A stretch of 60,576 bases of DNA, filler included, from Sluysia triapertura (Eukaryota), in NCBI GenBank assembly GCA_046118255.1. It is 4 parts of 4 records of this genome, joined end to end, with 100 filler letters (N's around TTAATTAATTAA, not from the genome) between each part and the next. Parts side by side here need not be neighbours in the genome. Positions count along the whole stretch, not along the records: positions 1 to 18,687 come from JBJNIA010130848.1; 3 more parts are not named here. The stretch is one strand, 5' to 3'. Below, piece by piece: positions 1-60,576 of this stretch (positions within the stretch are counted from its first letter, which is position 1; the number at the start of each line of letters is the position of its first letter). The translations under genes were made by a program, and so were the position numbers. Under the pieces are notes generated by a model. That model was not told the DNA's origin and did not search any database. It saw only the letters and a program-made list of their open reading frames with translations.

Positions 1-878
1 TGTTTATGCCTTTATGTGAGTCCTCTATAATATCCGGCTTACACGCTTAAGGGCTGATACATAGATGTCAGTGTAAGAATATGGCTGCATGTAATGGCAG
101 GTCAAAGAAAGTACTGAATTTTCTGTTGATTCGTTTGTTTAAGTAATATGTATTTTATATCTGATCTACTTTATAGGGATCTATTAAACGGATTTTGTTT
201 TAATATAAATTTACTTATCTGCTAATATGAGTCTAAAATTTAAATTAATTTTAAAATTATGTAATTTATCTGTGTGCGTATGTAAAGGAAATATGAATTC
301 GTTAGGTGATTCTCTTTAATTTGCGTTAAAACAAATAAGGCGACTTAGACCGTTAAATTAAAAATTAAGAATTGACTTTAATTTGTTTTATTTTTCTTTG
401 AAAAGGCTTTAATCAAAAAACTTAATTAAAATTTGTATAAGAATGAATTACAATAAGGTTATAAAGAAAAATTAACATGATAAGCTTTATACGTTAAAGT
501 AAAATATTCAATTAAAATTTAATAATTCAAATAACAATGTTAATAATATTATTGAACAATCATTAATATTATTATTAATTTCGTAATAAAATTTTACTAG
601 ATAAAAATGAACTCAAATTTTATAAATTAATTTTTAAAATTAAATCTTAATTCATTAACGATTATATTTGAACATAATATAAAACATTTGAATGTAATAT
701 AAAAATTAGTCTTCAGAATTATCGCTTGCCGATTAAATCGAAATATATTACCAATTTGGATAAATTTTGTTTCTCAAATCATATTTGTTTCTTAAGTTAC
801 TATTGAATAAGTTATATAAGTATTACTGAATTAATCCCTAATAAGTTTAATCAAAGTCTAACCTGATTTACCAATAGT

Positions 879-2080
879 ATGAGTAAATTTTCATTATATA
901 AGAATATATAGCTAAAATATATTTAAAGAGGACTATAAAGCTAAATTGAAAAGCTATACAACAAAAGTGACTTTATGTGATTATTTTAAAGATTATATGG
1001 TCCAATTAGCTAGAGAAATGCGCAAATTTAATGAAACAGAGGAAGATCCACTACGAATATGATAGTTTCTGCGAAGCCAATGGATGGAACGAAATATGAA
1101 AGATTAAAAAAATCCAAAATTATTTAACTGGAGTGGCGATCCAGACCTATAAAGAAATAAATGACAAGAATAAATTAACTTGGAATGCATCCGTAAATGC
1201 CTTTACCGAGGAGATTATGATACCGAGGAAAGTATTATAATAAAATGTTAAGTTTAAGAAAACAAAAACAGGAATTCTCCCAGAGCAAGAATAACAGAAG
1301 ATAAAAAATAAATTATATAAAGTGATAATAATTTACGCCCGGAATTAAGAACTTATGTTACATTAATTGAAGATGTACCTTTTAAGGAAATGATTAAAAA
1401 ATTAAGAAATATAGAAACATCTAAATATGGTGATAAAGATAATATTAATTATGTAAGTAATAACGAATATAAAAGCCCAAAACCTATAAGAAATAATACT
1501 AAGGATAAATATAATGATTCTACTAATCGATACAATAATCATGATAACCCTTCAATTAAGAATAACTCTTTAAATTATAATGAATATAATAGTAATAGGA
1601 ATAATAATTATAGATATAATAACCCCGCAGATGTATTTCTAATTGTAGGGGTAATCCAAGAAATTACAACAATTATAGAGAAAATAATTACAATACAAGA
1701 GGATTCCAAAATACTAGAGGAAATTGAAACAATAATTATGATTGAGCAAATTATGAACAAAGATCAGCACCAAGATTGCAACAAAATGGAAATATAAATA
1801 ATCAAAACAATTACAGTGGCACAAGAAAAGTCTGAATAGATATATTAAGAGACAAACTAATACAGAAGAAGAAATACGTTGCGATAATTGCGGAAAATAT
1901 AGGCACTCTGCAAGAAATTATAGGAATTTAAAACAAAATACATTTAGTCAGGATTTCTCTAAGAAAAGGGGCCCTCAGCAACAAAAATACCAAAGCCATA
2001 ATAGGAAAGTAAGGTTTAATGATAACAGTGAAAATGATAAAGGACAAATAAATTGCAATTATAGAAATCAAACAAATTAA
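879..2080 (+). pseudogene. gag: Ty3/gypsy gag relic with degenerate CCHC zinc knuckle
   Basis: Frameshifted/stopped ORF. N-terminal retrotransposon-gag motif (FNETEEDP...AEANGW...K at ~1025-1110), Asn-rich linker (ORF 1390-1797), and knuckle CDNCGKYRHSARNY at 1880-1921 (CX2CX4HX4C with the last Cys mutated). Confidence 0.75.
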
Positions 2081-2105
2081 AATTTCAAAAAAATGAATTC
2101 GAGGA

Positions 2106-3365
2106 TGTATTGTATCTTTTAATACTTTTATTTTCCCAACTTATTAAATTAAAACTCAATAACTAAATAAATTCAAAATCTCTATATATATTTTTTATAT
2201 TATCACAAAATTACAACCAAAGTATATAAATTACACCTTATAAAAATGTAAATTATTCTTTAAAGACAAATCACCACTAGGGACCACACAACTTATTTAA
2301 ACTTTAGCACCCGCATTAATGCAAAATATAAACAGTAAGAAATATATTACTAACCCTTGTTCTAAAAAGAAAATGGTTTATTTTAATCAATTTCTAAAGA
2401 AATAACTTTAGTTTCACCGCCATCCACTGATGAACTAAAGCAGCTTCCTACAATTGAAAAGTTAATTCGATTTTTCTTAACTCTGTCCTAATGTCAACTT
2501 CTCTTGCAGAAATGTAACTTTTTTATGTTAATTAGTAAAATTAAAAATCATAAATCGAACAAGACGGAAATTAAAACTGTCGATTTTATATTAGTCGTCA
2601 ATAAGCCGACCAATTTTGCTAATTAAATTTCAACGATAATTTCCGTTTATGTTCAACTTCATTATCATTCTTATTATCCAAAGATAATGGAATTTGTGGT
2701 AAACATCATCTAATATCATCTCATTAAAATTTAAAATCATTATTATACTGTTATTATATTAATAACGTAATTTGTCAACTTAATTATTTCATTATTTCGT
2801 GATAAAATTAATGAAATAATAAATTTATTTCTCACAGGAATCTTTTGCATACTACTTTATGGAATCGTACGTTGCACGTCAAATTCAATAACATATAAGC
2901 ATCAATTTGATATATACCTCATTAATACTTAGACCTCGGAACATATTTAACTTTAATTTTAAATTATAAAATAGCTAATTTAAATTTAAATAGCTAATTT
3001 TTACGTTATCTACGTTAATGTGCTTCGAAATACTTCATCATTAAAAATACTAATAAAACTCAATATTATACAGCAAATCCAATATCATTATATGATGGTC
3101 AAATATTTTTATTAACTTATCAAATTAAACAAATTTTAATTAAGTTAATTAATAAATGTAATTTAATATTTTAACAAATAAAAATTTGTAAAGGGTTATT
3201 TTTTCATATTTCTCATTATTTTGTTTTAATTCAAGTATTTTGTATGCTTATTTTACCATTATAATTCATCATAATACTTTATCTTAATTCTTCAGTAACA
3301 TTTGCCTTATTTTGTTATCCTCAGTTCTGACCTTTATCGACCTTTATCCTTCACTAATAGCAACA
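2106..3365 (+). mobile_element. LTR copy 1 (TGT...CAACA), probably a solo LTR inserted in the gypsy ORF
   Basis: ~1.26-kb direct repeat of 9406-10767, colinear but clearly diverged (shared blocks such as atccactgatgaactaaagcagctt, gttcaacttcattatcattc, ttattaacttatcaaattaaacaaattttaattaagttaattaa). TG...CA termini. Flanks gagga/gatgg could be a degenerate 5-bp TSD. Confidence 0.8.
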
Positions 3366-5400
3366 GATGGTTACCAATATGAAGAAGAAGAACCTAGAAG
3401 AAACAGAAGAAATAACAAGAAAAAACAAAGAAGAAGAGAATCGAGTAGTGACGAAGAAAATAACTACTTAAAATTAATAAATGATGAAGAAAAGAATGCC
3501 ATGCTACGAGAATTTTATATTACTGGATTGGATTGTGACAAAAACCGATTTAAGAATAAACAGGAAGACGTTTTCTTGAGTTATATGCACGATAGGTATC
3601 GAGAATTTCAAAAAGACAAACAACGACAATAACAGAATGAAAAAGAAGAAAACCGATTGGCAATACAACCAATCCAAACCAGGATTCGAGAAATAGACTT
3701 AATAAAATACGTAATTTTAAATGAAGATATGAAACAAAGAATTCAACAAATAATTGACAAATTGGAAAGTAAAACAAAGAAAATTAATAAAGAAATAGAT
3801 TCAGATTCAAGAGAAATTGAATAAATTGAATCAAATATAGAACCTAGTAATACAGGAGAAGAGGTAAAAGATTAAGATAATAAGGAGAAATCATTTGAAG
3901 AAATCAATTAAAGTGATAGTCAAGAAGCTGAAACAGATATTGAAAATGTTAAAAGTAATGATGATGAAGAATTACAAGTGGAAGAAATAGATGTGGATAC
4001 AGAAGAATAATCATACTTTAGTGCCAGTGAAAATGTGAAAATGGAAGAATAAATGAATGTAATTAAGGAATTTAAAAAGGAACCAATAAGTATTTTGGTG
4101 AATGAAAAAATGGATATCCCAGAATTACAAAGAGATCAGGAAGTTAAGGAATTTTTATTACATTTGGCTAATGGTATAACAAATGCTAAAAATTTAAACG
4201 AAAACTTAAATAATTACTTAGACTAGAATTAAAATTTATATGATATTAATTAATACTTGCTATATTAAGCAAAGAAGACGGTTCATGCAAAAATAAAGGT
4301 AGGAAACTATTAAGAAAAATAGGTCAAAACGAAAGAGATTTGATGAAAATAAAAATAATTATTAATAATATTATGAATATTTCAATGGAACTTCCAATAA
4401 CGTCAACAGTAAAGGATATTATAGAATTAATTAAATCAAATTATACAGGAATAACAGAAATTAACTTATATTTTTACGAGAGAAAGTTAATTCCCCATGA
4501 ATTTATAAATGACTACTGTTATCCATCAATGATGGAAACCATGAAGAATCATTGATAGCTTCAGCAATTATAAAGTAGTAAATCTTCTGATAATAATAAA
4601 ATTAGTAATAAATTTTTTGATAAGTTGGCTCAGAGTAAACCATTAATTGACCCACACCATGAAAAAGTGTCAGATGTCGATGTAGATAATTCTCCATGAT
4701 CACTATTAAAAGAATTATTAGAAGATGATTACAATAATAATAGCAATGATAAAAAATATATGGATAATGAAGTTATAGATATTACCAAAGATAATGATGA
4801 TTTTATTGAAGAAAACCTGACTATATAGAAACCCTCATATTGAAACAGAAAATAAGGAAACTAACATTCACAAGAAAACCAGATAGATATAGAAAAAAAT
4901 AAGGATAATAACGAAACATAGAAAACCCATTGATTTAACAAAAGTAACCTATAATAATAAAGAAGAAGCATTAGACACAAAAAGCTTAATTTACCCACTA
5001 CTGTGAAGTAAGTTCTATTTTGATAATTATAAAACATTATTACCCTAAATAAAAGATCACAAAGCTACATTAACAAGGATATTTAAAATTATGGAAGAAA
5101 AGTTACAAAAACACGAATATGTGATTATATAGATAACGGACAATATAAGTTAGTAATCACAAAACAAATTGATGTTTATATTAATAAAAAAACTTAAAAT
5201 TATGATAGCTTATTTAATATTTCAATGCAATAAAGCAACATTGTTAACTTTATAATTTTAAATAAAAGATTAAAATTATAAACTTTGTTGATAAGAAAAT
5301 TGACAAGTAGATAAATGGACAAGGATGATAGAAAAATATTATTAAGGAAAAATAAGAAAAGAGTAAACTTAATGAATCACTTAATTTAATATTAAAATTG
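3366..5400 (+). pseudogene. Degraded retroelement accessory ORF (basic and acidic low-complexity tracts) containing a UBL domain
   Basis: Purine-rich coding-like stretch with stops and frameshifts: DGYQYEEEEPRRNRRNNKKKQRRRESSSDEEN..., long Glu/Asp-rich tracts; lies between gag and the glycoprotein. Confidence 0.5.
4340..4555 (+). pseudogene. Ubiquitin-like (UBL) domain inside the retroelement
   Basis: MKIKIIINNIMNISMELPITSTVKDIIELIKSNYTGITEINLYFYERKLIPHEFINDY follows the ubiquitin pattern (MQIFV...LEV...TI..VK..I.....L.F.GK.L.....SDY). Confidence 0.55.
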
Positions 5401-5439
5401 ATTAACAATAACGAAATTTCAAATGAATCAACTCCACAA

Positions 5440-7158
5440 TTTGGAACGTAAATAATTGTTTTACTAGCGTTACTTGGAATTCATAAAACAAATGCTGTTA
5501 AAGCTTTTGACTGCAGCCAATCACAAATATGAAGAAAATTTTCCTTATTAGACACTGAAGACTGCCAAAAATCAAGACCAAATAGGGTTAAAATAAAAGA
5601 CAATATTAAACGTCTACTAAAAAGGAAATCTAGTTACTCCTTTAATTAGAGAATGCTCGGTTAAAAGATCCGTAGTCATATGGTATTGTGGACACCATAG
5701 TCATTCATCTATAAGTGATATATCAAACCATTTAAAATATCACCAAATAATTGTCGTTACGCTTCGAAAACCGGATATAAAAATTAAATAAAGGAGACAA
5801 ATCAAGGACTAAAAATAACGAAAAAATAATTTATAATATAAGGACATCTGGAAATGTACTGTTATATGGTACTTGTGAAAAAGCATCAATAGAATATGAA
5901 GGAAAGATTTATCATATTTTGTAACGCATTTGTGGTAACTTTATGATCCTTTAACGAAAGTTTCAATCTGGAAAAAAGTTGATTTTGTAGAATTAATAAA
6001 ACTAGTTTTGACACTGACGAATCAACTTTAATATATAAATTAGAAAAATTTCAATGCCCACTAATATTTTTAAAACAAATTAAGTTTAATTTAATATCTG
6101 GATTTATGTACTAAAATGAAGATTTAGCTGCCGAAGAAATATGTAAAAACAAAATCCATAAAGATAATATAGAAGAAACACAAAGAAAAAGACTAAATGA
6201 AATAGAAACTCCTACAATATTAAAGGCGAATAAGAAAGAGGATGGATTAATATTCGTATCAAAGAAATTAGTAATTAGATGTGGACAAGAAATAACTGAA
6301 ACCAGTTACCAAGGAATATAAGCGAAGAAAGGTGTAGATACAAAAAAATCTTTAAATGAATAAATATTTTAATTACAAAATTGACTTTTATTACCATTTA
6401 GAACTCATGTCATTAGAAAAGTTTACTAAGCGATAATAATCACAGATTTCCAAATAAATAAGGAAATTCTAAGAACCAAATTAGCTGTAAAAATAACAAA
6501 CACAGATTTAGTAGCGCCACTACTCCCTTTAGAATTAGTTTTTAGCAGATTAATGGGTGAAGTTTTTTATACATATAAAAATGATTCTACAAATGAATTG
6601 CCAGTCACATATAAAAATCAACTAACCTACCTAGAACCATTTATAAGAATAATTATGCCGATTAATAAATTAAAACCGAAAATACTACACTGCTCTAATG
6701 TTGTGGCACCTGAATAAAAAAATCTATGGATATCCGTACAACATCGAAACCAAGTTAAAAATCCGGAAACAAAGTTAAAATTTTCAGTCATAAAAAATAT
6801 TCCAAGTATTTATTCAAATGAAGATATTCGAGCATAATTGTACGAAATATTATTCACTATCAAAAGTTTTAATATAAATTGTTGACAAAGCGGTAGTAGA
6901 AAAACATGGCAGATTAAACTTCGAGTTATTACTAGAACCAGATCATTTCAAGAAAACAGCACATAATACCTTAAAACAAATATGGGGAAGTTTTTTGTAT
7001 TTGTTCAAGCATTTTCATGATTAATAGATATACACATAATAATTAAAGTTATTGCTCTTATTATATCCCAAATATTAGGTTTTACTTGGAAATTAATAAC
7101 AGTGTCTTTCTTTTTGGCTACATTTATATGCTTTAAAGAAAGAAATAAAATATTCTGA
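5440..7158 (+). pseudogene. env: Chuvirus-type envelope glycoprotein (env-like), degraded
   Basis: Signal peptide IIVLLALLGIHKTNA then VKAFDCS (5503-5517), FSLLDTEDC, RECSVKRSVVIWYCGHHSHSS (~5650-5710), KIDFYYHLE..., FSRLMGEVFYTYK (~6541-6580), NELPVTYKNQLTYLEP..RII, and C-terminal hydrophobic segments IIKVIALIISQILGFTWKLITVSFFLATFICF. These colinear motifs match chuviral G (AYDC, SLLDVGEC, HCGMHSH, AGEV, ELPVTY). Confidence 0.8.
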
Positions 7159-7266
7159 AGAAACAACATTACAAACAATCGATATGGAAGTAGTTAATAA
7201 AAGAAGAAAGACAAAACCTATATCAATCTCCTCCTATAAATTTAGATTATATAATGTGTGCAAATA

Positions 7267-7878
7267 ATAATATAATAGCGCACGAAGACCTGTATTAGAT
7301 ATGAAAGTAAATGGAAGAATATTATTAGCATTAGTAGATTCAGAAGCAGTAGCTCCCTTAATTAGTGAATCAATGCTAACTACTAAAGAACTTAATAATT
7401 TAGCTAAGCAACATTCGCATCTAAAAGGCATAACCGGAGATGAAATTTAAATCCTAAGAGTATTAAAAATATTATGTGAAATGTGTAAGAGTTTTACTGA
7501 AAAGTTATCTTACATAATACCTAGAGGTCAAGTTAACCTAATTAGCACGGTTTATCTCTTCAAGAAGGATGTTGGTCTTAATAAATCGCCTGGTCTTAAT
7601 TTTCAAGTCAACAATTATTACTTAGTCACGTTTCAAGTTAGTCTTTATTTTAAGTTATAACGTAATTGGAAATTATGAATATAATTAGCCTTTATGCTCT
7701 AATCAAAAATTAAGTGTTAAGCTAGCCTTTATGGTCTGGCTTGCAAATAAATCGCATTTTATACATTTAAGATAGCCTTCTTAAGGTCCAGCAGATAAAT
7801 CTATATTTTAAATTAAGAATTAAAATTTAGTAGTCAAAAATTCTTAAGAGTTAGTAATCAATATTACAACTAAGAAGC

Positions 7879-7918
<40 letters not shown>

Positions 7919-9405
7919 TGAAATTAATTACTTAAGGATTTTAATTCCTTAGTAATGATTCAAGATTTTAATTAAGCTGGTCTTTAAGATCTAGTGTTCA
8001 ATATTTTTAATATTCGCTTAACATATAATTAAACTTAACAAAAATAAATTACTTTTGCATGAATATTGTCTTGGACGAATATAATTTTCTTCCAGTCTAC
8101 CACAATAGAAATTCAGCCATTTAAATAGTTAAATTTCTACTGTGGAAGCCACATTGAAAATCAATTATTTTGATTTAATAAAACAAATTAAAATTATATT
8201 TCTTTAAAACACAATTTCAGTTTCTTTAAAATAAAATATTTATTTTTTAATTTCTTTAAAATAAAATTAATATTCATTTTATTTAATTACAAAATTTATA
8301 ATCTTTGTTTAAAATAAAATTAATATTTATTTTATTAACAATGTTTATTTTATTAACAAAATTTATTTTATTAAGTTTAACTTTAAAATTAAACTTTTAT
8401 AATATTAATAATAAATTTAATAAAATAAATACAATAAATACATTATAATAAATACATTAACATTAAGCGTTCTTACAAAGAGGAAAAAATTAAATGTTGA
8501 GTAATGCGAAAATTCCCAGAGATATTAGGTATGGATGTACTATCACAACTAGATTTCATCAAAGTCACACGAAAGGACAGCTGTACTGATCGACCAATAG
8601 AGGACGACGATGTAACACTAGAAGAAGAGAATATATAATCCCAGGAAAAACAAATAACTTAAAAATGGTTCATAGCATCAAAAATTAATCAGGAAAAGTT
8701 ACATATTGGAATAGCAAATTCCGTCTTTAGAATTCGAGATAATAATATACCTATAAGAATAAAAACTGCATGGAAAAAAATTAATGGATATTTGCAGGAA
8801 CTAAATTATAATATTAAATTATAAGTTAGAATCACAAATAAAGTAGTATCAAATAATAAAATAAGGAGATATAGATTACAAGGAGATATAAATTACAAGG
8901 AGATATAGACACTGAAGATGAAGAAGATTATGAATAAATACAAATAAAAAAAGAATTTGACTAAACAACAAAAAGAAATATTAATTAGGGTAATTTATAG
9001 ATATCCATGGGCAATAGCTAGAAATAAATATGGTGTAGGAGATTCAGTAATTATAATACATGAAATTCCATTAATCGAAGATAAAGTTATTAGAAATAAA
9101 CCATTGAGAATACATATGTGTAATCAACAATGAAGAAGGCTTGGCTTATTAGACCAAACATCTTACCATTTTCTTCACCAGTACTACTGGTAAAAAAGAA
9201 ATATGGAACCATGAGATTTTGTATGGATTTGAGAGAATTAAATAAAATAACAAGTAATGATTTGTTTCCACTACCAAATGCTAGTGGAAATGCTAGTGGA
9301 TGAAATGCTAGATAAACTAGGAAATAAAAATATTTTACTACATTAGATCTTCAAAGTGGTTACTGGCAAATCAAAACAGCAGAGAAAGATAAGCATAAAA
9401 CAGCC
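7267..9405 (+). pseudogene. pol: Ty3/gypsy pol relic: retropepsin plus N-terminal RT, split by a solo LTR and truncated by LTR copy 2
   Basis: RPVLDMKVNGRILLALVDSEA (DSG-type site, 7337), LKGITG, then after the insertion PEILGMDVLSQLDF. RT motifs PFSSPVLLVKKKYGTMRFCMDLRELNKIT (~9167-9251) and YFTTLDLQSGYWQIKTAEKDKHKTA (9331-9405). Confidence 0.9.
7484..8477. mobile_element. Solo LTR of a second family inserted within the protease
   Basis: 994-bp non-coding block with inverted termini TGTAAGA...TCTTACA. It separates the DSG and ILGMD halves of the retropepsin. TSD imperfect (aaatg/aagag). Confidence 0.7.
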
Positions 9406-10767
9406 TGTTGTTGTGCCTTTTATACTTTTTATTTTACAAATTATTAATCAAAACCCAATAACTAAACCATTTCAGAATCTCGATATATTCTTTGAATTAT
9501 CACAAAATTACAATTAAAAGATATAAACTATTCTTTCTAACAACGAAAATACAAATTATTCTAACAAAATACAAATTATTCTTTATAACAATATTATAAA
9601 CTGTTATTTATAACGTAAATTACTCTCTAAGAACAAATCACAACCAGGGTGACACAACTTAAATCTTCGCACCCGTATTAAAGAGTAAGAAATATAAAGA
9701 GTAAGAAATATATAAAAAAACCTTGTCCTAAAAGGAAAATGGTTTATTTTAGTCTTATTGCTGAAGAAATGACATCAGTTATCCACTGATGAACTAAAGC
9801 AGCTTCCCTACAGTTAAAAAGTTTGCTCTATTTGATTTATCCTGACTCTGTCCTTTTCACTTCTGTTTTAATTGCAGAAATGTAATTAATAATTAATAAT
9901 TAATGCCAATTAATAAAATTAAAAATCAGAAATCGAAATCAGAAATTAAAGCTGTCGATTTTCTTTTAGTCGGAAATAAGCCGACTAATTTCGCCGATTA
10001 AATGTCGACAGTAGATTCCGTCTGTGTTCAACTTCATTATCATTCCAATTATTTAACGATAATGGGATATGTGGCAAACAATCCCCTTATCTTCTTAATA
10101 TCATCTAATTAAAATTTAAAATCATTGTTACATTGATTTTATAATAATAACGTAATTTGTCAACTTAATTAAACGATAAAATTAATGAAATAATAAATTT
10201 ATTCCTCGCAGGAGTATTCTGCATTAGCACGTTGTGCGTCAACCGTAAGTTGCACGTCATGTTCAAGAACATATTTGAATTGGTCTCTCTATAAGAATTA
10301 ATTTGATATATACTTTATTAATACTTAGACATCGGAACATTTTTAACTTTAATTTTAAATTATAAAAATTAATTAAAATGACTAATTTTTACGTTATCTA
10401 CCTTGACTTGCTTCGCAATATTTCATCGTCAAAAACACTAATAAAACTCAACATTATACACTAAATCCAATATCATTATATGATGGGCAAATATTTTTAT
10501 TAACTTATCAAATTAAACAAATTTTAATTAAGTTAATTAACAAAAAACTTTAATATTGTAACAAATATTTCTCATTTGTTATTTCTCAAATATTTCTCAT
10601 TTCTCGTATTTCTCATTATTTTATTTTGATTTAAGTATTTTATATGCTTATCCTACAATTACAGTTCATCCTAATACATCATTTTAATTTTTTAATAATG
10701 TTGAACTTATTCTATTATCTTTAGTTTTGACCCTTACATCTACCTTTATCCTTTATCAATCTCAACA
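9406..10767 (+). mobile_element. LTR copy 2 (TGTTG...CAACA) interrupting RT
   Basis: Direct repeat of 2106-3365 with perfect 5-bp inverted termini. Begins immediately after the RT KTA codons; no TSD visible (cagcc/tatct). Confidence 0.8.
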
Positions 10768-11497
10768 TATCTCTGTTCGCCAAGAAGTCTTTGTCCTCAA
10801 GGACTATAAACAATTACCTATCAATACGTAGTAAACAAGGAAAATAAATTAAAGATGACAAAACAATGAATTTTAATCGGTCCACAGTAAATTTATACAA
10901 TACAAAAGAAAGAAATGAATGCAATTATTTGCTTATTAGAATTATTTATCATCGAATTTTGCCGCAATGTTTAATAATAATAAAAGGAACTCTGGAAGGC
11001 TTCATTTAAGTTGAATCTTGGCGCGTTGATGCGGAACAATTTTACGCACGTCCTGGAACCAATATTTCACCAGAAAAAAGAAAAATATACATTAACATAA
11101 AGTTTACAGAGGATTTAATATGGTCAATTGAATTATATTTACAATTTTATTAATTTTGTACAGTTTATGCGTATGTAAAACGTTATAAAATTATAAAATT
11201 CTAATTAACAAATGTACTTGTTAATTAAAAGTTAGTCAATGTTTTTCACTAACGACTCCATTTATGTAATGATCATAATTGTTTCCTGATTATGCTCAAT
11301 GATTTTAATCGATTTTCTAGAAGTTGGCGTCTCCTATATCTTTTACTTACAAATGGACAGAGACACACTTGTAAATTTTACGATGCGTTCTCTTTTTCAA
11401 TTAAATTTATTCAATTTTTTATATCAGATTTGGGATTAATATAGCTCCAAACGTATCATATTACTTCCCTTCAATTACGTTAATAGGTTTTATTTAC

Positions 11498-11532
11498 TAT
11501 ATAAAGCTGCCGTTTATTGACTATAGTCATTC
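11498..11532 (+). promoter_or_regulatory. TATA box plus initiator
   Basis: TATATAAA at 11498-11505 and TCATTC (TCAKTY Inr) at 11527-11532, ~30 nt apart, just upstream of ATG 11548. Confidence 0.5.
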
Positions 11533-11547
11533 ATATGGCAGCTTCCA

Positions 11548-12195
11548 ATGGAGGTGAGTTATCTTGTGGATAACATTTAGCTTACTTTAAAATATAATTT
11601 CCTTATTTTTCTACTTTTCATTTATTCTTTATTTTCTATTTTTCTTAGCTACTTATCTTTAGGTTTCAATAATCTTTTATTAAGCATAAATTTCAAATTT
11701 ACTTAAGAACATAAATAAATTCACATATTTTTATAATATAAGGAATTTATGCATATTTTTTCTTTTTAGGTCATTCAAAACAAATTAATGGAATTGATTC
11801 CATATACGGACGAAGAAAAGCATTTCAGAATTCTTAAAGAATTAAAAGAACATTGTAGAAGTGCAGATATGGCAGAACTTATTCTAAGAAATTTCCATCA
11901 CATTCCAGTTAAGCAAAAAGTAAGGAGATTCCGGAAAAAGACTGTCATCATAAAGGCAAAAAATTTAATACCGAATTGTGTCTCTACGGTGGAGAGAAAA
12001 TAACTGCGCTGGTAAGATACCATGGAAGTCGAAAAAAACACAACAATTTCTATGTTGGCTCGGATAGTACAACGAAAGGCACACACCACAAATAAAGTCG
12101 AAATAAACTATAAGGGCCAGCAATTAAGTGGTCTAGGGAAGGAGTTCCTCTTCTTAGCAAATAACGCCTACCATGAGGTCCATGAGATTATTTAG
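11548..12195 (+). pseudogene. Small two-exon gene with C-terminal UBL-like segment and two in-frame TAA stops
   Basis: ATG GAG|gtgagt intron 11554-11769 (tttttag) joins in frame to ORF 11788-12003. Reading through TAA 12001 and 12013 gives MEVEKNTTISMLARIVQRKAHTTNKVEINYKGQQLSG..., ending TAG 12195; AATAAA at 12251. Confidence 0.45.
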
Positions 12196-13153
12196 AAGAA
12201 TTTAGACGTTTATTATTTACATTTTAGTGTTTTTAATTTTTTCTTTTGATAATAAACCTTAGTGCTTTATAGTTATTTCTTATTTTATATTTGAAAGAAA
12301 TATTTGTTTTAAAGAATTTAAATTATTTTTTTGACTCCTTTAACTATAAATATATTTGCCCGGGTCTAAAGATTTTGATTTTTTCTTTAATTTCTTTGAA
12401 ATTATCTTTCAGTTTATATAGTGCCGTGTACAACTCATGTCTAAATTAATTGTTACACATTTTGTTTTAATTTATTACTTTATTTTGAAAAAATATCAAG
12501 AGTTACACTGCTAATCTGAACTAAATTACAATTATTTTATTTTCGATATAACTACACTATTATATAATTTTTCATTTACTCTTCTCAAGAATAAATGTAA
12601 TTATAAAAAAATTGCATTTCCACATATTGAATATTGATCCTTTCACGTTACTTATTCAGAATTAGGTTATACAATCAAATGTTTACATATCTAATTATAA
12701 AATATAACATAAAGTACATTTAAAAATCGTATACCAACTGTTAAAAAAAATTAAATTTACTTTTTTTACTTACTTTTTTTAATTGGTTACACCCAAAGGG
12801 TTAACATCTATTAAAAATAAATTATAAACATATTAATTGCACCGGTCTAAAATAGATTAATAATAACAATAATAATATATAATTTCAAGCATTATCAAAA
12901 CAAATTACAAAATACAAGAAAAATGTTTATCAATGAAAAACAAGATAATAATAAAGATTTGATTTAGTTAAATAATAAATAAAATGTTTCACCATTCAAT
13001 ATGAAACAAAATATACTGCATTGTTTTACAAGATTTTTACGAAAATATAAATTCGGGTGAAGAGCTATAAAAAGAAATACTTCAAAGCTAAAATCAAAAC
13101 TGAATGCCTTGTAATGTCTGTTTTCTATTACACCTTTTCTCTAGGTAATCGAA

Positions 13154-14780
13154 TCATGTGAAGGTGACTATCCAATCTGAATCAGAAATACCAGCCACAG
13201 CACATCCACCACTAGTTGTATTCATACATATATCCATATTCTGAACTGGCATCTGTTGCAAATTACTAGTCTGACACGAAGAAGTATGTCTTAATTCTGA
13301 AGCTACTGAGGTACTGCTTCCTCCACTACCAGTTACATTCAACATATAGGCAGTATCAGATTGTTGAGATCTGGAACTACTACTTGCAGTACCCCGTTTA
13401 AACTGTGTTGGAAGTGATGACTGACGACTACCTATATATTCTGGTTACAAATCCAGGTTAGTTAAAGAATCCACATATACGGTACCTGCATATGGACTAA
13501 GTTGAAATAGATGGTAAAGAACTATAGTAAAATATATTCATCAGCAACAATTATGAAATATCAAATACAAATCTCAAAACGAACACAAAAATATTAACTA
13601 TATGCACAAAGTAAACAAATTAATCTTAATAAATATAAATAATATAAATATAAATAATAAATATAAATAATTTTCTCTTATTTAGCGAAATCTTAATTTT
13701 ATTAATGTCTTTATCGATTTTATCAAAATAATCATTAAAACTATTTAAACTCTCTGAATTGGCAACAATAAATGTTCCTTTTTTGAGCATTATTGGAATC
13801 ATTTTCATCATAACTTTCTGTTAAGAATTCTTCTAAACTAGTATAATTGACTGAATAATTATTAATATGAATTTTTAGTTCTTTTTTATATAATCATATG
13901 ATTTTACAATCTGTTAAATTTTTGTAATATCTTTAATCGATGTATCGTATTTGACTGTCATTGTCATCGTCGTGTCACTTTTTCAACTTTATGTATTTTA
14001 AAATTCAAAAGATTATTAAAGTTTTTTTTCTTTTACTGAACCGTATTTTGATTTTCTTTCAGAGCATAATTCATCAGTAAAATTTATATTTTCCATTCAA
14101 TATTTAAACAAGATTCAATTCTTTTTCGGTCATTCGCAAAATGTCCTCTGATGCATCACATCCTGTGCCGTAGATTCTAAGAAAAACACAGTGATAGGAC
14201 ATGTGGAATTGCTCCATGCATAATATGTGTTAGATCAGTTGCTGCCGCTGACAAAGTATATAACTGTGTAGCAGTTGTGACTGGAACTGCAGCATTTTTT
14301 CCATTTTTGAAACTGATAAACAAAGGGTTAACATTAGTGTCCCTTTGATTTAACTTAGGAAATTTTATCAAGAAACTACATCATTGGCATCTAGTGGCAT
14401 CATAAAAATATTAAAAAATAATTATTAATAAAATGATTAATATAGTCAAACTTTTTTATTTTTCTGAACAAAATAAATATCATCTTTTAATGATATCATA
14501 TTTAATATCGTCTGTCTGACCATTATATTTTGCCAATATCAACCTGAACTTTACTTTTATATTCATTTGGAGAAGCAATTCCACTATCTGTACTTAGAGC
14601 TTGTTCTAGTACAGGAATCATAATTTCAAATACATTTAAAATACAAACTATGAATTTTAAAATAAAACCAAGAGGTTTTATATCAAATTTTACTAAACAA
14701 TTTTCATAATCAAAAAGGAAGTTCGTCATTATTTGTTAATTACTATCGCTCATATTGAATTTTGCTACTACTACGAACAT
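13154..14780 (-). pseudogene. Protocadherin/cadherin-like relic
   Basis: Fragments FDYE...TDSGIASP..KVQVDI (14523-14729), LDAND (~14380), TLSAAATD, LFQLSPYAGTVYV..LD (~13455-13520), and Ser-rich tail ending GCAVAGISDSDW, resembling the delta-protocadherin CM2 motif (C..EC...GHSD.CW). Internal stops present. Confidence 0.5.
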
Positions 14781-15739
14781 TTGTGTAAACATTTAAAATA
14801 GTAAAGATAATTATTATTTTTGATTTAATTTTAAATCTAAGTATAATATTTTAACAATATTTTAACTGAAGTAACATAATTAAATCAAAATATATTTAAA
14901 AATTCATTTAGTTTTTAGAAAAATTTTCCAGTTTTTCAACGTTTCTGTCAATAATATTAATAACAATGATAATAATAATTGTAATATAATATATAATATT
15001 AATAATAATTTTAATAACATTATAAACTGTTAAATGTATAAAACACTGATAAAAAAATATAAATTGAAATAAATAATATAATATAATAGGTACAATTGAT
15101 ATGTATGTAGAAAAAAGACTAACATGGAACTGTGCATTTAAAGTTTCTACTAGACTAATTATATATTAATTAATTTAATGCTAGTTTATTATAATTCTTG
15201 ATTTAGTGTTATAAATGTAATAACAATAATAATTATTATTATTACTATCATAATTATAATAATAATAAAATAAAAAGGAGTACTTATTTTGCAGTAAATA
15301 TTAAAAAAATTAAAATAAAAATAATTATGCATAATAAAAATAACAGTATTAATTAATAAAAATAATAATAGCAAATAAAAACCTAATAAAAGTATTAAAT
15401 AATAATAAAATTAATAATAAGAAATATTATTAATAATTAATATCAATAATAACAATTTCATAATAATAATAATATTATAATAGTAATAATAACACAAATT
15501 TTGATATTAATAATAACAATTAAATATGATAATAATAATCAAACAATTATAAAAATGAATAGTTTATGTGAGATATTTAATATTATAAAATATTTAAGAA
15601 AAGGTAAAGTTCTCTCAGTTTCAGAACTAATATAGTGAATGACTTATTTTAATCTTTTTTGAGTAATCCTTTTTATAAATAAATCTATAACATGTAAATA
15701 TTACAATTTAGGATGTTAAACTCTTTGAAACGAATGAAC

Positions 15740-15890
15740 TTATATTGTGTCCATTTCAAAAATCCTAATACAAACATTAATACGCTGCAATACCCATTCA
15801 GATATTAGAAAAAAATATTTTACCAATAGAACAGTTTACCAATAGTTCACCAATTAACAAAATAAGGTTTATCTCAAGTATAAATTAATC
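15740..15890 (+). mobile_element. CR1/L2-type LINE 3' fragment
   Basis: IRCNTHSDIRKKYFTNRTV resembles the CR1 ORF2 C-terminal R..FFS.RV motif. Confidence 0.35.
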
Positions 15891-16223
15891 AAAAAATGTT
15901 CAGAAGATATCTACAATAAAAATACTATTAATGTTGTTCACCCAGTTATAAAATAAATCATAAAGCGTAACTTATAAATAATAAATCATAAACTATAGAC
16001 TGTAAACCATTACTTATAAACTATAAATCATAAATCGTAAATTGTAGATTAAAGCATAATCAAAAGCTAAAAATTATAAAGTATACACTACAAATTATAT
16101 ATTATAAGTTATAAATTATAAATCTTGTAATAATTCTTTTATAAAAATTTTTCATAAGATAAACAAGAAGAAAAATAGAAAAGAAATATTAATGCTATTA
16201 ATTAATAATGTAAACTGTAAAAT

Positions 16224-17266
16224 TTAAACGTAAGACTCTATTACATAATTGGCATTATCGTTTACAAGAATATCACAATTTGCATAAATATTATCGTGAT
16301 CCTCAACAGTCTTAGCAAACTCATCTAACCACAGTAATTCCTTTTCGATACTATTAAACGTATAAAATTTTGTAGCAGGTATCAGTAACGCGTATGCCGG
16401 TTTACACTGCCTCGTAATATCTCTTTCGAATCTATTTTTAAAACTACAATTATAAAACAAAATAATCCCTAACATTATCAATACTCCTATTGCCATAATT
16501 AATATGTAGTCCTATAACTGTGGTTGTAAAATTATGCTTGTAGTAAATCGTTGCATGGACTTTTGAGTAATTCATATAAGTTATATTTACTACTGACTTT
16601 ATAAAAATTTTTGATGTATAATAAATTTTATTTGACCATTTACTACATTATTTTGACGATAGATAATTTTTATATCGTGTTACACTTACGATTTTGAACC
16701 AAATGATTAACATTGTAACTTATTTTAGCTTTTAAATATTTTGTATCTTTATAAAAAGAATATATTGTTAGTGGAATTATTTCAATGTCAATTATTTGGT
16801 TCATATCCTGGTAGACAAATATGACTTCAGTAAAGTAATGAACTTCTTGTCCATGTTTCAGTTTATAATAATATGTAGTGTAAATACTACGCCAACTTAT
16901 ATATAAATGTGTTTCATTAAAATTGTTAATTTCTATATATGTAAGTACTTGCAAAACAGGATACATTTCTTGGTTAGTTTTTAATGCTTTATTTCCTACT
17001 TTTATAACAACTATATAATTGGTGTCGGGATTTAAATTAATACATAAAAATAAGTTTTCATTTTCATTATATGTTGCATGATACATTTCATATTCATTTT
17101 GGCATGTTACTTTATAAAGATAATCATTATCAATAACAAATTTAGGTTTGATTTTTATGTGGGATATTTTAGAATCAAACGCCCAGTCTTCAATATGAGT
17201 GCCATCCCTTGCCCAAGTCATCATAATACATATGCAAATTATTAAGTATGTAATCAATTTAGACAC
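16224..17266 (-). pseudogene. Signal peptide + FN3-like ectodomain + transmembrane protein in the env position of a gypsy element
   Basis: KLITYLIICICIMMTWA signal-like stretch; FN3 signatures NLNPDTNYIVVIK and NETHLYISWRSIYTTYYYKL; after a disrupted linker, TM DYILIMAIGVLIMLGIILFY and a ~75-aa tail (ORFs 16670-17266 and 16224-16496). Confidence 0.6.
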
Positions 17267-18116
17267 ATTAGGTGTTTTTAAGGTATAATTACTTGCTTCG
17301 TTTTTATGAATTTCTCCAAAATTATTAGGTGGATTATTTCTTAAAGTATAAGGATTATTTATTTGAAATTTTTTACACCTATTTTTATGAACTATTTTTA
17401 TGGACTATAGATTCACATTTTTTCTTTCTATATAATTTTATTTTCAGATTCTGCTGGTGGTATCTTCAACGATATAATGACCATCATAAGGTTTGTAGAA
17501 TTTATTACTTAGACCTTTTTTATGTAAGGAGTATACAATAATATTAAATCACCCTTTTTAAATTCTGTTGGATTAACCTTACTATCATAGTATTGTTTAT
17601 AAGACTCCTTGTAAAACTTTACATTCAATTTAGATCTTGACCATACTTCTTTCATTCTTTATTTCATTATCTGTAAATAATTGTCTTTTCTAAATATTTT
17701 GATGAATTAGGTATTAAGGACAAATCCACAGGTAATCTGGTTTCTCGAAGGTACATTATTAAAATGGTGTTTCTTTAGTAGCTTTATGTACTACATTGCG
17801 GTATGCAAATAAACAAGGTGCATTGAATTCATCCCAATCATTTTGGAGATCATTATTATATGCAGATAGCATTCGTATTAATGTGCGATTAAATCTTTCA
17901 ACTAAACCATCGCTTTGTGGACGGTAAGCAGATGTTGTCTTATTAATGTGGAAAAAGTTACGTACTTCTACCATTATTTCATTAGTAAAATTAGTGCCTT
18001 GATCAGTAATTAATTTTTTGGCGGACCATATCTAAAAATAATTTCTTCTATAAAAATTTTGCTATTGTTGATTCTCTTTGATTCTCTTTTGCTTCAGGCC
18101 ATTAAGTAAAATTATC
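17267..18116 (-). pseudogene. pol: Ty3/gypsy integrase core and C-terminal GPY/F region
   Basis: DNFT*WPEA...EEIIFRYGPP..LITDQGTNF, TTSAYRPQSDGLVERFNRTL..ML..DWD....LFAYR...H.ATKETPF (17759-17974), KQYYD...FKKGDLILL, KFYKPYDGHY (GPY/F), IVHKNRCK. Confidence 0.9.
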
Positions 18117-18174
18117 TGATGGTTTACTAAATTAGCAGAATTTGATTAACAAAAATATATACTACTTATACTAA

Positions 18175-18440
18175 AGTAGTATAAGTAAATTTTCATTATA
18201 TAAGAATAGATAGCCAAAATACATTTAAAGAAGATTATAAAGCTAAATTGACTTTATTTGATTATTTTAAAGATTATATGACCCTTTTAGCTTGAGAAAT
18301 GCGCCCTTTGACATTACCAGAAATGCACGAATTTAATGGAGTAGAGGAGGATCTCTGCGATTTCCTTTATGAATATGATAGTATTGCCGAAGCCAATGGA
18401 TGGAACAAAATAGAAAAAATTAAAAGAATACAAAATTTAA
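18175..18440 (+). mobile_element. gag: Second copy of the gag 5' end (paralog of ~875-1125)
   Basis: Colinear similarity with 875-1125 (agtaaattttcattatataagaat, tataaagctaaattga, gattattttaaagattatatg, cgaagccaatggatggaac); encodes EFNGVEEDLCDFLYEYDSIAEANGWNKIEK. Confidence 0.8.
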
Positions 18441-18606
18441 TGGTCAATAATTGACCTCCATTACTTCCATTTAACGCTTAGTTGACATTTACGAGTTGGC
18501 CCTTAATTGAGTGAAACCAATATCGTAATGGACTCACAAATTTGCAAAACACAAATAAAAGCAAAGTTATTTTCAACATTATTATTATTATTATTTATTG
18601 TTGTTG

Positions 18607-18648
<42 letters not shown>

Positions 18649-18687
18649 TATTAAAAGCTATTATTTTAATTATTAATATTAATTATT

Positions 18688-18787
18688 NNNNNNNNNNNNN
18701 NNNNNNNNNNNNNNNNNNNNNNNNNNNNNNNTTAATTAATTAANNNNNNNNNNNNNNNNNNNNNNNNNNNNNNNNNNNNNNNNNNNN
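18688..18787. other. Artificial contig spacer
   Basis: 44 N + TTAATTAATTAA (stops in all six frames) + 44 N. Confidence 0.95.
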
Positions 18788-18864
18788 TGTGGGTTTGTTG
18801 GGGGCGCTAAGTAATATTTATTCTGAAAAGGGGGCGGTATGACCGAAAAGTTTGGGAATCACTG
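18788..18864. mobile_element. hAT transposon terminus at contig edge
   Basis: Ends aaaagtttgggaatcactg, the reverse complement of CAGTGATTCCCAAACTTTT, a classic hAT/Charlie TIR; G-rich subterminal motifs. Confidence 0.7.
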
Positions 18865-19664
18865 TATTAGGCTAAAGTACTCACATCCTATTTGAGGAAA
18901 TTCAGCAATAATAAAAATAATAAAATAATTATAAGTTGTAACATATTTTAAAATATAAATAAAAAATTAATATTATTTTCAAATAACTACTTACAAAAGT
19001 ACTGAAGTTAAAACCAATTTTATTTTAACATGGCTAGTTGTGTCTTAGTTTCATCAATTGATTATTCATTCATTTTTACGATTTAATCAATCTTGAATTT
19101 ATATTATTCTCTAAATGTAAACCTAAATTTTGCATTGAAAATACTGATGATTTGGTGTAAATTAATATTACACTTTAAAATTCAATATTAACATTAAATG
19201 GTGACTACTAGATATAGATGACTCTCTATTAAAACAAATATTAATTTACGATATCATAAAATTTTTTGACAATTAGTTATTAGTTGGGTACAGATAGGAA
19301 GTTTGGAGTTAAATTAAATTCACATATTCGTAGTTAATAGTTACAGGCATAGTTATACTTATAGTAAGTTGTGAATCTTATTAAAAAACCACAGAAAATT
19401 TGAGCTCAAATTGGGACAACATAAATTGACATTACATATTGAATTATTAAGTTGAATGTATTTTAACAAGACATATTGACAGATATATTGATGATTGATA
19501 TTAGTTTTTGTAATATTGATAAATTGAGTTATTATGATACATTTAAGTTCACGATTTTCATTTTGAGATGAGTTATGCTTTTAAGTTAAAATATTAAATT
19601 AAGTTCTTTCTGATATCATAAAAGTTTTAATTTCGAAGATTTGAGTTTCACCTTATTGCTATAT

Positions 19665-19854
19665 TAGAGTGACCATTTTCTTGCGAAGCACGCGTAAAAT
19701 TTACTTGTGTGATTGATTCTGATGATATGTTTCGTGTCTACATACATAAGCGTACGTGCGTTCATATAGCCATGTATGCAGAGACGCGCGAATAAAGTAT
19801 AATCGAATATTATATATCTAATTCGGGATATTTTTCTGGACGGATGGCCACCTT
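19665..19854. mobile_element. Short hAT-like MITE
   Basis: Left end tagagtgaccat and right end atggccacctt approximate the TAGGGTGACCAT hAT TIR; interior is CpG-rich relative to flanks. Confidence 0.4.
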
Positions 19855-20537
19855 CTTTAAACAAGTGTAACTCTACTTATTAAGAGCATATTTTTGTGTG
19901 ATACGTTTTTTTAAAGTGTAACCAGTTTATAGATACGTGTCATGTACTTTATTATTACATTTTGTATAATATTCTTTGAATTCATAAAAGAGAACTTTAA
20001 CTGAAATTTATTTAATTTTATATAGATATACTAAAGAAGAATAGAATATTATACTAGGCTGATGAAAAAACAACTGAACGTTAATCAATACATAAATCAA
20101 AAACATAAAAGAGAAAATTTGTTCAAAAATATTTATGTAATTTAATATATTTTCCATGACAAACAAATAAGTTGCATGTTAAAAATACATTTTTGAAATT
20201 TATTTTTGTCAGCAGTATGACGTGGAATTTAAGACAATTGCTTTGATTTATTTTGGTTAAATTAATCAATTATGAACACTGCACTGTGATCAGTTAATGA
20301 AACAAAATCAGAGTCTTTTTTCAATTCATTATCTATTGATTTCTTATTTAAATCAAATTCAGACCAAGTTGCTGATAAACAATCATTTTTATCACCGGTA
20401 TTCGAAGTTTTATGAAACTTATCCGTATTTAGTGAATCTTTAGAATAAGTTTTTACAAAAATAACCCGAATGCGGGGTTTTTAGTTTTGTTTTATCACGA
20501 TTATATAATCGTTGTAATAACGAATGTGATGTTGATT

Positions 20538-21389
20538 TTAATTTTCTAGTAGTATTTTTCGTTTTTTGTATTGTATTTGATGTATTTGTCTGCTGATACA
20601 ATTTAATGAGCCAAAAACGTTTTTGTTTTCATTCAATTCACAAAAATGAATTGGACTTGTTGCAACAGCTCTATGGGTTTTATTAGCAACTAATCCAACA
20701 TTACTATTCACATTAATCTGTTCCAAATGTGAAGTTGAAACTTCGTTAATAGTAGAATTTAAAAATGAAGGATATATAATTGAGTTAGCTCTTGAAGATT
20801 TAGTATCAATTGGTAAAGTTTCATCATTCGATTCTAATGAAATATTGCTTCGAAATTCATGACAAAATCGATTCATTTTAATTTCACTAATATAATTCCT
20901 AACAAAATTAGTCAAAAAATTCTTAATTTCAATATGTAAAACCACTTTTTGTAATTTTTTTGAATATTTAGTTAATAAAACATCTGATTCAAAAGAATTT
21001 ACTAATTCATAAGTGTAAAAATTACAATAAGTTTTTTTATAATGCAAATGCTGATCCTCCGTTAGTGGTTTTGGCGATTGTGATAAAGGTAAAATAGGAA
21101 ATGATGTTGATTCACAATCAACTGATTTAGCGAAATTAGTATTTACTTGAATTGGATCAATAGTTTCAAACTCATTATACATTCTTGAAGTATTATCAAA
21201 ATGATTTAATGATATATTGTCATTAATCTCAGTATCCGTTGTTTCATTATTAGAGTCACTATTAGGTTTTATGCAATCATAATTCAACTTTACGTCCGAC
21301 AAGTCATCATTAATTAACATTACTGTTATCCGGGAATCATTTGTTTCATTATTATCCATTGAATTATAATTATTATTCATTTTATACAC
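20538..21389 (-). CDS. Unknown Asn/Ser-rich protein (exon or pseudogene)
   Basis: Longest ORF in the window (283 aa). Coding-like sequence continues in another frame to ~20260 (KTYSKDSLNTDKFHKTSNTGDKNDCLSATWSEFDL...). No domain recognised. Confidence 0.5.
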   Translation of the reverse strand: MYKMNNNYNSMDNNETNDSRITVMLINDDLSDVKLNYDCIKPNSDSNNETTDTEINDNISLNHFDNTSRMYNEFETIDPIQVNTNFAKSVDCESTSFPILPLSQSPKPLTEDQHLHYKKTYCNFYTYELVNSFESDVLLTKYSKKLQKVVLHIEIKNFLTNFVRNYISEIKMNRFCHEFRSNISLESNDETLPIDTKSSRANSIIYPSFLNSTINEVSTSHLEQINVNSNVGLVANKTHRAVATSPIHFCELNENKNVFGSLNCISRQIHQIQYKKRKILLEN

Positions 21390-22558
21390 AATACTGAATT
21401 AAGTTTTATTGTTATCAACAAAATGATTAGTTTTTAAACGAAAAACCATAACTTATTGATTATTTAAAATATTTTTTAATAAATTAATTTTCATGAAATA
21501 AAGAAAATAAAATTTTAGTTTTCTATTTTTACTCTCTCCGTCTAGAAATAAGTATTCGATTTCGATTTTTTTGTTCCGTCCTAAAAAAAGTGTTCAACTT
21601 CCTTAAAAATTAATATTTTTTGAAAAATCAAAATAAATCGTCCAAAATTAAAACTTTTATTGAAACTTAACTACAAATACCGTTTCTAAGAAATTTTTAG
21701 AAGTTTTTTGAGTCATTTAAACTGAACTGATGAAGTCTTGATTCATTCATTGTGGTGAGTTCAACTCCAAAACAACGATCAAACGTATCAATAATTTAAT
21801 ACAGAAATCAAAGCACAAGTAACAACATATCTTAACACAAATTTCTGTACTTACGCAGCTAAACAATTTATTTCACACGAATTTTATTCAACTTTTCTTT
21901 ATATTACAAACTAAAGACTCTTGATTACATTTCATATTTTAGCAACCTCAGTAACATTAAACTTCAAAACACCTCCAACATAGATTCATCAAATTACAAT
22001 GATAAATTCATATTGTTTTTATTTTAAAAGTTCTAATAATAATAATTTTTGTTTTCATTAAATTCATTTTTAGTAATTTTAATATTTAACCAGTATAAAT
22101 ATAACAAACAAACACTGTCATCTTATTAATGCTTTTGCAAAGTTAGTATTTAATTATCAATAGTAAAATTTTCTCATGTATTATAATTACAGCATTTTAT
22201 TGCTACTGTTAAAAACAAAAAAGATGAAAGCTTGTAAACACATAGTTTTTCAATATTTGCGTTTTGTTATCGAAATGCGAAAATTTGTTACAGTAAGAAA
22301 TCTATATCATGTAGAGATTTTATACACTGATTGTCATAAAATCTAGAAAAAAAATAAATTCAACATCCTTGTTTGGAAATTTAGTTTGTTATATTAAGTT
22401 AACCTTAAAATTGACATTTAAAAATACAAAATATTGATTATAACATTTTTCATTATTTAAAAATATCTGTATTTTAAAAATATATTCTCTACATTTTTAT
22501 CGATGTACTAATTTTTAAATTTCGATACTTGTTTAATTTTCTTAATCATTTTATTCAT

Positions 22559-23408
22559 ATGATAATGAAAAAAATACTTGAATTAACTGAAAAATTGGAA
22601 AATGCAATTGCAAACAAAAAGTTAGCGGAAGCTAAGAAATTGGTTAAGGAGTTATCAGGAATAAAATTGCCTGTTACTGTCACAGAAGTTAAGGAAAGTA
22701 AAGAACGAAGAGCTAAGTATAATTTTAATTTGAAAAATATATTTTGTTTAGAGTTAAGGTTTATGTATATGACTGTGATAAAAGAGAAATGGATTTGGAT
22801 ATAGAAATTAGTACTGAAGATACATTTTTAGATGTAAAGAAATCGGTATGTTTTTTACGTTTTAATTAACTATGAAATAGTGAAACTTATTTTATTATTG
22901 TTTTTTCAATTTATTATTATGATTGGGAGTTAAACTTCAGAATTTAAGCCAACATTGTTTTCTCTATGATAATTATACATAGATAACTGTTTATGTAAAT
23001 ATAACAGTTGCTGATCTTAGAAGGATTCTGAATTAAGAAGGGTGTTTTCTGTTTGTGCAATAGAGATTTAATATTCTGCATTGAAGGATTTGAGAATAGG
23101 TAACTTAGTAAATAAGTCTAGAGCATTCTCTTAATTTGAGTGTCAATCTAAATTAATAATATTGTATATTATTAAATGTTATTACAATGGCAGCTATGAT
23201 AAATTACTTAATATTAAATTAAAATGATTATAATTTGTAAGATTTCTCTTTGCAGTTATTCAATATTATCTTGTATAAAAGTAAAAATTCCTAAAGAAAT
23301 AATTACTTCAGCAGACAAATGTGCATCTAAGGCAAAACTTACCGTAACTATCAAGAATAATAAAGTAGAACATGATCTATTTTTCATATATCTGTTTTAT
23401 CTATTAGG
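22559..23408 (+). CDS. SHARPIN/HOIL-1(RBCK1)-like LTM + UBL protein, 5' exons
   Basis: Exon 1 22559-22716 (LTEKLENAIANKKLAEAKKLVKELSGIKLPVTV, LUBAC-tethering-motif-like). GT-AG intron 22717-22751 (35 nt) preserves frame. Exon 2 22752-22845 (KVKVYVYDCD...LDIEISTEDTFLDVKKS) then gtatg donor. Putative exon 3 from ~23242 (KIPKEII...KCA...TIKNNKVEHDLFFIYL) matches the second half of the UBL. Confidence 0.55.
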
Positions 23409-23595
23409 TTTACGTTATCAAGGTGTAGATTTTCTTAAACTCTTCATTTTAATAATGTTTTGATATTTTGAATTTTTGGTAGATTTTGGACATGTAAGGT
23501 ATTGATGCTATGTAAGTTTTTTTTGCGAACAGAATTTTAGAGAATAAAATTTGTTTCAAGTTATATCTCTTTTAATGCATTTCATATGCTTTATT

Positions 23596-24320
23596 TTAAC
23601 CCATTAAGTACCAATTTTTTTTATTAGTTTACAAAAGCGCGAAATAGTGTGTTTATTCGTATCCAAAATCAGAACTGAAAATATTTCACTAAAAAAATTG
23701 CAAAAAATAAAAAGACAACGGTTTTCTTTGACATGCAATTTAATCGATATTTTGGAACACTGATAAGTTATAATTTACTTTATATTCTAATAATACAATA
23801 CGAGAAGATATGTATTGCATTATGAAATTCAACTCCCTAGATTCCAATTATATTATTTTTTTCAATTATGCCTTGTATTATGAGATGGTTTTAGGCTTCC
23901 TGTTACGATAGTAAAATTTAAGAGTTCTGCAGTTTTTAATTTTAAATATCAAATCGTCAAGAATGAATTTTGCAAAAAATCGGCAACTTGGTTGATAACT
24001 TAAAATATAAGGAGTTTTTTCATTAAAGTATGCACCCATATTGTCTAAACACTTACCGTTTAAGCGATAGGTTGTTCAGGTCAGTTGCATAAAGACCTTG
24101 CGGACAAGAATCAATGAATTCCTAGAAGGCCAGTTTTACAACATTGTCAATTAAATTGTTTTCCTATTAAAAGTTGTCCAAATTGCGTAAGACGTGGTAG
24201 TTGTTGGTGGTTTACTAAAAGTATCATAACTCATAAAAACTTCTAAAAACTCAACATAAATTTCTGCAACTCTTCTGTTTATATCTTTCGCACGTTTGCA
24301 CACATTGTAAATATCAATTC
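23596..24320 (+). mobile_element. piggyBac-like relic
   Basis: TTAA-CCCATT terminus at 23596 and a degenerate Cys-rich C-terminal fragment (KSCPNCVRRGSCW..., FCNSSVY) at ~24170-24310. Confidence 0.35.
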
Positions 24321-27300
24321 ATTTCGAAATACTTCTATCTTAAACCACATTCATGAAACAACTTTCACTGTACAGTTTCATCAATTAATATTCGATCTAC
24401 AATTGATAAAATTTAAGTTTCATACTGCGGATCTTAATTTGTATTTCTAATAAACGTATTTATCTTTATAAAAATGTTCAGATTTCACCTTAAAAACCTA
24501 ACAATTATAATTTTACTGCTACTGGGTCCGCCTATAATCTAAGTTTTATATCCAACGGAAGTCTGCGAAAAGTGTTTCTTAACTTCTAAAATGGAGGGTC
24601 TCTTTTATACGAAGTAAATCAAAGTTATAAATTTAACACAAGATTATTCTCTGGGTTATGATTCTTTATTTCTTTGACCTATTCTCAAAATCAAAACTAA
24701 AAAACACAGTACTTAATGCACTCTATGAAGGTATATTACTTAACAAAATATACAACAATTAAATCGAAATAACAACTTATAATAAATAATAACAAATTAT
24801 GTAAACTTTTAGGATTTCTCCTAAATAACAAAAATGATAATTTTAAAGTTGATTTTAACTCAGGTATAATACTTGAGCATAAAGTTTATATGTGTTTAAG
24901 TATGATATTAACACAAATATTAATGTGCAAAACCTAATATAAATAGCTTACTATTTTACAAAATTTGTTAATGAAAAGTGATCCTCTCAAATTGACAAAA
25001 GAATTGAATCCAATATTTTTCCTTTTCGAATCAATAATCGAATTGTTTCCCAACAAATTTTAATCGAATTAATCAATGTGATGTTTCCAAAGGAACCAAC
25101 AAACAATTTATCCAATATAGTAAGACTCGACGTTTTCCAAAGAATTAACCAACAATTGAACAACAATCAAGTTATCCACAAGTATAACAATCCTCTCGTA
25201 AAGATTTGAAAATAAGTATGCTTTTAAAAATTGTGAAATACATTTTAAAATCTTCAGCTATTTATATTGGTAGCTTTTTAATATGATAAGATTTTAGAAA
25301 AATACGATAATTATTTTATAATATTCATGCATATTAAAAAATCAAATTTTTAGTAAAATAGTTGAAAATTTTATTATTTTATCTAAAAGTAAATTTCAAT
25401 TTTTATCTAATTAACGTAAATCAAAGTTTTATTTTTATCTAAAAAATTTTTATTTGTAATTATCTGTTGTAATTATTTGAAAATTTTGTACTAATTAATT
25501 AATCATTTTGTTCATTGTTACATTTTAATTTATTTTAATACTACAACTATTCATTGACTTTTCAATATTTACAATTCAAAACTTACTTCACAAAATAGAA
25601 ATGTAAGATCTAAGAAATGTAAGAGCCTTAACTGTGAACAACTACGTAGGATTTTACAACCAACATAAACTTAAGAAAATTTAATGGTTGCTTTTGGGCT
25701 TTACTACCCTTCTAGTTTTACAATTTGAGGGCTCTTAATTATTTTAATTATTAATCACTACTAATAAATGATATAATTTCACGTTAGTAATGTCTTAAAC
25801 TGTGAATTGATCGTTATCTATGTTTCTAACTTAGAAATTAGATTTCATTTTCTTATGACATACCTTTATATGTTTATCCAATTTAATAATTGGGTTTAGG
25901 AGCAGGTCAAAAGTTTAATAAATATCACGAACAAATAAACACGCTTAATACTTGAATATTTATTATCAAAACAAAATCTATGTTTATGTAAAGATTAATA
26001 TGATTTTATTTATTTTGACTATTAATTCAGTTAACCTGAATAATTAATATTTTACTTTTGAGATTTTATAACAAAGTTTAAAGTTGTCGAAAAGTTTTGA
26101 TAGTTTAAATATGATTTTAGAACCCGGTAACGATGTAACTTTATAGGAATAAACTAACTTGTTAATAAATACTTTTCCAGCAAGCTTAAACTATTCCCAG
26201 AACTGATTGTAGAACTATTGATATAAATTCACCCAAATTTTTATAATAGTTTCGGTTATAATATTATCTAAAAATATCCTCACCTTTCACTAAATCTGAC
26301 ACTATGGTAGCATGTATATTAAAACCTGATAATTAATTAAAACTAATTCGTTGATAACTAATAATTTAAATAAAAACAATGGTGCATTGAACTCAATTAA
26401 CTATAAAAATGTTCGCAATTTTCAAATCAATTAAATCAACTTCATCAATCGGTAAGAATAATTTCCACTTAAAAAGATCTCATAAAATAGTAGCAACTAA
26501 TAAAAGTGAGTAAAATTCTAAATGAAAACGTGATTAAAAGACGTTCTTTTCTAAAATTATAATATATAAAAAGTATATTTTACAGTTGTGGTTGTAATAG
26601 TTTTATAATAATTAGCTTAAATTAAAAAATGTATGAAAATAAATTATGAAATTCACATGTGTTTTTATTATAATTTGAATTTATTTAATTTTCTTTTAAA
26701 ATAAACAATCAACAAACTTAGTGTAAATATGGAAACTTGTTTACTTTTTTTATTTTTCTTTATTGCAAGATGATTAAAATAATTTTTATAATCTTAAATT
26801 ATTATTTTACATAAATTTTGAAATTAAAATAAATAATTTTAAAAAAGAATTCATCTTTTATTTTCAATAGTAATAATAATAATATTTATTATTATTGCGC
26901 CTTTGTTAATAATATTAATTATTTATTAATTATCTTTCGAAGTTAAAGCACAAAATCAGAATAAGGTTTAATTGAACTTATATTATCAAATATCGAAAAA
27001 CACTAAACAGAATTAATCATAATGATTGTACCTATAAATTATAAATTACATTCACAAAACTACATTGACAACAGAACTACAATGATATAATTACAAAACC
27101 TTGAGTGTAATGTTCTTAAAATCACGTAAAATTAAATTTAATAATTCTACACAATATCGTTAGAATGAAAAATATTCAGCTGCACTGGAATAACAATTAC
27201 AATCATAAAAAAATATTAAAGAAATAAACTCGGTTATACAGAAGTTTTTTAATTATAGTTGTTTCATTAATTTGATATCGATAAGTTGTACACAAGCGGG

Positions 27301-28789
27301 ACACCAGCAATATCTTGGAGTTTGCTTAAGCTAAAAATTCTTTTATAAATTAATGTAATTAATTTGACAAGGGACATTAAATTATCAACCTCCTGATAGG
27401 ATTAATTAGTTCTATTTTATAAACTATTTTTTAACTTTAAAAAATATTTAACACTTTAGAATAACATTTAATAAAACTTTATTTCATTGAATTGCCATCA
27501 ACCTAAGTTTAGATAAGATTTTCTCTTTGTATAATAATTTTAATGTTTTTTATTATATAAGCATCACATTCAACAATGTATCTAGTTTATGTTTCTAGTT
27601 TATTTCATCGTACATAATTCTTTGCTAAAAATTTCAGCATTAATTAAAATAATTTCTCGTATTATATGTGCTAATTTGAAACCTATTTCCATGAACTTTT
27701 CATTTCCAAAATACATTTCCAAAATACATTTCCAAAAATAATACTTTAATTTAAAATTATCTTAAAAATTTTTAAAATATAATTCATTCTTTACAAATTT
27801 CATTATTACTACCATCACTACTACCATTATTATTTTAATGACTAATGTTATTAATAATCATATTATTAATTATTATTAATTTTATTATAATTATTATTAA
27901 CGTTATAATTATTATTATAATTATATTTATTATTATTATTTTTTATTATTATTAGTTAAACTATTATTAAATTTAAGCTTGACGGATATGTATAACTGTT
28001 AAAATTTTAAAAGAAAAATTAATTAAGCCTTCAACATTTTAATATTCATACACTTACCTCCTACACACTTACAAAACAGTTCATTTGCTTAAACTAAGCC
28101 ATATTCACAAGCTCATAATATACAAACCACAGTTACATCTAATACCATCAACTTACACCAACAAATTTATCTAAAATATGTAAATTATCTACCTTACACC
28201 TTCGAATCAATTACAACATCTTAAATTCACCATTTGTTTTTGCATGGTCACAAACAACACAATACAATACCATTCAAAAACATCAAATAAACAAATCACA
28301 TAAAACAGTACACAATAATATTTTAAATATACCAAGAGTTGCATTGTAGTTGCTTTTGACGTTTACCAAATTACACTCTTCTCAATAGGTCTTTTATTCA
28401 CGATTTTCCAAAATTTAAATATACTTTTAAGTGGAAACATACTTAAAAGTTTATTCCAGTGTTCCGCATTTAACTGCATTGCATAACAAATAACTTAAGA
28501 CGTTAATCACACATATAAATGCATTCTAACTAATCGGTAATCCACGATTATTACTCTCAAAATATGTTTAGAAATCTAGAAGAATTAAATGAAGAATTCA
28601 AGTTTATGTAATGCAATAAGAACAATAACTATAACATCATGCATCTTATTATTGTTGTTATTATATTTAATTTTATCATTTTTCTATTTCATTTCAATTT
28701 ATAATATGTTAAGAAGAAATTAGTAAAAGAAAGAAAGATCATGTGGTTTTCAACAAGACTTTATGCATTTCAATAACTTTTTCTTGTAT

Positions 28790-28795
28790 TATTAC

Positions 28796-28842
<47 letters not shown>
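28790..28842. repeat. (ATT)n microsatellite
   Basis: Tandem ATT. Similar tracts at ~7879-7918, 18606-18650, 33470-33525, 39262-39340, 49675-49735, 51163-51245 and 53522-53590; (AT)n at 31728-31747 and ~57947-57980. Confidence 0.9.
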
Positions 28843-28844
<2 letters not shown>

Positions 28845-29768
28845 ATTTTAATCTTAATCAAATAAAATTATATATCAATCAGCAAATTACCACAATTCAT
28901 AGTGATATAGTTAATCACTATGTCCAAATGAATGTCAGCATGAATAGTGGTTTGTCTATTGTGCATTGGTCCATCAATTGCCATTCTAGTTAATTTACTC
29001 ATATTACTGGCCATCCAACCAGAATGAAGTTTAATACTTTACAGATAGAGAATTCTGGTTGGATGACCAATCCCCGGTCATCATTTACTAAAATTAAGTA
29101 ATAATTAAAAATATCACATTATTCACAAAATTAGAAAACGTAATAGTTATTTCTCTTATCATTTTTATTGATTACCTGTGTGAACATGTTGCTATATGGG
29201 TGACACTCAGAAGAATTTATTCATCGGAATTTCAATTTAATGTTCAATTTAGAATCAAATAAGTTGATCATATTAACTGCTACAATTTCAAATGATATCC
29301 GGTCATTAAACTTTTATCAGTATAAGGTTTATAATGTAAAATTCGTTTCAAAAAGGACAAACCACTAATTTGGATTTTTATAATCTTAATAAATGCGGAA
29401 ATTCGGTTGATATAATTTTAAATACTATCAAAAACATTATCAATAACAAAAATAAAGAATGTTATAAAGTTTATAAGAATATTAATCATAATACAATAGT
29501 CATTCCGGATGTATACTTATGTACGTATTATAATTATGAATTGGCCAGTTCATTTAATAAATATGAGTCTATCCTGATCATGTTTTGTTTCTAATCAATA
29601 TGTTATAAAGAGATGTAGAATAAAGTTTATTGCAATTATCGGTAGTAAATTTCAATTTATGTTGACCCAAAATCCAGAATTTCATCATTGTACAAATATA
29701 ATTGAACCTATTTCGCTATATCAATGCCTACACGTCGTAATGATCATGACTGATGTGGTACTACATAT

Positions 29769-31533
29769 TTGCAATTATATCACTTTATAGAATTAAAGAG
29801 TAAGCATGATGAAAAAGATTTTGTTTGCGTATGCATAAATGTGCAAAAACGAACTGATGTTTTTAAACTGTCTTATACTTATGATGCACCTAATCATGTT
29901 AGAATCAATTCAAACGTAAATTTTTCTTTTATTTACTTTATATATATTTCAAGTTATAATTTTTATTCAGATGTCTCTTTAAGCGCGATGACTGGTAATG
30001 TACGTAGGAGCACAAAAAAGATATATTCAAATTTTGTTATTAAATTAAATAAAATTTTTTACGTTCATAAAGACTTTTCAGTTAATTTTCAAAATGTTAT
30101 CATAATCATAATATGTAAATGTTTTAAATTTGTTTTCGATAAAGGAGGTAATCGTTGTAACAAAAATAACATATATATTAAACTAGATTTCGAAAGTATA
30201 AGTCTTTTTCACGAAGATAGATGGCCTAAATTGAGTTTTAAAATGTATCTACCAATTTTACCAAATTTATATCACGTTAAACTAATACCTAAAGTGTTGT
30301 TAATCAAACCGAGAACAAATTTAGTTTATTGGCATAATAAAAATTCAATAACGTATAATAAATCAATACAAAATTGGTGCCAATCCTTTAAAATAACATT
30401 ACCAAATGTGTTATTTAGTATTTATGATTTGAAAATTAATTAATATTAGCTGCTTTACAGAACCAATAAAGATAGTTTTATAAGTTCAAAATATGAAGTT
30501 TTTTATTTTTTCGAATAAACTTCGTATAACGAGGTCTTATAACAGTACTCAGAGCCGATGGAGGCACATCAGTTTCACACTAGCAGTACCAAATAATTCT
30601 TTTTATAATCAATTAATTGTTTCCAAAATTCGATATTTGATTGAATATAAGGTCGCCTTGTTTCACATGCACATATAATGAACAATATTAATTCCTTCTA
30701 TAATGAAGTAGATAGATTTTGCGGTACTCCATTTACATTCCAAACTTTCTCAAAAATGAAATGGACTTACATTTTATTAATTATCTTTATGGAATGAATA
30801 CAATTCAACTACCATTGAACATTCAAACATTAGAAGGTTTTCAAGTAGTAAAGGCTTAAAGGTAAAAGCTAGATGAGCACTGAAAGTATCACTAATTATA
30901 TGGTTTTCATCTACACTCTCGTGTACAAGGATTCTGCTCTCTAATTAGTAGAAATATAACTGAAAGATTTAGAATCCAAGTAGAAACTAAAGAATTACCA
31001 ACAACATTTGATATTCTTTTTGAGAAACCGATGGATACAATAGATCTGATTCCATTGTTATATGAATCAGATGTTGATAACGTATGTAATTGGCAACAAG
31101 GCCTAACTTATACACATTTACCTCATGAGGATATAGCTAATAAGAATAATTTAATTTTTGTAGCAATAAATTTAGGTTTCGATTTCCGAGTTTGTTTCAC
31201 ACCACAATTCCATTCTGAAGAACTTATAAAACAAAGAATGAGAATTAAGAACTTTCTTACGATGGAATACGGATTGCGTGAAAACGATCTAAAAATGCTA
31301 AAGATATAGCAGAAATAAGATAAATTTAGTTAATTGCGTTGTATGATAAAGTACTTGTTGCCTGCCTACCTGAATTCATTATTAGAACATTTCGGACACC
31401 TTTTGGACGACTACGTGGTATTGTCAATCTCACCTGCACAAATTTAGTGTCATACTCATCATTTCATCCTTCAAATTATGCGAGAAAAGTTTTAAAACTT
31501 TTATATCCATTTCCACCAAAGATACTTCTATAA
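29769..31533 (+). pseudogene. Degraded intronless gene of unknown family
   Basis: Four same-strand ORF fragments (224, 61, 92, 64 aa) with globular-protein composition, separated by stops and frameshifts; no motif recognised. Confidence 0.35.
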
Positions 31534-31747
31534 AATTAGCTTAGGACTACGTATCACTTTAAATAAACAAAAAGACGCATCATTTTTACCGCACATAATT
31601 AATAAACATTTGGATGATCTAAATCTTGTTCTTTGTTACTGTGACGGTATGCATATGAATCATTGATGACTATTAACACAAAACATTGATGACTATTAAA
31701 ACATTGAAATATTAATGGCTTGATGGATATATATATATATATATATA

Positions 31748-31847
31748 NNNNNNNNNNNNNNNNNNNNNNNNNNNNNNNNNNNNNNNNNNNNTTAATTAAT
31801 TAANNNNNNNNNNNNNNNNNNNNNNNNNNNNNNNNNNNNNNNNNNNN
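31748..31847. other. Artificial contig spacer
   Basis: 44 N + TTAATTAATTAA + 44 N. Confidence 0.95.
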
Positions 31848-33476
31848 CTAATTCAAAACGAACGTAAAAATATGTTTGCTATTTTCTTATTTGAACAACA
31901 GTTTATTGAATTACTTTTGAGACAAAATTGTAAACAACTACAAACACCCTAAAGATCTTCGCACACAAAATCATTACTCCATAAAATGGTGCCAGGAGAA
32001 CTTCTCCCCAAATCTATGCAGGGATTACTCCCCCATAAAAGCATAACATATAAGCAGAATAATTTGGAGTTGATTTTTATTATCAAAGAGCAGTTTACAT
32101 TATAAACAGAGTTTAAAGTTATACTAGTTTTAAATGGAGATTTTGTGACACCTAACTTTCATGAATTTTAACTTCTATGTAAAACTTAAAAAACTATTTT
32201 GTTTGTAAAGTTATTACACAAAGTTGGTCCTAATTAATCATTTGTTTCTCTATTCGACATTGACCAATAATTTTTGGCAACAGCTGATTGAAATATTAAT
32301 TCAGTTAGAAATTACTTGTTATGTACCTATTACATAAAAACAAGCGCGTTCAATAATTATAATTAGTAATTATTGCATAATTATGTGGGAATATTTCTTA
32401 TTTAAAGTGCATATTAAATTATTGAATTAGGAAATTAAAAACATTGTTGTGCTTAAATACTAAGTACATTTTTAATTGTATTAAAGTATAAGTTATGGAC
32501 ACGCCTACTTTAAGTTATAAGACAGTAACTCGAACCAATAAAATCAATAAGTTCACTTCAGTAAAAATAAATAAACCTGGTCATGTACGAAACATTTTAA
32601 ACAGAAAAGATAAAATATTTTATTAAATACTTATAGTTAGAATTTTTATAAACTTAAGCAAATGATTAATGAATCTTTACTGGATGTACAATCTTAGAAA
32701 AATTATAGTCAACTTCATAATATTAATACTGACACATTGCATGCGGGCAATGTAATTTTACATTTTTGCAGTTTGTCACTGGAGTGCAGGTCACGTAAAA
32801 ATATGTATTTAGCATATTTGTGCTAGAGAGCAGGTATAGCATAAATACAATGGGTATTGTATGTATGGTGTTTACGTTGCCAGACAACGCTTTGTATTGT
32901 TTCTTCCTGGAAGTTTCGTTTGTCGAGTTCGTCGGTCTTTTACTGATTTTACTGAATGACTAAACTCCCGCAGGATTCACCAAATGACGTCCGTTGCTCG
33001 AGTAAGTCCACGAAGTATACCCAATGTGGTGGCCAACCTTTCATTTAAAATTGCAAATATTTCAAAAAGCATTAAAACTTGTAAATATATCAACATTTTA
33101 AGTTGATAACATTTAAAATCATTAAATTTATATTTCAAAATTATTTTAATATTCTAAAACTCTACTCTTTATCAATAAAATCATTAATAATATCAAAAAC
33201 CATTAAATTCACATTTTAAATTTTCAAAATATTAAATTAAATAGAATTTCTTCTTAACACCTTAACTGCATTATTACTTTTTCTAGATATTTCTTCATGA
33301 ATCTTCTATATTTTTATTTTACACCACAAAAACAAGAAAAAGAAATATATCAGATAATATATCAAGAATTTAAAGATTTGTGTTTTATTTATTTGTTATT
33401 AGTTTTATTACTTATTATTATTATTTTTAATATTATTATTTTATTATTAGTTACAATTTCGTTATTATTATTATTG

Positions 33477-33522
<46 letters not shown>

Positions 33523-34179
33523 TACTTCATTACTATATTACTTTTAACATTACATTATTATATTCATTATTATTGTTAATTACTATCATTATTATTACTT
33601 CGACTCATCTCATTAATACTATCATTATCATTTCTGATTATCACATCAACTAATTTAACGTCACATCACTTTGGACAGTAATTACGTCTAATTACGTTAC
33701 ACACATACTGCTACTGCCACTAATAATTACTATTTGGTCACTCATCCAACCACATATCGTTGCATAATGCACTGATGATTGGCTCAATTAACTGATACTG
33801 AACAAAAACTAGATTCACATTTAATATTGTATGATTAAAAAATTTGAGTAAAAAATCTATTTTAATTACATTCAAAAGTTTTACAATGGCAAAGTATTGA
33901 AAATTCAGACTGTTTATTCTAATTTTAAAATTCGTAAATACATTAATCGAATTATATCACCTAAAATTGAATGCTAAAATGCTCGTGACTTCTTCAGTGA
34001 CCGATAATAGAACTAAGAGACCATTGTCAATATCAATGGAAAAAGTGAGTAAAATGAATGATAGTCCATACAATTTATCAATGTAAAATACAAGATATAG
34101 CAATAAAAATATCAGACTGTGATTTTCTGACAAATCAAAAAAGATCGGCTTCAAATTTAAAATTAAGATAGGACAATAA

Positions 34180-34815
34180 ATGTGTAAGCCGGAAAAATTT
34201 TATGTCTTCAATTCAATTACAAGATTTTCTCAAAAGAGGATTGGAAGATGTAATTTATTAGATACTCGTGAAGTAAGAAAATGTAAAGCTGCCTACATTG
34301 TTGTAGCTTATTCTGTAAATTTCAATTCAAGATCTATAAAAGTAAAGAAAGATATCCAGTGTTTGATTAAAACAAGACCTGAAGATAATGTGATCATTTA
34401 TAATAATAAAGGTGAAATAAATGATTTATTAAGTACTTTCATTGGTCTTGCACAACAGTTTTCCACGTAGGTTAAAATTTTAGAAGATGTTTATGATATG
34501 TTCTTTAAATATTGTCAAAAAGAATGCTTTGAGATATCAATAAATCAAGATGATTAAAGTCATACAGATAATTCTATTCCAGAAGATAATTTTAATGCTT
34601 ATATGATAGAAATATTACCATATTTGTTTATAGGAAATGAAATTCACGCAATTAATTTTAAAATGTTAGAATAAAAAAGAATAATTCATTTTCTGAGCGT
34701 TACGCATTATGTCAAATTTAATCGAAATAAATTCACTTACGAATGGTTGAAGATTGTCGATATGAACAAGGAAAACGTGTGGAAACATGTTCATGAAGCC
34801 AATAATTTTTATTGC
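34180..34815 (+). pseudogene. MAP kinase phosphatase (DUSP)-like: rhodanese domain plus truncated DSP domain
   Basis: LLDTR...AAYIVVAYSVN, NVIIYN, VKILEDVYDMF (rhodanese), then in the same frame through stops IEILPYLFIGNEIHAINFKML..RIIHFLSVT...YEWLKIVDMNKENVWKHVHEANNF (DSP N-half). No HCX5R motif seen; no introns. Confidence 0.75.
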
Positions 34816-35059
34816 TAGAGATAATGTTTAATCTAATTGATTTCGAAAGATCATATAAAGTGGAATTCTTCCCATACAGTGAACATTTCTATTTTACTCG
34901 TCTTGTGAAAGCAATTTCAAATGAAAGATTTGAAGATACGAGGAACTATCTTAGTGAAATCATGATTAGTCACAGAAAACCTCCAATGCGTTAAAAAATG
35001 AATCCCATTCTTGGACATATGGACGTTTCATCAACAATAATCTTCATGAAGCCACAATC

Positions 35060-35180
35060 GAGCCGTGTTATGTCTGTTTGGCACGGATGAACTTGGTTTA
35101 TGCATCATGTTTATGGTTCATTGTTCGTTCATGTCGATATTGTCACAATGTTCCAGAATTGTTTCCGTTCCTTAAGTGAA
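35060..35180 (+). pseudogene. Degenerate RING-finger fragment
   Basis: EPCYVCLARMNLVYASCLWFIVRSCRYCHNVPELFPFLK retains RING-like spacing with several ligands lost. Confidence 0.4.
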
Positions 35181-37849
35181 GGCAGTTTCAATGACGACTT
35201 AGAGCACGAATCAACAATTTATTAAAGTCAATACAGATTAATCAAATTAATTTGAATCCTACAACCAACCAAGACCAGGTCGATGTTAAAGATAAAATCC
35301 ATTTAAATGCTCTTACTGATGATACAGAACTAAAAAACTTGTAATAGTCCAAAACTTAAACTGCTCAACAACTATGCTTATAAATTTAACATTTCATAAT
35401 CTTTTTGTTGTTCTAATTGACGTAATTAATAAATTTTTAGCACTTTACTTAATAAATTTAACGGACAAAGATTTTAATCATAATTTAGTGAAAATTTATC
35501 ATTTTAAATTAATGAATGATAATTATAAGATTTTAATTTTCGTTTTCATAAAAATTAATAAAATTATAATTTAATAAGCAACAAAAACAAAATATTCTAT
35601 AAATACCCAAACTCGAACGCCGAGTGTTAATACAACTACTAATAATAACAATAACACAAACCCTTTGTAAGAGTAGACATCCTGCTACCAAAACAACAGT
35701 AAAACAGACAGAAATTAAAGTCATAAATATACCAACACCAACGTTTCTCTTAATTTCTAGTAATGAAATTATCCATCCGCTAAAATAAAAAATTTGGAAA
35801 TATAAATTTATATTGTAATACTCTTATCAATGCCAACTTAATTTTTCATATTTGAAATATTGGATTTAATATCCTTTAAATTAAAATTAATTTTGTTAAT
35901 AAAAAGTAGTTTACATTGATGAGGAACGAAACTTACGTATTTTTGGTGTAATATTTTATCACAATTAGTGCTAAAAACAAGGTACAAAAAAATTAAATAT
36001 ACATTTAATATATAAAATATATAATTTAACTATTTCAATTATATAAATTGAAGTATAAATACTGAATCAAATTAGGGCAATAATAATTTTAATATTCATA
36101 ATAATGATAATAGTAGTAATAATGATAGTAATTGTATACGTAATAATCGTAGTAAATAATAACTTACAAAATTAATCAGTGTAGGCTGTAATAAAGCATA
36201 TATAAAAATAATTTTATTTCTAAAAATAGCGCAATACACGCCTATTCGTACAATTTGAGACTATATAAGCTGATGCTAAATCAGCTTTAAAAAATAGAAA
36301 TTTATGAAACGTGTAGTTTTAAAAACTCAAATCATTATCAATTACATCATGAGCAAATTCGAGTTTGTACTTGTGAACATAATTTCGTCATCAATTATTT
36401 TTAAAAAGAAAATTACTCATGTCTTTGGGTTTGCCAGAGAAATATATAATTAATTCCGTTAGATTGAATTAATCCAAGATTAAGTCTTGTTTAAGGCAAT
36501 AAATAAAATCCTACTTAAAATCTTATTAAGTTTTTGCACGATAATTTAATATATTACCGAAAAAATTGTAAATAAATTTCACTAAATGAACATCAAGATA
36601 AACTTAATGTATAAACTTCACATTATCTTGTTTATTTATTTTTGATCTCTACAACTACAAATAGTTTTATTATTCGAATAATATATAGCCATACGAACAG
36701 AATAAAAACTTCACTAGGCCCAAAATTGTGATAAGAAAGCCAACAAGTACTGTGCAGCAGTCAACTTATAGTTCCTTCAAGAATATTATGAGCTCAAGGA
36801 GTTATAAAAATTGTGAAAGGTAGGACACCCAAAACTAGAGAAAATAATATAAATTGTTTTATTTTACCAGCATTTATTTTAAGTTTGTCATTTTTCATCC
36901 AAAACACTATGTAAGCTATGATGGAATTGTGAAACTTATAGACACATAATGCTTAATAAATATTACTTACTTAAAATAAATGATTAATTTAAAAAACTTG
37001 CAACAAACAGAATATTGATTTCTATTGAATTTTTATTTTATGCAAAATCAGTAATTGTTAGAATAATATGCATTTAAAACAAACTTTCTATGTTGATTAT
37101 TTTATTGTGTTTAGATAATAAAACTAAGATAAACAGCACTACCAAATAATGAACTGAAAAGAATTTTAGTATGAAAACTCGCAAAACTGAAATAAGACTC
37201 TTATCAAAATGCAAAAAATTATAAAACTATGCTAACACATACCGAAATATAATACGTAGATAAGAAATGTTTAATAAATGAGTTTCGTAATTAAGGAGTT
37301 ACAAATTTAAATAAGAGTGTGGTGGTTAGTTTTATTCCATACCATTATTTTATTTTGGATTGAAAATGGTACAATTATTCTGACTTCAATTAATTAGTAT
37401 TAATTGTTAATTAATCAAATTTTTTAAATAATTAAAATGTATTTTAATATTTTGATGTGCGATTTACTTTTTGATAAAAATATCAATTCAGTAGCTTTTC
37501 ATTTAATTCATATTAACACTTAAAATAACATCACCACTTTGCAAATCGCACTTTAAATAGTAAATTAAAATCTAGGGCATTATTTTAAAACCTGTTATTA
37601 AAATAGGCCACATTTTAAATAGTGGAATAAAATCATTTATTTATTATAGTAAAAATTATTACGTGATATTTGTTTGTCATAATGAAGTTGCTGAGTAAAT
37701 ACTTATTAACGTAAAACATAACTAGTTATATACGTTCACATTAAGTAGAAATCATATTTGACCTTCACTTTGTTAAGAAAAGTGTGGACAAGTCATTTGT
37801 TGTAAGCCTTGTATCACTTTTCATTTATGATAGGACGATTTTTTAATTA

Positions 37850-38670
37850 AGAGAAATTTATAATCTTACAATAAAATAAAACGAAACTTTAATAATAAAC
37901 GTATAAAAGTTAAAAGTACCAGCATTCTTGATAACTTTAAAGAAACAGCTAAAAAATCCGAAATTAAGAAAGAAACATCTCGAAAATACACTTGACTTTA
38001 GAAAGTGAAAACAAAAATATTTTAAGAATAGGGAATAAAACTCACTACACTTAACTAGCTTGCAGAGAAATCTACGAATTAACGTAAAAACTAATAAAGA
38101 ATGAAATAACAAATGAATTATGACCAAACCAATATTATAGGAAAAAATTTTAAAAATATGGCCATATAACGAAAATACATATTAAAATCATTCATATGGA
38201 AAGAAAGTGACCAAGTAATTTGAAATTAATTTTAAGTATAACTTGTCTATTGAAAAGTTATTAAGGGATAGAAATGAAAAAAATTATTGGTCATGGTATA
38301 CTTTGACAAGTTTAATTGATTATTTTATCAAGAATAACTTGGTTTTAATTAAACAATTCGAAAATAATTTAATTTTTTAATCAATTTTCCAGTTAGAAGG
38401 CACAAATATAAACAAAAACATTATAATTACACGGGATTTACAATCATATATTGTACATCGATTAAAAAAGGATTTTGTAATTCCATACAAGAATTCACGA
38501 ATTTCACATTAGTAAATAATATAGTTTTAAGGAAGCATTAAAAATATCAAAATATGACTTTAATGAAAATGAAATAGAAATAGCAATAAATACATCGAAA
38601 AATCACGATGTACAGTTCAAACCAAAAATTAAAGTTCGACTAATTTTGCCTTATGGATAGAAATAGGTCA
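37850..38670 (+). mobile_element. Penelope-like RT relic
   Basis: Fragments FQLEG..KYKQ (F.F.G..Y.Q motif, ~38387) and KIKVRLILPYG (LPY motif, ~38630); heavily disrupted. Confidence 0.35.
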
Positions 38671-38790
38671 ATCATTTATATAGCAAGAGAATATAATTTA
38701 AGAAAATAATTTATTATTTAATTAAGTTATTTTCTAATTTATTCTAATGACAAATTATCTAAAATTTTAAATGCAACTTTCTGATTACAT

Positions 38791-39225
38791 ATGTAATATA
38801 GTATTCACTAAACTTTAAAATTGATTTAATTTAAAATTATTTTGAAGTAAAATTAAGAAAATTTCTATTAGGATTAAAATGCTTTTCATCAATTTAAAAT
38901 GAGAATTAATATAAATTCAAAATTTAAGAACAAATAACGTTTAATTTCAGCTTTAATAAAAAAAGAGTCATTTTAAAATGAGATTTTATAAAGGTAATAT
39001 GACATTAAATTGTAACATAATGTTTGAGTCAAAATTATATTAATTTGAGATCAAGTAAAATTAGTATACAAATAAAAATTAATAGCATTATTCTCGATCA
39101 AAATCCATTTAAATTAAAGATTGAAAGAATGTTATACTAAATTTAAAAGCATTTTAATCGACAAAAACGTTACTAAAATGAGATTAAATATAAATTATAT
39201 GAAATTAAAGATTATTTGGACAAAG
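38791..39225 (+). repeat. Dispersed duplication, paralog at ~47182-47680
   Basis: Shared colinear blocks ttaatataaattcaaaatttaa, tcattttaaaatgagatt, gagtcaaaattata, cattattctcgatcaaaat, aaatttaaaagcattttaatcga. Confidence 0.85.
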
Positions 39226-39261
39226 GAAAAATCTAGTATTTTGCCTTATAGTAGTGAATTA

Positions 39262-39316
<55 letters not shown>

Positions 39317-40960
39317 ATTATTATTATTAACTATTATTATTGTACCATTTACTATTGAATTAATTATTGTTATTATTGCTTATTGTTGTACCGTTAATTA
39401 CGGAATTAATCATTATTACTTATTATTATACTATTAACTATTGAATTGATTGTCATTATTAATAATAATTATTAGACTGTTACTTATTAATGTACTGTTA
39501 TTATTGAAAATTTTTTACATATGAAAATTTAACACCATATATATTATTATATGGTATTTATTATTATTCAGTATTTACTGTCTAGAAGTGAATGTTAATT
39601 TTATCTATCGTCTGGAAATAAATCGCTAATTTGGAAATTTATTATCCAGAAACAAACGTTGAATTTAACCTATTGTCTGGAACTAAATCATTACTTTGGA
39701 ATTTAACTGTCTTAAAATAGATCATTAATTTTGAAGTTTATAACTCGTCAAGTTTGAAGATTACCATACTATTTTAAAGGAGACGTCATTCGAATATTAA
39801 TCATTCCAAAGAATAACAACCTTATATTGATCGTGAAGCAAACTATTAAAGTAATTTTACTAAGCTTTTTTTGTCCACATATATAAATACATATATATAA
39901 TAATTCTAATTTGTAAAATTCTTTTTTATTTTAAAATCAACAAAAGAGACTCATTTTTGACTAATAAATTTGTATAACTACATTTTCTTCACCATTTAAA
40001 TAAATATCATTGTTTTTATTTTGTTTTAATTTTTAACGAGTGCAGACATCCCAAAGAGAAAAGAAAATTATTTTAACATTTAAAGAAATAAAATTAGAGA
40101 GTTATATCGTAGTTAATAACACTTACACCTACTTAATTAAAGCGTTTCCATTCCCTGTCATCGGAACTAGTATTCGAACTCGGATCTCTGGAGAGACTAA
40201 GCGAATAATAATTATACGACAGTACGATATAGAAAGCTATTAGTGAATAACGATAACCTAAGAACTATGTTAAGTTTCAATTAATAAATTATAAATTTAT
40301 CAATTTATAAAAAACGTAAATCTAACATAATCGATATCAATTAGGATTTTTCTAATATTACGGAGAAGTTCTATCGTGCCCAACAAATTATTCATCGGGT
40401 CTTAAATTTAGTATCTAAGTCTTACCGAAATGTACTTCAACATATTTTTGTTAGTTAATAATAATAATAATTCTAAATAATTTTACAATCTTACGAATTT
40501 TTCAGTTAATATATTAACGGTAGATGTTAATTCGACAATTACAATCACTTTCTTTTTCAGAATTATCTGCGTAATAACAAAAGATATCAAATTTACACAT
40601 CTTTGATTTCAAAAGTACTAGTCATTCTTCCTCAGACATTGATCTATAAACATTCAAAATGTATTCTATACGACCATTTATCAAATTTAAGGTTGAACTA
40701 ATGGATTTTCTATTAAGTCATTTTTAAGGAGCTTGTTGAAATTCCTTTTTATTGAATATCATGATTTTGGAAAGTTTGCTTTAGATTGTACGATGAAGAT
40801 ATTAAGAAAATCGAAAGATATTGAAAATCAATAAATATTCAACTACGAAATACATTCTGGTCGCCTCTGATGAATCTATATTTATTGATATTTTGAGTGC
40901 AGTGTTAATTATTGCTACAATTATTAACTTTACATGGACCACTATTACCAATGCGATATA

Positions 40961-41145
40961 TGAGATGGCCGAGATAATATTGAATCCTTAAGGGATTTAA
41001 AATTTAAATTATCATTATTCAAATTCAAAATGGACGTAAGGTCCTTAAGAATAATTAATCTACAAGTTAAAAAGTTAGCAAAATTATTGTTAATATATTT
41101 TATTAAAATTTAAAAATTAAGATTTAATACAAAAATAAGAAAAAT
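40961..41145 (+). repeat. ~185-bp direct repeat, copy 1
   Basis: tgagatgg...aaattatcattattcaaattcaaaatggac...acaagttaaaaagttagcaaaa shared with 45433-45618. Confidence 0.9.
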
Positions 41146-41170
41146 GGTCTGTCAAAAGAAGGGTTTTCTT

Positions 41171-41404
41171 TTACAGCGCCATGTTTACAGCTAACGAGTC
41201 AGCGGCATCGACATCGGAACTGCCGGGTATCTTATGAGTAATTGCAATCACAGCTCCATCAAAAATGCTGTAGTCAGAGAATGTAAGATTTTCCCTTAAG
41301 GGTTTGTTCTGATAGGAAAACCAGACATCCTTATGATTTCTCGCGCCGAATAAGGATTTTTTTGGCCCTTTGACAAACTTTTTGTTTAATTTAAGGGAGA
41401 ACAC
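41171..41404 (-). pseudogene. Ubiquitin-like domain at the 3' end of a long decayed minus-strand ORF (~41171-42900)
   Basis: DVWFSYQNKPLRENLTFSDYSIFDGAVIAITHKIPG aligns to ubiquitin [35 protein letters not shown]. It is in frame with ORF 41417-41752 across one TGA. Confidence 0.65.
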
Positions 41405-43379
41405 GACGCATTTTATTCAGATGTGTGTGGTGTCGTTGCAGTTAATTTCCTGAACATCTTTATTGGTTATGGTATCGGTATGAGTTTGATGTAGGTGTAG
41501 TGTTGATTTAACTGAAGTTGTTGGTCTGGTACGAAGATTAGTTCTAATTTCTGTATTGTGGATTTGTGAGTGGATGTTCTTACGAGTATCAATACAGACC
41601 GTGTTCGGTAGGGCTGAGTAACCGGGTACCTTTAATGTCGTACCATCTCGGTTTGGTCCTGGGTTTGTCGTTATTAGAAATAAAAATCTCATTCGCAGGT
41701 TTATTAACAAGAATCGTTTTGCAAACCTGGGCATAAAACTTGTTGTCCACACACATTGAGGAACGGCCTTATTTAATAATGATTTTGGTGGAGGGGACCT
41801 TTTGTTTCCATGAGGGAACGTTCCTCTAATAATTCATTATTTCTTTTAAGTAATAGTTTGGAAAGGAAGGGATGGTCTGGTGTAAAATCCATACCCTATA
41901 ATTTTATTACTTTTATTGTTAATTTTTTGGAATTTAGGAAAGTTTTATTTTGTATATGATTTTTGTGAGTATTTTAAGTGTTACAGATATATGTGATGTT
42001 TGTAGTGATTCGTGATTGTCGTGTTGTGCGTGTGTAGTTTATGTTAGATCTTGATTTGTTGTGACGTTGTTAGTTTGTGCATTGTGTATAGTTATGAGTT
42101 TTTGGTTTAACGAGGTAAATTTGTTGGATAAGTGCACAGGTGATGTTTGGTGATGGATGAGATTAAGTGATGGCAAGTTTTGAGGTAATTGTTATAATTC
42201 TTTATTTGTTTCATGTAATGTAATGCGTTTATTTTTCACAAGAGGTGAAGTTGATTTATTTTCCTGTGAAAGAGGATTTTTTGAATGTGTGGTTATAGAA
42301 TATTTTGCGGTATCCAAGCGGAGACGATTTAACTTTTTGTTACACTTGGTTATTAAGGTTAGCAACTTACTTTTATTGATTATATTCGTGACATGATTTA
42401 TTTTGTATTAGTCCTCTCGTTTGGTGTTTTGTTACGTGGAATGATGTGTATGAGATTGGGGTCTGGTGCCCAACAAACGTGTTTAGATTGAGATGTGACT
42501 AATTTAGAATGCTGAAAAGTCTTGCATCTGGTGTTAGACACATGCATTTTTATGATTTATGTGCTTAAGTATTGGTTTAAGGTTTGGGGTATTATGGATA
42601 CTTTGTGTGACCGATGTATTTGCTCGTAAGAGATTTATCGAGTTAACAACTGGAACGGTGTTTGTATGCTTATTGCTGATCTTTACATTCTTAGGAGAGT
42701 AGGAAGAACGTAATTTCTGTTCGTGACATTGAAACCGTAACCTATAATTTTATTGTCGCGGTTGTGGTTCCGTTTGATGTTTATGTTTTGTGTGTAATTT
42801 GTGTGGGATACTTTTTGTTAGAACCATGATGGAGATGAAAGTTACCACAAGATAGTTTGATGATGTATTGTTTATCTTGTGAGAGTGTTCTGATATGTAG
42901 GGAAATCATATAAAATTCATCACACTTCATCACATAAAAACATCTCTTACATACATAGAACATTAAACAAATTACGTGACTCATTCAAAAAACAAACATA
43001 ATCATTGTGTGTAATTGTCATGAACTATAGTTATTATTATAAAACCAATTGTATTAAAATATGTAATAATTATTGTCATAAAATAACTTTTATAATAACA
43101 TAAACAATACCATTATTTTAAAATATATAGTAATTCCATTATCGTTATCATTATTATTTCTTTTATCTTTACTTTCAACCTTTCTTATTCTTTTGTTCTT
43201 CCGTCATCATCAGAAATTTCGCAGGATTCATTATTCTATGAAATACCGTCAGCAAAACCGCATTTATCGTTTTCGAGAGTTTCATCCATTTGTACACCAA
43301 TTCATAACAAGAAACCGTCATTATCGAATAGCTCGGTTTTTCAACAGAATTATATTTCATTCATTATTCATGTATATTG

Positions 43380-44142
43380 ATTTGGTGAACGATTGTCACA
43401 TTCGGTACTTTGGGAAATTGTCGCTCAATAGTATTTCTTGTTTCACCACGTCTCAATAACTCAAGTACCACATTTTATTTAATAGTACTTCCATTTACCG
43501 ACATACTTTATTTAATTGTCAGTGTCGGTACTCAAGTTTATGATATGGTAAATTGTATACTGGGACAAAAATTCATATTACTTTACACTTTAGCTTATAT
43601 CTGTGTATGGTTATTAGTTTCAGTAGCTATCGATCGAATGATATGAGTTATACTTCCATTTAAATTGTATTAAAAGATCTTGCAGAGTTTCACTGTCTAT
43701 TACATCAGAATCAAATTTTAATTCAATTTTTCTTTATATTGATTTAATTCTTATTGCGGTATCCAAGCGGAGACGATTTAACTTTTTGTTACACTTGGTT
43801 ATTAAGGTTAGCAACTTACTTTTATTGATTATATTCGTGACATGATTTATTTTGTATTAGTCCTCTCGTTTGGTGTTTTGTTACGTGGAATATTTTATAA
43901 CAGCCAAATTACATGCAGTGGAAAAAGTACGTCGCAGAATGAAATCAAATAAAACTACTGTTATCGAATCAGATGTTGGAGAATTGAAAACGTTGCTTGT
44001 TTTTATAGAAATCCAAATTATATTGTATTTGAAAATCATTCTTCTAAAGATGATGATGCGATTAAAACATGAAAATGTAGAATTTATTTTTTTTATTGAA
44101 TTATACAGATTTATTTGTTACTTGGTCAATGACTATATGTGA
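43380..44142 (+). pseudogene. Class A (rhodopsin-like) GPCR relic
   Basis: TM1 IVTFGTLGN, SSTTFYLIVLPFTDILYL (TM2), TM3 YICVWLLVSVAIDRMI*VILPFK (DRY-type), and later hydrophobic TM6/7-like segments in ORF 43870-44142. Stops and a 138-bp insertion. Confidence 0.75.
43754..43891 (+). repeat. 138-bp identical copy of 42305-42442
   Basis: ttgcggtatccaagcggagacg...ttttgttacgtggaat, identical by eye in both places. Confidence 0.95.
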
Positions 44143-44713
44143 GCGAACATTTTCTGGCAGCTACAATTGTGATGCGCTTATTAATTATAGTAAACATAAA
44201 TTTTACCATGGCAATTTTGGCCATGTTGATGTTATACATACAGATGTACATTGTGAATTGTATAGATTACGAAGAATTAATAGTGAAATAAAAACTGATA
44301 GTTTTGATATATCAAAAGAATCATTCTTAACTCGCAATCATATGTTTAATTTGAAAACTCTAATAGGTGTTGAAAATCCAGTATTCGAGAAAAAAATTCT
44401 AACAATATAGTTAGTAAACATTTAATAACATTATTTATTAGCGTTATTTATATTGCTTCAATTTTTATGTTAATAATAAAATTCCACCTTGTTTATTTGT
44501 TTATTTTAATGTTTACAAAAGGCCTTAAGCCTACTTTATTAATTCTTTACAAGTTGTATTTAAATTGTTTTTCGTTAATTAGAATTTTTGACGTTTTTAA
44601 TAAAAATTTTAAAACACAAAGTTTAATATTTTTAATAATTATAATTTTAAAAAGAAAAATCCTTCTCCACATGATATAATTGAACATGGACTAAATATAG
44701 TTTTTTTTATAGT

Positions 44714-45151
44714 TCATATGCAATTTTGATTGTTCATACTACGGGGATTTATAGAATGTTTTTGATTGAATGTTGGGCGAATTGCCGAGCTACGTGCTGA
44801 GCATCTAGAAGCTGCGTAGTTTCCGAGAGTTACAGAGTTTTTGGGTATATAAAATGATATAGGTTGATGTGATTCATATTGTGTAGGGATATTCATATTT
44901 GAAGAATAAGGTGTGTAGCATGTGATTGCTGGAGGAATTTGAGTCGGTTCATGCATTTGTGCACTATATTTATATTTAAATGTTTTATTATCGGTGTAAT
45001 TGATATTATGTTTATTTTTTAATTTATTGCCTAGAGAGGTTCGTTTTAAATCAGATTTGATCGTTAATAGAGTAGTAAAAGTAGGCATTGTTTTTGTTAT
45101 TGTAATGGTAACAGTTAGTATTTTTCTAAAGAATTCAAAGTTACTATCCAA
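44714..45151 (-). CDS. Unknown Thr/Pro/Ser-rich ORF, possibly the 5' part of the 41171-42900 element
   Basis: 145-aa ORF with the same strand and C/A-rich coding bias as 41171-42900, just inside direct repeat copy 2. Confidence 0.3.
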   Translation of the reverse strand: MDSNFEFFRKILTVTITITKTMPTFTTLLTIKSDLKRTSLGNKLKNKHNINYTDNKTFKYKYSAQMHEPTQIPPAITCYTPYSSNMNIPTQYESHQPISFYIPKNSVTLGNYAASRCSARSSAIRPTFNQKHSINPRSMNNQNCI

Positions 45152-45432
45152 TTTATTTATTGTGCTTCATTTCGACTTTAGAGAACAGGGAAAACAAAGA
45201 ATATTTATATTTTTGTAAATATTTAGACATTTATTTGATTAAAAAATAATTTTATCGATTAAAAAATTATTTCCGTCGACATCGTCCAACTCGCCACGAA
45301 AAACATCTAGAACGGAACATACACATAAAAATAGCAATAAAAATAATCAATATATACACATCTCAATAGTATCAGGAGTGGGATTTTATGTAAGTATGTG
45401 ACTGTACGTGGCAATAAAAGTACAGTATATAT

Positions 45433-45618
45433 TGAGATGGCTAAGATAATATTAAAATTTTAAAATGTAAATTATCATTATTCAAATTCAAAATGGACTG
45501 AAGGTCATTAGGAATAATTAATGCACAAGTTAAAAAGTTAGCAAAACTATTGTTTATATATTTTACTAAAAGTTTACAACTCAAATGAATTAAAGATTTA
45601 TACAAAAATCAGTAAAAT
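45433..45618 (+). repeat. ~185-bp direct repeat, copy 2
   Basis: Matches 40961-41145. Confidence 0.9.
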
Positions 45619-46639
45619 ACAAATTGATTCATATATTTATAGAATTAGCTACGTATAAAGACTTTTTAAACAAAGTACAGTGTCTGAGATATAAAACGTA
45701 ACCAAAACTGCATATATCAAAAGCCGTCGCTACATGTTATCCACAGCATAATTTGAAACGTAGTTACGTGAATTTTTAACATGAGCATTTGATTCACTTT
45801 CGATATATTCTTTAATTCGTTTAGAACTAATATTAATTTATAAGTAATGATTACAACGAAACAATTTAATTAAAAAATACGATTAGTTTTCAAAACTATA
45901 ATTTATTCATTGTTAAAAATTAATCTTTAATAATTTATATTGTAATTTAAATAAGACCGTTTCAATTCAGCAATACTCACTTTATCTTTACGTTTATCAT
46001 CTTTTTCTTTTGTTAAGAAAATAAACACGCGCGATCACGAGATTTTTCTATTGTTTTAAAACGGTCATCTTTAGAATATTTACTCGAAAAATCATAATAT
46101 GAGTAAATTAATAGAACGAATGAAAATATACTTTAGATTGAGTATATTAATAAATAAAACATATTTTGGAAACCAAATTTCCACTATAGGAGACACTATT
46201 CAATTTATTTAAATATTTGATTTTCGTTTTGCATTTGGAAAGATTATAAATATTATTATTGTTATTACTATTACTATTATTTGACCAATCTTAATTCTGG
46301 TTTTGATTTTAATTGTTATCATTTTTAATTGTCTCATTTAAATTATTGTTAAAGCGGAGACTTAGTGTAGCAATTTGCATTTGAATTTTTTGTAATGACA
46401 TTAAATTGAGTTTTGTTACTAATTTGAAATAACGAATATAACTTCTGTTGGAGTTGAATAATTACCATTACTAACCTAATAGAATTTGAGACAATTTAAA
46501 TTTATTTTGATAAGTATTGAAAATATTAGGATTCAGTTAAGTAAATTAAACTTATACTGACTTAATGTTATCGGTAAATAATGGCAGTAGCGAAAGCGAA
46601 GAATCAAATGCCGGTACTGAAATATTCAGTTTTGAATAT

Positions 46640-46870
46640 TATGTTCAGGATATGAATAAGTCCTGGTATCTTGGTTTAGTTGGCTTTCGTGGGTTGTTGA
46701 ACAGTTACAGAATCACAGATACCGTGAGAGATTAAGTGAATTTGGATTGAATTTAAATTGCGGCAGAACAACAGCCGATGGAGCTTCTGTCATGATCGAA
46801 TTTGTTCATAAACTCTGATTCATTTAACAGTATGCGATGTTTTATGCAAAGGAAATAACTTGAAAAAGAT
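46640..46870 (+). mobile_element. hAT transposase catalytic-core relic
   Basis: SWYLGLVGFRG ... LSEFGLNLNCGRTTADGASVMIEF ... MRCFMQ matches the hAT pattern W.LGL....G...L..FGL.L....TTDGASVM...C.AH. Confidence 0.6.
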
Positions 46871-49480
46871 GATGAAAAATGCACTTTGCAAGAAGATAAT
46901 CAAGAAGTTATTGAAGATTGGCACGATTATGACTCTTACTCTTATATACTGTTTTACATGACCTTGAAGATTAGTTTATATCAGTATTAAAAATTTATAT
47001 AAAAATGTGTACAAACATAAATTACTAATTGCAAATTTATAGTATCATTTTGTGTTACACAAAACCGACATATAATTTGCGCACTATATTTTTATTACAT
47101 GCATTTAAGTAATATTTAATAGATGTGATATTGACGTAATTGTAATACATATGAGATTATATTATTGATTTATTTATAATAATGTAATATAATATTTATT
47201 CAATTTTAATTTAATGTAAATTTCATTTAAAATGAAAATTATTTTTTAAAGTAAAATAAAAATCATTTTTATTAAAATTATGTTTTTCATCAACTTAAAA
47301 TGAGATTCAGTAGAGTTAATATAAATTCAAAATTTAACACTTAATTTTAGATTAAAATAAAATAAATAATCATTTTAAAATGAGATTCTATAATGATAAT
47401 ATAACATTAAATTTTAAGAACACAAAGATCATTGTAATATGAGAGTCAAAATTATACTAAACTGAGATTGAGTAAAACTATTATGCAATTAAAAATTAAC
47501 AACATTATTCTCGATCAAAATTAACTTAAATCAAAGATTGAGAGAATAATGTTATATCAAATTTAAAAGCATTTTAATCGAGAAAAAGCATATAAAAATA
47601 AGATAAATTATGTGCAATCAAAATTTAATAAAATAAACTGGAATCAATATTTATCATTATATATTATTATCATTGGACAAATTCAGGAAATTATTATTGT
47701 TGTTATTATTACTAGACTTACTACGATGTTTATTAAATTATGTACTGCTGCGGTGATTATTATGAAAATTATTACGATATATTTATTATAATTATTATGA
47801 AAATTATTATGATATGAATTGAATCACTTACTATGATGAAATTATTATGATACAAACAATCACTTATTATGATGAAATTATTATGGTACAAATTGAATAA
47901 CAATCGCTCACTATCGGAGAAAATTAAATAATTTAAAACTATAGTAAAATGTATATAAATAGGACATACAAATATTTCAACCGCCCCACTATAGATACAA
48001 TATACCACACGTAGAGAAAGTCGATTATTACGAAGAACAGTGTTACTTATTCCACGAATACCACAAAATTAAAGAAGACTTGAGAAGTTGAAAAGCAAAT
48101 CGGAAAATCTTGTGTAGAATTAATTGTTAATTACAAATCCAAAATTGGACTATAGTAAGTGATATTTATTGAATTTCCAGTTTAAAATTATAATATTTAA
48201 AATTGTTATCAAAATATATTTCGATATTTATTCATACACATTATTATTATTATTAGTTTTAGTGTTACTGTTTTTGTAAAAAGCGTTTAATTAATAAATT
48301 TTCGTATACGAATTTTTTCTGCTTTGAGAGTAGTTCCACAAAGAAATAAATTAATATAAAATCATAATAAAAGAATAACAGTTGTGACTAAAGTTAAAGT
48401 TAATAATATTTATATAGTAAATTGAACTTCATTTTAGAATAAACTTAAAACATATTTTTGCGTTTCCATTCCAGACCATCGGAACGAGTATCCGAACTCA
48501 TACTTCCAGATAGAATAAAGAAATATTAATAGAATAGTAAAACGATAAAGATTTTAGGTTGTTGCTGACTAATTTGTATAAGTGAAGATATTTAAAGTGT
48601 TAACGTTTCAGAATTTGTATTGGAAGTCTAATTATCTAATTTATCACAAGTGTATATTAATTTATTGGCGTATAAAAGTATCCAGAGAGTTATTTGAAGT
48701 TTACAGATAATAATAATTAAATATAAATAATTTTCATCAAGTTTGAAGAGTTTCTCATTAAATCCAACAGTATCAAGGATATAACAAACTATCTAAAGAA
48801 ACCAGAGGTGACTCAACATTAAGAAAAATGTTAATTGTTATTCACGATTATCCCTTAGTAATAATAAAATATAAATTTTTCAAAACAATACAAAAAACAA
48901 AAACTATTTTAATAAAATTCCCAAAAATAATATTTTAAATTATAAAATAAATTCAAAAATTACCCAAGGCATGGATCTTCCCATTTGCATTATTAATTGT
49001 TGTTACTGTTGTGTTGTTTTGAGGAAAATTTTTTGGTATTCCTTTTTATATTTTCTCATTTTCCATTCATTCCAAAATTTTTGATTAAACATTCACTCAC
49101 ACAAATTACTGCAATATTCTTTGAGAATTAATCCGAAAATAATAACTTTGACAGCTACATGGTACAGATGTCAAACTTTATTAGATTCAAAATACAAAAA
49201 TTGATATACGATTATCCATTATTATGATGATGATGATTATTATTATTATTAGATTAATTAACAAATTAATTTAAATTTGACTTTGCTCAATATTAGGCTA
49301 CTCTTGAATGAACTCAGTCAAACCATACTGCTGGTGTTTTTCTTACACTTAAGCAAATTACCTGAAGAGTCGGTTCGCCTAATATATACGCTTTACACCA
49401 AAGTTGGAGACGTATTATTAGGATTTACTATTATTTTTTATATTAGTACTTACTTAACACCTTAACTTACAGATACTAAA

Positions 49481-49580
49481 NNNNNNNNNNNNNNNNNNNN
49501 NNNNNNNNNNNNNNNNNNNNNNNNTTAATTAATTAANNNNNNNNNNNNNNNNNNNNNNNNNNNNNNNNNNNNNNNNNNNN
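49481..49580. other. Artificial contig spacer
   Basis: 44 N + TTAATTAATTAA + 44 N. Confidence 0.95.
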
Positions 49581-49673
49581 AATAAAATATTTATATTTTA
49601 TTTAGAAAAAATAGTTTTTATACATATTAAATAATATTTTAATAAAATTATAACTAAAAATAATCATGATAAC

Positions 49674-49735
<62 letters not shown>

Positions 49736-50849
49736 TTGGGAGTTTGAGTATTAGACTGCATATTTTAATTGATATAAGCCTAATCCTGCAATTATTGATT
49801 CTTAATCTTGAAGCTTTGTTGCTGTTTATATTTGTGTGCTAAAAATTTTAATATTAAATTTAAAACCAAGTAACTAACTATATTTTAATATGGAAATTAA
49901 CCCAATATAAATAAAAGAACAAAAGCAAAAAAATAGCGAATTAATCTAACAATGTTCTGGTACTTTTTCTTTGTAATTGCTTTTCTGAAATCTATTGTTT
50001 GACTTTTGATATTATCATTTAATTCATCGTGAACGATGTTTGATTTAACAAAATATAATACAACTAAATTACAATGAGATTCTGTTGCTGCCAATCGTCT
50101 TGGAAGACTAATAAAACTTTGAAATATTTCCTTCCTTGTTTGATCTGTTTTAGTAACACATTCAGCTATTTATATAATACTTTTTTCAATAATAATTTTA
50201 TAAGTGCTCAAATAAATATTTATTTATTTTGCGGTACTCATCCAGTTACAGCGTCAATAAAAATAAGTTCAATTCAATTTATGTTTCCGACATTGAAATT
50301 CAATATCATATTTTGCTCGATAAAATAAGATCACAATTTTTACACATATCTGTTAATTCAGCGGTGACATTCTCAGGTAATAATACAATTTTAGGTTCAG
50401 AATGTAATAATCTCTTTTAATAAAATCTAAAAACTATAATTATATTTAAATTATTAATTATTAAAATATTTTAACAATATTAAAATAATATAAAATACAT
50501 ATGTATTTTTAAAAACTTGAACATTAAATTATAATTATTATTTTTGTTATTAAAATTAGCAAAAAGTGTAATATTATAAAAATTTGTACTTATTTAATTT
50601 TAATTTACATACCTTTATTATTTTAAACAAAGTTATTAAATTTGAAAAAAATTTTGTAAGTGTTTAAAAATACTTAAATACCATTAAATACGATGCACCA
50701 ATAAATTAGTATTGATTTCTATTTATATGTATAAATATTATTAAATATTATAAGAAAATTAAAAAGCATTTTAATTTTATTCGTCGTAAATTAGTACCAA
50801 ATTTGTTTATTGTTTTAAAATGTAATTAATTAATTTTGTAATTAATTTA

Positions 50850-51161
50850 TGACCAATTTTAATTTCTCATAATAATTTTATTTTTACAATATACAAACAT
50901 ATTTTATTCTATCTTATTCTATCTTATAGGATTAATGAGAGTAACATCCATTAACATTTTGATTCCTCGCTTAAAGCTATGATGAAATAAAAGAAGGATA
51001 ATTTTCAGCAACTTTACTGATTTATAAATTATGTTTATTTTTGTTTTCAGTTTTATTTCAAAACTTTTAAGATAATTATAAAATATTATTATTGATAATT
51101 TATAATAATAAACCAGAATTTATATTTATAAATTTATGTTTGATGTTTTTGTGAAATGTAA

Positions 51162-51221
<60 letters not shown>

Positions 51222-53518
51222 ATTATTAATATTATTATTATTATTAAGATAACTTTCCCTGCAATCATTTCCTAGAGGTTAGATTCTTAACATTTTAAAA
51301 AATATTTAAATAGGAAACGTAGTGGTGAAAAAAATTCAAATATATTTCTTAGAGAGAAAATGCATTATAAAGCAAAATATAATTTTACAAACAGATTTAA
51401 TCTTACAATCCAAAAAATTTGAAGTAATTTTTGGCAATATGTCAACAGAGAAAAATATGTCAGAATTACCAAATGTAATGAGTATATTTTGTCTGAGTCG
51501 GTATTTTATTACTTAAAGTTAACAAAGACTATTCAACGTTTTTTCTAACTGATTTCCGTACTGAAAACTCATGATTATTACTTTTGCCAAGATATAAAAC
51601 TAACCATGATTCCTTGGTTAGAATCATACAAACACAGTCTTCCCATTAATGTTAAGGTAATAAAATAATTTGAATTAATTAATATTGTTAATATTTATTC
51701 ATGTTGTTTTAATTCCATTGGACGTGAATCTTTCGATCAATTAAATAATTATGTTTTTTACATAGGTAGATATAGACATATTGGCAAAAACAAATATAAA
51801 AAGTTTATATAATTCTTTGATGATAAAATTTTCTGTCTCAAAAATCGCGAAAATGAAATTCAAAATCAAATTATCAGCCATACTTTGTAATTTTAAGACA
51901 TTTTCATATTTATGAACAACTAATACATTAAAATTGACAAAAAAATTAAATTACATTTTAAGTTATTAAAAATCTATATTGAAAAGTTTTGAAAATTCGA
52001 ATTTTTAAATTAATGCCCACATGGGGTGAACTCGTTTTGTCTGAAAATTAATTTTTTTATGAGCATTTATCACGAAACCTTAATAATTGATATAAAAATA
52101 CTGAAAATAGTTTTGAACATATGTTTTGCTTATCAACTCAGTATGTATTTCGTATCTCTCCTCCAAACTTAGACTCTACCTATGACAACAAGTCGATCGC
52201 GACACATTTTATGATAAAAAGCAGATCATATACACACAAAAGTTAGCCACACTTTTATATAACACTGGAAAATTAAATACATAGAAATTTAAATACATAT
52301 AAATATAAAGAAGTTATTTTAAATGGATTTGCTCCTTATGAAAAGTTAAACTGCTTTTATTTAGTGTATTTGAAAAGACTAGTACTAAAGTTCGTTTTAC
52401 TTTTTTGTATAAATCTTAAATACGTTTAATTTTAATTAATTATGAATTTAACAAATTCAATTTAGCTTATATATTTAATGAAATAAATATATGGTATAAA
52501 AAGCTGTAATATTTTGTTGAAATATTAAATAATTCATGAAATCGTTTTTTGTGTAGTTTTGATTTTTAATATTTAATATTTAAAATAATTAAAATTTAAA
52601 AATTATTAATATTTTAAAAATTAATTATGATATATAATTAAAATTATTGCTATTTATTTTAAGTATAAACTACTTATATTATTTTTTTGATAATTCATTG
52701 ATTATTTAATTTGTCACGCAAAATGTTTTACGCATTGAGTATTAAATAAAGTGTAATGAAATGTCTAAATAAATTATAATCGAATATAACAATAAAGTTG
52801 TAAATATTGTTAAATTGGTACATTTAAAGAACTTAAAACTTTTAGTTTAGATCATAGGTTCGTTTTAGAGAGTACGTAAAACAAATTTAATATTATTTGA
52901 GAGGAATCACAGTAACAGTATTCTTTATATTTTATAAATTATTTCAATCCCGCTATAACGGATAAACACTAAATGTATAAATAATACAGAAATAATTGAT
53001 AGATCGATGTATAAAATAGCAATTTCTGGGTTAAATAATTACATCTAATATATAATTAAATTATATAGTACCACAAATTACTAAATAAAATCAGATGTTA
53101 TACCACTAATAATAATTAATATATAATTATTTGCTTTTTGATAGTTGATTGATGGATAAAACGATTGATGAAAATGAATTTATAATTGATGCAGTATAAT
53201 AAATTAAAAATAAAATTATATGAACAAAAAATCTCTGTAATATCAAGAAACAAAAATCAAATACCACAATTAATACTGATAATTTTACAAAATCATCATT
53301 ATTTTTGAATGGTTCGTTAACTAATTTAATTTTACCAATTAATGAAAATACAATTTTACATAAGATTTATTTAATACAAAAATATATACTATTTAATATT
53401 ATGATTTATGCTACTGCTACTAATGATAATAATTATTATTATAATTATTATAATAATGGGAATAATAATACATAATATAATAATAGTAGTAATAATGAAA
53501 TATAATGTAATATAATAT

Positions 53519-53589
<71 letters not shown>

Positions 53590-54495
53590 TTTTATTACCT
53601 TTAGTTTAGGACGTGCGCTCTAGCAGTAGTAATAAGTAGATGATGTATAATGTATGCAATCGTAGGTGTTATTTTCAAGGTGACAATTTGAACGATGATT
53701 AAAAATCATGTAATTTTCAATAGACGGATGCCTTAAAAAGTGTCAAACTTAGACTCCAAAATTTAAACGTTACAATTACTACATGAAAATAAAAACCGCT
53801 TTAAAGACTTTAGCTGTACACTTAATTCTGGAAGTGAGAGGAAACTTTATTTGACTATGATGAACAAACATTTGATATATGTTGTTTATCTAGTTCGAAC
53901 ATCAAATTTTGTTGTAATATCTGATTCATATTACATTTAACTTTTAGCAGAAGCAAATTTTATCAGAAATAAATTAATAAATGTAATATAACTTGAATTT
54001 AAAAATATTGTAATTATTTAAAATAGCCAATAGCCAGTAGACAAAATATAGAGCATCGATTTATTCAAAATTATGTGATATTGTTCTATCCTATACGTCA
54101 ATAACCAAATATTTAAAATAATTTAATCCTTATATAAATACACAAAATTTCTCAATTACATCAGCTAATAATATAATAAAAATAAATATAATTTATATAT
54201 TATTACGATAATGTATGGTAGTAGGTGTTAATAATGCCTACAATTTTTATAATTGATTTATGTTACGCACAAAATAGAATAGAATAGTATAATTATATTT
54301 GGTTATGTAATGAAAGTAGTGAACAATAAACAAGAGTTCTATAGTTTCAATTCGACATGCATTCTTTCTGTATGGTTTAATATGATTTGAATTTAATGTG
54401 ATTTAGAATCAAATAGTTTCCATTAGCATTGGAATTATTGTATTGTTACTGGCTTTGATATTTTTAGTTTCTTGCCACTTGATTATAGATAAAAG
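50850..54495 (+). pseudogene. Possible multi-exon type I membrane protein (cadherin-like) relic
   Basis: Scattered exon-like pieces (LILPINENT ~53330, LFDYDEQ ~53846) and a TM SISIGIIVLLLALIFLVSCHLIIDK followed by a gtatg donor at 54496; no complete model can be built. Confidence 0.25.
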
Positions 54496-57069
54496 GTATG
54501 ATTTTAGTTCTATTTTATAAATTGTGGACATAATTTTAGGGAGAAAAGAAATGGAAACATTGATAAAGACGATAAATAGTTAAAATGTTTAATGGATTGT
54601 TTTCAATACAGATTTTATTTTTGATATTTTAAGTTTTATTTTATTTCTGATATTTTATATAAACTTGTCGACTGAGGAAATAAGCTAAAAAGTTTTAATT
54701 TAATTTGAATCGTAATTTCTTTTAATATTTTGAGTATTGAAATAAGCCATTAATACATATTAAGCCATATTAAATAGGAAGTAAAAGACCACAATTTCAT
54801 ATAATTATCTAATACTATTATTAATATTAAACTAAATATTTTATCTTTAAAGATATAATTCACTTTATATATTTTATGGTGCTGTAAAGAAATAATTTTA
54901 AATTAACATTAAAATAATTTCTTAATCATTTACTTAACATCAATGAATTCAAAGAAATGCCTGAAATTTTAAAAAACGGTTCGAAAATAGAAAAGAAAAC
55001 AAGTCATAAATATAATCAAAAATAATAAAAGAAAGAAGAGAGCTTATCAGACTTAATCAACTAAGAAAGAAACCACAATCTAGCTTGGTAGGTATTTATT
55101 TCTTTATTATGTTTTATATCATGCAACGATTTTATTACGTGATCTTTTGAAGTATAGTAATGTTATGACGATCATCACTGCTTGTAAACTCATATTCAAT
55201 TACATCATCTATAATGAATTCAAATTTAGAGTTTATTTTATAATGTAAAATGTCATATTTTCACTAATTGTAAAATGTCGTCAACCACTATCTGTCTACT
55301 TTTATTTTATTATTATTTTTGTTTCTTATGATTTTTTTCGATTTATGGAAATTATATTTTAAATAAAATAAGAAAGCAAACTGTTGGATTTTTCTTTATT
55401 CTTTAGCAACATAATTAACAGCAATGATTCACCTATAGTTACGATTTATAGTCCACCTGACAGACGTAGGAATTAAAATAGGACTATAGCGAGGGTCTAA
55501 ACATACTTAGTGTCTCTCCTGATGTCAAAGAAAATTTCACCTTATTAATTACTTAACTAATTCTTTATTTCAACACTCTATTTTAACTTCAAATTATTTA
55601 AACAAAAAACAAATCTTAAGATATATTATGATAATGTAAAAACAAAATATCAATATTAAATACAAAGTTATTCATGAATTTGTTTAAAAATACAAAATAT
55701 AAAAGATTATATCCACAGAATAAAAGATTAAATATAGTGAGTCCACCAACGTACTAGCCGTTGGGTTTTAATGAAAAAATTTAATATGGAGGTTAAATTA
55801 TGATTCATTTGCTATACAAAATTGCGACAAGTAAATAATTTTAAAATGTTATTGATGAGTTTACAAAAATCCTGTTAAAAGGATTTATAATTTCTTTAAT
55901 TTTACAAATCTGAATAAATTTCGTAGAAGTATTTTAAAAATTTTATAACTATTTAATTTACGTTGGATGTGATAAATGTATCCATTAACAAGTATTAAAT
56001 TTAAAAGAACAAATAATTTATCAAGGTATGTTAATAATTCAGTATAATGGTTTAACAAAAAATAATATAATACAATGATCTAATAATATAATGTTATAAT
56101 ATATTACGTGATTAGGTTAACATAGATTAACTTAATCTATGTTAATACAATGTGATAAAAATTTTACAGAATAACCATGAAAAGGTTCCAAAAAATTATA
56201 AACAATATTTTTAGTATATTTCACAAAAATACATTAAAACTATCAACAACTTATGAAAAATAAACTAACGAAATAACAAAAATGGAAAGATTGTTCGATC
56301 AAAATTATTGTTCAAGGACTTTGTCTCAGAAAACTGTGATTTAAATGTTAAAACCAATTTGTGTGTTTTGTGTTGAAATTGTATTCTATTTATAATGATT
56401 TTTATCGTCCATGAACGATTTTAGACAAATAAAATTTTTAAAATTTATTTAATTTAAACAAGTTTATTTAAATATTTAATATTATATTTCAAATCCTTTA
56501 TTTTATATTATTTTAAAAATAAAATGCTTACATTGAAAGGAATACTTAATCACAGTATCCAAATCAATAATTAAAATCAATAGTTAAAATATTAAATAAT
56601 TTATAATCGAAAAACTGTTTCAAAAACTGTGTTTCAACAATTGTATCCTGAGTTTTAATACTCCATATTCAGACTTTGATAATTAATTATTTATTTTAAT
56701 TAATTCGGATTTGGTAATTTACAGTTAAAAGCTCTAATGAAAATAAATATTATAAATATTAAAGTCCAATTAATGATGATTTTCTTTCTGTCGTAAATAA
56801 AATAAATATTAAAGTTCAAATTTTCTACTTACAATTGAATAATTATATAATTTTACAAATACAATTTAATCGTTATAATTTCTGAAACACTAATTAATCT
56901 TACCAAATACTATTTAATAATACAATTTAATACAATTTATCTTTTATCTTCTGACAAATACTTTCCCAACCGGAAAAGATTTGTACTCAAATTAAACAAA
57001 AGAAAACAATTGATAAGTACATAAATATTGTTAATTGTTAAAAGCATCATAGAAATATACATAATCAAA

Positions 57070-57720
57070 TGTCAGCACCATATGGAGACTGGTGTGATTA
57101 AAGATAGATATTTGATTTAAATTAGGTGCTTTATTGTTATCGTAAGGTCTCTATGATACTGGACTTACTCACTGAAGGGCTAGCACATAGATTTGCAGCT
57201 TAAGAAAAATAAAATTTGAGGTATGTGTTAATTTATTCTTAATTCTACGTATTTCTTAATTCGAGGTGCTTAAAGCAATTGAGTTTTCTTAATCTTTTAT
57301 AATTTAAAGAATAAATGGAGTATTATTATGATTCGAATAATTTTATTTTTCCAGAAATTATCAAATCTTTAAAAAATATACAAATCTTTAAATAAAGATA
57401 TAAGGGACGTTATGATCTATTTATTAATATAAATACCAAAATCAATAATATCAGTTTAATTATATACTTAAAAAATGTAAAATCAAACTTATATAGGAAT
57501 AAGAATTTCAATCGTCAAACGTGTTTATATAATTGTGAGAAATTAAAGAGTAAAGCAATAGAATAAATGGAGAACTTATTGTGAGTCCACCAACGTATTG
57601 GGCTTATCGATTAGGGCCAACGTTGGATTTTTGGTAAATTAAAAAAAAATCTCAAAAATGTAAGGTTTATTAAAAACTTCTAGCTACCTGGAGGTAAATA
57701 ATGGTATAAAATTTATTTAA
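57070..57720 (+). repeat. Diverged repeat related to the window start (1-80) and to 55737-55800; probable LTR remnant
   Basis: gtctctatgatactggacttactcactgaagggctagcacatagat (~57147) resembles gtcctctataatatccggcttacacgcttaagggctgatacatagat (20-66); gtgagtccaccaacgta occurs at 55737 and 57581. Confidence 0.45.
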
Positions 57721-57942
57721 AAGAATTAATCAAGTTTAAAAAATGATTTTTCGTCGATTCCTTTATATGGAATCTTTAAATGTTATTTTACGTAGCTAGA
57801 GATAAATTCTAGCTGTTGAAAATCATAAAGAAGGACTAGTTTTATATTTGAAACTATATAATTTGTAATTTATAATGAAAATCAACAAATTGTATAATTT
57901 ATTCGTAAAAGATGTTTCAAAATGAATTATATAATGATACAA

Positions 57943-57981
<39 letters not shown>

Positions 57982-60576
57982 CCTAAATTAACTAAACAAG
58001 TTAATTTCCTATCGTCAAAATTTTAAAATAATATTTTACAATTGATCTATGAAAAGATCAGGAAGTTTTAAACAAAAGAATTTACGTCTGATACTATACA
58101 GCATCGACCTTAAAATAATTAAACTAACATGGCTTGCAAAATATTAAAAAAATTTTGTAGAACTGGAATTACAATCTTCGGAAAACACTGATTTACAAAA
58201 AAGCTGTTTGTTATGATTATGTTTGAAAAATAGTGTCAATTCGACCTTGACCGAATTGAAACAAAAATTAAAAATTAAAATGATCTTTTGCAAACCTCAT
58301 TAAAAATAACTAGATTATAATTAATTAATTAAATATTCAAAATAATTAAATAATAAATAATTAAAAACAATAGTTACTTTTAATAAAAATCCAAAAGATA
58401 AAAATCCAATAATAATTAAAATTAAAAAGTAATTAATAAAAATTCATTAATTACATTAAAAAATAATTCATTAATGAATATTTTTTAAAATTCATTAAAA
58501 AATAAATAATCAATAGTTCATAGCAATAACAATACAATGATTGGTCACAATAAATTATAACGTAATAAACAATATTTAGTAACAAATATGAGTCACAATA
58601 AATGATGATTATTTTACATAATGTCAAATATACAAAAGTTATTTTAAATAAGAATGTCACACAGAATACTAAAGATTAATTTACACAATATTTAATAATA
58701 TTAATTTTATGATTAATATTAAACTATCGTAGTTTATAAAACAAAATTTATTTTGTAAATAAATAAAAATATTACTCTGTTATAACTTAAGTTAAGTGTA
58801 ATTTGTGCAATTAATTTGAATTTTTTCTTAAAATTATCAGAAGACTATCGATTAGTTACAGTAAACTATTAAATTGAATTTCCAGAGATTAAATTGATAA
58901 ATAAATTATGATTTCTTTTCTTCAAGTAAAATATATCATCCAACGCATAAACAATTTAAATTCTCTTCCAACTATGACCAATACAACAAATATAAACTAT
59001 AGCTTTTTAATTGTTTTAATTGTCAAATAATCGTCAAATTTCCAGAATACCAAGTAAATTCAAATGTAATTCAAAAATTTTAAAATACTAAATAAATACT
59101 TTGAACTTTGTAAATCAAATTTCACTTATTATTTTGTAGCGATTTAGATTCGCTATTTATAGACTTTCCAAATATTATTTTTAGAACTGCTATTAATAAA
59201 ACAGTAATTTTAATAATTAAAACAATTATAATATTTTTATAACTTTTTTAAATTAATTATATTATTTTTAATAATATATTTTTCAAATACTATTATTATA
59301 ATTTAATAATTTTTTAATACATTAATAAATACATTAACAATTTAATATTCCAATTTAATCTATTAAAAATAATGTTTAAAATATCAAAAATACATTATTT
59401 AAGTACAATAAAATACACTTTATACATAATACATTATTATAATAATACATAATACGTTACAGTAATGTATGCTAATATGGCGGATATTAATATAAATATA
59501 ATTCAAAATTTGAATTAATTCACAAGAGTGATCTTTGGAATTTTAACACTAACTTTTCGTCCATATAGGATTTACAATTACAATGGATTCCATGTTAAGG
59601 TAACGTTTTTTACATAATATGCATAAAATATAATATACCGTAACAGGCATATTATATTTTCTGACCGTAAAAAGGCTGACTTATATTATAAATATATAAA
59701 TAATAATAATAATTTCGATAATATTTATGTCACATATAAACTAGATTACTTGTTGTTTCTTATAAACAGATTCAAACGCTCATAAGTATTATATTGAATA
59801 ATAAGTAAATTTTTTCGTCGTTACCTCAAAAAAACATAATTCGATCATACGTAACACGTTCCTAATTAGTCGAACTGGCCCTCACGATTTTTTGTAAGTG
59901 TAATTCTAAGCTTTTATAAGTAAAGCACTTGTAATTCTGTCGGTTTCTATTGGTTGATGACTAGTATATAAACGAGATCAATTTCATTATTACTTACTAA
60001 AGTTTTACACTATTTATTGCTATTTTCTTTGTTGCGTGGATACTTTGGCTACGATTTTGACAGTTCCATTTTGGTGCCCATCTCTGATTTTCTATTCGCA
60101 TATTCTTAGCGATCAACATTTCATTAAGTCTCAAATTGATATTCCTTTCTACGAATGCGGTAAATTATTTTTATAAGGAATTTTTAGCTCTCGAAGAAGA
60201 TAAAAATAATAAACTATTACATTAAAATATTTTTGTTAAATTAGTTTTTGCCCCGATCTATTGAGAGGAATTTTCTATAATTAAAATCAATTAGCAAAAT
60301 TAAATATTCAGAAGAATTTTAATTTTTAAAATTGCATAAAATTTTGATTTCTTAGTATTTATTGTTTTTTAATAAAAATTGGTGATATTTAATAATTATT
60401 TTATTATTGTTTGAAAGACAAATTGATTGAATATATAAACATATTTCACTCAAAATTTTTAAGACCCTCTGGAAAATTAAGGACGCACTATACACATTTT
60501 TAAAGTAAATTTATTAAAATTGTTAGTTTAAAGATTAAAGAAACTCCAACTGCACGATGTAAGACGTTTACTGTAA

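Follow-up and report, generated by a model that had tools for sequence, protein, structure and literature searches.

A dead, partial Ty3/gypsy retrotransposon copy with a chuvirus-type glycoprotein between gag and protease, probably of the planarian Burro/GYPSM1 kind

Organization of the locus

The window analysed here is a stretch of 60,576 nucleotides of Sluysia triapertura DNA (filler included), in which an element at 879..9405 had been annotated as carrying a chuvirus-type glycoprotein between gag and protease. Frameshift-aware profiles built from relatives alone (with the window excluded), each tested against codon shuffles, recovered on the + strand, in this order, gag, a ubiquitin-like domain (UBL), the glycoprotein (G), a retropepsin (PR) and a reverse transcriptase (RT), and the order and motifs proposed in the initial annotation were confirmed at their places on that strand. 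The copy is dead: it has been interrupted by three later insertions as well as by stops and frameshifts, its RT is lost upstream of the YxDD motif, and no coding part of it is an open frame, the pieces lying in several frames.

A broken remnant of the gag capsid (CA) was recognized by its profile at 875..1450 (+; ends approximate), with a tested core at 1055-1225 (49.8 bits; 0/40 shuffles as high) and colinearity with the gag of the relatives L002 and L003. The zinc knuckle of the nucleocapsid, annotated as a CCHC motif, is present at 1871..1918 (+; 23.6 bits, 0/100 shuffles as high) but degenerate. A non-coding repeat of approximately 1.26 kb (2109..3364, unstranded), which has TG..CA ends and may be a solo LTR, separates gag from the accessory region; its second copy, found by self-comparison at 9408..10768 (unstranded; 76% identity), truncates the RT at 9405, upstream of YxDD, and terminates the element there. 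The possibility that these two 1.3-kb repeats are the element's own LTRs was rejected, because gag lies outside them, because other contigs skip the first copy (in run X1, with junctions at 2083-3378 and 2085-3468, two contigs each among the matches listed), and because L002 is colinear with the window without it.

The accessory region (3370..5430, +) is acidic and of low complexity, and the 'long accessory ORF' described for it is actually a set of pieces in several frames. Within it, the annotated UBL was substantiated at 4346..4528 (+) by the relatives-only profile (33.8 bits; 0/60 shuffles as high); a first HMM search of the whole window had detected neither UBL nor BCL2, and the UBL was found later with a better profile. 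A UBL profile that includes the window matches single ubiquitins in the PDB at E 8e-4, pairwise tests against five relatives gave a z of 4.6 for one and at most 2.1 for the other four, and an atlas score of 0.87-0.89 serves as a lead only. At the place expected for a BCL2-like remnant the window scored 15.5 bits, a value reached by 32/200 shuffles, and a marginal 20.3-bit match lies elsewhere in the window. In the relatives, a BCL2-like domain was matched by Pfam in P0003 (E 9.6e-4), and a profile built from them matches Bcl-2 at E 1.2e-3.

The class III glycoprotein

The envelope glycoprotein, with signal peptide, ectodomain and transmembrane segment (TM), occupies 5452..7158 (+). The roughly 1.7-kb gene that had been annotated is indeed full length, matching positions 7-623 of a 623-position profile across 5452-7146 (420 bits; 0/8 shuffles as high), but is broken into several frames by nine stops and eight frameshifts. 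The motifs AFDC, SLLDTEDC, MGEVFY and ELPVTYKN lie at 5503, 5542, 6553 and 6595, and YCGHHSHSS lies in a different frame at 5684. The Pfam family Monjiviricetes_fusion (PF24664) matches the window G at E 8.3e-12, and a phmmer search with it returned 37 matches (best E 4e-48), the best of them 28-34% identical to it; full-length G members of the family are 38-56% identical to one another, and the nearest viral glycoproteins reach 17-22% only. A word-index search with the mixed-frame translation of G passed 0 of 5850 candidates, and the G profile found no PDB match by sequence (best E 0.32). A predicted fold, of middling confidence, for the G of relative P0003, rather than for that of the window, matched herpes gB at E 3.4e-11 (TM-score ~0.25; pLDDT 58.5) and a chu-like virus G at E 8e-34. 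As initially annotated, the window G is a chuvirus-type class III fusogen, its gB-like fold being predicted from the P0003 model. No relatives were found in IMG/VR or in prokaryote genomes.

Protease, spacer and reverse transcriptase

The protease is present as an N-terminal part at 7280..7543 (+), with a degenerate active-site motif at 7331, and a C-terminal part at 8510..8566 (+), scoring 49.2 and 26.7 bits (each 0/40 shuffles as high); the Pfam RVP match to the N-terminal part (E 7.5e-4) falls just under the cut-off. Between the two parts lies a secondary AT-rich insertion (7544..8490, ends approximate; unstranded) with an (AAT)n tract and imperfect palindromes. PR and a gypsy RT had been described as following in close succession, and since this insert of approximately 950 nucleotides splits the protease, PR is not adjacent to RT. 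A remnant of the PR-RT spacer, at the dUTPase-like position 8690..8761 (+), is homologous to the spacer of the relatives (25.8 bits; 0/40 shuffles as high), whose top PDB match is a dUTPase, though a weak one (E 0.43).

The RT at 8948..9405 (+) is an N-terminal half that scored 151 bits (0/20 shuffles as high), carries the motif LDLQSGYWQ at 9343 and is matched by RVT_1 at E 3.1e-8. Among solved structures it is closest to Ty3 RT (E 2.6e-16; runner-up 1.8e-4), in agreement with the annotated Ty3/gypsy assignment. In an RT tree its 92-aa fragment sits on a long branch without placement among the relatives, two of which (P0021 and P0023) are set apart as a distant pair. Neither RNase H (RH), integrase (IN) nor an LTR pair was found with the gag-to-RT copy: an integrase profile gave none on the + strand of 10770-13500 (17.3 bits; 3/10 shuffles equally high), and self-comparison of the whole window gave no repeat pair bracketing the gag-to-RT span. 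Across the window, no Rfam families or tRNAs were detected. Pfam at its curated cut-offs matched no host genes.

Relatives and copy number

Of the 37 phmmer matches, 18 were scanned with Pfam, picked as best-scoring and longest. PR follows G within one ORF in 12 of these 18 relatives. Continuity of frame from gag through G to PR is unreadable in the broken window copy, and the suggestion of a single polyprotein was borne out in intact relatives, which encode Gag(CA, CCHC)-UBL-(BCL2-like)-signal-G-TM-PR(one or more)-dUTPase-like-RT-RH-IN as one ORF. One of them, L002, is a single ORF of 3703 aa whose gag-to-RT part runs colinear with the window. The order PR-RT-RH-IN was found in P0004, P0007, P0021, P0023, P0040, P0043, L001 and L002, Retrotrans_gag in P0016, zf-CCHC in P0008, P0020, P0021, L002 and L003, and ankyrin repeats (Ank_2) in P0040 only. 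Characteristic domains of BEL/Pao pol and gag are Peptidase_A17 and DUF1758/1759; Pfam listed these for no scanned relative, and the RT is Ty3-like. The distance from the TM of G to the PR motif is approximately 108 codons in the window and 122-205 aa in 13 of the 14 relatives in which both were located, the exception being L001 (833 aa). The fetched loci of relatives (GC 30 to 38%) show no internal direct repeat and are apparently incomplete.

In run X1 (19,988 records), up to 69 contigs, among the matches listed, differ at one G site; pieces of the window's own copy are present at a depth of 10-23, and the diverged contigs cover G as they do RT. The run thus holds many diverged copies of the family, and G is a heritable component of a multi-copy family rather than a one-off viral insertion.

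A second membrane protein after integrase

In the relatives, the polyprotein usually continues past IN, where a further signal-like segment precedes an ectodomain and a TM. A separate fragment of the same family, on the - strand of the window at 16224..18119, holds an integrase (18119-17366; 72% identical to that of P0007 over 89 aa) followed, at 17404-16224, by a beta-rich domain between a signal-like segment and a TM. Its post-integrase part matches P0007 at E 4e-13, and the fragment scored 313 bits. The pattern of a signal-like segment plus a TM was seen in this fragment and in six of the seven relatives that extend beyond integrase, the seventh (P0023) having three hydrophobic segments. 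For the post-integrase protein, Pfam gave no family at E 0.01, and its model (pLDDT 50.6) gave no Foldseek match at E 0.001; the best VIA hits (Z 3.3) were beta-sandwiches, including cytokine receptors, and the assignment to FN3 is an atlas score of 0.91 only. The running text of the papers available yielded no description of such a protein. It is a tentative and rather doubtful proposal that each polyprotein carries two type I membrane proteins, namely a gB-like fusogen before PR and a signal-ectodomain-TM protein with FN3-like repeats after IN. If it were true, the second might serve for attachment or act as a receptor decoy, and the element would enter cells with two proteins, both released from a polyprotein threaded through the membrane in the manner of flaviviruses. 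The host, too, may lie outside Dugesiidae.

Comparison with known elements

Nematode ERVs reportedly possess a continuous gag-env-pro-pol ORF. In the available text of Arkhipova & Yushenova 2019 (PMC6431247), planarian Burro elements are described with the order gag-UBL-BCL2-env-PR-dUTPase-RT in a single ORF with env in frame, and the env of Burro/GYPSM1 is reported to match mononegavirus fusion proteins. These elements are giant (>30 kb with LTRs), have planarian hosts, vary in their MATH, BIR, AIR1, Smc and ankyrin motifs, and include decayed copies with stops and frameshifts in Dugesia japonica. BURRO1 transcripts increase upon PIWI knock-down (PMC8532177). The family studied here shares with them, as far as that text describes them, Gag (CCHC), the Ubi2/SUMO-like domain, an in-frame env between gag and pol, PR, possibly the dUTPase-like segment, RT, RH and IN, and the BCL2-like domain and ankyrin repeats (P0040) are shared by the relatives only. 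It differs in that the window copy is partial and dead with no BCL2 remnant detected, in that Pfam listed MATH, BIR, AIR1 and Smc motifs in none of the scanned relatives, and in the length of its ORF (3703 aa in the most complete relative versus 4873-5140 aa); the available Burro/GYPSM1 text makes no mention of a post-integrase membrane protein.

Chary & Hayashi 2026 (PMC13524379) described gypsy elements of GAG-ENV-POL order with gB-type env from bryozoans, flatworms and nematodes, along with 114 arthropod elements in which a chuvirus-like G lies next to gypsy pol; they argued that the env-pol association is ancient, found GAG-ENV-POL elements not to be monophyletic, and reported 45 and 215 copies for two Platyhelminthes C1a elements. 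The latter 'ancient errantiviruses' (Smed_errantivirus_1-6) likewise have a Ty3/gypsy pol, lie in multiple copies and carry a gB-type env upstream of pol; their HSV/gB-type ENV appears to show the same domain I-II motif pattern, as judged by eye and by short motif rather than by alignment. By such motif search and reading by eye, domain I opens with YQE in all six published Schmidtea Env, and CGHHSH occurs in one sequence of the supplements, from Schmidtea. That study covers intact copies only, and the words Burro, polyprotein and fibronectin are absent from its main text. Nematode non-canonical ERVs (Sacco et al. 2022, PMID 35550022, as cited in PMC13524379) also place env before pol in a Ty3/gypsy element, and the nematode Env rows in the supplement, examined by eye, lack the motif pattern of the window family. 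Mosquito Anakin elements (Dezordi et al. 2020, PMC7642597, as far as its text was available) similarly amplify a chuvirus-type G by means of an LTR retrotransposon, but belong to BEL/Pao (Pao), whereas the window family is Ty3/gypsy with G in frame inside its polyprotein.

Identity of the element and competing explanations

Taken with these descriptions, 879..9405 is likely a dead, partial copy of a Burro/GYPSM1-like Ty3/gypsy LTR retrotransposon, in a host that is probably planarian. The gag-UBL-env-PR-RT layout is genuine, but has been described before in planarian Burro elements. The observation made in the initial annotation therefore stands and its interpretation holds in part, while its novelty does not: the matching in-frame order that it took for a candidate new family is already in print for planarian Burro/GYPSM1 in the available text of PMC6431247. 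The independent event it envisaged, in which a gypsy lineage recently captured a chuvirus G and founded a new family, is very improbable. The nearest viral folds are indeed those of chuvirus and chu-like G, and PMC10084718 reports no clear capture by gypsy elements; against this, identity to viral G is far below that among full-length family members (17-22% versus 38-56%), the same layout is published (PMC13524379 and the part of PMC6431247 available), and the former argues for an ancient association of env with pol. Smaller still is the chance that an endogenous chuvirus G dropped once into a dead gypsy copy, as the heavy breakage of the window copy and its three other insertions might suggest. 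The best matches are retroelement polyproteins that carry G in frame, many diverged contigs cover G as they do RT, and the gap from the TM of G to PR is close to that of the relatives; in-frame G in relatives and the colinearity of L002 largely refute that reading. Nor does G look like a solo Jingchuvirales glycoprotein insertion, which would lack an in-frame retroelement context and be closest to viral G.

It is also unlikely, though less so, that the copy belongs to a sister GAG-ENV-POL gypsy lineage of a non-planarian host, outside Burro proper, shorter, without MATH/BIR and perhaps without BCL2. Consistent with such a lineage are the wide spread of relatives (including the distant RT pair P0021/P0023 and the GC range), the low identity of the window G to its best matches, the undetected BCL2 remnant, and the lack of monophyly reported in PMC13524379. 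The UBL, the PR-RT spacer and the G motifs nevertheless agree with the planarian description, and decay by itself reduces identity. An AT-rich, (AAT)n-rich window presumably fits a triclad, which also counts against a non-planarian host.

A proposed route to enveloped particles

For the Burro/GYPSM1-like element favoured here, the polyprotein would thread the ER membrane. Its internal signal peptide would send G into the lumen with Gag kept cytosolic, and a single strong TM (in 13 of 13 relatives, the first TM has a hydropathy of 1.89-2.41 and the second stretch one of 1.01-1.71) would bring Pol back to the cytosol, where the protease could release RT and IN. Under this proposal, Gag, G and Pol would therefore be made 1:1 at one membrane, which may favour the budding of enveloped particles that fuse by means of a gB-like trimer and pass between cells. 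The UBL and BCL2-like domains may target the ubiquitin and apoptosis pathways of the host, a role suggested in the available text of PMC6431247. In the accessible literature, neither particles nor fusion activity are reported for such elements.

Implications

Since the headline layout was already published, the contribution of the window copy is a decayed member of the group and perhaps a host not recorded before. The analysis also links the Burro elements described in 2019 with the GAG-ENV-POL errantiviruses of flatworms described in 2026. In the portions of text available, neither description cites the other; the two look like one kind, with an Env of the chuvirus/gB class. The questions that arise are mechanical: by what route a single ORF yields Gag, a class III fusogen and Pol across the ER membrane, and which role the post-integrase protein plays. 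They bear on any cell-to-cell movement of enveloped retrotransposons in stem-cell-rich animals.

Structure and decay of the element

No long open reading frame occurs anywhere in 879-9405, which lies within AT-rich eukaryotic DNA (17-34% GC per kb across the window) containing (AAT)n tracts, and the copy of the element found there is dead and partial. The pieces named in the initial annotation, from gag to reverse transcriptase (RT), were all found in the same order on the plus strand, confirming that the element is real. When window frames were scanned against Pfam with stops read as X, one of the three frames of 5400-7250 matched Monjiviricetes_fusion (E 8.3e-12; 44.3 bits versus a cut-off of 27) and 8452-9450 matched RVT_1 (E 3.1e-8), while RVP on 7151-7700 scored slightly below its cut-off and the gag and accessory frames gave no match. 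Domains were placed using frameshift-tolerant profiles made only from relatives, with scores compared against shuffles, none of which reached the real score for any placed domain. These profiles located, on the plus strand, Gag CA (1055-1225), a degenerate zinc knuckle (1871-1918), a ubiquitin-like domain (4346-4528), the envelope glycoprotein G (5452-7146, covering nearly the entire profile and broken by 9 stops and 8 frameshifts), the protease (PR) in two pieces (7280-7543 and 8510-8566), a remnant of the PR-RT spacer (8690-8761), and RT (8948-9405). A BCL2-like stretch, which in relatives stands immediately upstream of the G signal, was not detected in the window copy by the profile test.

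A non-coding repeat of approximately 1.26 kb with TG..CA ends (2109-3364) separates gag from the accessory region, a second copy (9408-10768, 76% identical to the first) interrupts RT before YxDD, and the protease is split by an AT-rich insert of approximately 950 nt; no integrase was found on the plus strand in the 2.7 kb beyond that second repeat copy (10770-13500). The two repeats, at which no clean target duplication was found, may be solo LTRs that belong to an abundant family; their summed depth in X1, the one sequencing run whose contigs cover the stretch, is very high (80,000-320,000). Onto 700-9410 map 19,988 contigs of the same run, with a depth of 10-23 for pieces identical to the window and summed depths of 55,000-92,000 across mid-G and 45,000-69,000 across RT; at one G position as many as 69 contigs differ, and two joints (2 contigs each) skip the first insertion. 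Summed depth does not count copies, and X1 could itself be the sample from which the window came, so these data indicate many diverged copies and nothing further; no G-PR junction of another copy was visible among the contigs listed.

Elsewhere in the window, repeat pairs were observed at 38816-39191 and 47217-47611 (75% identity), 40956-41145 and 45427-45618 (80%), and 42305-42442 and 43754-43891 (100%). Four stretches below Pfam cut-offs are possible host genes or pseudogenes: 22560-22866 (+), which by eye we take to be a SHARPIN/HOIL-1-like start, a rhodanese-phosphatase-like stretch (34180-34830, +), a ubiquitin-like ORF (41174-41416, -) and a rhodopsin-type GPCR piece (43389-43643, +).

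Relatives and the polyprotein

The X-read G frame drew 37 phmmer matches (best E 4e-48; the top eight 28-34% identical). PF24664 was matched by all 18 scanned relatives. In 12 of them a protease shares the ORF with G and lies behind it; the remaining six stop in or just past G. The ORF continues through RT, RH and IN in the proteins P0004, P0007, P0021, P0023, P0040 and P0043 and the loci L001 and L002. L002 is a single ORF of 3703 aa whose gag-to-RT part is colinear with the window. The earlier guess of one polyprotein was right, as judged from intact relatives. At a third locus, L003, one in-frame stop (3057-3061) lies between the gag-accessory frame and G, before the G signal, and may represent either decay or a read-through site.

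The ubiquitin-like domains of relatives are matched by Pfam (E 0.0025-0.031) and PDB (E 8e-4), and their PR-RT spacer bears a weak dUTPase likeness (E 0.43). Aspartic protease domains are repeated in P0008, P0040, P0004 and L001, with up to six Pfam stretches in P0040, which also carries ankyrins; some of these repeated proteases stand after integrase. Weak RNase_T (DEDD exonuclease) matches were observed in separate ORFs after the polyprotein, at L001 10617-12104 (E 1.4e-5) and L002 12085-13470 (E 1.1e-3), and L002 has a further 222-aa ORF (11375-12040) without domain assignment. P0007 is HBK71150.1, a retroelement polyprotein filed at NCBI as a Flavobacteriaceae MAG protein, and is most likely animal DNA inside a bacterial metagenome bin.

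Origin of the glycoprotein and published elements

The proposed class III fusion fold was supported by structure prediction on the relative P0003, whose G model (pLDDT 58.5) matched herpes gB (E 3.4e-11, TM about 0.25); its match to the G of tick chuvirus and chu-like viruses was stronger (E 8e-34, 17-22% identity). Since identity to viral G is so low, an independent capture from a chuvirus, if any, was probably not recent.

The RT is Ty3-like, as first claimed, and Pfam listed no BEL/Pao families for the relatives; Anakin is a Pao element (PMC7642597, PMC12440569). The claim of a new family did not hold, as this kind of element is already in print. Burro/GYPSM1 elements of planarians are described in PMC6431247. 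According to PMC13524379, gypsy elements of the GAG-ENV-POL layout whose env is of the gB type occur in Nematoda, Bryozoa and Platyhelminthes, and 114 arthropod gypsy elements carry Chuviridae-like G; against this stands PMC10084718, in which no clear case of a capture by gypsy elements emerged. By eye, the six Schmidtea Env of PMC13524379 have a pattern in common with the family of the window element: among the supplementary sequences searched, YQE opens domain I in all six, with five other occurrences elsewhere, in other groups, and the single instance of CGHHSH belongs to Smed_errantivirus_6, an element labelled GAG-ENV-POL. The window element resembles Burro in how it works, shows most of the testable defining features of Burro and, on those features, is a probable member of that group. 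Its host is probably a planarian.

Proposed mechanism

In relatives a hydrophobic signal precedes G, and in 13 of 13 one strong transmembrane segment (TM) follows it, then a weaker second stretch. From this arrangement in intact members, we infer that the internal signal would direct G into the ER lumen while Gag remained on the cytosolic side, and that the TM after G would return Pol to the cytosol. Cutting of the chain by host signal peptidase and the element's own protease would leave Gag, G and Pol in equal amounts at one membrane, as would suit the budding of enveloped particles that might fuse via a gB-like trimer.

A second membrane protein after integrase

In six of seven long relatives, integrase is followed by a beta-rich domain that lies between another signal-like segment and a TM at the C-terminus; P0004, P0007, P0040, P0043, L001 and L002 carry this tail in frame. 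The domain is a candidate FN3 according to the atlas, a domain-scoring resource (score 0.91, a lead only). A fold model of the protein (pLDDT 50.6) had no Foldseek match at E 0.001, its highest VIA score (Z 3.3) was to beta-sandwiches that include cytokine receptors, and Pfam listed no family at E 0.01. A second fragment of the same family in the window (18119-16224, minus strand) consists of an integrase, which shares 72% identity with that of P0007 across 89 aa, and behind it the same tail of signal-like segment, beta-rich domain and TM. A gag-start fragment (18177-18437, +), 70% identical to 875-1121, stands head to head with that minus-strand integrase. The post-integrase membrane protein was not found in the literature searched, and Sacco 2022 and Grohme 2018 may bear on the point; it is the single lead from this element that is worth a further look.
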